Positions 1 to 57,080 of a stretch of DNA of 57,080 bases are shown in pieces. Source of the stretch: Polyangiales bacterium (GTDB lineage Bacteria > Myxococcota_A > Polyangia > Polyangiales > Polyangiaceae); contig JBBRLQ010000042.1 in the NCBI GenBank assembly GCA_038231275.1, positions 1-57,080 of the forward strand. Reading direction: 5' to 3'. How positions within the stretch are numbered: the stretch's first letter is position 1; each line of letters begins with the position of its first letter. The position numbers and the translations under genes were made by a program. The notes beneath the pieces were generated by a model. It did no database searches, had not been told where the DNA came from, and saw only the letters and a program-made list of their open reading frames with translations.

Positions 1-44
1 CCATGAATTTTCTCCTCCGCCCCGTCGGAGGAGAAAATTCATGG
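1..44. repeat. Perfect 19-bp inverted repeat (REP-like hairpin)
   Basis: ccatgaattttctcctccg (1-19) is the exact reverse complement of cggaggagaaaattcatgg (26-44), 6-nt loop; may extend beyond the window start. Confidence 0.9.
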
Positions 45-220
45 AAACGACCCAAGCACACCTTCGCGAGCGCCCAACCGATGCTGCAAGCCCGAGTGAC
101 AGGCGAAGCCTGGCGCGGGCTTGACCAAAGCGAGAGCATCGGGCCCGCGGTTTGAGCACGAAGAGAAGAAGGGGGGCGAGGCGCGTTGGGGGTTCCTCGG
201 TGGCTCGCGCCACCTCGGAA
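43..220. other. Structured non-coding region with nested stems
   Basis: ccgatgct 78-85/agcatcgg 135-142; caagcccg 87-94/cgggcttg 116-123; caggc-gaa-gcctg 100-112; second hairpin ggtggc-tcgc-gccacc 199-214. Confidence 0.55.
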
Positions 221-242
221 TGAAACACACCTAGCGCCTTCG

Positions 243-388
243 CGGTCGTGGTCGTGGTCGCGGTCGCGGTCGCGGGTTCGTGGTCGTGCTCGTGGTCGTG
301 GTCGTGGTCGCGGTCGCGGTCGCGGTCGCGGTCGCGGTCGCGGTCGTGGTCGTGGTCGCGGTCGTGGTCGCGGTCGTGGTCGTGGTCG
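243..388. repeat. Hexamer microsatellite (YGGTCG)n, about 24 units
   Basis: Run of cggtcg/tggtcg units abutting the amidase stop codon. Confidence 0.95.
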
Positions 389-1771
389 CTATGCCCAGGC
401 CAGATCCGGCCACGCGTCTTCCCACGGCGCGTCTCGCTCGATCTGCCGCGCCAGCGCCAGGATCGTCTCCTCGTCGTTCGCCCGCCCTGCGATCTGAACC
501 CCCATCGGATGCCCCGCCCGCGAAATTCCCGCCGGAATGCTCACCGCCGGCTGACCGCTCACGTTGAACCCCGCGGTGAACGCGCCAAGCCGCGCTGCCC
601 GCGCGAAGGCCTGCTCGGGCGGCAAACCCTTCCACTCGCCCACGAACGGCGGCGCCACTGCCACCGCCGGTGTGATCCACGCGTCCGCGTCGCCGAACCA
701 CCCGAGGACCGTCGCCGACATCCTCTCCGCCAGCACGCGCATCTGCTCCGGCGTCACGTCGCGCCCCTTGTCGGCGAGCCAGCGCGTCACCGGCTGCGTC
801 AGCGACCAGTCGTGCACCGGCGCCTCCGACGCCATCCGCTGCCACACCGGCAAGAACTCCTCGAGCGTTCCGCCCTGCGGCGCGCCCTCCTTCACCTCGT
901 GCCCGAACGACTCCGCGAGGCGCGCGATCCGCATCGTCGCCTCGGCGATCTCCGGATCGGTCTCGGTCAGGTGCGACGCCGTCAGCACACGCAGGCGAAG
1001 CTTCCGCGGCGCGCGCTCGCACAGCTCGAGATACGGCGCGCTCGGCCGCGGCGCCCAATGCGGCTTACCGACCGTCAGCCCCGCCATCGCATCGAGCATC
1101 CCCGACGCATCCCGCACGGTTCGCGCGATCGGGCCACACGTGTAGATGATGTGCCGATCGTCCATGCCGTACGAGTTCTCGACGCGCCCGCGCGACGGCT
1201 TGATCCCGACGAGGTGATTCAGCGCGGCGGGGATCCGGATCGAGCCCGCGCCGTCGCTCCCCTGCGCGATCGGCACGAGCCCCGCCGCCACCGCAGCGCC
1301 CGCACCGCCGCTCGAGCCGCCCGGCGTGCGCGCGAGGTCCCATGGGTTTCGCGTCGGCGGATGGATGTCCGGCTCGGTGACCGGCAACGTACCAAGCTCG
1401 CTCGTCGCGGTCTTCCCGACGATGACGAACCCCGCGCGCCGCAGCTGCGCGGTCGTCGCGTCGTCCACCGGCGTGAAGAGCCGCTCGAACGCGCGCGAGC
1501 CGAAGCGAGTGTACGAGCCCTTTGCCGCGTTCAAATCCTTCACCGCCGTGGGCACACCCCAGAAAGGCGGCGCCCCCTCGGCCTCACGACGATCGAATGC
1601 CTTCGCCTCGGCGAGCGCGCGCTCCGGCATGACATGCACGAACGCGCTCGTCTTCCCGTCGAGCCGCGCGATGCGTTCCAAGTACGCGCGCGTGAGCTCG
1701 ACGCTCGAGAGGAGCCCCCTCCGAATCAGGGAGGCTTGCTCGAGCGCGCTCTTCTTGAGGACGCTCTCCAC
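389..1771 (-). CDS. Amidase signature family protein
   Basis: GVPTAVKD, GGSSGG, GSDGAGSIRIPA motifs (Lys-Ser-Ser triad). Confidence 0.93.
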   Translation of the reverse strand: MESVLKKSALEQASLIRRGLLSSVELTRAYLERIARLDGKTSAFVHVMPERALAEAKAFDRREAEGAPPFWGVPTAVKDLNAAKGSYTRFGSRAFERLFTPVDDATTAQLRRAGFVIVGKTATSELGTLPVTEPDIHPPTRNPWDLARTPGGSSGGAGAAVAAGLVPIAQGSDGAGSIRIPAALNHLVGIKPSRGRVENSYGMDDRHIIYTCGPIARTVRDASGMLDAMAGLTVGKPHWAPRPSAPYLELCERAPRKLRLRVLTASHLTETDPEIAEATMRIARLAESFGHEVKEGAPQGGTLEEFLPVWQRMASEAPVHDWSLTQPVTRWLADKGRDVTPEQMRVLAERMSATVLGWFGDADAWITPAVAVAPPFVGEWKGLPPEQAFARAARLGAFTAGFNVSGQPAVSIPAGISRAGHPMGVQIAGRANDEETILALARQIERDAPWEDAWPDLAWA

Positions 1772-1777
1772 GCGCGT

Positions 1778-2719
1778 CTACTTCGTGAACGTCTTGAACG
1801 CCGCGAACGTGCGCTTCAGCCCCTCGCGCACGAGCACCTTCGGCGCGTAGCCGAACAGCTTGCTCGCCATGCCGATGTCCGCGAGCGAATCGCGCACGTC
1901 GCCTTGGCGCGTCGGGCGGTACTCGGCCTTCAGCGGCGCGCCGGCCTCGTCGCCGATGTACGAGAGGAGCTGATTCAGGCTGATCCGTTCGCCGCACGCG
2001 ACGTTCGCCACCTCGCCCGACAGCTTGTTCGACGTCGACGCCGCGAGGAGGTTGGCCCCCACGGTGTTCTCGATGAAGCAAAAATCACGCGTCTGCTCGC
2101 CGTCGCCGTACACGACCGGCACGGTCTTCTTGATGGCCGCCGTGATGAAGTTCGGGATGACGGCTGCGTATTGGCTCGTCGGATCCTGCTTCGGGCCGAA
2201 CACGTTGAAGTAGCGAAGGCTCACCGTCTCGATCCCGTAGAGGCTCGCGAACACGCGCATCATCTGCTCGCACGTGTGCTTGGCGACCGCGTAGGGCGAG
2301 AGCGGCACCGGCGTCATCGTCTCGATCTTCGGGAGCGTGGGCGTGTTTCCGTACGCCGACGAGCTCGCCGCGAAGACGACGCGACGAACCTTGGCGTGAC
2401 GCGCCATGTCGAGCACCACCGTCGTCCCCTGCACGTTGGCGAACACCGACGCCTGCGGGTTCTCGACCGATCGCGACACCGACGGGATCGCCGCCTCGTG
2501 GAAGATGACCTCGACGCCGGAGACCGCCTTCTCTACGGTCTCGGGATCGGTGATCGAGCCCTCGACGATCTCGAGCTTGCCGGTGAGGCCTTCCAGGTTC
2601 TGGCGGCGCCCCGTCGAGAAGTCGTCGAGCACGCGAACGGTCTCGCCTTTTCGGAGGAGCTCCTCGGCGATCGACGACCCAATGAAGCCCGCGCCGCCCG
2701 TGACGAGGAAGGTACCCAT
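1778..2719 (-). CDS. NAD-dependent UDP-sugar 4-epimerase (WbpP/TviC-like extended SDR)
   Basis: TGGAGFIGS, ASSSAYG, YAVAK (YxxxK), RYFNVFGP, GDGEQTRDF. Confidence 0.92.
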   Translation of the reverse strand: MGTFLVTGGAGFIGSSIAEELLRKGETVRVLDDFSTGRRQNLEGLTGKLEIVEGSITDPETVEKAVSGVEVIFHEAAIPSVSRSVENPQASVFANVQGTTVVLDMARHAKVRRVVFAASSSAYGNTPTLPKIETMTPVPLSPYAVAKHTCEQMMRVFASLYGIETVSLRYFNVFGPKQDPTSQYAAVIPNFITAAIKKTVPVVYGDGEQTRDFCFIENTVGANLLAASTSNKLSGEVANVACGERISLNQLLSYIGDEAGAPLKAEYRPTRQGDVRDSLADIGMASKLFGYAPKVLVREGLKRTFAAFKTFTK

Positions 2720-2931
2720 CTTGGGCTCGCATCAAAGCACGAGGGGGAACCGCCTGGGAACAGGCGCCCGTCCATGGGACAATTTCGCCACAATCCCCAA
2801 GATTTACAAAGACGACGCGCCACGTCGAAAGGGTCATGGGGCGTGTTGGCTACGCCTCGCCATCCGCGTATATTGCGTGGCAGCTTGTGGGCGAAGATCC
2901 GATCGTTCGCCCGGGCGTCGGTACCTTTGCG

Positions 2932-4626
2932 ATGAGCAACCTCCCCCCGCAGATGCAGCACCCTTATCCAGGTCCGGGCGGTGGCGCGCCGCCGGTCGAT
3001 GCCGGCCCGAGCCTCCGCGAGCGAATCGCGCGCGCGAAGACGTTGACGCGCCGCGCCGCCGGTCACTGGAAGATGGCGATCCTCTTGCTCGTCATCGGCC
3101 TCGGCCTCTCTCTCGTCGCCGCGATGAACTCCAAGCGCACCTTCCGCTCGGAGTGCTCGGTCCAGTTCAAGCCGGGCCTCCGAATGGGGGACAAGGACGA
3201 CGACAGCCCCAGCGAGAAGGCGTCGAAGCTGATGCCGAAGCTGCAGGACGAGCTGAAGACGCGCGCGCGCCTCGAGAAGGTCATCCGCGAATTCAACCTC
3301 TACCCGAAGCTCGTCGAGAGCCGCGGCATGAGCGACGCCGTCGACGAGATGCGCGACAAGCACATCGGCTTCCGCGGCAAGGGGGACTCGAGCACCTTCG
3401 TCATCTCGTTCGACGCCGACGAGGATCCCGAGCTCGCGCAGAAGGTCACGCAGCGCCTCGCCGACACGATGATCGACGAGTACACGAAGGGGAACCTGTC
3501 GGCGGTGACCGCGCAGGAGGCGTTCCTCTCGGTGGAGGAGGCGCGCAGCGAACGCGAGCTCGAGGCCGCGAACAAGGCGTTCGCGAGGTTCCTCGCCGCG
3601 CACCCGGAGTTCGCGCAAGAGATGAAGAAGGGCGGCACCACGCCAGGCGCGGGCGGCACGTCCCCCATCGTGATGCCCACCGCCGTGAACAGCGGCGACG
3701 CGCACCTCGAGGCGCTCAAGCGACAGCGCGCGCGCATCGAGGCCGAGATCAAGGCGGTTCAAACCGGCGCGCCGCCCCCCGTCGTCGGCTCGCCCGCGCA
3801 AGAGGCGCGCCTCGCCAAGGCCAAGCGTGATCGCGAGGAGGCGCAGAAGGTCGCCGACGACGCGAACGCGACGCTCGCCAAGCTACGCTCGCAGGGCCTC
3901 AGCGACGAGTATCCCGACGTGAAGGAGGCCCGGAGCACCCTCACGCGCGCAAAAGCGTCGCTCACGGCGTCCGACGCGTCGGTGCGCGAGGCGGAGCAGG
4001 ACATCCGCTTGTCGGCCGGGACGGTCGTCTCGCCCGGCAAGGTCGATCTCGACGAGCTGAGGAGACGCATGGACGCGGTGGACGCGCAGATCGCCGCGCG
4101 ACGCGCCGGCCGCGCCCCGCCCAAGCCGGCGCCCGGCCTCGCCGGCGTCGACGCAGGACCTGTCCCCGAGCCAGTCAACGAGATCGTCGAGCTCGAGACT
4201 GATTGGCAGCGCCTCCTGCGCACGCTCCAGGAGTCGAAGGAGCAGCACGACGATCTGAACCAGAAGCTCGAGCGCGCGCGCCTCGAGAAGGCCCGCGCCG
4301 CAGCCAAAGGCGGCGACACGATGACGATCCTCGACCCGGCGTATCGCCCCACCAAGGCGAGCAAGGGCGGGAAGGGCAAGGTCGCGATGACCGGCGGCGC
4401 TGTGGCCGGCATCGTCGCCCTCCTCTATGCGTTCGCGCGTGTGATATTCAACGACACGATGATCGACGCTCAGGACATCGAAGCCCTGAAGCTGATCCCC
4501 GTCCTTGGCGTCCTGCCGAAGATCCCGGGCACCGGCTACGGCATCGCAGGACCTGGACATCCTGGGCAGGGTCCACCTGCACAACAAGCACCCCCAGACC
4601 AGCGGAGCTCGCCCGGTGGCGTATGA
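2932..4626 (+). CDS. Polysaccharide co-polymerase / chain-length determinant (Wzc/GumC-like)
   Basis: Two terminal TM helices flanking a long coiled coil, EYPDV motif, ILDPAYRP, IPVLGVLP; ATG at 2932 preferred. Confidence 0.85.
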   Translation: MSNLPPQMQHPYPGPGGGAPPVDAGPSLRERIARAKTLTRRAAGHWKMAILLLVIGLGLSLVAAMNSKRTFRSECSVQFKPGLRMGDKDDDSPSEKASKLMPKLQDELKTRARLEKVIREFNLYPKLVESRGMSDAVDEMRDKHIGFRGKGDSSTFVISFDADEDPELAQKVTQRLADTMIDEYTKGNLSAVTAQEAFLSVEEARSERELEAANKAFARFLAAHPEFAQEMKKGGTTPGAGGTSPIVMPTAVNSGDAHLEALKRQRARIEAEIKAVQTGAPPPVVGSPAQEARLAKAKRDREEAQKVADDANATLAKLRSQGLSDEYPDVKEARSTLTRAKASLTASDASVREAEQDIRLSAGTVVSPGKVDLDELRRRMDAVDAQIAARRAGRAPPKPAPGLAGVDAGPVPEPVNEIVELETDWQRLLRTLQESKEQHDDLNQKLERARLEKARAAAKGGDTMTILDPAYRPTKASKGGKGKVAMTGGAVAGIVALLYAFARVIFNDTMIDAQDIEALKLIPVLGVLPKIPGTGYGIAGPGHPGQGPPAQQAPPDQRSSPGGV

Positions 4627-5386
4627 CTCGCCGTCGCGAACGCTGGTCGTCCAGCGCCGCGACATCATCTCGCAGCAAGGAGACTCGCCGGTACGTGTGG
4701 TGCCGGCCTGGGCGTCGCCGCCCGACACGAGCGTCCTCGTCATGCTGGGCGAGGCCTCGAGCGACGCCACGGCGTCGTTACGTGTCATCCGCCATCGCCT
4801 CGAGCAGAAGCGCGCGGAGGGGATGTGGACCTTCGGCGTCACGAGCGCGCGCGACGGCGAAGGCAAGAGCACGTTCGCCACGCAGCTCGCGCTCGTCTTG
4901 TCGGAGTCGCAGCGCGCGCGTGTCCTCCTCGTCGAGTCGAACTTTCATCGGCCGTCGCTGGCGCGCATCCTCGGCTTCCGCGTCCCCGACGGGTACGGCT
5001 TCTCGTCGCAGATCGTCCGCAAGATGCGCGGGAGCCTGGAGCCGTGGTGCGTCGTCGCCCTCGGGCCGGCCCTCCACGTCCTCGCCGAATCGACCGCCGA
5101 GCAAGGCTTCCCCGAAACCTTGCACTCTACACATTTCCAGAACGCGATCGGCTTCCTGTCGCGCGGCTACGATTTCCTCATCGTCGACGGCCCCAGCGTG
5201 CTCGGCTCGGGCGACGCGAACGTCGTCGAGAACGCGGTGGACGGGCTCATCGTGGTCCTGCGGAGCAACATGAGCAAAGGCAACGATCTCCGCGACGCCG
5301 TGAAGCAGCTCGGCGAGCGGAAGACGATCGGCGTCGTATTGTGGGACGCGGACGGCGCCAAGAAGCCAAACGGCAAGGGGCGCTGA
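4616..5386 (+). CDS. CpsD/CapB-family BY-kinase-like ATPase
   Basis: TSARDGEGKST Walker A, LIVDGP Walker B; GTG start overlaps upstream gene end. Confidence 0.85.
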   Translation: MAYDSPSRTLVVQRRDIISQQGDSPVRVVPAWASPPDTSVLVMLGEASSDATASLRVIRHRLEQKRAEGMWTFGVTSARDGEGKSTFATQLALVLSESQRARVLLVESNFHRPSLARILGFRVPDGYGFSSQIVRKMRGSLEPWCVVALGPALHVLAESTAEQGFPETLHSTHFQNAIGFLSRGYDFLIVDGPSVLGSGDANVVENAVDGLIVVLRSNMSKGNDLRDAVKQLGERKTIGVVLWDADGAKKPNGKGR

Positions 5387-5388
5387 CC

Positions 5389-6576
5389 GTGGCGCTTCCG
5401 TTGTGGGAGCTCGATCCGGGGAAGCTGCCGGGGCCGCTCGGCAAGCTCGGGAAGAAGGAGCTGCACCTCTGGATCGGCGCGTGGCTGGCCGATCGCGTGC
5501 GCAAGCGGCGCATGGACCAGGCGTTCGAGGGGACGCGTCACCTCCTCTTCTGCGTGTGCGACCACTACGAGCCGCTCCACGGTCAGGGGACCACGACGGC
5601 GCATGCCGAGGTCGACGCGGCGGCGATGGACAAGGCGCGCGCGCGCGTCGCCGCGTGGCGGACCGAGTACCCGAAGCTCGGAAAATTCCGGGACAGCAGC
5701 GGCCGGCCGCCGCGCCACAGCTTCTTCTATCCCGGCGAGCAGTACCATCCGGACCTCGTCGAGCCCGTCGCCGAGCTGTGCGGCGAGGGCTACGGCGAGG
5801 TCGAGGTCCACCTCCACCACGACAACGACACGCGCGAGGCGCTGCGCACGGCGCTCGACAAGACGCTCTCCGATTTCGAGCAGCACGGCCTCGTGCCGCG
5901 CGTCGGGGGCAAGCGCGCGTGGGCGTTCATCCATGGCAATTGGTGCCTCGCGAACGCCCGGCGTGACGGACGGTACTGCGGCGTCGACGACGAAATGCAG
6001 CTCCTCTACGACCTCGGCTGCTACGCCGACTTCACGTTCCCGTCGGCGCCCGATCAGTCGCAGCCCGGTATCGTGAACGCGATCTACTACCCGTCGGGCG
6101 ACGTCACGAAGCGGCGGGCCTATGAGCACGGCGAGCGCGCCAAGGTCGGCACGAAGAAGGAGGATCGCCTCCTCATGATCGAAGGGCCGCTCGCGCTGGC
6201 GATGCGACCGCACTCGCGCAAGGTCCGGATCGAGAGCGCCGCGCTCGACTGGGCCGATCCGCCGAGCTGGGCGCGCCTTCGGACCTGGGTGCGGCAGCGC
6301 ATCGTCGTGGAGGGGCGTCCCGACTGGGTGTTCGTGAAGGTCCACACCCACGGCGCGCCCGAGAAAAACGCCGAGGTGATGCTCGGCGCGCGCACCGTCG
6401 AGCTGCACGAGGAGCTCGCCAAGAAATACAACGACGGCGCCGCCTGGAAGCTCCACTACGTCTCGGCGCGCGAGATGTACAACGTGGCGCGCGCGGCGAT
6501 GGACGGCAAGACCGGCTCGCCGGACGCGTGGCTCGACTACGAGATCCCGAAAGCGCCGCGCGTCGCCGCAAAATAG
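5389..6576 (+). CDS. EPS-locus protein, putative metal-dependent polysaccharide deacetylase/hydrolase
   Basis: DHYEP, EVHLHHD, FIHGNW, YADFTFPSAP, KVHTHG motifs; starts 2 nt after the BY-kinase stop. Confidence 0.6.
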   Translation: MALPLWELDPGKLPGPLGKLGKKELHLWIGAWLADRVRKRRMDQAFEGTRHLLFCVCDHYEPLHGQGTTTAHAEVDAAAMDKARARVAAWRTEYPKLGKFRDSSGRPPRHSFFYPGEQYHPDLVEPVAELCGEGYGEVEVHLHHDNDTREALRTALDKTLSDFEQHGLVPRVGGKRAWAFIHGNWCLANARRDGRYCGVDDEMQLLYDLGCYADFTFPSAPDQSQPGIVNAIYYPSGDVTKRRAYEHGERAKVGTKKEDRLLMIEGPLALAMRPHSRKVRIESAALDWADPPSWARLRTWVRQRIVVEGRPDWVFVKVHTHGAPEKNAEVMLGARTVELHEELAKKYNDGAAWKLHYVSAREMYNVARAAMDGKTGSPDAWLDYEIPKAPRVAAK

Positions 6577-6612
6577 TTGGCCCGCCCGCGGCGACCGGGC
6601 GAATTTCGACGC

Positions 6613-6897
6613 GTGGAAGCCAAGCCCCTGTCCTGCGTCGTCTGCGGTCTCGCCGACGCGCGCGCGCTCGTCATGACCAAGCTGAAGGGCGGGGCCTCCG
6701 TCGTCGTATGCGCGACGCACGCGCTGGTGCACGAGCGAATGGGCGGCGGGGCCGCGAGCGTCGCCGACCTCCAAAAAATGGCGCGCGAGAAGCGGCGTCC
6801 GAGCGAGCGGCGCGAGAGCTTCGCCAAAGACGAGCTCGGCGCGATGCTGACGGCGGGATTCGCGGGCGAGCGCCGCGCCGGCTCTCGCCGCGGGTAG
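6613..6897 (+). CDS. Small hypothetical protein with CxxC...CxxH putative zinc site
   Basis: CVVC and CATH; fills the intergenic gap. Confidence 0.6.
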   Translation: MEAKPLSCVVCGLADARALVMTKLKGGASVVVCATHALVHERMGGGAASVADLQKMAREKRRPSERRESFAKDELGAMLTAGFAGERRAGSRRG

Positions 6898-6937
6898 CCT
6901 TCGACGCCCGGCGGGCGTGTGGTACGAGTGACGGCTC

Positions 6938-8392
6938 GTGCGCCAATCCATTGCCCTATCGCTCCTCGTGATGACGGCTTGCGCCGCGACGCCGTCGCCC
7001 GAGCCCAAGCGCGCGGAGACCACGCGGGCGGAGCAGGTGGCGCCTCCGCCGGTCGCGACGCCGGCACGCTCCTCCCTCGATGAGACGGTGAGGGCGCTGC
7101 AGGCTTCGGCCCTCGCGTCGACGAAGGCCGAAGAGACGGTGCGGTCGCTGACGAGCGAGGTCGGCGCGCGAATCGCCGGCGGCCCGAAGGACGCCATCGC
7201 CGTCGCGTGGGCGAAGAGAGCGATGGAAGGACGCGGCCTGACCCGCGTGCACGCCGAGCCGGTCAAGGTGCTCCACTGGGAGCGCGGCGAGGAGTCGGTG
7301 GAGCTCGTCGGAAAGGGCGCTCGCAAGCTGCGTGCGCTGGGGCTCGGGGGAACGCTCGGCACCGGAGGCAAGCCTATCGAGGCGGAGGTCGTCGAGGTCG
7401 CGTCGGTCGCGGCGCTCAATCTGCTCCCGGACGCCGCCGTGCGCGGCAGGATCGTCTTCTACGACGCGCCGATGCGGCGCTCGCGCGATGGGTCGGGGTA
7501 CGGGGACGCGGTCGGAGTGCGCTACGAGGGGCCGCGGCGGGCGGGCGAAAAAGGCGCGCTCGCCGCGGTGATCCGCTCGGTCGGGACCGACGTGGAGATG
7601 CCGCACACGGGGGCGACGTTGCGGACGGCGAAGGTCCCGGTGGCAGCGCTCTCAGGAGAGAGCGCCGATGCGCTTCACGCGGCGCTGGTGGCCGGCAAGC
7701 ACGCGCGCCTTCGCCTCTCTCTTGGCGCGCGCTGGCTCCCGGACGCGGAGTCCGAGAACGTGATCGGGGACGTCGTCGGGAGCGAGCACCCGGACGAGAT
7801 CGTGATCCTGGGCGCGCACCTCGACTCGTGGGACGTCGGACAAGGCGCGATCGACGACGGCGCGGGCTGCGCGATCGTGCTGGAGGCCGCGCGCCTCGTC
7901 GCGGCGCTCGGGCGCGCGCCGAAGCGCACGGTGCGCGTGGTGTTGTTCGCGTCGGAGGAGATGGGCGTCTTCGGCGGCGAGGCGTACGCCGCAGCGCACG
8001 CCGCCGAGCTCGGCAAGCACGTCGTCGTCATGGAGGCCGACTCCGGCACCGCGAAGGTGTACGAGGCCCGGTACCGCGCAGGCCCCAGCGCCGCGCCGGT
8101 GTTCGCGGAGCTCGGTCGCCTCCTCGCGCCGCTCGGCGTCGCGACGACCGACGCGCGCGCCCGCGGTGGCGCCGACGTCCGCGCCATGATCGACAAAGGA
8201 GTTCCCGTCGTCGACCTCGACCAGGATTTTTCGCGCTATTTCGACGTCCATCACACCGACAACGACACGTTCGAGCGCATCGAGCCCGACGGGCTCCGCC
8301 AATCCGCCGCCGCCTATGCGACGGCGGCGTGGACCCTCGCGGACTCGAACGTCGACCTCGGACGCGTCGCCGCGCCCGCGCACGAGGAATGA
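6938..8392 (+). CDS. M28 family metallopeptidase (carboxypeptidase Q-like) lipoprotein
   Basis: Lipobox MTAC, GAHLDSWD, GAIDDG, SEEMG, EADSG, HHTDND. Confidence 0.92.
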   Translation: MRQSIALSLLVMTACAATPSPEPKRAETTRAEQVAPPPVATPARSSLDETVRALQASALASTKAEETVRSLTSEVGARIAGGPKDAIAVAWAKRAMEGRGLTRVHAEPVKVLHWERGEESVELVGKGARKLRALGLGGTLGTGGKPIEAEVVEVASVAALNLLPDAAVRGRIVFYDAPMRRSRDGSGYGDAVGVRYEGPRRAGEKGALAAVIRSVGTDVEMPHTGATLRTAKVPVAALSGESADALHAALVAGKHARLRLSLGARWLPDAESENVIGDVVGSEHPDEIVILGAHLDSWDVGQGAIDDGAGCAIVLEAARLVAALGRAPKRTVRVVLFASEEMGVFGGEAYAAAHAAELGKHVVVMEADSGTAKVYEARYRAGPSAAPVFAELGRLLAPLGVATTDARARGGADVRAMIDKGVPVVDLDQDFSRYFDVHHTDNDTFERIEPDGLRQSAAAYATAAWTLADSNVDLGRVAAPAHEE

Positions 8393-9051
8393 ACGCCATG
8401 CGCCGCACCCTCTACCACTTCCCGCTTTCCACCTTCTCGCGGCGCGCGCGCCTCGCGCTCGCGCACAAGGGCCTCTCCGCGGATCTCGTCGACGGGCGCG
8501 CCGAGCCCGAGCGACTCGCCGAGGCCCGCCGCATTTGCCCTCTGCGTACGATGCCGGTCCTCGTCGAGGAGGACGGCCGCGCGATCGGGGACTCGACGGC
8601 GATCGCACACTACCTCGACGCCGCTTACCCCGACGCGCCGCGCCTCTGGCCCGCGGAGAAGAACGCCGCACGCGAGACGCTCGAGGCGACGACGCTCGTG
8701 GACCTCGCGATGAGCACCATCGTCGACCTGGGCACGCGCTATTACGCGCTGCACGATGCGCCGGCGTGGGGGGCGGTCAAAGCCGAGATGATCGGACGCG
8801 CGCAGGCGGCGCTCGACGCGCTCGCGACACGGGCGGCGGCTCGTGCGGGCACGACCTGGACCGACGCGGGCTGGTGCGTCGCGGACGCGTGGATTTTGAC
8901 CGCCACGCTCTGGGTCGAGGGCTGGGCCGCGCGCGCGCCGACGAACCCCATGATCGGGCAGCTCACGGGCCTCGGCGTCCGCCTCCCCGCGGAGATGGCG
9001 CGCTGGTCCGACACGCACCGCGCGCGCGCCGACGTCGTCGCGCTCGGCTGA
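8389..9051 (+). CDS. Glutathione S-transferase family protein
   Basis: LYHFPLSTFSRRARLAL, MPVL, DSTAIAHYLD; ATGA overlap with upstream gene. Confidence 0.88.
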   Translation: MNAMRRTLYHFPLSTFSRRARLALAHKGLSADLVDGRAEPERLAEARRICPLRTMPVLVEEDGRAIGDSTAIAHYLDAAYPDAPRLWPAEKNAARETLEATTLVDLAMSTIVDLGTRYYALHDAPAWGAVKAEMIGRAQAALDALATRAAARAGTTWTDAGWCVADAWILTATLWVEGWAARAPTNPMIGQLTGLGVRLPAEMARWSDTHRARADVVALG

Positions 9052-9609
9052 TCACCCCTCCGCACGCGCGAGGACGACCACCGAGTACGCGATCGCCGCG
9101 ACGCTCCCGGGGTTCCCGTACGAGTGGCGTTGATCCCCGCGGAACGACACCACGTCCCCCGGCGCGAGCGTGAACGTGTCGCCCGCGGCGACCAGCACGA
9201 TCGCGCCCGACTCGCAGGTGAGGTACTCGCGGGTCCCAGGCGTGTGCGGCATTCCCGTCATCTTCACGCGCGGCGGGAGCTCGAAGCGATCGATCTCCAT
9301 CCCCGGAATGGACTCGGGGAGGAGCTTACGGATGGATGCCGCGCCGCGCGTGACCGTGCGAATCGCCGCCGCGGGAGTGAGCCTCGCGTCGGCCCTCGGC
9401 GTCGCGAGGAGCTCCTCGAGCGAGACCTGAAGTCCGAACGCCACGCGGCTCAAGACGTGGAGCGTAGGGTTTCCGGAGCCCGACTCGATGTTCGACCAGG
9501 TCGCCCGCGGCAGCCCCGCGAGCTTGGCGATCTGCTGCTGCGTCGCGCCCCGCCCCTCGCGGAGCTGGCGAACGTTCCTTCCGAGGCGACTCGCGAGCCC
9601 GTCGTCCAT
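9052..9609 (-). CDS. XRE-family HTH regulator with cupin domain
   Basis: TQQQIAKLAGLPRATWSNIESGSGNPTL HTH; PHTPGTRE...HSYGN cupin. Confidence 0.92.
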   Translation of the reverse strand: MDDGLASRLGRNVRQLREGRGATQQQIAKLAGLPRATWSNIESGSGNPTLHVLSRVAFGLQVSLEELLATPRADARLTPAAAIRTVTRGAASIRKLLPESIPGMEIDRFELPPRVKMTGMPHTPGTREYLTCESGAIVLVAAGDTFTLAPGDVVSFRGDQRHSYGNPGSVAAIAYSVVVLARAEG

Positions 9610-9629
9610 GGACGGCAAATTAGCCTTAC

Positions 9630-9663
9630 GACAATCCTTTGTCATCCATGCCAACACCTTGTC
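9630..9663. promoter_or_regulatory. Putative tandem operator for the XRE regulator
   Basis: GACAA-N4-TTGTC at 9630-9643 and GCCAA-N4-TTGTC at 9650-9663 in the divergent intergenic region. Confidence 0.55.
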
Positions 9664-9699
9664 AGGTCGCGCGCACACTGATCCGTGGAGGCACGAGCC

Positions 9700-10404
9700 A
9701 TGGACGTTCGAGGACGAGGCGCGGTGGTGACGGGGGCGAGCCGAGGATTGGGGCGCGAGTTGGCGCGCGTATTGGCGCGCGAAGGGGCGAAGGTGGCGAT
9801 GGTGGCGCGGGACGGCGCAGCGCTAGAGGCGGCCGTGCGGGCCATCCGAGCCGAGGGAGGGGATGCGCACGCGATCCCTGGCGACGTCGGCGACAAGCAC
9901 GGTGCGTACGCGATCGCCGGAGCGGCCGAGGCGCTGGTAGGGCCCGTGGATCTGCTCGTCCACGCGGCGAGCACGCTGGGGCCGCTGCCGATGCCGCTGC
10001 TCATGGACACGGCATGCGAAGACCTCGCCGCGGTTCTTGAGACGAATCTGATCGGCGCCTTCCGGCTCACCAAGGCGCTCGCCGGCGGGATGGCGCTGCG
10101 CAAGAGCGGCACCGTAGTCCTCGTGACCTCGGACGCGGCGGTGAACGGCTACCCCTCGTGGGGCGCGTACGGGATCTCGAAGGCGGCCCTCGATCACCTG
10201 GGTCGGACATGGGCCGCGGAGCTGACCGGCCGCGTCGCGTTCCTCACCGTGGACCCGGGCGAGATGGACACGAAGATGCACGCCGACGCGATGCCCGACG
10301 CGGATCGATCGACGCTGGCGAGCCCCGCGCGCGTCGCCGAGGGCATCTTTCGACTCCTCTCCGCGCCGTTCGAGAGCGGCGCACGCGTGACGGTGGCGTC
10401 GTGA
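9700..10404 (+). CDS. Short-chain dehydrogenase/reductase
   Basis: TGASRGLG, YGISK, VDPGEMDT. Confidence 0.92.
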   Translation: MDVRGRGAVVTGASRGLGRELARVLAREGAKVAMVARDGAALEAAVRAIRAEGGDAHAIPGDVGDKHGAYAIAGAAEALVGPVDLLVHAASTLGPLPMPLLMDTACEDLAAVLETNLIGAFRLTKALAGGMALRKSGTVVLVTSDAAVNGYPSWGAYGISKAALDHLGRTWAAELTGRVAFLTVDPGEMDTKMHADAMPDADRSTLASPARVAEGIFRLLSAPFESGARVTVAS

Positions 10405-11435
10405 GGGCGGCGACCGCAGCGCGACCGAGCCCGACCGACGAGCGCGTCCTCGCGATCGATCCCGCAGCGAACGAGTTCTGGGATGCGCGCGTGCGAGATC
10501 TTCCGACGATGCTTCGCCCCGGGGATCTCGTGGTGGTCAACGACGCGCGGACCATCCCAGCGTCGCTCGCGGGCACCGGCCCTCGCGGCGAGACGATCGA
10601 GGTGCGGCTGGCGGGCAGCACCGGGCCGCGCTCGTTCCGCGCCGTGTTGTTCGGCGCCGGCGATTGGCGGACGAAGACGGAGGATCGTCCGGCGCCGCCA
10701 CCTTTGACCGCGGGCGCGGGGTTGCGCCTGGTCGGCCTCCCGGCGCGCGTCGTCCGTGTGCTCGGCCCGTCGGCGCGCCTCGTCGAGGTGGAGCTCGAGG
10801 TCGACGTGGACACCATGTGGAGCGCGATCCAGCGGCGTGGCCGATATGTGCAATATGCATATTCCTCTGCGGAGCGCGAGGCGTGGGACGCGCAGACGGC
10901 GTTCGCGGGGCCGCCGTGGGCGAGCGAGATGCCGTCGGCGGGCCGTCCGCTGCGCTTCGGGGTCCTCGCGGCGCTCGAAGCGCGAGGGGTTCGACTGGCG
11001 CGCGTCACCCACGCGGCTGGCCTCTCGTCCACTGGGGATCCCGAGCTCGACGCGGCGCTACCGCTGCCCGAGCGCTTCGCGGTCCCGGCCGACACCGTCC
11101 GCGCGATCGAGGGGGCGAAGGTCGAGGGCGGACGCGTCGTCGCCATCGGGACGACGGTGGTGCGCGCGCTGGAGGGCTCGGCGCGCGCGACCGGCGGCGT
11201 GCTCCGCGCCGGCGAGGGCGTCACCGATCTGCTCCTCGGCCCCGGGTTTCGACGAAGGATCGTCGACGGGATTTTCACGGGGCTGCACGAGCGAGGGGCG
11301 ACGCATTTCGCGCTGCTCGCCGCGTTCGCGCCACAGGCGCTCCTCGCGCGCGCCTACGACCACGCCGATCGCGAAGGCTACCTCTGCCACGAGCTCGGCG
11401 ACTCGAGCCTCTTGATGGACGCGATTGAGCGCTGA
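10401..11435 (+). CDS. QueA-like protein (paralog of SAM:tRNA ribosyltransferase-isomerase)
   Basis: PGDLVVVND, IGTTVVRALE, ELGDSSL; carries EMPSAGRP and TGLHE in place of canonical AAPTAGLHF and TNFH. Confidence 0.85.
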   Translation: MRAATAARPSPTDERVLAIDPAANEFWDARVRDLPTMLRPGDLVVVNDARTIPASLAGTGPRGETIEVRLAGSTGPRSFRAVLFGAGDWRTKTEDRPAPPPLTAGAGLRLVGLPARVVRVLGPSARLVEVELEVDVDTMWSAIQRRGRYVQYAYSSAEREAWDAQTAFAGPPWASEMPSAGRPLRFGVLAALEARGVRLARVTHAAGLSSTGDPELDAALPLPERFAVPADTVRAIEGAKVEGGRVVAIGTTVVRALEGSARATGGVLRAGEGVTDLLLGPGFRRRIVDGIFTGLHERGATHFALLAAFAPQALLARAYDHADREGYLCHELGDSSLLMDAIER

Positions 11436-11462
11436 GAGTGCAGCGAAGCGCAGCGGAGCGAA
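11429..11462 (+). repeat. Dispersed 34-bp repeat, copy 1
   Basis: gcgctgagagtgcagcgaagcgcagcggagcgaa, 32/34 identical to 17973-18006. Confidence 0.85.
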
Positions 11463-11488
11463 ACGCTCCTGGCGGAAAGCGATCGGCG

Positions 11489-14400
11489 TCAGGACGGCGT
11501 CAGGACTAGGGGCGCCGTGGCGGCGGGCGGGCGAGCCAGCTCGTGCACCGTGAGGCCGGTCGGGCACGCGGCGCGCGCGAGGTCGACGAGGCGCTGGTGG
11601 TGCGTGAAGAAGAGGACCTGCGCCGTCGACGCGAGCTCGGCGAGCACCTCGATGGCCGCGCGCGCGCGCTCGTCGTCGAACTGGATGAGGATGTCGTCGA
11701 GCACGAGCGGGAGCGGGCCCGCCGCCACCGCGTGCCGCTCGAGGCTGGCGACGCGGAGCGCGAGGTAGACCTGATCGCGCGTCCCGTCGCTGAGGAGCGC
11801 GGTGGGCACGTCACCGCCGTCCTTCGCCGCGAGCAGGATCGGGTTCTCCCCATCGTCGTCGAGACCGGATCTCAACCCGCGGTACGCCCCGCGCGTGAGG
11901 CGCGCGAACACCTCGCTCGCGCGCCCGAGGACCGGACCCTGGTGCTGCTCGCGATATCGCTGAATTTCTCGGGTGAGGACCGCGTCGGCGAGGCGCAGGC
12001 GCGCCCACCTCGAAGCGAGCTCGTGGGCGCGCGCGACGGCGGCCTGCGCCTCTCCCGAGGCGACGGCGGCGGCGTCCCCTCGATCGAGCTCCGCGAGGCC
12101 GCGCTCGGCGCGATCGATCGCGACGGCCGCCTGGTCGTACTCATCGCCGACCTCCGCGAGGCGCGTCTCGATCTCGTCGAGGCGCGCGTCGACGCTCTCT
12201 ACGCGCGCCTCGACCGCTTCCGCCGCGAGCTCGTCGAGCGGAGCTCCGTCCGCCTTCGCGAGCAGCACCGCGCGCGTGCGCTCCTCGTCCGCGGCGAGGG
12301 CGCGCGCGGCGACGGAGCGCTCCTCGGCGACCACCAGCTCCTCGAGGCTCGACGCGCCGGCCGTCGCCAGGAGCGCGGCCAGCTTCTTGGCGCTCGCGTC
12401 GCGCCGCGCGGTTTGCTCGACGAGGGCCGCTCGCTTCTCGTCCAGCGTTCGGTCGAGCTGCGTGCGCTGGGTGCGCTCCTGCCGCGCGAGATCGAAGCGG
12501 CGGACGAGTTGCTGGCCGGCCTCCGTCACGGGAAGAGCCGCGAGATCCCCAGCGAGCCGCGCGGCGAGATCACGCACGCGATCGGCGATGCGCCCATTCT
12601 CCGCGGCCGCTGCCTCGGCGCGCGCGCGATGGGCCTCCGCCGCGTCCACACGCACACCCAGCGCTGCGAGCTCGTCGACCACCGCGAGGGCTTCGTCCAC
12701 TCCGAGATCGAACGCGAGCCCGAGCTTCCGCGTCGCCGTCGTCCACTCTTCTTGCCAACTCGCCAGCTCCTTCGCGTGCGCAGCGAGGTCGCGCTCGTGC
12801 CGGGCAACGTCCTGCGCGATGCGAAGCTGCTCCGCCTCGTGCGCGCGCCGCGCGTCGGCCTTCGCGTCCTCGAGCTCGTCGGACGTCTCCACGAGCTTGG
12901 CGTGACGCTCGAGCCATGCGCGCATCTCCGCCGCCGAGAGCGGCGTGATTCCGATCGACGTCCACTCGCCGCGCCACGCGCTCGCGAGCTCCTCCCCGCG
13001 CGCCGCCGCGGACGCGCGCAGGTCGGCCACTCGCGCAATCGCGTCCTTCGTCGCGGCGCCGTCCGCGAGGAGCTTCGCGAGCCACGTCACACGCTCGGCC
13101 TCGCGACGAAGCCGATCGGCGACCTCGTCCGCTGCGATCGAGGCGTGCTCGAACTCGGCGGCGACCTTCTCGTCGAACGACGCCCGCAGGCGCGTCCACA
13201 GCCCGTCGCGGCGCGCGCGCGCGTCCAAGAGATCGGCCTCGGTCGGCACGGCGGCAGCGCGCTGGAGCGCGTCGATCTCACGCGCGATGCTCGCCGCGTC
13301 GCGCAAGAGCGCGGCCTCCTCCTCGACCGCGCGTCGTTGCTCCTCCGCGACCGCCCCCATCTCACGCTCGTAGCGCAGGGCCGTTGCAGTCGAAGGGACC
13401 GCCAGCGCGACGACCGCCGCGGGATCGCCCGTCGCGAGCCCGAGCCCCTTCCACCGCCGCGCGAGTCGCTGCGCGATCCCCTGCACGCGATCGGACTCCT
13501 CGGGAGCCGTCGCGGGCCGCGCCGAGAGCGCCGCGCTCGCGTCGTCGCGCGCGCGCTCGGCACCACGGAGGAGCGCCTGAATTCGCTTGGGTTCCGACGC
13601 GAGGCTCCGGATCCGCGACGCGGCCTTCGCGTCGGCGCGCATCCCGGAAGGCGTCCCTCCTTCGCCGGCGATGCTCCGCGCGATGCGACGCGCCTCTGCT
13701 TCTTCCGCGCTCTGTTCGGCGCGCAGGCGCGGCAGCTCCTGCTCGTTCTTCAGATAGAGTGCGAGCGCGCCGTGCAGGCCCTCGAGCTCCGCTGCCGCGT
13801 CGGCGAGCGCGTCCGGCGCCTTCAGGCTCGCGCGACGCTCCAAGACGTCGGCGATCTCCGCCTCGAGCCGCCCGATCGCGGCCTCTGCTTCGCCCGTCGC
13901 CGAGAGCGCGTCGGCCCGATCGCGCGGCGCGTCGACGGGGAGGAGCACGACCGCCCCGAGCACCGCGCGCCGCCGTTCGAGCTCGGCGCGCGCCGCGAAG
14001 ATCGGGAGCATCCCCTTCAGCCGTTGCAGGCGCTTCTGCTCCCGCACGAGGGCCGATCGCTCCTCCGACGCCGTGGCCTTGCGCGCGCGCTGCGCCTCGA
14101 TGTAGTCGACCTGCGACTGGTACGACTCGTGGCTCGCGCTCCTCTCGCTCGTGAGCTTCTTCGCCTCCGCGATCACGCGCATCGCTTCGTTGAGCGGCTT
14201 GTTTCGCGCCGCGGGGCTCCAGATCCGCTCGGCCTCCTCGCGCAGCTCGACGAGGAAGCGGTGCAGCTCGCCGCCGCCGAGCCCCGCCTGGAAGAGGCTC
14301 TCGCCGAGATCCCCTCCCCCTTCGAGCAGCGCACGCGCCCCGCGTTGCAGCGCGCCGTGGGTGAGGCCGAACGACGCCTCGTACACCTCCTGGCTCACGC

Positions 14401-14731
14401 CGTGCAGCATCCTGAGGAGGGGCGCGTCGTCGATCGGACGCTCCTCGCGATCGAGCAGCGTCTTGGTGCGCCCCTTCTTGCGCACGACGTCGAGCACCGC
14501 GCCGTCGTCGGCCTGGAGGCGCGCGCCGATGCGCAGGCTGCCCATCGGAAAGCGGTACGCGTCGACCGTACGCTCCGGGAATCCATAGAGGAGGTGAGTA
14601 AGCGCGCGCAGGGTCGTGCTCTTGCCGGCCTCGTTTCGCCCGAAGACGACGTGGAGCCCCGGCGCCGAAAAATCGAGGGTGAGGCCTTCGAAGCCCCCGA
14701 ACGCGATGAGACGGAGCTCGAGGAACCTCAC
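11489..14731 (-). CDS. YhaN-like AAA ATPase with long coiled coil (SMC/SbcC-like)
   Basis: GRNEAGKST Walker A, LSDGTRDQVYLALR signature, LVLDDILIQFDD, FFTHH; GTGA overlap with upstream nuclease. Confidence 0.9.
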   Translation of the reverse strand: MRFLELRLIAFGGFEGLTLDFSAPGLHVVFGRNEAGKSTTLRALTHLLYGFPERTVDAYRFPMGSLRIGARLQADDGAVLDVVRKKGRTKTLLDREERPIDDAPLLRMLHGVSQEVYEASFGLTHGALQRGARALLEGGGDLGESLFQAGLGGGELHRFLVELREEAERIWSPAARNKPLNEAMRVIAEAKKLTSERSASHESYQSQVDYIEAQRARKATASEERSALVREQKRLQRLKGMLPIFAARAELERRRAVLGAVVLLPVDAPRDRADALSATGEAEAAIGRLEAEIADVLERRASLKAPDALADAAAELEGLHGALALYLKNEQELPRLRAEQSAEEAEARRIARSIAGEGGTPSGMRADAKAASRIRSLASEPKRIQALLRGAERARDDASAALSARPATAPEESDRVQGIAQRLARRWKGLGLATGDPAAVVALAVPSTATALRYEREMGAVAEEQRRAVEEEAALLRDAASIAREIDALQRAAAVPTEADLLDARARRDGLWTRLRASFDEKVAAEFEHASIAADEVADRLRREAERVTWLAKLLADGAATKDAIARVADLRASAAARGEELASAWRGEWTSIGITPLSAAEMRAWLERHAKLVETSDELEDAKADARRAHEAEQLRIAQDVARHERDLAAHAKELASWQEEWTTATRKLGLAFDLGVDEALAVVDELAALGVRVDAAEAHRARAEAAAAENGRIADRVRDLAARLAGDLAALPVTEAGQQLVRRFDLARQERTQRTQLDRTLDEKRAALVEQTARRDASAKKLAALLATAGASSLEELVVAEERSVAARALAADEERTRAVLLAKADGAPLDELAAEAVEARVESVDARLDEIETRLAEVGDEYDQAAVAIDRAERGLAELDRGDAAAVASGEAQAAVARAHELASRWARLRLADAVLTREIQRYREQHQGPVLGRASEVFARLTRGAYRGLRSGLDDDGENPILLAAKDGGDVPTALLSDGTRDQVYLALRVASLERHAVAAGPLPLVLDDILIQFDDERARAAIEVLAELASTAQVLFFTHHQRLVDLARAACPTGLTVHELARPPAATAPLVLTPS

Positions 14732-15984
14732 GGCCGCTCCGCGCGCACGAGGCGTGGCAAGACCATCTGCTCGACGTCGTCGACGAGTCCCCGCAGGTAC
14801 GCGGGATCGTCGAAGCGGAGCGCGTCGTCGCCGTCCCGCAGCTCGGCGGGGAGCTTCTTCCGGAGCTCGCCCAGCTCGGAGGCGAGCTCGAGCAGCGCGC
14901 CGTCGTCTCGGCGGAGGGCGTCGAGCGCGCGCGCGAGCTCTCCTATTGCGTCCGGCTGGGCGCGGAGCCCCGGCAAATCCAAGGGCGCGCGCGTCTTGAC
15001 CTTCACCTTCTCGATCCACACGTCGGCCCCTGCGTCCGTCGCCAGCGCGCGCACCTCGGCGACGAACCGCTCGGGATCGGCGGCGAGCGCGAGGTGCGCC
15101 GCCGACTCGCCGCCCACGACGACGCGCGCCGCCAGCGCCCTCCCTTCTGCGTCCTTCACCGCTCTCGCGAGCGCGTCGCGGATCCGATCGAGGACGTCGA
15201 CCTCGGTGGCGCACGCTGCGGCGTCGATCGACAGCGCCTCCCACCGCACGACGTCGAGCGCGCGTGCCTCGACCGACGCGATGCGACCGCCCGCGACGGT
15301 GACGAGCGTGGCGCCCTTCGGCCCCGTCTCCTTCGCGTGCCGTCCCTGCAAGTTGCCGGGGAACACGACCCACGGCTCCTTCGAGAGGACCTCCCGCTTG
15401 TGCACGTGCCCGAGCGCCCAGTAGTCGTACCCGCGCGCGGCGAGCGTCGCGAGCGTCGTCGGCGCGTACGGCTCGTGCCCCTCGCGGCCATCCATGCTCG
15501 TGTGGAGCACGCCGATGTTCACGAGCCCGGACGCAGGATCGGGATAGCGCGCCGCGAGATCGTCGGTCACCGCGCGCGTCGCGAAGCCTTGCCCATGCAC
15601 CGCGACGCCGATGTCCTCGAAGAGGAACGTCTGCGGCTTCTTCACCGAGAGCTCCCTCACGTTGCCGGGCATCGTGAGGTTCTTGGCGACCTGGCTCGCG
15701 GCGTCGTGGTTCCCGCGGAGGAGCACGACCTTCACGCCGTGATCGTTCAGGCGCGCCATCTGACCGACGAAGAAGAGGCCGGTGCCGAAGTCTTTCCAGG
15801 TGCCGTCGTACAGATCGCCGGCGATGACGAGCAAGTCGGCGCCCTCGTCGACGCACAGGTCGACGAGGTTCTTCATCGCGCGGCGCGACGCGGAGCGCAT
15901 CGCGTCGGCCGGCGCCCCCGGATATTTGTCGAGGCCCCGGAGCGGGCTATCGAGGTGGATGTCCGCCGCGTGGACGAATTTCAC
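14728..15984 (-). CDS. YhaO-like DNA exonuclease (Mre11/SbcD metallophosphoesterase)
   Basis: ADIHLDSP, AGDLYD, GNHD, LHTS, YWALGHVH, PGNLQGR. Confidence 0.93.
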   Translation of the reverse strand: MKFVHAADIHLDSPLRGLDKYPGAPADAMRSASRRAMKNLVDLCVDEGADLLVIAGDLYDGTWKDFGTGLFFVGQMARLNDHGVKVVLLRGNHDAASQVAKNLTMPGNVRELSVKKPQTFLFEDIGVAVHGQGFATRAVTDDLAARYPDPASGLVNIGVLHTSMDGREGHEPYAPTTLATLAARGYDYWALGHVHKREVLSKEPWVVFPGNLQGRHAKETGPKGATLVTVAGGRIASVEARALDVVRWEALSIDAAACATEVDVLDRIRDALARAVKDAEGRALAARVVVGGESAAHLALAADPERFVAEVRALATDAGADVWIEKVKVKTRAPLDLPGLRAQPDAIGELARALDALRRDDGALLELASELGELRKKLPAELRDGDDALRFDDPAYLRGLVDDVEQMVLPRLVRAERP

Positions 15985-16011
15985 ACGGCGACTCTAGCAC
16001 TGCCCAGGCGT

Positions 16012-16473
16012 TCAGCCCAAGAGCCCGTGGGCCGCTTTTTTCTTCGCGTCCGCGAGCCGGCGGACGAGTTCGGCGGCGCCGCTGCGAACGCTCCATCGGT
16101 GCACGGCGCCGTCGGACGACTCGAGCGTCACCTCGCGATCGTCAGGGGTGGCCGCGATCGCGCCGACGTCGTCCCACTTCACGATCACCTCGCGCTCGCG
16201 CGACCAGTGGAGGACCACGGCGTCGCGTCGAATCGCCAGGTACGTGTCCTCGGACATCGTCGCCCACGCGGCGCCGACCGCCGTGAAGACGCCTACGAAC
16301 ATGACGCACGCCGACCCGAGCGCGATCGCGTGGCTCGCGCCGTCGCCGAGGCGTGACACGAACGCGGCGCCGATCCCGGTCGCGCCGAGCATGACCAGCG
16401 CAACCGCCGCCACCAGCACCTTGCGCGGCGAGCGATCGACGCGGTGCCATTCGAGCGCCCTCTCCTCGTCCAC
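16012..16473 (-). CDS. Hypothetical membrane protein (2 TM)
   Basis: Two hydrophobic helices followed by a small soluble domain. Confidence 0.7.
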   Translation of the reverse strand: MDEERALEWHRVDRSPRKVLVAAVALVMLGATGIGAAFVSRLGDGASHAIALGSACVMFVGVFTAVGAAWATMSEDTYLAIRRDAVVLHWSREREVIVKWDDVGAIAATPDDREVTLESSDGAVHRWSVRSGAAELVRRLADAKKKAAHGLLG

Positions 16474-16545
16474 TGCCTCACGTTATAGCGCCGGCGCAGA
16501 AGCTCTTCACGGCGTTCGTGAAGGGCTATAAGTGGGAGAGCTGTC

Positions 16546-17979
16546 ATGGACCCGCGAGGACGACGCCCCCATCAACCTCGGCCGTTCGAAGCGCGCCTAC
16601 CTCGCGTCGTCGGGCTCGTCGGCCTCCTCGGGCTGCTCGTTGCGGCGTGCGGTGGCGGAGAGGCGAGCGGACCTTCGCCCGTCACGCCACGCGCGGCCGT
16701 CGCGCCCTCTCCGGCATCGGCGCCCGCTCCCAAGCTGACGTTCATCGAGGACGATTACCCGCGCGCCCTCGCCGAGGCGCGCGCGAAAAAGAAGCCACTG
16801 TTCATCGACGCGTGGGCGACGTGGTGTCATACGTGCCTCAGCATGCGCGAGTTCGTGTTTCCCGCCGCCGAGATGCGGGCGCGCGGCGGCGACTTCGTGT
16901 GGCTCGCGATCGACACGGAGAAGCCGTCGAACGCGGACTTCGTGCGCGCGCACCCGATGGAGGCGTGGCCGACGCTGTGGGTGGTGGACGCGACGACCGA
17001 GGCGCCGGCGCTGAAGTGGAACGGATCGGCGACGGCCGCCGAGTTGGCGGGGCTCCTCGACGACGCGAAGCTCGCGATCGCGAAGGGCGACGGAGGCGGC
17101 GACGCGGGCGCGGCGTACTTGCGCGGCAACAAAGAGACGGCGGCGGGGAACTCAGAGGGGGCGATCGTCGACTACCGCGTCGCCCTCGCCTCGGCACCGG
17201 CGGGGTGGCCGAAGCGCGCGCGCGTGGTGGAGGCGCTCTCGGCGCGCCTCGACTTCAAGAAGGACGGGGGCTCGGTCGTCGATCTCGCCGCCGCCGAGCT
17301 CGGGAAAATGCCGCCAGGGACGAGCGCGAAGTCCGTGGCGTACGACGCGCTGCGCGGCGTGACCGAGCTCTCCGAGAAGGGCGGCGCGAACGAGAAGCGC
17401 GATCAGGTCATCGCGGCGACCGAGACGCTCGCGAACGCGCTCGGCGACGGAGTGCTCGCCGACGATCGATCGGATCTCTACGATTTGCTGGTGGACGTCC
17501 TCGGTGATCTCGGCCGGAAGGACGAGCAGAAGCGCGTCGCGCGCGCGTGGGCGACGATGCTCGAGGGAGAAGCCACCAAGGCGACGACGCCGGCGGGGCG
17601 CGCGGTGTTCGACGCGCATCGGATGAACGCGTACATGGCGCTCGGCGAGCCGGAGCGCGCGGTGCCGATGCTCCAGGCGAGCGAGAAAGACTTCCCCGGC
17701 GACTACAACCCGAAGGCGCGCCTCGCCGCGTCGTACTTCGCGATGAAGCGCTACGACGACGCGCTCGCGGCGATCGATCGCGCGCTCGCGCAGAGCTACG
17801 GCCCGCGCAAGCTCCGTCACTATTCGCTCAAGGCGGACATCCTCGCGGCCAAGGCGGACAAGGCGGGCGAGAGAGCCGCCTTGGAGCAGGCGCTGGCGCA
17901 CGCGCAAAGCCTCACCCTCACGGGCAGCGCGCTTCGCCTCCGCGACACTCTCCAGAAACGCCTCGACAAACTGCGCTGA
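16546..17979 (+). CDS. Thioredoxin-domain plus TPR lipoprotein
   Basis: Lipobox VAAC, WATWCHTC, WPTL cis-Pro loop, helical repeats. Confidence 0.85.
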   Translation: MDPRGRRPHQPRPFEARLPRVVGLVGLLGLLVAACGGGEASGPSPVTPRAAVAPSPASAPAPKLTFIEDDYPRALAEARAKKKPLFIDAWATWCHTCLSMREFVFPAAEMRARGGDFVWLAIDTEKPSNADFVRAHPMEAWPTLWVVDATTEAPALKWNGSATAAELAGLLDDAKLAIAKGDGGGDAGAAYLRGNKETAAGNSEGAIVDYRVALASAPAGWPKRARVVEALSARLDFKKDGGSVVDLAAAELGKMPPGTSAKSVAYDALRGVTELSEKGGANEKRDQVIAATETLANALGDGVLADDRSDLYDLLVDVLGDLGRKDEQKRVARAWATMLEGEATKATTPAGRAVFDAHRMNAYMALGEPERAVPMLQASEKDFPGDYNPKARLAASYFAMKRYDDALAAIDRALAQSYGPRKLRHYSLKADILAAKADKAGERAALEQALAHAQSLTLTGSALRLRDTLQKRLDKLR

Positions 17980-18070
17980 GATTGGAGCGAAGCGCAGCGG
18001 AGCGAATTCCGGTCAGCCCTCGAGGCCGGGGGCGCGGGCCCGATGGATCGCGGTGGACCCATGGGCCCCA
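17973..18070 (+). repeat. Dispersed 34-bp repeat, copy 2, followed by GC-rich hairpins
   Basis: gcgctgagattggagcgaagcgcagcggagcgaa, then gggccc-g-atgg...ccat-gggccc stem. Confidence 0.8.
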
Positions 18071-18166
18071 CCCTTCGTCCAACCCCGGCGCATTTTTCCA
18101 GCGTAAGTGAGCGTTCGGTGGGCGTAGAACGCTGGTTCGAGGGTTGCACTACGTCTGCCCACATCG

Positions 18167-19654
18167 ATGGAGAGCACCCCGACCCCCTTGTCGCTCGTTC
18201 GCAAGCTCCGCCTGTCCGGCGATCGCCGGGTCACGTTGAACGCGGAAATCGGGCGCGGGAGCCTTGGGACCGTCTACGCCGGAACCGTGACCGGCGGCGG
18301 CGGAGGGCGACTCGTCGCAGTGAAGATTTTCGAGGATCTGCCGGGCGACGACGACGAGCGTCTCATGGCGGGCATCGCGCGCGCGGCTGCCGCGACGGCG
18401 TGCGTGTGCGATCCACGCGTCGTGCAAGTCTACGACTACGAGCTGTCGTGCGCGCGCGAGCCGTTCATCGTCACGGAGCTCGTCGACGGCGGCTCGCTCG
18501 AGACGTTCATCGACGGCTTCGAGCGCCAAGATCGACAGCTCCCGCAGGACGTCGCGATCCTCATCGGCCTCAAGGTCGCCGAGGGGCTCGACGCGGCACT
18601 CCGCTCGCGTCTCCCCGATGGCACGCCTGCGAACCTCGTCCACGGCAGCCTCGCCCCGCGCGACGTGCTCATCTCGTGGGGCGGCGAGGTGAAGGTGAAG
18701 GGCCTCGGCATGTGGCAAGCCGTGCTCGGCGCGTCGATGCAGCGGCCGACCGACGGGCTCTCGCGCCTCGAAGGGACCGCGCCCGAAATCGCGCGGGGTC
18801 AGGCGCCCGACGCGCGGAGCGACGTCTTCGCGGTGGGGATGCTCCTGCGGCGCATGCTCATGGGCCAGCGGTTCTCGCCGCACACGTCGCCGGCGGAGGC
18901 GATTCGGCTCGTGTACGAAGGCATCGTCCACAACAGTTTGCAGGAGCAGCAGCTCCTCGCGCCGCTCCGCGCAGTGCTGCGACGCGCGACGGCGGCGAAC
19001 CCGGCCGCAAGGTACGCGCACGTCGGTGAGGTCGCCGCCGAGCTGCGAACGATCGCGACGCTGATGGGGATCCCCGACGTGCCGGCCTTCATCGCGCGCT
19101 CGGTGGAAGAGGCGTTCGCGCCGGAGTTGTCACGGCGCGAGGCCGCCCACGAGCGTCATCGCGCCAAGACGCGCGCGCGGGAGCGCATCGAGGAGCCGGC
19201 GGACGCCGTGGCCGGCGACGTCGTCGACGTGAGCGGCTATCAGCTCTTCACCTACGGCGACGTGATCGAGATCTCGCCGCAGCTGCTCGCGCCGGCGCTC
19301 AACGACACGCAGACGATGCCGGTCTTCGAGCCGCCTCGCCTCCCGCCGGCGCCCGCCGCCGAGGTGGATCCGAGCCCGAGCTTCCGAACGCTGCCGCTGC
19401 CGAAGCCGGTGCTCGCGCTCGTTCCGCCGGACGAGGCGTCCGCGGACGTGCTCGCGTCGGCGACCGTCGAGACCCCGGCACCTGCAGGCGTTCCGCTCGG
19501 CCTCAAGGTCATGCCGACCGCGCCTCCACGGCCGACGCTCAAGCCGCTGCGCCCGCGCCCGCGCCAGCAGTCCGGCATCGAGTTCCGCACGAGCGCAGAA
19601 CTCGACGACGCGCCGACGATCGTCAGCGCGAGCCCCTGGTTCGACGACGTGTGA
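18167..19654 (+). CDS. Ser/Thr protein kinase-like protein, probable pseudokinase
   Basis: GRGSLG, VAVK, APE and SDVFAVG retained; HRD replaced by HGS and DFG by GLG; Pro-rich tail. Confidence 0.82.
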   Translation: MESTPTPLSLVRKLRLSGDRRVTLNAEIGRGSLGTVYAGTVTGGGGGRLVAVKIFEDLPGDDDERLMAGIARAAAATACVCDPRVVQVYDYELSCAREPFIVTELVDGGSLETFIDGFERQDRQLPQDVAILIGLKVAEGLDAALRSRLPDGTPANLVHGSLAPRDVLISWGGEVKVKGLGMWQAVLGASMQRPTDGLSRLEGTAPEIARGQAPDARSDVFAVGMLLRRMLMGQRFSPHTSPAEAIRLVYEGIVHNSLQEQQLLAPLRAVLRRATAANPAARYAHVGEVAAELRTIATLMGIPDVPAFIARSVEEAFAPELSRREAAHERHRAKTRARERIEEPADAVAGDVVDVSGYQLFTYGDVIEISPQLLAPALNDTQTMPVFEPPRLPPAPAAEVDPSPSFRTLPLPKPVLALVPPDEASADVLASATVETPAPAGVPLGLKVMPTAPPRPTLKPLRPRPRQQSGIEFRTSAELDDAPTIVSASPWFDDV

Positions 19655-19678
19655 CGCGGCGGCGAGCGGCGCGCGCGC

Positions 19679-20116
19679 TCAGCCTTCGCGGAGCGGACGG
19701 CCCTGGGCGTCGGTGACCTTGCCGGTCAGCATCATGATGCCGTCGATGATCGGCCAGAGCGTCCCGACGCCGCACGTGAGCCACGAGACGGCGATCTGCG
19801 CGATCGCGATGCCCATGTGGCCCGTGTAGAAGCGCCCCGCGCCGAAGCTCCCGAGGAAGATCTGGAGAAGGCCGGCGACCATCTTCTGCTTGTCCGAGTA
19901 CGGGAGCCCCGTCATCGGCTCGATGCCGTAGGGCGCGTTCGGGCTCGCCATCGCCATGCCGGGCATGCCGGGCATTCCGCCGGGCATTCCACCAGGAGGC
20001 GGGCCATAGCCGCCGGGCGCGGGAGGCGGGCCGTAGCCGTACGGCGAGCCGCCACCGGGAGGCGGAGGGTAACCGCCACCGGGCGGAGGAGGCGGATTCG
20101 GCGGATATCCCTGCAT
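19679..20116 (-). CDS. TM2 domain protein with Pro/Gly-rich N-terminus
   Basis: SDKQKMVAGLLQIFLGSFGAGRFYTG. Confidence 0.9.
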   Translation of the reverse strand: MQGYPPNPPPPPGGGYPPPPGGGSPYGYGPPPAPGGYGPPPGGMPGGMPGMPGMAMASPNAPYGIEPMTGLPYSDKQKMVAGLLQIFLGSFGAGRFYTGHMGIAIAQIAVSWLTCGVGTLWPIIDGIMMLTGKVTDAQGRPLREG

Positions 20117-20197
20117 GGCGCTGTGCTCCTGGGTGTGCCTGGTGGTCGCTCGACTCGAGACGACGCGAATCAAGGTATCCGCTTTGTCGTGCGAGCG

Positions 20198-20887
20198 CTA
20201 CACGACCCGCGGGCGACGAATCACGCCATTTTCTGCGGCGATCAGCACCAAATCGGCGCGGCCGACGAAGAGCCCGGTCTCGACGACGCCGGGCACGGCG
20301 CGGATGCGGAGATCGAGCGCGGCGGGATCGTCGATGGGGCCGACGGTGAGATCGTAGAGGAGGTTGCCGGCGTCGGTGATCCACGGCGCGCTGCCCCCAC
20401 CCGGGGCGGGACGGAGCTTCGGCGTCCCGAGGGCTTCGAGGAGGCGGCGCGTCTGGAGGTGCGCGAAGCGGAGGACCTCGATGGGCACGGGCCACTTCTC
20501 GCCGAGGCGCGCGGAGAGCTTCGTGTGGTCGACGATGATGACGTTCCGCTTCGACGCGTAGTTCACCATCTTCTCGCGCGTCTGCGCGCCGCCGCCGCCC
20601 TTGACGAGATCGAGCGCGTCGGAGACCTCGTCGGCGCCGTCCACCGTGACCTCGATCTCCCACGGACCGTCGTCGGAGAGGAGCGGGATGCCGAGCGCCT
20701 CGGCTTGCTTTCGCGAGCCCTCCGACGTCGGCACGCCCGTCAGCGCGCGACCGGCACGGACGAGCGCGCCGACCTCGTCGATGAAAATCTTCGCCGTCGA
20801 GCCGGACCCGAGGCCGATGATTCCGCGCTCGGGGAGCTCGGCGAGCGCAGCTTGGGCGGCCGCGCGCTTGGCAAGGTCGAGGGACAT
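20198..20887 (-). CDS. rpiA: Ribose-5-phosphate isomerase A
   Basis: GLGSGST, DGADEV, KGGGGAQTREK, GVVETGLF. Confidence 0.96.
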   Translation of the reverse strand: MSLDLAKRAAAQAALAELPERGIIGLGSGSTAKIFIDEVGALVRAGRALTGVPTSEGSRKQAEALGIPLLSDDGPWEIEVTVDGADEVSDALDLVKGGGGAQTREKMVNYASKRNVIIVDHTKLSARLGEKWPVPIEVLRFAHLQTRRLLEALGTPKLRPAPGGGSAPWITDAGNLLYDLTVGPIDDPAALDLRIRAVPGVVETGLFVGRADLVLIAAENGVIRRPRVV

Positions 20888-20943
20888 TCGCGCGTTCTAC
20901 GGCACGCGCGCCTCGAAGGGAACAGGCGAGGGAGATCCGGACG

Positions 20944-22506
20944 TCAGAGACGCTTGCCGGTGGCCGCGTCGAATAGCGTGAGCTCCTCGAGGCGGGGGAG
21001 GTCGGCGGGCGCGAGCGCGACGTCGTCGCGAGATCCATCGACGAGCACGTCGCAGGAGCGAACACCCGACGTCTGCGCGATCGTCGACACGACGCGCCAG
21101 CGCAGCTTGCGGTCGTAGAAGCCGAACTGGACCGACTCGTGCGCCGACGTTTCGCCCGGCTCGAACGCAGCGGTCAGCGCCGCGCGCACCGAGCTCGCGA
21201 CGAGGGCCGCGGTCTCGTCCTTCTCGACCGTGAGGCGCGCCTCCACCTTGAACCGACGTCGCCCCGGCTCTTTCACGACGATCCGCGGCATTCCCTCGCA
21301 CGGCAGCTGCGCTTCGGCAGCGAGCACGCGCGCGATCACGTCCGGCGCTGGAAGCTCTCCCCGCGCCGTCGCGAGCGTTAGCCAGCCTTCGCCCGCGGGG
21401 ATTTGCGCGTCTTGCGCGTGCGTGAGGAAGAGCGCGCGCGCGACCTCGTCCTTCTCCCTCGCGTGGTACTCGAAGACCGCGCGCGCCTCGAAGCACGAGA
21501 TGCGCGGCGACGGCGTCGCGGCGATGGCGGCACGCGCGGAGGCGGCGCGCGCGCGATGGACCTGCGCGAACGACGCGGCGACGGCGAGCGCGACGGTCAT
21601 CGCGAAGAAGAGCCCGGCCCGCTGCGCGCGCGCGCGGATCGGCCAGACGCTCGGCCCCGGATCGTGCTGAAGCAGCGCGACGGCGCGCGGGCGCTCGGCG
21701 GCTCGGTAGGCGCCTCGCGCAAACGTCGGAGAGGTCGGCTCCTCGAGGAGCACGGCGTCGGCCGACGATCCGGGCACGAGCGGCGCCAGATGCTCCGTCG
21801 TGCGCGCGTGCGCGTGCGCGTCGTCGAGCAGGACGACCTTGTACCCCGGCGCCTTGCCCGCGTACACGTCGCGGAGCCACGCGCAGCGCTTCACGTCGCG
21901 CCTCCACGTCATCGCGAGGAGCACGAGGCCGACGCACGCCGACGCGATCGGGATCGCCACGTGCCGCGGCGCCACGAATCCGATCGCGACCGCGCCCGCG
22001 AGCCCCGCCGCGCCGCCCGCGACGAGGCCGACCCGTTCGAGCGCGTCCTGCCCCGCGAACATGCGCACGCCCTGGAGCGTCCGCCCGAGCAGCGCGAGGA
22101 CGATCCCGACGCCGACGCTCGGCAGCAAGCCCAAGGTCGCGCCAACCGCGAGGCCCCTCGCCGCTCCTTCCCCTCCGAGGGCGAATACGAGAGCCCACAT
22201 CGACGCGCCGACCCCGACCGCGCCGAGCAGCGCCCGCACGTCCGCCGCACGCGAAGGCGCCTCACGAAGCGCGACGCGCGCGAGGAGAGCGCTACCCACC
22301 GCGGTCCCAATGAGCCCGCCCGCCGCTGCCCGCGCGCCCAAGCTCGCTGCGCCGCCGAGCAGCGCCGCGGCGACACACTCGCTGGTCGCGACGAAGCCGA
22401 CCATGACCAGGAGCTCCGGGGAGAGCCAGCGCGGCGTCTTCGACGCGTTCAGCATCATCAAAAGCTTAACCGCCCACCCCCCCGCGCGCTTGGGCCTCTC
22501 CGCCAT
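20944..22506 (-). CDS. Multi-pass membrane protein with C-terminal baseplate-J-like domain
   Basis: Several Ala/Gly-rich TM helices, then FEYHAREKDEVARALFLT...VQFGF...SGVRS...DGSRDDVAL...PRLEELTLFDAATG. Confidence 0.6.
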   Translation of the reverse strand: MAERPKRAGGWAVKLLMMLNASKTPRWLSPELLVMVGFVATSECVAAALLGGAASLGARAAAGGLIGTAVGSALLARVALREAPSRAADVRALLGAVGVGASMWALVFALGGEGAARGLAVGATLGLLPSVGVGIVLALLGRTLQGVRMFAGQDALERVGLVAGGAAGLAGAVAIGFVAPRHVAIPIASACVGLVLLAMTWRRDVKRCAWLRDVYAGKAPGYKVVLLDDAHAHARTTEHLAPLVPGSSADAVLLEEPTSPTFARGAYRAAERPRAVALLQHDPGPSVWPIRARAQRAGLFFAMTVALAVAASFAQVHRARAASARAAIAATPSPRISCFEARAVFEYHAREKDEVARALFLTHAQDAQIPAGEGWLTLATARGELPAPDVIARVLAAEAQLPCEGMPRIVVKEPGRRRFKVEARLTVEKDETAALVASSVRAALTAAFEPGETSAHESVQFGFYDRKLRWRVVSTIAQTSGVRSCDVLVDGSRDDVALAPADLPRLEELTLFDAATGKRL

Positions 22507-22587
22507 CTTCGCGTACCGCCAAAAAGTTCCGAAAAATGTGGGAGCTGGCGCTCAGCCGTTGCGGGCGGATAGACTCGTCAGCGGTCC

Positions 22588-23739
22588 ATGCCCTCGCCGA
22601 CCTACGAGTCTCCCTGGAGAACCGACGAGGTGCGGAATTTCCGCAATACGGTGCGGGATTTCATCCAAAAGGAGCTCGCGCCGCAGCAGGCGCGCTGGCG
22701 CGAGCAGCATCACCCCGATCCCGACGCGTTCACCAAGGCTGGCGCGCTCGGGATGCTCCTCCCCGATGTCCCCGCCGAGCACGGCGGCGCAGGTGGGACG
22801 TTCGCGCACGAGGCCGTCGTGATCGAGGAGCTCGCACGCGCGGGCGTTCACTTCGGCGCGAGCGTGCAGTGCATCGTCGCGCACTACCTCCTCAAGTACG
22901 GGAGCGACGACCAGAAGCGGCGGTGGCTCCCGCCCATGGGGCGCGGCGAGCTCGTCGGCGCCATCGCGATGACCGAGCCCGGCGCCGGCTCGGATCTCCA
23001 AGGCATCAAGATGACCGCGCGCCGCGACGGTGACGCCTACGTCGTCGACGGCTCCAAGACGTTCATCACCAACGCCGTCCACGCAGGCATCGTCTGCCTC
23101 GCCGTGAAGACCGACCCGAAGGCGCCGGGCCCCAAGGGCATCTCGCTCCTCTTCGTCGAGACCAAAGATCTCGCCGGCTACCGCGTCGGAACGCCGCTCG
23201 AAAAAATCGGCCGTCATGGGCAGGACACGTGCGAGCTCTTCTTCGAGGGCGTACGCGTCCCGACGTCGAGCCTCCTCGGCCCCGCGGAGGGCAAAGGCCT
23301 CTTCCAGATGATGGACCAGCTCGTCTACGAGCGACTCTCGGTCGCCGTCGCGGCTGTGGCCACCGCAGAAGAGGCCGTCGCGATCACGACGCGCTACGTG
23401 AAGGACCGCACCGCGTCGGGCCAACCGCTGATGGACTTCCAGAACACGCGCATGGTCCTCGCGCGCTGCAAGACCGAGGCGTCGGTGGGCCGCGTGTTCC
23501 TCGACAGCTGCATCGATCGGTTCCAGAAGGGCGCGCTCGACCCGGTGACCGCCGCGATGGCGAAATACTGGCTGACCGAGACCGAGTGCAAGATCGTCGA
23601 TGACTGCGTGCAGCTCCACGGCGGCTACGGCTACATGAGCGAGTACCCGATCGCCCGCATGTGGGCCGACAGTCGCGTCCAGCGCATCTACGCCGGCACC
23701 AACGAAGTGATGAAGGAGATGATCGCGTGGTCGCTCTGA
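22588..23739 (+). CDS. Acyl-CoA dehydrogenase family protein (LCAD-type)
   Basis: [38 protein letters not shown]. Confidence 0.95.
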
Positions 23740-23787
23740 CCGCCAGCGACGCGATCTGAGTCGGAGCGCACGCGAACCCGAGGGGAA

Positions 23788-26700
23788 ATGAGCACGGCGA
23801 TCCAAGAAAGCGCGCGCGCTCCTTGCGTGCACCACCTCTTCGAGCAGCAGGTCGCGCGCACGCCCGACGCGGTCGCCGTCGTGTTCGAGGATCGGCGTCT
23901 CAGCTACCGCGAGCTCGACGCGCGCGCGAACCAGGTCGCCCATTTCTTGCGCGCGAGCGGCGCAGGCCCCGAGTCGCTCGTCGGCGTCTGCCTCGAGCGG
24001 CGCCCCGAGCTCGTGATCGCGCTGCTCGGCGTCTGGAAGGCGGGCGCCGCGTACGTCCCGCTCGATCCCGCATACCCGCGCGACCGGCTCGCGTTCATGG
24101 TGGAGGACGCAGGGATCCGAGCCCTCCTCACCGAGCGAAAATGCCACGCGCTCTTCGCGTCGGCCAGCCTCCATGCCGTCTGCCTGGACGACGAGTGGGC
24201 CTCGACCTTCGCGGGCGAGCCGACGGAGTCGCCCGACGCTTCCGCGGATCCTGCGAGCCTCGCATACGTGATGTACACGTCGGGATCGACCGGCAAACCC
24301 AAGGGGGCGATGATCCTCCACGGCGGCCTCGTCAATTACCTGACCTGGGCCATCGAGGCGTACGGCGTCCACGCGGGCGGCTCGGTGCCGGTGCACAGCT
24401 CGATCGCCTTCGATCTGACCGTGACCAGCCTCTATCCCGCCCTCCTCGCGGGCGCGCACGTCGAGCTCTTGACCGAGCAAGCCGGCGCGCAGCATTTGCT
24501 CGCGGCGCTTCGGCGAACACCACGCAGCGTCGTCAAGATCACGCCCGCGCACCTCGACGTCCTCACGCAGCAGCTGCGGCCCGACGAGCTCGCGGGGCTC
24601 ACCAACGTGTTCGTGATCGGCGGCGAGAACCTTCCGGCCGAGAGCCTCACCGCCTGGCGCGAGCACGCGCCGGCGACGCGCCTCATCAACGAGTACGGCC
24701 CCACCGAGACGGTCGTCGGCTGCTGCATCCACGAAGTGATCGAGGGCGACCCCTACGGCGGCCCCGTACCGATCGGCCTCCCCATCGCGCGCACCGAGCT
24801 GTACGTGCTCGACGAACAACGCAAGCGCGTCGCGACCGGCGTGATGGGCGAGCTCTACATCGGCGGCGCCGGTGTCGCGCGTGGCTACTTGAACCGACCC
24901 GACCTCACGCGCGAGCGCTTCCTCGACGATCCGTTCTCGGGCCGTCCCGGCGCGCGCCTCTACAAGACCGGCGATCTCGCGCGCCAACGAGAGGACGGCG
25001 TCTTCGAGTTCTTCGGGCGCGTCGACGATCAGGTGAAGGTGCGCGGGTACCGCATCGAGCTCGGCGAGATCGAGGCCGCCATCGCCGGGCACCCGGCGGT
25101 GCAGTCGTGCGCGGTGCTCGCGCGGGAAGACACGCCGGGAAACAAACGGCTCGTCGGCTACGTGGTGGCGCGCACGGGGGCATCGGAGACGCCGACCTCG
25201 GCGGACCTTCAGGCGTTCGTCGCGAAGAACCTGCCCGAGTACATGGTCCCCGCGCACGTGATCTTCCTTCCGTCGCTTCCGTTGACCGTGAACGGGAAGG
25301 TCGATCGCAAGTCGCTGCCCGCGCCGAGCGAGGCGAGCGCGACGTCGGGCCACGACGTGAAGGCGCCGCGCACCGACACCGAGCGAAAAATCGCTGCGAT
25401 TTGGTGCAAATTGCTGAAAGTGGAGGCCGTCGGCGTCGACGTCGACTTCTTCGATCTCGGCGGCCATTCGCTCCTCGCCATCAAGGCCCTCGCCCAGATG
25501 CGGGACGTCCTCGGTGTGGATCTTCCGCCGCAGACGCTGTTCGAGCACTCGACCGTGGAGGCGCTCGCCGTGCTCGTCGGCGGCGACGAACCCGCGGAAG
25601 AGCGAGCGCCGGCGCCGATCCCGAGGGTCGGAGGCCCGGGACCGCACCCCGCGTCCTTCGCGCAGCAGCAGCTGTGGCTGCTCGACCAGCTGGTCCCAGA
25701 CAGCCCGGCCTACACGATCGTCGACGTCGTCCCTCTCCCTGGCGCGTACCAGGTGACGGCCCTGAAGAAAGCGCTCCACGAGCTGGTCACTCGCCACGAG
25801 GTGCTGCGGACAACCTTCCTTCGCGTGAACGGCCAGCTGATGCAGCGGATCGCGGCGCCCTTCGAGCCGGCGCTCGCCGAGATCGACCTGAGCGCCGCGC
25901 CGCCGGAAACGCAAGAGCGCGACTGGGCACGCGCGGTTCGCGAGCAGGGGCAGAGGCCGTTCGATCTCTCGCGCCTCCCGCTCCTGCGTGTGACTGTCGT
26001 TCACTTCGCGGCCGACGTTCACCGGCTCCTCGTGACCGTGCATCACGTCATCGCCGACGAGTGGTCGATGGAGCTCCTCCACGGCGAGCTGACGAAGCTC
26101 TACGCCGCGTTCGCGCGCGATCTCCCGTCACCCCTCGCGCCGCTGCCCATCCAGTACGCGGACTTCGCGACGTGGCAGCACGCGTCTCTCCAAGGAGAGA
26201 TTCGGGCCGAGCAGGTCGCCTATTGGACCCGCGAGCTTCATGGCGCTTCGCCGATCCTCGCGCTGCCCGTCGACAAACCGCGCCCCGCGTCGCCGACGCT
26301 CCGGGGCGCCACGTTCGGCTTCTCCGTCCCGAAGGCCATCGCAGACGCGCTCCATGCCCTCGGTCGGCGTGAGCAAGCGACGCCGTTCATGGTGCTCGAG
26401 GCGGCGTTCGCGACGCTGCTCCACCGGTACACCGGGCAAGACGACGTCCTCGTCGGCACGCCGATCTCGGGGCGCACGCACACGGAGACCCAGGCTCTGA
26501 TCGGGTGCTTCCTCAACACCGTCGTCCTCCGCGCGCAGTTCCCACGCGATCTGGATTTTCGCGGCCTCCTCAAACAGGTCCGCGAACGGGCCCTCGGCGC
26601 GTACGCCCACGCGGATCTGCCGTTCGAGCACCTCGTCGCCGAAATCGCGCCCGAGCGAGATCCAGGCCGTACGCCGCTCTTCCAGGCGATGTTCATCCAA

Positions 26701-29559
26701 CACGATCGCGACGGCGTCTCGCAGGTCTCCAAGGTCAGCGGCAACGAGGATCTCGGCACCGGCACGTCGAAGTTCGATCTCACGATGTTCGTCGCCGAGA
26801 GCGAGGCCGGCCTCGAAGGCCTGGTCGAGTACAGCACCGATCTCTTCGAACGAGAGACGATCGCGCGCCTCACCCGCTCGTATGGCCAGCTCCTGCAGTC
26901 GATCGCGCGGAACCCGGAGGAGAAGGTCGCGCGCCTCTCCATGCTCGCCGAGGCCGATCGCTTCCAGCTCGTCGCCGAATGGAATCAGACGGCCTCCGCT
27001 CCTCCCGAGCTCGGCGACTGCCTCCACGAGCTGTTCATGCGCCAAGCCTCGCGGACGCCGAGCAAGGTCGCGGCGACGTTCGCGGAGGAGAGCCTGACGT
27101 ACGCCGAGCTCGATCGCCGGTCGACGCTCCTCGCGCGCCACCTCGCGCGCCTCGGCGTCGGTCCGGACGTCCTCGTCGGTCTGCTCGTCGAGCGCTCGCT
27201 CGACATGCTGGTCGGCCTCCTGGCAATCTTGAAGGCTGGAGGCGCGTACGTACCGCTCGATCCTTCCTTCCCGGCCGAGCGCCTCGCGCACATGGTCGAC
27301 GACAGCCGAATGCTCGTGCTGGTGACGCACCGCGGGCTAGAGGAAACGCTGCACCGCCGGCCGGATTTCATCGTCGACCTCGATGGGGATCGCGACGCCA
27401 TCGCGATGAGCGACGGAACCGAGGCGCCGGAGGCAAGCGCGACGCCTTCCAGTCTCGCCTATGTCCTCTATACGTCGGGCTCGACGGGGCTGCCGAAGGG
27501 CGTCGCCATCTCGCACGCGGCGATCGTCAATTTCGTCCTCTCGATGCAGCGCGCGCCGGGCATCGGCGAAGGCGATTCGCTCCTCGCCGTGACGACCCTC
27601 TCGTTCGACATCGCGGCCCTCGAGCTTTACGTGCCGCTCGTCACCGGCGCGAAGGTCGTGATCGCGAGCCGCGAGGACGTCGTCGATCCGCGGCGGCTCA
27701 TTCGGCGCCTGGAGACTGGCGCATGCACGGTCATGCAAGCCACTCCCGCGACGTGGCGCGCCCTCGTCGACGCGGGGTGGAAGGGCTCGCCGCGCCTCAA
27801 GGCCCTCTCGGGCGGCGAGGCGCTCCCTCCGGACCTCGCGCGCGCGCTGCTCCCTCGCTGCGCGGAGCTATGGAACATGTACGGCCCCACCGAGACGACG
27901 GTGTGGTCGACGCTCCACAAGATGACCGCGGCGGACGGCTCGCCACCGATCGGCCGCCCCATCGCCAACACGCAGGTCTATGTCGTCGACGCCGAGCTTG
28001 CGCCGGTGCCGCCGGGCGCGGTCGGCGAGCTCTACATCGGCGGCCGCGGCCTCGCGCGTGGATACCTGAACCGCGAGGAGCTCACCAACGATCGCTTCGT
28101 CCCGAGCCCGTTCGTGCCGGACGCGCGCATGTACAAGACAGGCGATCTCGCGCGGTGGCGCGTCGACGGCAACCTCGAGTGCCTGGGCCGCACCGATCAC
28201 CAGGTGAAGCTGCGCGGCTATCGGATCGAGCTGGGAGAGATCGAAGCGTGCTTGGCGCGTCACGCCGCGGTTCGGCAAGCGGTCGTCGTCGCGCGCGAGG
28301 ACGTCCCGGGCGACAAGCGTCTCGTCGGGTACGTCGTTGCCGAAGGGCCGCCCGCCGATCTCACAGATCAGCTCCGCGCCACCCTCCGCGCGTCGCTGCC
28401 CGAGTACATGGTGCCGGCGCACGTCATGCTCCTTCCCGCGATGCCGCTGACGCCCAACGGCAAGGTCGATCGAAAGGCGCTCCCCGCCCCCACCGCCGCG
28501 AAGACCGACGCGCGCGAGGGCGCATACGTGGCGCCGCGGAGCGATCTCGAGATCAGCCTCGCCGCGGCCTGGCAGCGCATCCTGCGGGTGGAGCGCGTCG
28601 GGATCCACGACGACTTCTTCGAGCTCGGCGGCAACTCGCTCAGCGTCCTCAACCTGATGCTCGAGATGGAGCAGACGACCGGCGTCGAGGTCACGCTGGG
28701 GTCGATCTTTCGAACGCCGACGATCGCGGCTCTCGTGGAGAGCCTGGGCGGCGCCGCAGAGAAGGACACGTCGATGGTCGTGCCGCTGCAACCCGCAGGC
28801 GCCGGCCGTCCCATTTTCTGCCTGTGCGGCGTGAGCCTCTACCAGGAGCTCGCGCACTCGCTCGGCGACGCGCAGCCGGTCTTCGGCGTCTACGTGCCGG
28901 AAGACCAGGCGATCACTCGGCAGGCGCTCAAGGGTGAGAAGCTCGACATCTCGATCCCCCGGCTGGCGCAGGCCTACTACGACGCGATCGTGAAGGTCGC
29001 GCCGCGCGGACCGTACCGCATCGCCGGCAGCTCATTTGGCGGCATCGTCGCCCTCGAGGTCGCCTCGATGATGCGCCAGAAGGGCGCGGAGGTGGAGCTC
29101 GTGGCGCTGCTCGACACGCTCTCGCCGCGCGGCATCCACCGCAACTGGCGCAAATGGATCCGCCGACGCGCGGGCCAGCTCGTGAACGGCGAGGCGCCCG
29201 AGAAGGTGCTCTACGCCCTCTCGCGGCTTCGCGACAAGCTGGTCGGCCGTGGTGTCTTGCCGGGCGCGCTGAGCCAGGCGCAGCTCGCGCAGGTGGCGTT
29301 CGATCGCAAGCAGCAGGCCTACTTCGCGGCCATCGCGAGCTGGCAGACGCGGCGCATCGTCTCCGACTACAAGATCGTCCTCTTCCGCGCGTCCCATCAG
29401 CTGTGGGGGCCGCAGGACGAGCTCCAGAACGACTACGGCTGGCACTACTACTTGAGCAGCCCGATCACGGTGGTCGACGTACCCGGCGATCACCTTGGGA
29501 TCCTGAAGAGCCCGCACGTCGCCGATCTCGGGCGCAAGGTGCGCGAGCACGCCTCCTAG
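23788..29559 (+). CDS. Two-module NRPS, A-T-C-A-T-TE (predicted Asn, Gly)
   Basis: Two YTSGSTGxPKG / YKTGDL / NGKVDR A domains; T motifs LGGHSL and LGGNSL; C motif HHVIAD; TE GSSFGG and GDH. Confidence 0.96.
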   Translation: MSTAIQESARAPCVHHLFEQQVARTPDAVAVVFEDRRLSYRELDARANQVAHFLRASGAGPESLVGVCLERRPELVIALLGVWKAGAAYVPLDPAYPRDRLAFMVEDAGIRALLTERKCHALFASASLHAVCLDDEWASTFAGEPTESPDASADPASLAYVMYTSGSTGKPKGAMILHGGLVNYLTWAIEAYGVHAGGSVPVHSSIAFDLTVTSLYPALLAGAHVELLTEQAGAQHLLAALRRTPRSVVKITPAHLDVLTQQLRPDELAGLTNVFVIGGENLPAESLTAWREHAPATRLINEYGPTETVVGCCIHEVIEGDPYGGPVPIGLPIARTELYVLDEQRKRVATGVMGELYIGGAGVARGYLNRPDLTRERFLDDPFSGRPGARLYKTGDLARQREDGVFEFFGRVDDQVKVRGYRIELGEIEAAIAGHPAVQSCAVLAREDTPGNKRLVGYVVARTGASETPTSADLQAFVAKNLPEYMVPAHVIFLPSLPLTVNGKVDRKSLPAPSEASATSGHDVKAPRTDTERKIAAIWCKLLKVEAVGVDVDFFDLGGHSLLAIKALAQMRDVLGVDLPPQTLFEHSTVEALAVLVGGDEPAEERAPAPIPRVGGPGPHPASFAQQQLWLLDQLVPDSPAYTIVDVVPLPGAYQVTALKKALHELVTRHEVLRTTFLRVNGQLMQRIAAPFEPALAEIDLSAAPPETQERDWARAVREQGQRPFDLSRLPLLRVTVVHFAADVHRLLVTVHHVIADEWSMELLHGELTKLYAAFARDLPSPLAPLPIQYADFATWQHASLQGEIRAEQVAYWTRELHGASPILALPVDKPRPASPTLRGATFGFSVPKAIADALHALGRREQATPFMVLEAAFATLLHRYTGQDDVLVGTPISGRTHTETQALIGCFLNTVVLRAQFPRDLDFRGLLKQVRERALGAYAHADLPFEHLVAEIAPERDPGRTPLFQAMFIQHDRDGVSQVSKVSGNEDLGTGTSKFDLTMFVAESEAGLEGLVEYSTDLFERETIARLTRSYGQLLQSIARNPEEKVARLSMLAEADRFQLVAEWNQTASAPPELGDCLHELFMRQASRTPSKVAATFAEESLTYAELDRRSTLLARHLARLGVGPDVLVGLLVERSLDMLVGLLAILKAGGAYVPLDPSFPAERLAHMVDDSRMLVLVTHRGLEETLHRRPDFIVDLDGDRDAIAMSDGTEAPEASATPSSLAYVLYTSGSTGLPKGVAISHAAIVNFVLSMQRAPGIGEGDSLLAVTTLSFDIAALELYVPLVTGAKVVIASREDVVDPRRLIRRLETGACTVMQATPATWRALVDAGWKGSPRLKALSGGEALPPDLARALLPRCAELWNMYGPTETTVWSTLHKMTAADGSPPIGRPIANTQVYVVDAELAPVPPGAVGELYIGGRGLARGYLNREELTNDRFVPSPFVPDARMYKTGDLARWRVDGNLECLGRTDHQVKLRGYRIELGEIEACLARHAAVRQAVVVAREDVPGDKRLVGYVVAEGPPADLTDQLRATLRASLPEYMVPAHVMLLPAMPLTPNGKVDRKALPAPTAAKTDAREGAYVAPRSDLEISLAAAWQRILRVERVGIHDDFFELGGNSLSVLNLMLEMEQTTGVEVTLGSIFRTPTIAALVESLGGAAEKDTSMVVPLQPAGAGRPIFCLCGVSLYQELAHSLGDAQPVFGVYVPEDQAITRQALKGEKLDISIPRLAQAYYDAIVKVAPRGPYRIAGSSFGGIVALEVASMMRQKGAEVELVALLDTLSPRGIHRNWRKWIRRRAGQLVNGEAPEKVLYALSRLRDKLVGRGVLPGALSQAQLAQVAFDRKQQAYFAAIASWQTRRIVSDYKIVLFRASHQLWGPQDELQNDYGWHYYLSSPITVVDVPGDHLGILKSPHVADLGRKVREHAS

Positions 29560-29589
29560 CGCGCCCGCGGTCCCTTACCTCACCTCACG

Positions 29590-30180
29590 TCACTTGCTCG
29601 CGACGGCGACGGTGCCTCCGTCGGTCACCGCCTTGCCGTCCACCTCTTGGAGGTGGAACTCGGTGCGGCGGTTCATCTGCTTGTGCTCGGCGGTGTCGTT
29701 GTCGGCGAGCGGGCGCGTGTCGCCGAAGCCGACCGTCGTGAGGCGGTTGCGATCGGTGCCGTGCGCGGCGAGCCACGTCGCGACCGACTCCGCGCGATCA
29801 CGGGAGAGCTTCAGGTTCTTCTTGGCGCGGCCGCTGCTGTCGGTGTGCCCCTCGATGCGCAGCTTCGTGATTTGGGCGTTGTCCTTCATGATCTGCGTGA
29901 GCTGCTTCAAGATCGACAAGGACTGGTCGGTCTCTTTGATGACGGCGCTGCTCACCTCGAACTCGAGCTCGCCCGGGAGCACGATGCGGTTGTCGACGAT
30001 CGGCGCGGCTGGCTTCGCCTCTTCCTTCGGCGGCGGCGCGGGCGGCGGCGGCGCGGGCTCCGGCGACTTCGCCTCCATCGCGACCTTCGCGCGGGCGTGG
30101 CACCCGGTGGCCGACGTTGCCGCCGCGAGGCCGAGGATCGCCAGGGAGAAAATGGGGATGCGAAGCCGGCTCTTCATCAT
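29590..30180 (-). CDS. OmpA-family peptidoglycan-binding lipoprotein
   Basis: IEGHTDS, NLKLSRDRA, NRRTEF; lipobox ATGC. Confidence 0.92.
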   Translation of the reverse strand: MMKSRLRIPIFSLAILGLAAATSATGCHARAKVAMEAKSPEPAPPPPAPPPKEEAKPAAPIVDNRIVLPGELEFEVSSAVIKETDQSLSILKQLTQIMKDNAQITKLRIEGHTDSSGRAKKNLKLSRDRAESVATWLAAHGTDRNRLTTVGFGDTRPLADNDTAEHKQMNRRTEFHLQEVDGKAVTDGGTVAVASK

Positions 30181-30258
30181 TCGTGTGGCCCTCCACACTG
30201 GTGTACGCGAAGGCGGCACGCGTCTTCCTCGGGTCTCGATGGCGATTTGGCGAAGAAA

Positions 30259-31872
30259 TCAGGGAAGATCTTCGCGGGTCGCGACGAGCGCGGTCAGGCG
30301 ACCGACGCGCACCCACTCGGCGTGGCCGATCGTCACGCCGCGCGCGCGCAGCTGCTCTTCGATCGAGTCGTAGGCCTCGCGCGAGCGCTCCGGATCGAAG
30401 ACGTACGCCACCCGCTTCGCGCGCGCGAAGGTCGCTTGGTACGGAGCGTAGCGATCTTCGACGAGGTTCTTCGGCAGGACGACGATGCGCTCCTTCCACA
30501 AGAACGCGAGGCGGTAGCTGACCCAGTAGTCGGCCATCGCCGCGCCGACGCCGCGCGACGCGAGCTCGTCGTAGAGCGCCTGCTCGTCCTTGCCGGTGCC
30601 CTCGTTCGTCGCGACGATTCGAAGACCGGAGGTCCACGGCGCGAAGCCGAGCCAGCCGGCGAGCGCGGCGCTCGCGAGGTACGGCGCGAGGAAGAGGAGG
30701 CCGCGGCGCGTGTGGAGCCGGGCGATCAGCGGCGCGAGCGCGAACGGCGACGCGAGGACGAACGACGCGAGGTAGCGCGTCGAGAAGTGGTCCATCACCA
30801 TCACCGACGACAAGAACCCCGCGATCGTCGCTGCGCACGTGAGCGCGCCGGCGACGCCGAGGCGACGCACCGGCCAAGAGACGTCGCGAACGAAGAGCGC
30901 GAGCCCACCGAACGCGACACCTCCTGCGAACAGAATCGCGCCGAGATGCTGAATGACGCGCACCGGCCACGGCGCCGCCCACGGTGCCCAGTGACCGCCT
31001 TGCTCCGACCACGCTTGGTAGCTGAGTGCCCACGGCAAGCACGTGTCTTCGAGGAGCCGGAAGTTGTGCTCGAGCACAGCGGCGGTGAGGCCAATCGTTC
31101 CCGTCTTCGCGCCGGGTACACGCCACAAGAGGAGGAGCGGCACGAGCCCGATCGCCGCGCCGAGCGCCGAGCTGGCGACGCGTCGCGTCAGCGCAATTGT
31201 TTTCGCGCCTCCGTCGAACGCGCCGAGAAGCGCGAGCGCAGCCGCGCCGGGAAGGAAGACCATCGCGTACGGATCCGCGAAGCACGCGAGCGTCGCGAGG
31301 CCGGCGCCCGGCGCGAACGCGAGCGACGAGCGGCGACGCGGAGCCGTGTCGAGTGCCCACCATGACGCGATCGCGAGCGTCAACGCGGCTTGACGCGGCG
31401 CGTGCAAAACGTACGTGTGCACCGACGGCGGCGTGAAGACGAGCGGCAGCACCGCGACGAACGCGCCCCATGGACCGATATGACGACGGAGCGTCACGTA
31501 CGCGAGCGCGGTGAGCACGAGGTGACCGACGAGCGTGGAGAGCATCAACGCGAGCGGGCTCGGCCCTGCAGGAACGAAGAAGAGCGCGGCGATCGCGCTA
31601 TCGACGCTCGTTTGGTAGCTGCTGCCGTGCAGAAGCGCCGACCACTCGCCGCGCAACATGTGCATCGCTTGCAACCCGACGATCGCGGCGTCGGAGTGCA
31701 CGCCTGCCGCATTCACCAGCGCCGGCAGACGAAGGCCGACCGAGAGGACGAGAAGCGACAGCAGCGGAATCGTGCGTGCGCGCCACGCTATGCGCTCGTG
31801 CGAAGCGGCCTGCGCAGCCAGCGGCGAGGTCTCCGCCGAATCATGCGGTTTCTTGGCCGTCACGCGGGGCAT
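30259..31872 (-). CDS. Polytopic membrane protein, GT-C glycosyltransferase-like
   Basis: Many TM helices, HSDAAIVGLQA first loop, TRYL, ADYW motifs. Confidence 0.65.
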   Translation of the reverse strand: MPRVTAKKPHDSAETSPLAAQAASHERIAWRARTIPLLSLLVLSVGLRLPALVNAAGVHSDAAIVGLQAMHMLRGEWSALLHGSSYQTSVDSAIAALFFVPAGPSPLALMLSTLVGHLVLTALAYVTLRRHIGPWGAFVAVLPLVFTPPSVHTYVLHAPRQAALTLAIASWWALDTAPRRRSSLAFAPGAGLATLACFADPYAMVFLPGAAALALLGAFDGGAKTIALTRRVASSALGAAIGLVPLLLLWRVPGAKTGTIGLTAAVLEHNFRLLEDTCLPWALSYQAWSEQGGHWAPWAAPWPVRVIQHLGAILFAGGVAFGGLALFVRDVSWPVRRLGVAGALTCAATIAGFLSSVMVMDHFSTRYLASFVLASPFALAPLIARLHTRRGLLFLAPYLASAALAGWLGFAPWTSGLRIVATNEGTGKDEQALYDELASRGVGAAMADYWVSYRLAFLWKERIVVLPKNLVEDRYAPYQATFARAKRVAYVFDPERSREAYDSIEEQLRARGVTIGHAEWVRVGRLTALVATREDLP

Positions 31873-32139
31873 GCGCTTTGCTCTGACACATCACCATGAC
31901 TACTCTTCACGCGGAACCCAAGGCGGCGGCACCGAAGCCCCGCGATCAGCGGACGGCTCGTGACGCGGCGAATTCGCCCGAGGATCGCGCGGCGCCGCGC
32001 ACCCGCACTGCCGAGGCGATCGAGCACGAGTCGTATAACCTCCCGTTCACGGACTGAGGGGTCCAAGGCACACGCGAGGCTCGTGGGGCTCACCCGCCGT
32101 GGCCTCCCGGACACACGACGCGCCGCGTCGTAAGCATGA

Positions 32140-32526
32140 CTATCCGGCTCCCGTGAAGCGGCGCGCCACGACGAGGCCGAGGGCCCCCGCGGCGAGGCAG
32201 CCGCCTCCCGTAATGAGCACGTAGAGTGCACCCATCCCCCACGCGCGCTCGTCGAAGTAGCGCAGCGTCTCGCTGTTGAACGACGAGTACGTCGTGAGAC
32301 CGCCCATGAAGCCGGTCGTCAGCGCGAGGCGCAGCGTTGGACCGATGTGCTCCGTCGACACCGCGAGGACGAGGACGACGGAGATGAGGAACGACCCGAC
32401 GAGGTTGACCGTCAACGTCCCGTAGGGGAACGACGCGCCGAACATGCGTGCGGCCCAGACGCCCACGCCGTACCGCGCGCCGGTGCCGACCGCACCCGCC
32501 AGACAGATCCAGAAGAGCTGCGCCAT
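32140..32526 (-). CDS. crcB: Fluoride efflux channel CrcB/Fluc
   Basis: GTGARY, FPYGTLTVNLVGSF, TGFMGGLTTYSSF. Confidence 0.95.
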   Translation of the reverse strand: MAQLFWICLAGAVGTGARYGVGVWAARMFGASFPYGTLTVNLVGSFLISVVLVLAVSTEHIGPTLRLALTTGFMGGLTTYSSFNSETLRYFDERAWGMGALYVLITGGGCLAAGALGLVVARRFTGAG

Positions 32527-32538
32527 CGCGGCACCACT

Positions 32539-32907
32539 CTACCCGGCGTCGCCTCCATCGTCACCGCCGGCCTCGTCACCGGCCTCGTCGCCGCCGGCCT
32601 CGCCGCCCTCGTCGGAGGCGTCGGGATAGCAGACGCTGCCGGTCGGGTCGGCGCACGTCCATCCCGCGTTGGTGCAGTTGCACGTGAGCGATCCGACGCT
32701 GCCGGGACAATCGGGCAGCGCCGCCACCGAAGGACACGCCGTTCCTGCGGTGCACGTGCCGCCGGGCGCGATGTCCGCCGGGTCTGGGCACGCGCTGAGG
32801 GAGCTGCCGGCCCCGCCGCTGCACGCGACGACGACCGCGACGAGGAGCGCAACGGCGAGCGGCGCGACGGATACGACGAATCGAGCAAGCGTCTTCGTTT
32901 GGCTCAC
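32539..32907 (-). CDS. Small Cys-rich lipoprotein with acidic repeat tail
   Basis: AGGAG RBS, lipobox VVAC, 8 further Cys, (EAGGD)n tail. Confidence 0.75.
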   Translation of the reverse strand: MSQTKTLARFVVSVAPLAVALLVAVVVACSGGAGSSLSACPDPADIAPGGTCTAGTACPSVAALPDCPGSVGSLTCNCTNAGWTCADPTGSVCYPDASDEGGEAGGDEAGDEAGGDDGGDAG

Positions 32908-32915
32908 GATGGCTC

Positions 32916-35852
32916 CTAGAAGATCACGTTGACGCTGGCGAGCAGCGTGCGACCGTTCTGGACGATCTGCCGCTGCGTGAACTCCACGCTGGGGATCGTC
33001 GTGTATTTGGCGTCGGCGACGTTGTAGACGCCGAGGTTCCAGCGCACGCCGAGCTTCTCGGCCTCGCCGGAGAGGACAAGATCCCAGACGACGAACGGAT
33101 CGGTGCGCGTCTGCGGATCGAACGAGCCGTCGGTGGGCGCGCGATCGTGACCGTCGTAGCGCGGCCCCTCTACCGTGATGCGCGTCATCGCCATGAGCGA
33201 TCGGCCGATGAGGGGTGCGGCGCCCTTGAACCCGACGAGGTGCTCGGGCGAGTTCGGGACCTCGCGCAGCGTGCCGGCGTTGTTGAGGTAGCGCGAATGC
33301 TGGTACGAGTACGAGGTCGAGAGCATCCAACCCTGGCGCCACTCGCGCCGGATCTCGGCCTCACCGCCGACCGTGAGGATCGGGTTGCTCGAGTTCTGGT
33401 ACTGCTGCACCGTCGTCCCTTGCGCCGTCGGGCTCTGCACGTCGCGCAGGAGGACGAGGTCGGTGACGTAGTTCGCGTAGCCCGCGAGGAGCCCGGTCAC
33501 CGTGGTCGAGAAGCGGTGCGAGTATTCGACCTCGCCGGAGTAGATGCTCTCTGGCGTGAGCGAGATGCCGGTCTCGTCCGGGCGGATCTGCGTGGAGGCG
33601 CGGTAAAAGAGCTCGTAGACGCTCGGCGCACGGAACGCGCGGCCGGCCATCACCTTCACGTTGCCACCGTCGTACGGCTTCAAGATGAAGGCGAGGCGCG
33701 GGCTGAGCGCGGAGCCCGAGTTGGAGTACGTGTCGAAGCGCGCGCCGCCGACCGCCTTCACCGCCTTGGTGATGCTGAAGTCCGCGTTGCCATAGACGGC
33801 GCCGACCGTGAACGGATCGTTGCGGAAGGGGCTATTGACCGTGATGTTCGGGCCGGCTGCGTTGCTGCCCGACTGCTCGGCGCGCGCGTGGCGCTGGATC
33901 TCGCCGCCGACGGTGACGCGGAGCGGAGCCACCGGCGTCCACACGAGGCGCTGCTCGCCGCCGACCCACACGCCGCGGAAGCTGTCGTTCTCGTTTCCGC
34001 CTTGTGAGGGCAAGTAGGGGAGGAAATCGTCGAAGTAGTAGATGTTCGCGTGCGCGCGCGACAAGAGCTGGAGCTTGTCGTTGATCTTCGGCTCGTAGCG
34101 GGCCTCGAGGAAGCCGCGCGTGTCGGAGTAGTGGGTGTTGGGGTTGCCGAAGATCGTGCCGTACTCGCCGGTGGGCAGGTTCTTCTTGCGTGACGTCAAG
34201 AACCACTGGAGCGTCAGATCCTTGTACCAGGCGCGGCCGTGCACGGTGCTGGCGTCGAAGCCGTCGACGCCCCGCGCGTTGCCGCCGGTCGACGGATCGT
34301 TCGAGTACTCCTGGAAGTAGAAATCGCGACCGGCGCCGTGCGCGCCGGAGACGCTCGTCCAGAATCCCGCGTCCGGCCCGAGGTTCACGTGCGCCATGCC
34401 GCGCGCGCGCATGACGCCATACTGGACCGCCGAGACGCCGACCTCTCCGTGCGTGGGCGCGTTGCGACCGCGCGTGACGAGGTTGATGACGCCGAAGAAG
34501 GCGCTCGAGCCGTAGAGCACCGATCCCGGGCCACGCACGACCTCGATGCGCTCGACGTCCTCGAGGTCCACGCGACCGCTGAAGTCGACGTAGGACGACT
34601 CGATGTAGTTGTCGTTGGCCGGGTGCCCGTCGATCAGGATGAGGACGCGGTTTCCGTAGTCGCCGGGGCGGCCGAAGCCGCGGAAACCGATCGTCTCGTA
34701 GCTGCGATCGTCGGACAGGTAGAGCCCGCGCACGCCGCGTACGGCTTCCGAGATCGTCGGGTACCCCATCGCGCGGAGCTCTTGCGAGTTGACGATGGTG
34801 ACGGAGCTGGGCGCGTCGTCGACGGACTCCGTGACGCGCGACGCGGCGGTGACCTCCTCTAGGGTGGTCAGCTGCGCGTCGATCTTCACCTGTTCCTGCG
34901 TGGAGACGAGGATGTCCTGCTGGAAGGTACGAAAGCCACCCTGGGAAATCTGGAGCCGATGCTTGCCGATCGGGACGGCGAGGACGGTGGGCGTGAACCC
35001 AACGGGCTTTCCGTCGACGGTGACCAGCGCCTCGCGGACGTCGGCGTTCACGACGACGCCGCCGGTCTGCGCCTCCATCTTCGGGCGAACGCTGATGGTC
35101 TGGTTGGCGAGGACGTCGATGGGCAGGTCCACCGCCTTGAAGCCGTCCTTGGTCACGAAGAGCGTGTGGCGTCCCGGCGGAACGTTGAGCGTGGCGGGCA
35201 CCGTATCGAGGACGGGGCCGTCCTCGCGATCCAGACGAATCGACGCGCCCACAACCTCTCCGTCGACGCGCACGCCGCCGAGGATCTGCTTCAATTTGAG
35301 CTTCACCGGCGCCGACTGTCCGAGCTGGACGTCGACGGGCGCGCTCTCGGCCTTCTCGTAGCCGGCGAGCTCGGCGATGACCTTGTATTTTCCGGCCGGC
35401 AATCCGAGCGCGCGGGGGGCGTTTCCGCGCGCGCCGAGATCTCTTCGATCGATGTAGATCGTAGCGCCCGGCGGATCGGTCTCGATCTTCAGGACCGCGA
35501 CGCTCGAGGTGATGCGCGCGAGCGCCTCGTCGATCCTCTTCAGGACGGCGGCGTCCGTCTCTCCATCGCGCGCGAGCGTGTAGTAGCGAAAGGCGTCGGG
35601 CGCCTGCCGCTGCTGCTCGTATGCGCGCGCGATGTTGAAGAGCACGTTGCGGTTCGGCGCGAGGCGGTTCGACTGAAGGAAGTGCTCTAGCGCCCCCTTG
35701 AAGTCGTTCGCCTGATAACGCTCGGCGCCGAGCTGGAACTGAAGCTCGGCCTCGTCCGCGGTGTCGTCCGCGTAGACGGGATTTGGAAGCGCCACGAGCG
35801 CGACGAGCCATGCAACGAAGAGGAGCCTGAACGCGGTTTTTTTGGATTTCAT
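32916..35852 (-). CDS. TPR-PEGA-TonB-dependent receptor fusion
   Basis: Signal peptide, TPR, about three PEGA repeats, plug motif VERIEVVRGPGSVLYG, RAFRAPS, terminal Phe. Confidence 0.92.
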   Translation of the reverse strand: MKSKKTAFRLLFVAWLVALVALPNPVYADDTADEAELQFQLGAERYQANDFKGALEHFLQSNRLAPNRNVLFNIARAYEQQRQAPDAFRYYTLARDGETDAAVLKRIDEALARITSSVAVLKIETDPPGATIYIDRRDLGARGNAPRALGLPAGKYKVIAELAGYEKAESAPVDVQLGQSAPVKLKLKQILGGVRVDGEVVGASIRLDREDGPVLDTVPATLNVPPGRHTLFVTKDGFKAVDLPIDVLANQTISVRPKMEAQTGGVVVNADVREALVTVDGKPVGFTPTVLAVPIGKHRLQISQGGFRTFQQDILVSTQEQVKIDAQLTTLEEVTAASRVTESVDDAPSSVTIVNSQELRAMGYPTISEAVRGVRGLYLSDDRSYETIGFRGFGRPGDYGNRVLILIDGHPANDNYIESSYVDFSGRVDLEDVERIEVVRGPGSVLYGSSAFFGVINLVTRGRNAPTHGEVGVSAVQYGVMRARGMAHVNLGPDAGFWTSVSGAHGAGRDFYFQEYSNDPSTGGNARGVDGFDASTVHGRAWYKDLTLQWFLTSRKKNLPTGEYGTIFGNPNTHYSDTRGFLEARYEPKINDKLQLLSRAHANIYYFDDFLPYLPSQGGNENDSFRGVWVGGEQRLVWTPVAPLRVTVGGEIQRHARAEQSGSNAAGPNITVNSPFRNDPFTVGAVYGNADFSITKAVKAVGGARFDTYSNSGSALSPRLAFILKPYDGGNVKVMAGRAFRAPSVYELFYRASTQIRPDETGISLTPESIYSGEVEYSHRFSTTVTGLLAGYANYVTDLVLLRDVQSPTAQGTTVQQYQNSSNPILTVGGEAEIRREWRQGWMLSTSYSYQHSRYLNNAGTLREVPNSPEHLVGFKGAAPLIGRSLMAMTRITVEGPRYDGHDRAPTDGSFDPQTRTDPFVVWDLVLSGEAEKLGVRWNLGVYNVADAKYTTIPSVEFTQRQIVQNGRTLLASVNVIF

Positions 35853-35855
35853 GGT

Positions 35856-37355
35856 TCAGCGCGTCATGCGGATATCGAGATCCGGGCGCGACGGAGAGGG
35901 GGGAGCGGGCGTGGGGGCGGAGGGAGTAGGGGAGCGACGACCGGCGCCGTAAGGCGGACCTGCCCGCGGCGTGCGCACGGCGGGCGCGCTCGCGGAGGCG
36001 GGATCGTCGGGCGCGTCCGCCACGCTGCCCGACGGAGCGGGGGACGGATCGGCCGCAGAGGCCGAAGGCGCAGCGAGGGTCCCGACGGAAGGCGCGGCAG
36101 CGACAGATGGCGCAGTCGGAGCGGAGGCGGCGCCGAGCGTGGCCGTCGTCGTTTCGTGCTTCGATGTTCCGCTGCGCGTCAGCGCGACGAGGCCGATCAA
36201 GAGGAGGGCCGCGGCAGCGGCGGCGAGAAATAGCAGCGTCTTCTTCCTGCTCGCTCCCTCTGGCGCGTCGCTCGCGGGATACAGCACCGCCTCCGGCGTC
36301 ACGCCGCTAACCGACGGGGTGGTCACCGACGTGCGCGTGGGCAGCTCGGCGGCCGCGGGGATCGCCGGCGTCGACGTGCGAGCCTCGTCGGTGGGCGGCG
36401 GCGCCGTCGACGGCGGCAGCGCGAGGTTCGCTTCGCTCGAGAGACCGGCGGCGCGCGTCACGCTCGAGGCGCGCTCGGCGGGCACGCGCGCGCGCTTCGG
36501 CGCGAACCGCAGAAGGGCGATCGACAGCTCGGCGGCGCTCTGGATGCGCGCGGCGGGATCCTTCGCAAGGCACTGCGCGACAACCTCCTCGAGCTCGGGC
36601 GGCGCCATCGGCCGGTAGTCCGTGAGCTTGCGCGGCGCATCGCGCTGCACCGCGCGAAGCAGGGGACCCAGCGGCTGATCGGTATCGAAGGCGTGCACGC
36701 CGGCGAGCAGCTCGAAGAGCACCGCGCCGAGCGACCAAATGTCCGAGCGGTAGTCGATATCGCCGCCGCGCAGCTGCTCGGGCGACATGTAGAACGGCGA
36801 GCCGAGGATAGGGCTGCGGCCAGCGCCTCCGGTTTGGATCGCCTTCGAGATTCCGAAATCGAGGATCTTCACGATCGACGATCCATCTCCACGCTCGGCG
36901 AGGAAGAGGTTCTCCGGCTTGATGTCACGGTGGACGATGCCGCGCGCGTGAGCCGCCGCGACGCCCGCGCACGCCTGGATCATGTACTCCGCGGCGACGT
37001 CGATCGGCAGCGTGCCTTTGAGCTCCAGCTCGCGGCCCAGATCGTGACCTTCGAGGAACTCCATGACGATGAACGGAAGACCGCCGTCGACGCCGACGTC
37101 GAGCGTGCGTCCGACGTATTCGCTCTTCAGCTTCACGGCGTCCCGCGCCTCTTGCGTGAAACGCGCGACGAGATCCGCGTCGACCGCGAGCTCGCGCTTG
37201 AGGAACTTCAGCGCGACGTTCTCGTCGAGGGCGACGTGCTTGGCCGAGAGGACGATGCCCATCCCCCCTTCGCCGATCACGCGCTCGATGCGGTACTTCC
37301 CCGCGATCATCTGCCCCTCCGTCCAAACGGAGGGCGATCTGATAGCCCCGACCAC
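35856..37355 (-). CDS. Membrane Ser/Thr protein kinase
   Basis: GEGGMG, VALK, HRDIKPEN, DFG, YMSPE, one TM helix, Pro/Ala tail. Confidence 0.95.
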   Translation of the reverse strand: MVGAIRSPSVWTEGQMIAGKYRIERVIGEGGMGIVLSAKHVALDENVALKFLKRELAVDADLVARFTQEARDAVKLKSEYVGRTLDVGVDGGLPFIVMEFLEGHDLGRELELKGTLPIDVAAEYMIQACAGVAAAHARGIVHRDIKPENLFLAERGDGSSIVKILDFGISKAIQTGGAGRSPILGSPFYMSPEQLRGGDIDYRSDIWSLGAVLFELLAGVHAFDTDQPLGPLLRAVQRDAPRKLTDYRPMAPPELEEVVAQCLAKDPAARIQSAAELSIALLRFAPKRARVPAERASSVTRAAGLSSEANLALPPSTAPPPTDEARTSTPAIPAAAELPTRTSVTTPSVSGVTPEAVLYPASDAPEGASRKKTLLFLAAAAAALLLIGLVALTRSGTSKHETTTATLGAASAPTAPSVAAAPSVGTLAAPSASAADPSPAPSGSVADAPDDPASASAPAVRTPRAGPPYGAGRRSPTPSAPTPAPPSPSRPDLDIRMTR

Positions 37356-37447
37356 CCTACGACTCTACTGAGCCCGACCGCTTGGTGGGAGCTTCTTCTG
37401 CGTGCCGGCGCAGAAAAATGTGGTTGCCGCGCGGCGTCATGGCGCGG

Positions 37448-38953
<1,506 letters not shown>

Positions 38954-39000
38954 GTGGCGCTCCCCGAGCCACAGAACGGTCAGTGCGGCAGGTCCTTGAG

Positions 39001-39645
39001 CTAGGCCTCGACGAGCTGGTCGCGTGTGAGCTCCACCGTGCTCCCGGCGATTTCCACGAGGACGAGCTCGCGACCGTCGTCAGCTTGTGCGACACGGATC
39101 ACGCGGCAACGGGCGCGGCCTCCGGCGAGCGAGTCGTAGGCGGCGCGTAGGATCTGGGGGCGGCCGTGCGCGTCGGTGATGCCTACTTCGACGACCGCGT
39201 TCTCCTGGGCGGGCGCGGGCGGCTCCGGACAACGAACCGCGAAGCGCCGGGACGCGCGGCGCGCCTCGGCCGGCGCGACGATCTCCTCGGCCTGAGGATC
39301 GAACACCGCCCCTTCCGAGTCGCGCGCGATCGCCGCCGCGAGCGACGTCGCGAGGGCGCGATCCTCGGCGCCGGCGCCGGGCACCGAGAGACGCAGCTGA
39401 AAGCGAGGCCCCAGGACTGCGTCGAGCAGCAACGGCGGCAGCACGTCTTCCTCGATCACCTCGGGCGCGTAGAGGATCGTGCACGGACGCGGCGTCGTCC
39501 CCTCGCCGAGGCGCCTCACGATCGCGGAGCGGTGCACGCCGTCGAGGCCACCGTCGACCTCGACCGCGCCGTGCTGGGCCGCCCATTCGAGCAGCGTCCG
39601 CGTCTCCGGAGGAAGACGCGTCGCGACGAGGAGGTGCCAGCTCAT
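39001..39645 (-). CDS. Hypothetical protein
   Basis: 214-aa ORF with GGGGGGA RBS-like element and normal composition. Confidence 0.65.
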   Translation of the reverse strand: MSWHLLVATRLPPETRTLLEWAAQHGAVEVDGGLDGVHRSAIVRRLGEGTTPRPCTILYAPEVIEEDVLPPLLLDAVLGPRFQLRLSVPGAGAEDRALATSLAAAIARDSEGAVFDPQAEEIVAPAEARRASRRFAVRCPEPPAPAQENAVVEVGITDAHGRPQILRAAYDSLAGGRARCRVIRVAQADDGRELVLVEIAGSTVELTRDQLVEA

Positions 39646-39667
39646 TCCCCCCCTTCGCCCCTTCTTC

Positions 39668-39787
39668 CTAGACCGGCTTCCGGGGACGCGGGAGCGAATA
39701 CTCTTTGAGGCGTGTCACCAGCGTCCTACGGGACACGCCGAGCACCTGCGCGGCCTTCGTCTGGTTGCCCGCGCCCTGCTTGCTCAT
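39668..39787 (-). pseudogene. Stand-alone Fis-type HTH, remnant of a sigma54 activator C-terminus or a microprotein
   Basis: GNQTKAAQVLGVSRRTLVTRLKEYSLPRPRK with no AAA+ domain upstream. Confidence 0.6.
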
Positions 39788-39925
39788 CACGAGCAGCGAC
39801 ACAGCGCTGCCGGCGCCTTGCGCGGGCGCGTCGGTCACGCGTCGGGAGTCTCGAGGATCGTCGGGAACCACTTGGAAATCCGAGCATCACGGTACTTGAA
39901 GCGGCTCGGACCGCGCAAGCGAAGG

Positions 39926-40219
39926 TCAATCCCCTCGCCCGGCGCGCCAGATGTACACCTCCCCGAGGACGAGGAAGACGACGCCTGCGACGCGATGCAG
40001 CCATAGCGGCGAGATCCATCGCGTCACCACGCCGCCTGCCAGCACCGCGAGCGCCGAGCTCGTCACGAGCGCGAGGGCCGATCCGGCGAAGACGAGCCAG
40101 CGCGCAGAGGCGCTACCGCCGGCGGCGAGCGAGAGGGTGGCGAGCTGCGTCTTGTCACCGAGCTCGGCGACGAACACGGCCACGAACGTCGAGAACAGGA
40201 GCTTCCAATCCATGGTCAT
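39926..40219 (-). CDS. TMEM165/GDT1 (UPF0016) family single-repeat protein
   Basis: AELGDKTQL motif, 3 TM helices. Confidence 0.92.
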   Translation of the reverse strand: MTMDWKLLFSTFVAVFVAELGDKTQLATLSLAAGGSASARWLVFAGSALALVTSSALAVLAGGVVTRWISPLWLHRVAGVVFLVLGEVYIWRAGRGD

Positions 40220-40280
40220 CTCGTAGTCGGGCCCGCGGGGTCATGACCACACAAAGCGCCCGACGCGGCGCACGGCCGGG

Positions 40281-40751
40281 CTAACGCCAAAGGGTCCGCT
40301 GGAGCTCGGCGTGGGAGTAGAGGAGCGCCGCGTACTGACGCTGCACGATCGTCCTCACCGGGAGCGGCAACACGAACAGCGGCGCTTCGCGCAGGGCGGC
40401 CTCGTACGCCTTTCGCGACGCCGTCTCGCCGCGGTCGCATCGCTCGAGCAGCGCGCGATCGTCTTTGGCAGCGGCCTCGGCCGCCCAGCCGGGCGCGCGA
40501 ACACCCGAGGGGACTCTCTTCGGGAAGGATCCGAGCTCTGCTCGAAGGAGCTCGAGCTCCGCGACGAAGCGCCGCCGCTCCGCCGCGCGTGCGACGAAGA
40601 GAGGGCGCAGCTTCCGATCCTGCGCCTCGGCCGCCGCGACGTCGTAGCCCGCGGCCGCCGACGTGCAGATCGCGGTCAGCCACGTCAGAGTCGCGGCGAC
40701 CTGCTCTTCCGTCGCCATCGCGGGCATCGGGATCGTCGCGGTCATCGTCAT
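40281..40751 (-). CDS. PA2169/DUF2383-like four-helix-bundle protein (start uncertain)
   Basis: GYDVAA...LRPLF...ERRRFVAEL...DDRALLERCDRGE...YEAAL. Confidence 0.75.
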   Translation of the reverse strand: MTMTATIPMPAMATEEQVAATLTWLTAICTSAAAGYDVAAAEAQDRKLRPLFVARAAERRRFVAELELLRAELGSFPKRVPSGVRAPGWAAEAAAKDDRALLERCDRGETASRKAYEAALREAPLFVLPLPVRTIVQRQYAALLYSHAELQRTLWR

Positions 40752-40768
40752 GCCTCGCGGAATCGCAG

Positions 40769-40784
40769 TGCAGCGCACGTGCCA
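40769..40784 (-). promoter_or_regulatory. sigma54 promoter
   Basis: TGGCACGTGCGCTGCA, near-consensus GG-N10-GC. Confidence 0.75.
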
Positions 40785-40849
40785 CATGCTTCGTCAGGGA
40801 CTTGGCCCCGCGGCGCGTGCATCGGTTGCGCGTAGGCGACGCGTCTGCG

Positions 40850-42454
40850 TCAGGCGACGAGGCCGCGCGGCCACGTCGCAACGCGAGCGCGGACGCGTGA
40901 GAGCTCGCGCGCGAGGCCTGCCGACGTGTCGATCACGAGGTGCTCGGCGGGCGGCAGCTCGGTCACCGGCTCGAAGCGCTTCACGAAGTCGTCGAGCACC
41001 TCGAGCCGCCCGTCCGACACGCTCTCCCCCTCTGCCCGGGCGATCAGGCGCGCGCGCACGACGTCGATGGGCGCCGTGCACTCGAGGAAGCAGAACGGCG
41101 CGCCCAGCTCGCGCGCGAGCTCCCTCGCGGCCTCACGGAAGCGCGCGGAGCGGAACGAGGCGTCGAGGATGACCGGACGTCCCGAGCCGAGAACGACGCG
41201 CGCGCGGCGCAAGACTTCCGCGTAGACGCGCTCGGTGAAGGCCGGATCGTACGCGCCCGACCACGCGCCGTCGTGCACGTGCTCCGTAGCGCGGACGCCG
41301 ACCATGTCCTTGCGCGTCCGGTCTGCGTCGACGATCGGCGCGCTCATCTCGGAGGACAGCGCCTCGGCGAGCGTGCTCTTCCCCGACGCGATGATCCCAC
41401 CGACGCAAACGACCTGGGGTGCGAGGAGGGCGCGGCGCTCGGTCGACAGGGCGAGGAGGAAGTACCCGCGCGCCTGCGCCTCGGCGGCGCTCCTGGCATC
41501 CGCGGGCACGGCCGCGTCGCTCGCGACGAAGTGCGCGATCTTGCCGCGGACGAACGCGCGGTAGCCCTCGTAGAAGTCGACCAGATCGTACAGATCGAAA
41601 TCGTTCGTGGCGCGCGTGTATTGCGCGAGCAGGCGCTCGGCGAGATCGACGGCGCCGAAATGAGCGAGGTCCATGGAGAGAAACGCCACGTCCGAGCAGA
41701 CGTCGCCGTACCGGAACCGATCGTTGAACTCGATGCAGTCGATGATCTGCGGCTGCTCCTCGCCGTCGAAGTAGACGTGTTCGAGGCGCAGGTCGCCGTG
41801 CCCGTCGCGGACGCGGCCCGCCTCGACCCGACGCTCGAACACGGTTCGCCTCCGCCGGAGGATCTCGCGCGGCACGCGACGCAGCTCGAATGCCTCGTCG
41901 CGAGAGACGTAGCGCTCGAGCGCGGGGCCGACCTGCGCGAAGTTCTCTTCGACGAGGGCCGCGATGGCCTCGGGAGACCCGTACGCGCTCACCGCGGCGT
42001 CGGCAGGCGGGCCCTGGTGGAAGGCGGCGAGGCGCGCGGCGATTCGATCGATCTCCGCGGCCCCGAGGAGACCGGCGCGCAGCATCTCGTCGGCGCGGCG
42101 CGCGTCGGGGAGGCGACGCATGGCCACCGCCCAGTCGACGGTGTCGCCCTCGCCTTCACCGAAGGCCAAGTGCCCGTCGGCGCCGCGACGAACAGGGACG
42201 AGCCCGCGGTAGACGCCGCGCGTGAGGCGCGCGTTGAGGCGCAGCTCGGCCTCACATGCGCGCTTTCGCGCCTCCGGCGCGCGAAAGTCGAGGAAGCCGA
42301 AGTCGACTGGCTTTTTCACCTTGAAGGCGGAGGCCGGAGTCAGAAATACCCAGGAGATGTGCGTCTCCACGACGGTGACGCCGTCACCGCAGGGCTCCGA
42401 GTGTGCCTCCGGTCGCGACAGATCCTCTCGCAGCGTGGGCATGCCGGCGATCAC
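40850..42454 (-). CDS. Aminoglycoside-phosphotransferase-like plus P-loop kinase (AAA_33) fusion
   Basis: ETHISWVF, KVKKPVDFGFLDF, HGDL, IDCIEFNDRFR, GIIASGKST, ILDASF. Confidence 0.92.
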   Translation of the reverse strand: MIAGMPTLREDLSRPEAHSEPCGDGVTVVETHISWVFLTPASAFKVKKPVDFGFLDFRAPEARKRACEAELRLNARLTRGVYRGLVPVRRGADGHLAFGEGEGDTVDWAVAMRRLPDARRADEMLRAGLLGAAEIDRIAARLAAFHQGPPADAAVSAYGSPEAIAALVEENFAQVGPALERYVSRDEAFELRRVPREILRRRRTVFERRVEAGRVRDGHGDLRLEHVYFDGEEQPQIIDCIEFNDRFRYGDVCSDVAFLSMDLAHFGAVDLAERLLAQYTRATNDFDLYDLVDFYEGYRAFVRGKIAHFVASDAAVPADARSAAEAQARGYFLLALSTERRALLAPQVVCVGGIIASGKSTLAEALSSEMSAPIVDADRTRKDMVGVRATEHVHDGAWSGAYDPAFTERVYAEVLRRARVVLGSGRPVILDASFRSARFREAARELARELGAPFCFLECTAPIDVVRARLIARAEGESVSDGRLEVLDDFVKRFEPVTELPPAEHLVIDTSAGLARELSRVRARVATWPRGLVA

Positions 42455-42487
42455 TGCATGCGTCGTACCGAGGCGCGACGACGCTGC

Positions 42488-43936
42488 TCAGCTCGGCTCG
42501 CCGGAGCGGGGGTCATCGTTCGCGGTACGCTTCGGCGGCGCGAGGCCGTACTCGTGCAAGCGGTACTGAACCTTTCGGATGCTGATGCCGAGCATTTGCG
42601 CCGCGCGTGACGTGCTCCCGCCCGCCGCCTCGAGCGTGGACAGGATCGCGTGCCGCTCGATCTCCTCGAGCGTCGATCCCGGGATGCGGACGGCGCCGAC
42701 GCTCTGAGGGGCGATCGCGGTGGGGAAATGCTGCGCCGTCACTTTGGATCCGTCGCAGAGGACGCACGCTCGCTCGATCACGTTCTCGAGCTCGCGCACG
42801 TTGCCGGGCCATCGGTGCTCTTCGATGCGCTCGACGGCGGACGCGTCGAAGCCGGTGATCGGCTTGCCGTTCTCCTTGGCATATTTGGAGAGGAAATGCC
42901 GCGCGAGCGGGAGTACGTCCGTGGGCCGGGCGCGAAGCGGCGGCATGTCGATGTTGACGACGTTCAGCCGATAGAAGAGGTCCTCGCGGAACCGGCCGGC
43001 GGCGACCTCGGCGCGAAGATCGCGGTTGGTCGCGGCGATGACGCGGACGTCGACGCGGAGGGTCTCGGTGCCGCCGACGCGCTCGAACGCGCGCTCCTGG
43101 AGGAAGCGCAGCAGCTTGACCTGCGTGGCCGGTGTGATGTCCCCGATCTCGTCGAGGAAGAGCGTCCCGCCGTCGGCCAACTTGAAGTGGCCTTCGCGCC
43201 GGCCGGCTGCGCCTGTGAACGCCCCTTTCTCGTGACCGAACAGCTCGCTCTCGAGCAGCGACTCGGCGAGCGCCGCGCAGTGGAGCTTCACGAACGGCCG
43301 GCGCGCGCGCGGGCTGTTCTCGTGCACGGCGGTGGCCGCGAGCTCCTTGCCGGTCCCGCTCTCGCCGGTGATGAGCACCGTCGCGCGGCTTGGCGCGACC
43401 TGCTCGATCGACTTGTACACCTGCTGAATGGCCGGGCTCGTCCCGACCATGTTCCGGAGGCTCACGCGCTCGCGGAGGCGCGCGCGCAGCTCGGCGGCCT
43501 CGTGGCGCAGCCGGCGACGCTCGAGCGCGCGGTCGAGGATGACGATCACCTCGTTCATCTGGAGCGGTTTGGTGAGGTAGTCCTCGGCTCCCTCTTGCAT
43601 CGCCTGAACCGCCGTCTCGACGCCGCTGAACGCGGTCATGAGGACGACGAGAAGATCAGGATGCTGCTCGCGCACGCGGCGGAGAAGCTCGAGGCCGTCC
43701 ATGTTCGGCATCCGCACGTCGCTCAGGAGCAGGTCGGGCGCGGTCTCGACGACCTTGGCGAGCGCCTCCACACCGTCGGCGGCGAGCTCCACGTCGAAGC
43801 CCTCGAGCCGGAGCACGCTGGCGAGGCCGTTGCGGCCGCTCGGCTCGTCGTCGACGATGAGGACGCGCCCGCGCGCCGGGCGCACGGAGTTACGGGACGA
43901 ATCGGACTCGAGGCTTGTCGCGGCGGCCATGCCCAT
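42488..43936 (-). CDS. NtrC-family sigma54-dependent response regulator (start uncertain)
   Basis: Receiver domain (VDDE, SDVRMP, KP), [27 protein letters not shown], Fis HTH. Confidence 0.96.
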
Positions 43937-43941
43937 CGCAG

Positions 43942-43957
43942 AGCATCGCCCGTGCCG
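43942..43957 (-). promoter_or_regulatory. Putative sigma54 promoter of the activator gene
   Basis: CGGCACGGGCGATGCT, GG-N10-GC; very close to the first ATG so the real start may lie downstream. Confidence 0.5.
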
Positions 43958-44060
43958 ACCGGGGAAATCGTGCCTCGGCGACCACGCCGCGCGCCTCCCT
44001 GCGCAAGGCCTGCGTGGGCGCGCACGGCTTGCGCACGCGCCGCGCCGATCTCCACGGATT

Positions 44061-44510
44061 TTAGGCGCCGCGCATGCGCTTCACGGCGGCCGTCACGTCG
44101 GTGCCCTGGACGCTCGCGCCCGTCGTCTTGAGGTGCTTCATCGCTACGCCGGTCGCCTGGCCGTCGCTCTTGGCGTCGCGCACCGCGTCGGCCACCGGCG
44201 CGAGGAGGACGACGATCTGATCGGGGCCGAGCGTCGCCGGCAGAACACCGAGCAGGATGCCGTTCTCGCGCTCCAGCGCCGCTCGCTCGTCGCCCTGCGT
44301 ATGCGCGAGCGTCTCTTCGTTCGACTTCACGAGCTTTCGCACGATCGCCACCGCGTCCGCCTCCGATACCGGCGCGTTGGTGCGGGCCTCGGCCGTCTGG
44401 ATCTCCCCGAGTGCGAGGCGCAGGATCGACGTGGCCGCCGTGTCTTTCGCCTTCATCGCTTCGGCGGCCCGCGCCTTGAGGGTGGTCACCAGCTTGTTCT
44501 CGGACGTCAT
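44061..44510 (-). CDS. GatB/YqeY domain protein
   Basis: EAMKAKD...[10 protein letters not shown]...IVRKLVK...E...LP pattern. Confidence 0.8.
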
Positions 44511-44570
44511 CCCCCGGCTATTAGCACGAGGCCTCGCGCGCGGCGGCACGGAGGGTGCTTTGCCCACCGC

Positions 44571-45188
44571 GTGAACTTGCGAACCGCCCCCATCGTGCTC
44601 GTCGCCGCCGTCATCGGCGCCGGCTCCTTCGCCGTCTATCGCTCCGCTCCGGCCTCCGCGCCGGCCTCCGCGCCCGATCGCCCGCCGATCGCCGCGCTGC
44701 CGCCGAATCACCCCGCGGTCGACACACCGCCCGCCCACGCCACCGTCGCGCCGAACAAGGACGCGACGCCTTCCCTCGGCTGGACGGCGCCCGACGCGTG
44801 GTTGACCGCGCCGAACCCGAGCCCGATGCGCCTCGCGACGTACAGGGTGAAGGGTGACGCTGGCGAAGCGGAGCTCTCCGTGACGCGCGCAGGCGGCACC
44901 GCCGACGCGAACATCGAGCGCTGGCTCGGTCAGTTCGATCAGGCCGGCAAGGACACGCGCGCCGAGAAGACCGTGCGCGGAATGAAGGTCACGATCGTCG
45001 AGGTCGCCGGCACGTACATGGGCGGAATGACCGGCGCGCAAGGCATTCACCCCGGGTGGTCGCTCCTCGCCGCGATCGTCGAGACCAAGGGCGACCCCTA
45101 CTTCTTCAAGCTCACGGGCCCCACGGCGACCATCAAGGCCGCGCGTCCCGCGTTCGATGGAATGGTCGACGGCCTCACGCCGAAGTGA
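44571..45188 (+). CDS. Membrane-anchored hypothetical protein with LPPNHP motif
   Basis: N-terminal TM, LPPNHP, SPMRLATY, GGTADANIERWLGQF, YFFKLTGP. Confidence 0.75.
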   Translation: MNLRTAPIVLVAAVIGAGSFAVYRSAPASAPASAPDRPPIAALPPNHPAVDTPPAHATVAPNKDATPSLGWTAPDAWLTAPNPSPMRLATYRVKGDAGEAELSVTRAGGTADANIERWLGQFDQAGKDTRAEKTVRGMKVTIVEVAGTYMGGMTGAQGIHPGWSLLAAIVETKGDPYFFKLTGPTATIKAARPAFDGMVDGLTPK

Positions 45189-45432
45189 CGTCGCTCTTCT
45201 TCGCGCCGAGCAGCTCCCGCCGCGTGCGCAGCAAGTCCGCGGCGACGACGAAGAGGAAGAGGCCGAACGACAGTGTGCCCAGCACCTGACCGATCGACAT
45301 CGCCATGATGACTTGGAACGGTCGCGGATCCATGACCGACCAGATCATCAGGGCGATCGCGGCGAGCGCAGAAATGCAGGCGACCGAGAGCAGCCGGGCG
45401 ATCGCGCGGGGTCCTAGCTTCGCGACGTTCAT
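45175..45432 (-). CDS. Small 2-TM membrane protein coupled to the NapC/NirT gene
   Basis: ATGA overlap with upstream stop; two hydrophobic helices. Confidence 0.78.
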   Translation of the reverse strand: MNVAKLGPRAIARLLSVACISALAAIALMIWSVMDPRPFQVIMAMSIGQVLGTLSFGLFLFVVAADLLRTRRELLGAKKSDVTSA

Positions 45433-46109
45433 CGGTCGACTCCTGCGTCCTGCTGCCGCGCGCGGCGCTCGTCGTCGGCCTTCTTGACGTCCTCGGCGGG
45501 CTTGGTGAAGGGGTGCGCGAAGCCGTGGCATCCGCCGCTCGCGCAGCTGATCTTCCCGCTGCGGACCTCGTCGAGCGAGGCCTTGTGATCAGGGTGCCTG
45601 TTCCAGATGTCGAGATCGGTGGAGTGGCAGTGCATGCAGTTGTCGTTGGGGTACGGCTCGTAGAGCTTGATCGTCTTCTCGGACTCTTCGATGGGCACGT
45701 TGCGGTACTCCGTCAGGTACGCCCATACGTGGTGCATGCCGCCGATCTTGGTCGTGATCGTCCCGTACATGCCGTAGTCGGCGTGGCACATGTAGCAATT
45801 CTCTTCGCCGAACAGCTTGTTGCGACCGTGCCGTGAGGCGAGCGACAGGCTCTTCGGATCGCTGGAGTCCTGCGCGTGCGGGACCATCACGTGGCACGAG
45901 CCGCAGAAGGTGCGTTGCTTGGTCGCCTCGTAGCCCTGCACGTTGCCGGCGCCGGCGAGGCCGATCGGAAACACGCCGAGGCCGAGCAAGAGCCAGAGGC
46001 GCCAGATCGGAGTGAGCAGCGGGCGCCGCACGAGGTAGACGAGGAGAATGCACGCCGAGATCGCTGCGCAGGCATACGCGACGAGATCGAGGGGGGCAGC
46101 GTGGGTCAC
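45429..46109 (-). CDS. NapC/NirT-family tetraheme cytochrome c (quinol dehydrogenase)
   Basis: Two TM helices, TFCGSCHVM, CYMCH, CMHCH, CASGGCH; GGAGG RBS. Confidence 0.88.
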   Translation of the reverse strand: MTHAAPLDLVAYACAAISACILLVYLVRRPLLTPIWRLWLLLGLGVFPIGLAGAGNVQGYEATKQRTFCGSCHVMVPHAQDSSDPKSLSLASRHGRNKLFGEENCYMCHADYGMYGTITTKIGGMHHVWAYLTEYRNVPIEESEKTIKLYEPYPNDNCMHCHSTDLDIWNRHPDHKASLDEVRSGKISCASGGCHGFAHPFTKPAEDVKKADDERRARQQDAGVDR

Positions 46110-46159
46110 GGGAGGTCCTCCGAGCGCGCCCGGGATTTGCACCGGGCCCCTCCGAGATG

Positions 46160-46175
46160 TGCAAGACGGCGGCCA
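46160..46175 (-). promoter_or_regulatory. sigma54 promoter of the NapC/NirT operon
   Basis: TGGCCGCCGTCTTGCA, GG-N10-GC, 51 nt upstream of the start codon. Confidence 0.7.
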
Positions 46176-46195
46176 CGCAGCGTCACACCCGCGCG

Positions 46196-47368
46196 ATGAA
46201 GCTGCTCGTCTTGTGTGGTGCGACGACGGCCGCGCGCACCGTTTGCGCAGAGCCGCTGCGTTTGCGCGCCGACGCGGTGGCCGAGGCGCAGGCGCCCGCG
46301 GGCCTCGTCATCCTCGAGGGGCAGGACAAGGTGAGGCCGTGGCTCTACGCCGAGGGCCTCGTATGGACCGGGACGCGAAGCGATCCCAAGACCGATCCGG
46401 CGGCCGACGTGATGGTGCTCGCCGTGCGCCTGCGCGACCCGCGCGGATTCGGCGAGATCAAAGGAGGGCGCTTCGTCGTATCGACGGGCGCGGTAAGACC
46501 CGTGCAGATCGACGGCGCGCACGCGCTCGGTCGCGCGCCGTGGCAGACGACGACCCTAGAGGCGTTCGCCGGTGCGCCGGTGGTGCCGCGCTTCGGTACG
46601 ACCGGCTACGACTGGCTCGGCGGCGGGCGCGTCGCGCAGACCCTCGCGTCGCGCGCCACGCTCGGAGCGTCGTACGTCCAGCGTCGCTCGCACAAAGACA
46701 TCGCCGACGACGAGATCGGCGCAGACCTCGCGGCGGTGCCCGTCCCCTGGCTCGATCTCGCCGGGAGGAGCGCCTACGACCTCACCTCCCCGGGCATCGC
46801 CGACGCGCTCGCCTCCGCCGCCGTTCGTTTCGCGCCGATGCGCGTCGAGCTCTTCGCCGCGCATCGATCGCCGTCGCGTCTCTTGCCCGCGACCTCGCTC
46901 TTCTCGGTCCTCGGAGATTTTCCGTCGCAGTCGATCGGGTCGACGGTTCGCTGGGAGGCGGCGCCGCGCCTCGATCTCCTCGCGAGCGGCGCGGGGCAAC
47001 GCGTCGGCGGCGAATTCGGTGGCAACGGCTTCCTGCGCGCGCTCCTGCGCACGGACGAGCGCGGCGAGGGGAGCCTCGGCCTCGAGGGGCGAAGGCAAGA
47101 CGTGTCGACGGCGAAGTGGACCGGCCTGCGAGGGCTCGCGTCGCTGCCGCTCGGGCACGGCTTTCGGTACGCGACCGAGATCGAGATCGCGGTGCCCGAC
47201 GCGCCGCGCGGCCGCGGGATCGCGTGGCCGTGGGGGCTCGTCGCGCTCTCGTGGCGCTCGGCGAGCGGGTGGGAGGCGGCCGGCGCCGCCGAAGCGTCGT
47301 CCACCCCGGAGCACCGCTACCAGATGAACGCCCTCTTCCGCGTATCGCGCACCCTGGAGATCCGGTGA
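46196..47368 (+). CDS. Putative outer-membrane beta-barrel (porin-cytochrome type)
   Basis: Possible signal peptide, many amphipathic beta-strand-like segments with aromatic residues, no heme motif; GTGA overlap with the cytochrome gene. Confidence 0.65.
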   Translation: MKLLVLCGATTAARTVCAEPLRLRADAVAEAQAPAGLVILEGQDKVRPWLYAEGLVWTGTRSDPKTDPAADVMVLAVRLRDPRGFGEIKGGRFVVSTGAVRPVQIDGAHALGRAPWQTTTLEAFAGAPVVPRFGTTGYDWLGGGRVAQTLASRATLGASYVQRRSHKDIADDEIGADLAAVPVPWLDLAGRSAYDLTSPGIADALASAAVRFAPMRVELFAAHRSPSRLLPATSLFSVLGDFPSQSIGSTVRWEAAPRLDLLASGAGQRVGGEFGGNGFLRALLRTDERGEGSLGLEGRRQDVSTAKWTGLRGLASLPLGHGFRYATEIEIAVPDAPRGRGIAWPWGLVALSWRSASGWEAAGAAEASSTPEHRYQMNALFRVSRTLEIR

Positions 47369-48417
47369 ACCGCTGGCTCACGCTCGTCATGGTCCTGTCC
47401 GTCGCGCTCGCGGCGTGCGCGGGCGTCCTGGGCCTCAAGGGCAAGAACGAGCAGCACCCCTTCGAGCACCGCGCGCACGTGCTGAAGGGTGTAAACTGCA
47501 AGGAATGTCACGCGGGCGTGAACGCCGCCGGCGAGCTCGACGACGTGCACTTCCCCACGCCGACAGACTGCGTTCGCTGCCACGGCAAACCGCACGACAC
47601 GCGCGACTGCCGGACGTGCCACACCGAGCCTTACGTTCGAGAGAGCGCCGAGCTCGCGCGCAAGCATCTGCGCTTCGAGCACTCGAAGCACATGACGCAA
47701 GTGAAGGGCGACTGCGTGCGGTGCCACCTCGGCGTCCAGGAGTCGAACCCGACCGCGCTGCGTCCGGCGATGGCGACGTGCTTCGGGTGCCACGCGCACC
47801 GGGATCAGTGGCAGGTTCGCGACTGCGACGGATGCCACGTCGATCTTGGCGCCGAGCGCGTGAAGCCGACGAGCCACCTCGTGCACGAAGGGGACTTCGT
47901 CCGCGAGCACGGCGTGCGCGCCGCGAGCGCGCGTGAGCTCTGCTCCAGCTGCCACGCCGAGAAATTCTGCGCGTCGTGCCACGCCGTCGGCACCGCGCCG
48001 CTCCTCCCCGCGCGCCGCGAGTTCGACGAGCCGAAGCTCGCCGGTCTCCACCGCGCCGGCTTCCGCGCGCGCCACTCCGAGGAGGCGCGCGCCCAACCGG
48101 GCGTGTGCACCAGCTGCCACAGCGAGAGCTCCTGCAAGGACTGCCACTCGCGCCTCAACGTCGCCGCCGGTGGGAAGGCACGTAACCCGCACCCGCCGGA
48201 TTGGATGGGCCCCGCGCGCGGCGGTCAGCACGGCGTGCAGGCGCGGATCGATCCGGCGTCGTGCGCCGGTTGCCACGGAGGCGCCGGCGAGCAGCTCTGC
48301 GTCTCGTGCCACAGGGTCGGCGGCCCCGGCGGCAACCCGCACGGCGGCAACTTCCACAGCACCAAGAACAAGACGCGCGACGTGCCCTGCAAGATGTGCC
48401 ACTCGGGGGGCCTGTGA
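47365..48417 (+). CDS. 13-heme cytochrome c lipoprotein
   Basis: Lipobox LAAC; 13 CxxCH; FEHxxH cytochrome c3/c7-like motifs. Confidence 0.92.
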   Translation: MNRWLTLVMVLSVALAACAGVLGLKGKNEQHPFEHRAHVLKGVNCKECHAGVNAAGELDDVHFPTPTDCVRCHGKPHDTRDCRTCHTEPYVRESAELARKHLRFEHSKHMTQVKGDCVRCHLGVQESNPTALRPAMATCFGCHAHRDQWQVRDCDGCHVDLGAERVKPTSHLVHEGDFVREHGVRAASARELCSSCHAEKFCASCHAVGTAPLLPARREFDEPKLAGLHRAGFRARHSEEARAQPGVCTSCHSESSCKDCHSRLNVAAGGKARNPHPPDWMGPARGGQHGVQARIDPASCAGCHGGAGEQLCVSCHRVGGPGGNPHGGNFHSTKNKTRDVPCKMCHSGGL

Positions 48418-49991
48418 CGAAGCGCCGCCTGCTCGTCGGGTTCGTCCTCGCGATCGCGGTCGCCGGGGTGGCGGTCTGGTTCTTCGTCACGCGCCTCATG
48501 CACCACGCGCCCGGCGTGCCGGCGGGGATGGTCCCGGTCTCGTGGGCCGAGTTCAAGAAGAGCCCGGGGCACCGCTCGCACGTCGGACGGGACGACGTCG
48601 CGTGCAAGGACTGCCACGACTTCGACAAGGAAGGCTTCAAGAACGCCGGCGCCGCGACCTGCACCAAGTCGTGCCACGCGAAGCAGCGCGAGCGCTCGCA
48701 CCTCGGCGGCGAGGGGGCGAAGACGGACTGCCTCTCGTGCCACGCGTTCGCGCCCGACGTCGCGCCGCGCCCGTGCATCGGCTGCCACGACGCGAAGACC
48801 GTCGGCGCGAAAGGGACGCACGCCGCCCTCGTCGCGCACAAGACCGTCGACTGCGCGAGTTGCCACAAGGTGCACGACGCGACGCCGATCGCGCCGAAGG
48901 CGTGCGCGTCCTGCCACGAGGAGCGCGCCGCGTCGCACGGCGGGCACGAGGGAAGCAAAGGCTGTCTGGACTGCCACAACGGACACGCGGCGGCGAAAGA
49001 AGCGAAGACCGGATGCAACGGCTGCCACGCGACACCCGCCGGACCCAAGCCCGCCGGCCACTCCTCCTGTCTCGACTGCCACGCCCCGCACGAGTTCCCG
49101 GCCACCGGCGCCGTGTGCGTCGGCTGCCACGGCGCGAAGCCGACGCTTGCTGCGGCGAGCGTCACCAAGCACGCCGTGTGCACGAGCTGCCACGCGGGGC
49201 ACGATCCCGGCGGCGCCGCCCGCTCGTGCGCGGGGTGCCACTCGAATGTGCACCCGTCGCACGGCAAGGAGGCGATGCAGTCCGCCTGCATCTCTTGTCA
49301 CGCGCCGCACGGCAAGGACCCCAACCTGGTCGCGACCGCGTGCGTCGCATGCCACGGCGCGGTCGCCAAGCGCGAGGACGGCGCGCACAAGGGCGGAACG
49401 GCCTGCGAGACGTGCCACAAGCCGCACGATTTTTCGCCGAAGACGGGCGCCGCCAAGCAGGCGCTCTGCACGACGTGCCACGCGCGCCAGGTCTCGCTCA
49501 CCGCGGCGAGCGTCGGCCACAAAGACTGCGCGGCGTGCCACGGCGGCTCGACGCACGCCCCCGCGAAGGGCGCTGCGTGCGGGACGTGCCACGCCAAGGA
49601 AAAGGCGACAGCGCCCGCCGGTCATCAAGCGTGCGCGAGCTGCCACGACGCGCACGCCGGCGGCAAGCCTCCGCCCGGAAAGTGCGTGACCTGCCACGCG
49701 CACGAGGCGGCGAGCAAACACGGCAACGCCGCGGGCGGCTGCGCGACCTGCCACCGGCCACACGGTCCGAACGGAATCGCGACGCCGCCCGCCTGCGCCA
49801 CGTGCCACGATCGCGCGAAGCTGCCGGGCCTCCATCAGTCGGCGACGCATGTAGACTGCAAGCAATGCCACGCCGCGCACGGGCCACCTCGCTCCGACCG
49901 CGCGACGTGCACGGGCACCTGCCACGCGAACAAGAAGGACCACCAGCCGCAGGCCCAGGTCTGCAACGGCTGCCACGTCTTCCGAAAGTGA
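48414..49991 (+). CDS. 25-heme cytochrome c with N-terminal membrane anchor or signal
   Basis: 23 CxxCH plus 2 CxxxCH in 525 aa; GTGA overlap. Confidence 0.92.
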   Translation: MTKRRLLVGFVLAIAVAGVAVWFFVTRLMHHAPGVPAGMVPVSWAEFKKSPGHRSHVGRDDVACKDCHDFDKEGFKNAGAATCTKSCHAKQRERSHLGGEGAKTDCLSCHAFAPDVAPRPCIGCHDAKTVGAKGTHAALVAHKTVDCASCHKVHDATPIAPKACASCHEERAASHGGHEGSKGCLDCHNGHAAAKEAKTGCNGCHATPAGPKPAGHSSCLDCHAPHEFPATGAVCVGCHGAKPTLAAASVTKHAVCTSCHAGHDPGGAARSCAGCHSNVHPSHGKEAMQSACISCHAPHGKDPNLVATACVACHGAVAKREDGAHKGGTACETCHKPHDFSPKTGAAKQALCTTCHARQVSLTAASVGHKDCAACHGGSTHAPAKGAACGTCHAKEKATAPAGHQACASCHDAHAGGKPPPGKCVTCHAHEAASKHGNAAGGCATCHRPHGPNGIATPPACATCHDRAKLPGLHQSATHVDCKQCHAAHGPPRSDRATCTGTCHANKKDHQPQAQVCNGCHVFRK

Positions 49992-50013
49992 CCCGACCTC
50001 CCCGCCTCCTCCT

Positions 50014-50058
50014 CTCGTGAGGGGGCCACTCGCGAGAGGGCCACTCGCGAGAGGGCCA
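50014..50058. repeat. 15-bp tandem repeat, three copies
   Basis: ctcgtgagggggcca, ctcgcgagagggcca, ctcgcgagagggcca. Confidence 0.9.
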
Positions 50059-50082
50059 CGTGCACTGCGGGGCCCTGCCTGG

Positions 50083-50122
50083 TGTCCAAAAGCGCGGACA
50101 ACACTGTCCCGAGCGCCGGACA
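50083..50122. promoter_or_regulatory. Tandem palindromic enhancer sites TGTCC-N8-GGACA
   Basis: 50083-50100 and 50105-50122, 22 bp apart. Confidence 0.7.
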
Positions 50123-50226
50123 GTCGGCGTGTCCGAGTCACGCGCGATCCAGTCTAGACCCGCGAATTTTGGCCGTTTCGTGCGCCGATCGGGAGCCGAC
50201 GACGGAGCGATGCCGCGCCCACGTGG

Positions 50227-50242
50227 TGGCATGGTTCCGGCT
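50227..50242 (+). promoter_or_regulatory. Putative sigma54 promoter
   Basis: TGGCATGGTTCCGGCT, GG-N10-GC, upstream of AGGAGG RBS. Confidence 0.62.
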
Positions 50243-50268
50243 TAGGTGAGGTGCAGGAGGAACGCACA

Positions 50269-51183
50269 ATGAACACTCGCCACTCCCTGCTTCTCGCCAT
50301 CGCTTCCCTTGGACTCTTCTCGGTCACCGGCTGCTCGGGCGCATCGAACGACGACAACGCGGCGTCGGGCGACACCGAAGAGGAGCTCTCCCTCGAGTCC
50401 TTCGAGGCGCACGCCATGCCGATCAAGGGCGCCGCTCCGCTCGGCGCGCTGCAGACGAGCGCGGCGCCGAAGGCGAACCTGACGTACCGCGGCGGCAAGG
50501 TGATCCCGTCGGTCAGCATCGTGTCGGTCTACTGGGGGAACAAGGTGCAGTACACCGGGCTCCTCGACGTCTTCTACGGCACGCTGCCGAAGAGCACCTA
50601 CTTCGACTGGGTCTACGAGTACAGCACGCCCAAGCAGTACATCGGGCGCGGCTCGTTCGTCGACGGCGTGACCATCTCGCCGAGCACGTCCTCCGCGAAG
50701 GTCTCGGACAAGACGGTCCAGAAAGAGATCTCCAAGCAGATCGGCGCGCACGTGCTCCCGCCGCCCGACGGCGTCAACACGATCTACATGGTGCACTTCC
50801 CGCCCGGCGTCACGATCAGCGGCCCCGGCGGGATGGGCGATTCGTGCAAGGGGTACTGCGCGTACCACGGCGCGTTCAAGCGCTCCGGCAAGATGGTCTA
50901 CTACGGCGTCCACCCGGACTTCGGCTCGGGCGGCTGCGAGAGCGCGTGCGGAGCCGGCACGGCGTGGGAGAACATGACCGAAGCCGCGTCGCACGAGCTC
51001 ATGGAGGCCGTCACCGATCCGGTGCCCGGTAAGGGCTGGTACGACGATCACCAAGGCGAGATCGGCGACATCTGCGCGTACCAGACCACGTGGGTCGACG
51101 GCTTCAAGGTCCAGCTCGAGTGGTCGCAGCACCGCGGGGCGTGCGTCGCGGCGCCGGCGCCGAGCGGCCACGGGCGCAATTGA
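50269..51183 (+). CDS. Lipoprotein of unknown function, Phi-1/EXORDIUM-like motifs
   Basis: Lipobox VTGC; LTYRGGKV, YCAYH, SHELMEAVTDP, GWYD, EIGDIC. Confidence 0.7.
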   Translation: MNTRHSLLLAIASLGLFSVTGCSGASNDDNAASGDTEEELSLESFEAHAMPIKGAAPLGALQTSAAPKANLTYRGGKVIPSVSIVSVYWGNKVQYTGLLDVFYGTLPKSTYFDWVYEYSTPKQYIGRGSFVDGVTISPSTSSAKVSDKTVQKEISKQIGAHVLPPPDGVNTIYMVHFPPGVTISGPGGMGDSCKGYCAYHGAFKRSGKMVYYGVHPDFGSGGCESACGAGTAWENMTEAASHELMEAVTDPVPGKGWYDDHQGEIGDICAYQTTWVDGFKVQLEWSQHRGACVAAPAPSGHGRN

Positions 51184-51196
51184 ACGCGCGTCGTCG

Positions 51197-52489
51197 TCAG
51201 CGCACGTGATCGAACACGCCGTCGATGTGGTGTGACTTGCCGTCGAGGGTCACGCGGACGGCGCCGGTGCCGTCGCGCGCGATCTCGCCGCCGTGGCACG
51301 TCGAGCGATCGCATCCCGTCGACGGCGTGTGCTGCGTCGGCGGGCTGCGGTGGCATCCCTGGCATGGCTCGACGGCGGCGGCGGGAGCGGTCCACGACGG
51401 AAGCGGGAGCGTCTGATCGCGCATTCCCGCGCCGTGGCACGCGACGGAGCACGCGCCGGACTCGAACGTCGGCGCGACGCCGCGATCGGCGGCGCGACCG
51501 GCGAGGGTGACGTCGACCTTGCCGTTCATGTGACCGGGCGCGTGAATTTCTTGCGGCACGACATGACAGCTCCCGCACGTCACGGGCAGCGTGACGTCGG
51601 GTGTGCGGTGCGCGGCGTGCGCGCCGGTGTCGGGCCACGGATCGTCGGGCTTGCCGTGGCACGCGCCGCACGCGCCGCGTCCATCGCCGAGGTCGACCTT
51701 GCCGTTCAAGTGCAATGGACCTGGGACGAGAGCGGTGCCGTCCGCGTTCGCCTCTTTGTGGCACGCCGAGCATTTTCCCGGGTAGTGCGCGGCGGGCGGC
51801 GCGCCGTGGCAGGAGTTGCATTTCAGGGACCCGGTCTCCGTCCAGACCGGCCGCGCGCGGGTGCCGCCGCGATCGTGGCACGACACCGCGCACGATAGCG
51901 TCGTCTTGTCGAAGCTCGACTCCGGCGCGACGCGGGCGGTGTCGAAGACGATCTCGACCTGTCCGTTCGCGTGGAGGCCCGCGAGGACCTCGCCGCCGGG
52001 CACCGGATGGCAGGTGCTGCACGGCAGACCCTTGGCGACGTGGGCCCCGTGCGCGCCGGTGAGCGCGTTCTCCACCGGGAACGCGCTGGGGTCACGCTGC
52101 GCGGTGGCGGGCGTGCCGTCGCCGTGGCACGTGGAGCACGCGAGGACGCCGCCGTTCTCGGTGTGGCACGAGGTGCAGGCGGGCGCGCCAGGCGCCGCGA
52201 ACGTGACCTTCGCAGGCCGCTTGACGGCCCCGTCGTGGCAGCGGCCGCACGATTGCGGGTCTTCGCCGTCGAGCATCGGAGACCACCGTGACGCGCGAAG
52301 GACGCGCCCGTGGAAGTCGGGGGACCGAGGGTCCGCCATCCCGCTGGGATGCACGACACCTGCGTCGCCGACCGCGCCTTCGACCGCAGCTCGTTCCTGG
52401 CTACACGACGCCGCGGCGCCGCACGCGAAGATCGCGGCGGCGCCGAGGGCGACGATGTGGAGGATGCGAGCGCGGAGGCGCGAGGTCAC
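51197..52489 (-). CDS. 12-heme cytochrome c, Geobacter CxxxxCH/CxxCH-domain-like
   Basis: 9 CxxCH, 2 CxxxCH, 1 CxxxxCH; repeated GAHxAH, HxNGxV, PxW motifs; signal/lipoprotein-like N-terminus. Confidence 0.9.
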   Translation of the reverse strand: MTSRLRARILHIVALGAAAIFACGAAASCSQERAAVEGAVGDAGVVHPSGMADPRSPDFHGRVLRASRWSPMLDGEDPQSCGRCHDGAVKRPAKVTFAAPGAPACTSCHTENGGVLACSTCHGDGTPATAQRDPSAFPVENALTGAHGAHVAKGLPCSTCHPVPGGEVLAGLHANGQVEIVFDTARVAPESSFDKTTLSCAVSCHDRGGTRARPVWTETGSLKCNSCHGAPPAAHYPGKCSACHKEANADGTALVPGPLHLNGKVDLGDGRGACGACHGKPDDPWPDTGAHAAHRTPDVTLPVTCGSCHVVPQEIHAPGHMNGKVDVTLAGRAADRGVAPTFESGACSVACHGAGMRDQTLPLPSWTAPAAAVEPCQGCHRSPPTQHTPSTGCDRSTCHGGEIARDGTGAVRVTLDGKSHHIDGVFDHVR

Positions 52490-53808
52490 TGCGGGCGGCC
52501 GAAACCGGGCGGCGCGCTGCCGACCAGCGCGAAGTACGAGTCGTAGATCAGCTGCTTGGTGTACTTCGGGTTGTGGACGCCGAGCGCGCTGCCGCGGGCC
52601 ACGATCAGGTAGTTGTAGAGTGCACCCGCCTGATCCGCGGTGAGCACGCCGCCGCCGGGCCGCGTCTTGTCGAGCGCGAACTGTCCGTCGGCGAGCGCAG
52701 CATTGCTGAGCGCGGTGTACGGCGGCGCCGCGTCACGCGTCAGGTAGCCCGCGGTGTTCATCACTTTCTGGAGGAGGAGGAGGCCCGCCGTCACCGTCGA
52801 CTGACCGCCGTTGATGTCGAAGTTCGGCGCCGACGTGTGGCAAGACGACGCCGTGCACGTGCTGATCTGCGCGTAAAACGAATGGTTCGGCGTGTTGGCG
52901 TTCGTCGTGATCTCCGGCATGTGGCAGTCGACGCACGTGAGCTTCGACTCGTGGGTCGACGTCCCGTACGTCTGGCCGGAGAAGTGGTACCCACCGGCGC
53001 CGGTGTAGATGTCCGCTTGCGGTCCCTCGTGCGGTCCCCAGTACGGGCTGGTGAGGGTGTTCGACGCGGTGATGTAGTTCGTGACGTCCTTGCGGGCCTT
53101 GTGGCACATGATGCAGGCGTTGGCGGTGCCGCGCGTGCCCGCCGAGGTGCCCGTGATGGTGCCGAGCACCGGGCTCTTCTCGAGGAAGACCACGTCGGTC
53201 GCGCCCACCGGCGCGCGCAGCGGGAACGATCCCGGCGTGAACGCGAGCCCAGTGCGGTGCGGATCGTTGGTGTCGTCGACGGCGTGGCAGGTCACGCAGG
53301 TGACGGCGGCGACCTTCGCGCTGCCCTGGTACATGCCCTCGGTGACCGAGCCGCTCGGCGTCTTGTAGTTGAGCTCGCCATTTTTCCCGTTCGCGATGGC
53401 GCCACCATCGACGGTGCCGATGGTGCCGGCGACGCGGTAGGCGATGCCGTCGATCGCGTGACAGTTGCCGCACGCTTGCGGTCCGGTCCACGTGTCGACC
53501 TCGCTCCCGCCGAGGTTCGAGACGAACGTGGCGTAGTGCGTGCTCGTCTTCCATTGCTCGACGATGCCGTTGAAGCCGTGGCACGGCGTGAGGCAGGACG
53601 ACGGGAGACCGCCGTCGATCGTGGGGATGGGGCCGGGAATTCCTTGCGGACCCCCGGGGCCCGCGGGACCAGCGGCGCCGTTGGTCCCTTGCGCGCCACC
53701 TGCACCTGCGGCGCCGGGGGCCCCTGGAGCGCCATCCGAGCCAGTGCACGCCCAAAGGCCCGCGCCGCCCAATGCGGCGAGAACGGTCACGATTCGTAAC
53801 TTGGTCAT
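52486..53808 (-). CDS. 6-heme cytochrome c lipoprotein with collagen-like stalk (OmcB/OcwA-like C-terminus)
   Basis: Lipobox LWAC, 13 Gly-X-Y triplets, 4 CxxCH plus CxxxCH plus Cxxxx[25 protein letters not shown]. Confidence 0.88.
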
Positions 53809-53837
53809 GGAGGGCTCCTTCGGACGCGGACGGGGAT

Positions 53838-53853
53838 TGCAGGCCTCGTGCCG
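53838..53853 (-). promoter_or_regulatory. sigma54 promoter of the collagen-cytochrome operon
   Basis: CGGCACGAGGCCTGCA, GG-N10-GC, upstream of AGGAG RBS. Confidence 0.75.
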
Positions 53854-53943
53854 CCCAAGCCCTGCTGTCTTTCGCCTGGTTTCGTCGGAGGGACGCCTGC
53901 AGCTTCTGCGTCCGGACGCCTTTTTTTGCGCTACGAGACTCCC

Positions 53944-54939
53944 GTGCGCGTCTCGGTCCTCGACCTGTCTCCGATCACGTCTGGCTCCGGGGCAGCAGAG
54001 GCGCTCGCGCGTACGATCGATCTGGCGCGTCACGCCGACGCGCGCGGGTTTCACCGGTATTGGGTCGCCGAGCACCACAACGCGGGCGGCCTCGCGAGCT
54101 CGTCGCCGGAGATCATGATCGGTCAGATCGCGCGCGAGACGACGCGCATCCGCGTCGGCGCCGGCGGGGTGATGCTCCCCAACCATGCACCGCTGCGCGT
54201 GGCCGAGTCGTTTCGCGTCCTGCACGCGCTCTTCCCTGGTCGCCTCGACCTCGGCCTTGGCCGCGCGGCCGGCACCGATCCGCGGACCGCGCGCGCGCTG
54301 CGTGACGCGCGCCTGGCCTCGGCCGACGGCTTCCCTGCCCAGCTCGACGAGCTCCTCGGGTACCTCGGCGAATGTGCGGGACCGCGGCGCGCGTTCGAGG
54401 GATCGATCGTGGCCATCCCGATGGGTGTTCCGCCGCCCGACGTCTGGATCCTCGGCTCGAGCGACGGCGGCGCGCGCATCGCCGCCGAGCGCGGTCTGCC
54501 GTTCGCGTTCTCGCACCTCCTCAATCCGAGCGAGGCAGTCGCGATGGTGCGTCGCTACCGCGAGGAGTTCCGTCCGTCGTCGCATCGCAGCGCGCCCGAG
54601 GCGATCCTCGCGGCCTCCGTCGTCTGCGCTCCGACCGATCGCGAGGCCGAAGAGCTCGCGGCGAGCGTCGAGCTCGCGTGGGTCCGCATCGGCCAAGGCC
54701 AGCGCGATCTGCCCATCCCGTCCGTCGAAGAGGCCCGCGCCCACCGCTGGGACGAGATCGACGAAGCCCTCCGCGCGGGTCACCGAGGCCGTCACTTCGT
54801 CGGCTCCCCCACTCGCGTCGCGAACGCGCTGCGCGAGCTCGCGGGGGCGGCCGGCGTCGACGAGGTCATGCTCACGGTGAACGTGCACGATCACGCCGCC
54901 CGCACGCGCACCTACGATCTCGTGGCCGACGCGCTCTGA
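53944..54939 (+). CDS. LLM-class (luciferase-like) flavin-dependent oxidoreductase
   Basis: [41 protein letters not shown]. Confidence 0.93.
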
Positions 54940-54968
54940 ACCTTCGAGGGTAGTATGCTCGGCCAGCC

Positions 54969-55463
54969 ATGAGCGAGAAGCTGACGTTCGTCCTCCTGGA
55001 GCGCATCGACGAGACCTACGAGCACGAGCGCGACGACGTGTGGAGCGACAAGTGCGGCCTCGCCGACGAGGATCGCGCGCAGCTGCTCGAGCTCGCGCTC
55101 CAGCCCCTCGTGCCCGGGCTCACCGACGACGCCCTCCTCAAAGGCAAGGCGCGGGAGATCTTCGCCGGCGCGCTCGAAGGCTTCGACGACTACCCCCTCG
55201 AGGTCTGGGATTTGATCGACGAGGGCGAGGAGCCGCGCTACCGGGTCTGGCTCTTCCACGGCAACCGCGGGCTCTTGCTGGAGTCGGCCACGGAGGAGAG
55301 CCCGGCGCGGACGATTGGCGAAATCCACGCGTGCGTCCTCCACGGCGTCTACGAGAACGTCGACTACCACGCGTTCGAGGATCTGCGCCCGGTGCTCCAG
55401 GCCGCGCAAAAGCGGGCGAAGCGCAGCCTCCCCACCGCGGAGCTCGCCTGGGTCGAGTTTTGA
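54969..55463 (+). CDS. Hypothetical acidic protein
   Basis: 164-aa ORF with normal composition, collinear with neighbours. Confidence 0.7.
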   Translation: MSEKLTFVLLERIDETYEHERDDVWSDKCGLADEDRAQLLELALQPLVPGLTDDALLKGKAREIFAGALEGFDDYPLEVWDLIDEGEEPRYRVWLFHGNRGLLLESATEESPARTIGEIHACVLHGVYENVDYHAFEDLRPVLQAAQKRAKRSLPTAELAWVEF

Positions 55464-55505
55464 CTGCGGCTTGACGCCGGCCAGGGCTGCGCTAGTAACT
55501 CCGCC

Positions 55506-56504
55506 ATGAGTTACGGTTTGACCTCGCGCGCGGGCCTCGTTTTCGCGCTTTTTCTCGCAGCGTGCAGCGCGGCCCCCACCGAAGACGCCGCCGCCACCTC
55601 TTCCGCGTCCGTCGACGGCGCCGCCTCCCTCTCCTTCAACGCGGACTTCACGACGACTGCGTCCGGCCCCGTCGTCGTCGGGCAGAAGGTCCGCGTCGCG
55701 TACGACGTCGCGCGCTCACCTTCGTGCCGCGGCGATTTCAACGGCCACCCGGGCTGGAGCGTCACAGGCTTCTACCGAATCGCCGGCGGCCCCGTCGCGA
55801 CCTTCGAGGCCGGCGGCTTCTCTCCGTCCGGCGGCACGCAGCCTCCCCTCCTCGATCTGTCCACCGCCGGCGATCTCGAGGTCTGGTTCCAGACGACGAG
55901 CGTGTGGGGATGCTCCTCGTACGACTCCAACTTCGGAAAGAACTACCACTTCTCCGTTGGCCCCTCGCCGAAGGCGCCGGGCTGGATCGGCAACGCGGCG
56001 TCCGTCGTCTCACGCGCGACGTGCAGCGGCGGTCCGTGCGACGGCGATCGGCGCGCGCTCGAGGGCGGCTTCTCGTTCGACACCTGGGCGCGCCAGCGCG
56101 CGGCGATCACCAGCGCGTACTTCGACGTGTGGAAGCAAGGCACCACCGATTTCGACAACCCGAACCTCTGGCGCGATTTGGACGTCGAGGTGTTCGTCCG
56201 CGCCGGCTCCGCGGGTCCCTTCACCACGAGATACGTCGGCTTCGATCACCGCGTCGGCAACGACGCGCGCTACGCGTTCTCGCTGCGCGATGTCGATCCC
56301 CTGCCCGGCCTCAACGGCGGCCCGCTCACCGACAAATCGCAGTGCCCGGCGTTCCCGCTGTCGACCGATCCGAGCGGCCAGTACGCGCAGGTCGATCTCC
56401 AATTCCACGTGACCGTGAATGGCACGGTGCTGCGCCCGGCCGGCGGCGGCGAGTTCCACGGCACCTACCAGAATTACAAAGGCCTCTACGCCGTCTGCTT
56501 CTAG
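55506..56504 (+). CDS. DUF6209-like lipoprotein
   Basis: Lipobox LAAC; VAYDVAR, GDLEVWF, YDSNFGKNYHF, VGNDARY. Confidence 0.72.
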   Translation: MSYGLTSRAGLVFALFLAACSAAPTEDAAATSSASVDGAASLSFNADFTTTASGPVVVGQKVRVAYDVARSPSCRGDFNGHPGWSVTGFYRIAGGPVATFEAGGFSPSGGTQPPLLDLSTAGDLEVWFQTTSVWGCSSYDSNFGKNYHFSVGPSPKAPGWIGNAASVVSRATCSGGPCDGDRRALEGGFSFDTWARQRAAITSAYFDVWKQGTTDFDNPNLWRDLDVEVFVRAGSAGPFTTRYVGFDHRVGNDARYAFSLRDVDPLPGLNGGPLTDKSQCPAFPLSTDPSGQYAQVDLQFHVTVNGTVLRPAGGGEFHGTYQNYKGLYAVCF

Positions 56505-56507
56505 AGG

Positions 56508-57080
56508 CTATTTTTTCCGCACGGTCGCGTAGAGGGACACGCCGCGCACGTTCTCGTCGACGTTGAGCGCGTGCTTGAGCGACGGGAGCGCGCGCTGCTC
56601 GCAATCGGTGCGCTCGCAGAGGCGACAGGTGACGCCGACGGGCACGCACGTGTCCGCTGCCTCGAGATCGATCCCGTCCGAGTAGACGAGCGCGCGCGCG
56701 TGCTCGATGCGGCAGCCGAGGCCGATCGCCATCACCGGCTGCTGCGCGTGGTAGCCGCCGGAGTCCTTCTGCACGGTGCGCGCGATGCAGAAGAAGGTGG
56801 AGCCGTCGGGCATGCGCGAGACCTGGATGCGCACCATCCCCGGCGTGAGAAACGACGCGAAGATGTTCCACCGGGGGCACGCCCCGCTGTAGCGCGCGAA
56901 GCGGATGCCAGACGCGCTGAAGCGCTTCGAGATGTTGCCCGCCACGTCGATGCGGATCATGTGAAACGGCACACCCTCGGCACCCGGGCGCCGGAGCGTG
57001 GTGAGGCGCTGGGAGACTTGCTCGAAGCCGACGCGGAAGCGCCGCCCCAAGACGTCGACGTCGTAGCGCTCGCTCTGCGC
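56508..57080 (-). CDS. Short-chain fatty acyl-CoA regulator (ScfR/RamB/PrpR family), 5' end outside window
   Basis: QRLTTLRRPG, DVAGNISKRFSA, GACPRWN, GVTCRLCERTDCEQRA. Confidence 0.92.
   Translation of the reverse strand, partial: AQSERYDVDVLGRRFRVGFEQVSQRLTTLRRPGAEGVPFHMIRIDVAGNISKRFSASGIRFARYSGACPRWNIFASFLTPGMVRIQVSRMPDGSTFFCIARTVQKDSGGYHAQQPVMAIGLGCRIEHARALVYSDGIDLEAADTCVPVGVTCRLCERTDCEQRALPSLKHALNVDENVRGVSLYATVRKK

Follow-up and report, generated by a model that had tools for sequence, protein, structure and literature searches.

Does the multiheme cytochrome cluster of this Polyangiales bacterium encode a path for electrons across the cell envelope, and in which direction would they travel? 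The cluster lies within a stretch of 57,080 nucleotides (the window). A six-frame scan and the translations identified five c-type cytochrome genes with 4, 13, 25, 12 and 6 heme motifs, just as an earlier note on this DNA had read them, together with a heme-free gene and a lipoprotein gene:

45429..46109, minus strand: NapC/NirT-family tetraheme cytochrome, 226 aa (3 CxxCH and 1 Cx4CH)
46196..47368, plus strand: heme-free outer-membrane beta-barrel (predicted fold), 390 aa, between cytochrome genes
47365..48417, plus strand: 13-heme lipoprotein, 350 aa (13 CxxCH; lipobox LAAC)
48414..49991, plus strand: 25-heme cytochrome with an N-terminal anchor, 525 aa (23 CxxCH and 2 Cx3CH)
50269..51183, plus strand: lipoprotein without an assigned family, 304 aa, flanked by the cytochrome operons
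51197..52489, minus strand: 12-heme lipoprotein, 430 aa (9 CxxCH, 2 Cx3CH and 1 Cx4CH)
52486..53808, minus strand: 6-heme lipoprotein, 440 aa (4 CxxCH, 1 Cx3CH and 1 Cx4CH)

The cluster totals 60 heme motifs (53 CxxCH and 7 non-canonical Cx3-4CH), a density far above the genome background: the whole 9.28-Mb genome contains 28 stop-to-stop frames with at least three CxxCH motifs, and five of them fall within the 8.6 kb of the cluster. Genes for c-type cytochrome maturation are also present in the genome. The NapC-like gene and the barrel operon are transcribed divergently. From the coordinates, 4-nt overlaps join the barrel and 13-heme genes (47365-47368), the 13-heme and 25-heme genes (48414-48417) and the 6-heme and 12-heme genes (52486-52489), in line with the translational coupling that had been claimed, including that of the barrel to the 13-heme lipoprotein. 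The lipoproteins and the anchor were assigned from lipobox and hydropathy patterns only. The span proposed earlier, 45175..53808, was correct at its right end; at its left end the NapC-like gene stops at 45429, 254 nt inside. A minus-strand ORF at 45175-45531 matched no Pfam model, overlaps the NapC-like gene and is probably not a gene. The lipoprotein at 50269..51183 matched no Pfam or NCBIfam model, gave no tblastn match in any of 15 related loci, and probably lies outside the system.

The heme-free ORF at 46196-47368 can be taken as a real gene because its GC3 is 0.86 and its homologues at E ≤ 0.001 form 981 clusters at 90% identity (379 representatives at 50%). The earlier note had predicted a beta-barrel here, and AlphaFold2 agreed, returning 22 strands without a plug domain (pLDDT 90.8, pTM 0.81), joined by very short loops, mostly of 2-11 residues; signal peptidase probably cleaves after VCA. 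Foldseek and VIA-align found full-length structural matches with Z of 15-19 to 22-26-strand barrels, namely FimD/PapC usher pores, TonB-receptor barrels and MtrB (6r2q_B: Z 16.7, rmsd 4.7, 341 residues aligned). From strand-count geometry, such a barrel with neither plug nor long loops would be an unobstructed hole of about 3 nm if nothing filled it.

What might fill it was suggested by predictions of the barrel with the 13-heme lipoprotein, which gave ipSAE values of 0.81, 0.84 and 0.78 against 0.33 for the best control. The runs held 335-358 contacts, with a partner pLDDT of 70-73 and at least 86% contact agreement between runs. In calibration, 116 of 157 solved complexes but just 2 of 215 mismatched pairs scored this high, the score being the model's own confidence. 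The interface pairs cytochrome residues 175-344 with alternate, lumen-facing residues on nearly all strands, so that in the predicted complex the C-terminal seven-heme half of the lipoprotein occupies the barrel lumen. The pass is not due to sequence likeness to MtrAB, because the 13-heme profile found no MtrA among PDB sequences; part of it may be structural memory, because the sheathed cytochrome of MtrAB (6R2Q) had already been solved.

The two halves of the lipoprotein appear to have separate relatives. The family profile aligned residues 23-197 to the ActA chains 8k9e, 6lod and 6f0k of alternative complex III (E 8e-11 to 2e-9), which makes the N-terminal half ActA-like, and the seven-heme domain stands alone in other Myxococcota loci (L061, L062 and L064). 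All 13 CxxCH motifs and the lipobox cysteine are invariant in 32 sequences of the family.

Barrel and 13-heme gene are paired in distant loci too. A homologue of the lipoprotein follows distant barrels (25-28% identity) in all eight loci examined, and the co-occurrence of the two genes spans ∼25-85% barrel identity. Of 301 Myxococcota genomes sampled, the strong barrel matches and the strong 13-heme matches single out an identical 21, which hold the orthologues; the wider two-gene family reaches about 65 of the 301. The relatives are Polyangiaceae/Polyangiales MAGs, in line with the Myxococcota lineage. We considered whether the cytochromes might instead form a redox network confined to the periplasm, serving storage or detoxification, with the barrel an ordinary porin that shares the operon and no electrons crossing the outer membrane. 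Surface exposure of the cluster cytochromes is itself inferred, and a role of multiheme cytochromes as capacitors is suggested in the available part of PMC11495043. Against this stand the 4-nt overlap and the breadth of the co-occurrence, a complex prediction with ∼350 lumen contacts that passes its controls, and the unplugged hole that an unfilled barrel would leave; we regard a purely periplasmic role as improbable.

Other genes travel with this pair. Synteny of the NapC-like, barrel, 13-heme and ∼25-heme genes holds in 13-14 of the 15 related loci: the NapC-like gene adjoins the barrel gene in 14, the 13-heme gene is present in 14, and a ∼25-heme gene lies downstream of it in 14. The NapC-like protein scored 39.3 bits against PF03264 (cut-off 24.1). 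It has two N-terminal hydrophobic segments where one is usual, and both segments, with the 3 CxxCH and 1 Cx4CH motifs, are retained in 13 of 13 homologues. We propose that it is the quinol dehydrogenase. For the 25-heme cytochrome, which carries a 20-residue N-terminal hydrophobic anchor (KD 2.69), homologues have 22-27 motifs and an N-terminus that is either a TM segment or a lipobox; the family profile matched the 16-heme HmcA (1z1n, 3e-17), the dodecaheme GSU1996 (3ov0, 2e-14) and MtrA (6r2q_A, 1.5e-12). At 21 aa per heme, and 27 aa per heme in the 13-heme protein, the packing of both cytochromes looks wire-like from their sequences (∼33 aa per heme in MtrA, as given in the portion of He 2017, PMC5566968, that was available). 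We propose the 25-heme cytochrome as the wire that spans the periplasm.

The 12-heme and 6-heme genes are missing from some loci. A 12-heme-type relative lies inside the examined region of 12 of the 15 close loci, only four have the 6-heme gene alongside the NapC-like/barrel set, and in the closest relative (L002) neither gene was found within 5 kb. The 12-heme lipoprotein is of the CxxxxCH/CxxCH-domain type (TIGR01904, 73.9 bits, cut-off 27), and in L066-L068, as in six of the eight distant loci, larger relatives share an operon with the barrel and 13-heme genes; it is a candidate for the outer-face cytochrome of the conduit. The 6-heme lipoprotein consists of a lipobox, 13 collagen-like Gly-X-Y triplets (residues 23-61, kept in 7 of 7 homologues), a hexaheme domain and an NrfA-like C-terminal module. 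It occurs in 8 of the 301 genomes, two of which lack a barrel match.

The 6-heme protein raises the question of whether the cluster serves a soluble substrate. Its family profile matched collagen (2.5e-10) and NrfA (8bcx_A, 1.4e-7), the C-terminal 144 residues aligning to the heme 4-5 region and C-terminal helices of NrfA, including the CxxCHMP and G(V/F)HNP stretches; against PF02335 it scored 18.2 bits, under the cut-off of 24.1. A NapC/NrfH-like tetraheme might thus feed an NrfA-superfamily hexaheme, as NrfH feeds NrfA, to reduce nitrite, hydroxylamine, sulfite or similar, with the other cytochromes relaying or storing electrons in the periplasm. Among NCBIfam models the tetraheme does match NrfH best (E 9.4e-9), and the first motif of the 6-heme family is an unusual, conserved Cx3CH. 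However, the NrfH match lies far under its cut-off (35 versus 134 bits), the six-frame scan found no CxxCK anywhere in the cluster, and six non-motif histidines are invariant in the 6-heme family, so that each of its hemes could have bis-His ligation. Of the 15 loci, moreover, 14 pair the tetraheme with the barrel and four pair it with the 6-heme gene, and the barrel and its predicted cytochrome complex would be left unexplained. We therefore give a dedicated soluble reductase little chance, and see the 6-heme lipoprotein as an accessory, possibly terminal, redox protein. The earlier note had stated that no catalytic subunit is present; this stands insofar as the cluster encodes neither a CxxCK motif nor a known soluble reductase for which the cytochromes could be periplasmic partners, but must be amended for the C-terminal module of the 6-heme protein, which is homologous to the nitrite reductase NrfA.

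Taken together, we favour, by a modest degree, a porin-cytochrome conduit of a Myxococcota-specific family leading from quinol to outer cytochromes, through which the host, a myxobacterium of soil and sediment, probably moves respiratory electrons across the envelope, as judged from sequence and models. The NapC/NirT-type tetraheme would oxidise quinol at the inner membrane and pass electrons to the 25-heme cytochrome, tethered by its N-terminal helix and dense and long enough for the periplasm. Next would come the 13-heme lipoprotein, its ActA-like half hanging in the periplasm and its seven-heme C-terminal half threaded through the 22-strand, plug-less barrel, much as MtrA is sheathed by MtrB. 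At the outer face, electrons could reach an extracellular acceptor either directly or by way of the two outer lipoproteins, the 12-heme one (CxxxxCH-type) and the collagen-stalked 6-heme one. When oxygen is scarce, that acceptor might be humic matter or an Fe(III)/Mn(IV) mineral. The genes, heme motifs and gene order are in silico results, as are the barrel fold and the cytochrome-in-barrel complex, which are predicted; what we infer is the order of carriers, that electrons flow outward, which acceptor takes them and that the two outer lipoproteins are exposed at the surface.

Flow may not be outward, because NapC-type enzymes work in both directions, and an external acceptor may rarely be needed, because the genome has four heme-copper oxidase subunit I homologues. 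The same hardware could run inward, as has been suggested for MtoAB/PioAB and PCC3: electrons from external donors such as Fe(II), minerals, reduced humics or neighbouring cells would then enter either the quinone pool or the chain of aerobic respiration. With those oxidases, oxygen would be the likely terminal acceptor, and the best DNA match among sequencing runs was a sediment metagenome, perhaps the sample from which the genome came. No Cyc2, carbon-fixation or lithotrophy genes were found within the window, and NapC/CymA-type proteins are familiar mainly for oxidising quinol. No sequence feature fixes the direction either way. Porin-cytochrome clusters with 21-27-heme periplasmic wires have been proposed for Fe(II) oxidisers (PMC5566968; 10.1101/2023.01.26.525709, both as available in part), and the Gallionellaceae preprint (10.1101/2023.01.26.525709) holds that electrons may pass through MtoA and MtrA either way. 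We consider inward flow unlikely, though less so than the two other alternatives.

Among known systems, MtrCAB/CymA of Shewanella (6R2Q) and MtoAB/PioAB share with the quinol-to-surface conduit proposed here a NapC/NirT-type quinol dehydrogenase, a barrel-sheathed multiheme cytochrome (here predicted) and lipoprotein cytochromes that could be the outer partners; the barrel also has MtrB as a full-length structural match, and the 25-heme profile matches MtrA. The mismatch to MtrCAB that the earlier note had pointed out was nevertheless upheld. The Mtr barrel has 26 strands and about 650-700 aa, against 22 strands and 390 aa; Mtr heme counts are 10/10, against 13/25/12/6; and the inserted cytochrome is lipidated here. 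No cluster protein reached the cut-offs of the MtrB_PioB, DmsE/MtrA or OmcA/MtrC models, the barrel matched no Pfam or NCBIfam model, and no cytochrome matched an Mtr or other equivalog above cut-off; among the systems that these models cover, the cluster matched none already characterised.

The Pcc clusters of Geobacter and Anaeromyxobacter, including OmbB-OmaB-OmcB, come close as described in the accessible part of Shi 2014 (PMC4245776): a small porin-like barrel (18-22 predicted strands, 22 here), an adjacent periplasmic multiheme gene (5-14 hemes, 13 here) and outer cytochromes that carry atypical CX3-4CH motifs, as the 12-heme and 6-heme proteins do here. A two-gene version, porin and 12-heme cytochrome, is described for Anaeromyxobacter (same source), itself a member of the Myxococcota. 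Unlike Pcc, known to us by description only, the present cluster has a barrel-associated cytochrome that is a lipoprotein with an ActA-like half, and its conserved set includes a NapC-type tetraheme and an anchored 25-heme wire. No Anaeromyxobacter or Geobacter names appeared among the best 120 matches of each homologue list, most rows of which are nameless.

PCC3/PCC4, purely bioinformatic predictions like this cluster, likewise combine a porin, a low-complexity 21-27-heme periplasmic cytochrome presumed to span the periplasm and an outer cytochrome (PMC5566968; 10.1101/2023.01.26.525709, in the parts available), whereas their inner-membrane entry is a conserved ∼300-aa, five-helix membrane protein with two HX13H motifs in place of the NapC-type tetraheme. 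A separate cluster in the same genome (contig C2) looks more PCC3-like.

Two further families are met only in part. The 6-heme protein shares its C-terminal module with the NrfA/octaheme nitrite reductase superfamily, a surface member of which is OcwA of Thermincola; it differs from NrfA in its six hemes, missing CxxCK, N-terminal lipobox and 13-triplet collagen-like stalk. The 13-heme family aligns to the pentaheme ActA of alternative complex III (6F0K, 6LOD, 8K9E); no other subunit genes of that complex were found in the cluster, and the ActA-like part here continues into a fused seven-heme domain.

The cluster at 45429-53808 carries 60 heme motifs, of which 53 are CxxCH and seven are Cx3CH or Cx4CH. 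The earlier note had observed a cytochrome cluster here with 4, 13, 25, 12 and 6 motifs per gene, and both the cluster and the counts were right. Genes were called from third-position G+C together with heme motifs; the window has a G+C content of 70%, so long spurious ORFs are common. Frames with at least three CxxCH motifs number 28 in the entire 9.28-Mb genome, and five of these lie inside the cluster, which is laid out as follows.

45429-46109, - strand: NapC-like tetraheme gene, divergent from the barrel operon
46196-47368, + strand: heme-free 390-aa protein (the barrel), first of three genes that overlap by 4 nt each
47365-48417, + strand: 13-heme lipoprotein, 4-nt overlap with the barrel gene
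48414-49991, + strand: 25-heme protein, 4-nt overlap with the 13-heme gene
50269-51183, + strand: lipoprotein, family unassigned
51197-52489, - strand: 12-heme lipoprotein, convergent with the + strand operon and 3' of the 6-heme gene
52486-53808, - strand: 6-heme lipoprotein, preceding the 12-heme gene with a 4-nt overlap

An ORF at 43638-45188 (+) matched no family and has a YqeY-domain gene on the opposite strand, and was treated as spurious. Promoter and terminator scans returned no sigma-70-like site and, at the operon ends, no terminator. Of the sequencing runs listed as containing this DNA, none was of RNA. At 53839-53852 (-) there is an exact GG-N10-GC sigma-54-like match, 31 nt 5' of where the 6-heme gene starts; we keep this putative site as a lead only, because the pattern occurs 77 times across the window against 78 expected, i.e., at chance level. 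A gene for a sigma-54-dependent response regulator lies at 42488-43936 (-), 1.5 kb from the NapC-like gene; such a regulator also adjoins the cluster in one related locus (L002), and a homologue of 44% identity does so in another (L044). Further upstream, a 1923-aa non-ribosomal peptide synthetase (23788-29559, +; two adenylation, one condensation, two carrier and one thioesterase domains) lies alongside several Ser/Thr kinases, a typical myxobacterial context that is unrelated to the conduit.

At E <= 0.01, the heme-free protein matched nothing in Pfam or NCBIfam. We modeled it by AlphaFold2 with a 55-row alignment from a 50%-identity library and obtained 22 strands at a pLDDT of 90.8 and a pTM of 0.81, with connections mostly of 2-11 residues and one 19-residue loop, bearing out the earlier claim of a β-barrel at 46196-47368. 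Foldseek returned the PapC and FimD usher pores and porins as top matches. VIA-align against about 48,000 chains gave full-length matches to FimD/PapC (Z 19) and to TonB-receptor barrels (Z 15-17.5), and aligned MtrB at Z 16.7 with an rmsd of 4.7 Å over 341 residues. Together, the model and the full-length structural matches place the predicted barrel in the large, 22-strand class, with the plug domain absent. From strand-count geometry we infer a C-alpha diameter near 4 nm, a width that would fit a heme wire and would be too great for the pore to stay open. An ESM Atlas search with the barrel returned only Myxococcota clusters. In loci L004 and L028 (G140), the barrel gene matches as two overlapping pieces in different frames; the gene could be frameshifted or a pseudogene, or the records could be misassembled.

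We then predicted the complex between barrel residues 19-390 and residues 18-350 of the 13-heme lipoprotein, both supplied as alignments. The ipSAE values were 0.81, 0.84 and 0.78, against 0.00, 0.33 and 0.00 for the controls, with 335-358 contacts and a partner pLDDT of 70-73. When the tool was calibrated, 116 of 157 solved complexes attained this mark, as did 2 of 215 mismatched pairs, counts that are only rough here because the alignments were custom-made; structural memory of the sheathed MtrAB arrangement may also help the score. Of the structure predictions that the earlier note had proposed, that of 46196-47368 by itself gives a barrel, and that of its pairing with the 13-heme protein passes the controls (ipSAE 0.81 versus 0.33). 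The barrel contributes alternate, lumen-facing residues on nearly all strands and a long loop (residues 229-242) to the interface, and the cytochrome contributes residues 175-344 and 21-25. This interface would place the C-terminal, seven-heme half in the lumen and leave the other half outside it. By architecture, and not by ancestry, the prediction is of a multiheme cytochrome inserted in a barrel lumen.

When its family profile was compared with PDB sequences, the N-terminal half of the 13-heme protein showed homology to ActA, a subunit of alternative complex III (E 8e-11 to 2e-9), and MtrA was not found. The protein also matched neither TIGR03508 (MtrA/DmsE) nor TIGR03507 (OmcA/MtrC). In one genus, three genomes of about 5-5.6 Mb (loci L061, L062 and L064) encode stand-alone 7-heme proteins whose counterpart in the 13-heme protein is residues 174-348, the predicted in-barrel half. 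These suggest that the 13-heme protein joins two modules, one ActA-like and the other with seven hemes.

Homologues of the barrel and of the 13-heme protein form 981 and 932 clusters, respectively, at 90% identity; where the source records give a name, it is "hypothetical" or a generic cytochrome label, and the MAGs belong to Polyangiaceae, Myxococcales or Myxococcota. We compared 15 close loci whose barrels are 40-84% identical to that of the window. The 13-heme gene was present in 14 of the 15, the fifteenth locus being cut by a contig end; a NapC-like gene and a 22-27-heme gene each occurred in 14 and a 12-heme-type gene in 12. The synteny search across Myxococcota that had been proposed earlier found a conserved set. 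A strong 6-heme homologue was present in 4/15 loci. The lipoprotein at 50269-51183 had a relative in 0/15 and was rejected as a component of the system.

Among 301 sampled Myxococcota genomes, the same 21 carried strong matches to the barrel (E <= 1e-49) and to the 13-heme protein (E <= 1e-90), among them 12 of the 14 species in a genus whose genomes measure 4-5 Mb. Several genomes that carry the system, for instance G140, G230 and G170, are close to complete. In other families, where barrels are 25-28% identical, the 13-heme lipoprotein follows in 8/8 loci, and a large TIGR01904-type cytochrome with 8 to 36 motifs lies beside this distant pair in 6/8. Three loci from two further families (L066-L068) encode TIGR01904-type, barrel, 13-heme, 30-heme and 10-heme proteins on one strand, with the barrel match absent in one of the three. 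A single-sequence barrel query reached 40/301 genomes and the 13-heme profile 98/301 (E <= 1e-20), which indicates that the barrel query under-detects its family; a locus search with the single barrel sequence had given three loci, and the genome search was used instead. By hand count, a full-length homologue of the 13-heme protein (E <= 1e-43) is present in about 65/301 genomes, and the remaining matches are either of a paralogous type or stand-alone seven-heme proteins that correspond to the C-terminal half. The 6-heme protein was found in 8/301 genomes, of which two lacked a barrel match; it would be an accessory, largely confined to the family to which the window belongs.

Two further loci were observed in the same genome. 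On contig C9 (122831-125760; L017, 4832-7761, -), a second, paralogous pair comprises a 522-aa barrel-like protein with remote homology to the barrel of the window (hhalign 92%, E 6.6e-7) and, 3' of it, a homologue of the 13-heme protein (E 1.6e-32) that contains a Pro/Thr-rich linker. On contig C2 (602111-611361; L016), a dense one-strand cytochrome cluster has 10, 23, 14 and 21+6 heme motifs, the last protein bearing five TIGR01904 domains, along with a 302-aa hydrophobic protein and a 695-aa ORF; this cluster may be a PCC3-like conduit.

The NapC-like protein passed the NapC/NirT model PF03264 (39.3 bits, cut-off 24.1), and its heme pattern of three CxxCH and one Cx4CH is kept in 13 homologues. 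It fell short of the NCBIfam equivalogs NrfH (35 bits, cut-off 134), NapC_NirT (16, cut-off 311) and TorC (21-23, cut-offs 455-478), and scored only 15.8 bits with TIGR03507 (cut-off 209). Whereas the NapC/NirT/NrfH family usually has a single N-terminal helix, this protein has two hydrophobic segments with an RRP loop between them, a feature kept in 13/13 homologues examined, which implies an N-terminus on the periplasmic side. The earlier assignment to NapC/NirT accordingly stands at the level of family and of four hemes, but not as an NrfH, NapC/NirT or TorC equivalog, nor with a single helix.

The 25-heme protein is held by a putative N-terminal transmembrane helix here and by a lipobox in some relatives. 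Its profile matched HmcA, the dodecaheme GSU1996 and MtrA among PDB sequences (E 3e-17 to 1.5e-12), and the protein scored 27.4 bits with TIGR03508 (cut-off 192). At 21 residues per heme it is denser than MtrA, for which the available text of He 2017 (PMC5566968) gives about 33. The 12-heme protein matched TIGR01904, the CxxxxCH/CxxCH domain, over two stretches (73.9 bits, cut-off 27), and a genome search with this model gave two sites within its gene; its family profile found only weak c7/NrfB matches among PDB sequences. Cytochromes other than the NapC-like and 12-heme proteins matched only generic c7/c3 models in Pfam and NCBIfam. The atypical Cx3-4CH motifs number three in the 12-heme and two in the 6-heme lipoprotein.

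In the 6-heme protein, 13 uninterrupted Gly-X-Y triplets (residues 23-61) directly follow the lipobox cysteine. The stalk recurs with variable length in 7/7 homologues, and the family profile matched collagen chains at E 2.5e-10; the single sequence scored 19.6 bits with PF01391, below the cut-off of 27.2. After the collagen part was trimmed, the C-terminal module proved homologous to NrfA (E 1.4e-7) over the CxxCHMP and GxHNP stretches, with a PF02335 score of 18.2 bits (cut-off 24.1). The protein has no CxxCK active-site motif, so the earlier statement that a CxxCK nitrite reductase is absent held for the motif, but the module itself is NrfA-homologous. Six invariant non-motif histidines in the family argue for electron transfer over catalysis, without settling it. 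An AlphaFold2 model from an 8-row alignment had a mean pLDDT of 39.1, and an ESM Atlas search returned generic c7/c3 clusters only. The collagen-like stalk suggests a way to hold a redox protein at a set distance from the membrane. The literature on Myxococcota multiheme cytochromes and extracellular electron transfer, searched without collagen as a subject, yielded no description of such a stalk on a multiheme cytochrome.

The reading of the cluster as an electron conduit is supported as far as computation reaches, by the barrel fold, the complex prediction and synteny. The NapC-like protein would link the chain to the quinone pool, and the 25-heme protein could bridge the periplasm by analogy with GSU1996, which is 12 nm long. 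The invariant pair of barrel and 13-heme lipoprotein would form the outer-membrane crossing. The best candidate for the outer partner is the 12-heme protein, since the TIGR01904 type most regularly accompanies this pair across the phylum. The genome also has genes for c-type cytochrome maturation. We prefer a reading in which electrons flow outward to minerals or humics; inward flow through the conduit must be taken seriously as an alternative, given the four heme-copper oxidases that the genome encodes.

Work on extracellular electron transfer has covered few model systems (Mtr, Pcc/Ext and Cyc2), and in Myxococcota the process is tied to Anaeromyxobacter; Polyangia count as aerobic social predators. 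A wider joint reading, which we consider rather unlikely as a whole, is that about a fifth of Myxococcota, including Polyangia, may own a home-grown trans-envelope wire derived from neither Mtr nor Geobacter Pcc. Here, the ActA-like/seven-heme fusion lipoprotein would plug the plug-less 22-strand barrel, a trimeric, collagen-stalked, NrfA-like hexaheme would act as an antenna about 10 nm beyond the membrane, and cells could respire minerals or humics, or hand electrons to neighbors, in oxygen-starved swarms and biofilms. The module itself reveals a distinct, very common porin-cytochrome family in uncultured soil and sediment Myxococcota. Should it function as predicted, large aerobic predators could add to iron, manganese and humic redox cycling. 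For bioelectronic engineering, the compact barrel of 390 aa and its lipidated 13-heme insert would offer a small, portable conduit.

Lastly, we compared the cluster with known systems. The barrel matched no Pfam or NCBIfam family, including the MtrB/PioB models PF11854 and TIGR03509, and PF11854 found nothing in the whole genome (94% complete). The cluster proteins did not reach the Mtr family models in Pfam and NCBIfam, in agreement with the mismatch to MtrCAB noted earlier. According to the available part of Shi 2014 (PMC4245776), the Pcc of Geobacter and Anaeromyxobacter have porins of 18-22 strands, periplasmic cytochromes of 5-14 hemes and atypical motifs in the outer cytochromes; the Anaeromyxobacter version is a porin with a 12-heme cytochrome, and membership was set by BLAST similarity (E < 0.01) to OmbB/OmaB/OmcB or homologues such as Adeh_3392. 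Compared by description only with that part of the source, our cluster fits the Pcc features of porin and adjoining cytochrome, with 22 predicted strands and a neighboring 13-heme gene that overlaps by 4 nt; atypical motifs occur in its two candidate outer cytochromes, the 12-heme and 6-heme lipoproteins. No Geobacter- or Anaeromyxobacter-named protein was among the matches listed for the barrel and the 13-heme protein. A distant 13-heme homologue, used as query for a link to the 12-heme Adeh_3392, gave no named cultured organism among the matches listed. The partial matches L061, L062 and L064 showed no link to the Anaeromyxobacter Pcc either, these being 7-heme proteins with no barrel match nearby.

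The marker of PCC3/PCC4, as given in the accessible text of He 2017 (PMC5566968), is an inner-membrane protein with five helices, about 300 aa long and bearing two HX13H motifs; it is absent from our cluster, where all genes in 45429-53808 are accounted for. We found no description of the cluster in the literature on multiheme cytochromes, porin-cytochrome systems and extracellular electron transfer in Myxococcota and Polyangia. In the portions available, one study reports that some Myxococcota MAGs have many extracellular multiheme proteins (PMC11495043), another reports a Polyangiaceae MAG with FeGenie-type matches to MtrA/MtrB and DFE cytochromes (PMC13055281), and a third describes new conduits of an analogous kind from Acidobacteriota and Verrucomicrobiota (bioRxiv 10.64898/2026.05.27.727921). 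Overall, the cluster is by its predicted architecture a porin-cytochrome conduit, and such a conduit is not categorically new. Particular to it are the lipidated ActA-like/seven-heme barrel insert, the two-segment NapC-type entry, the 25-heme anchored wire and the NrfA-superfamily hexaheme on a collagen-like stalk.
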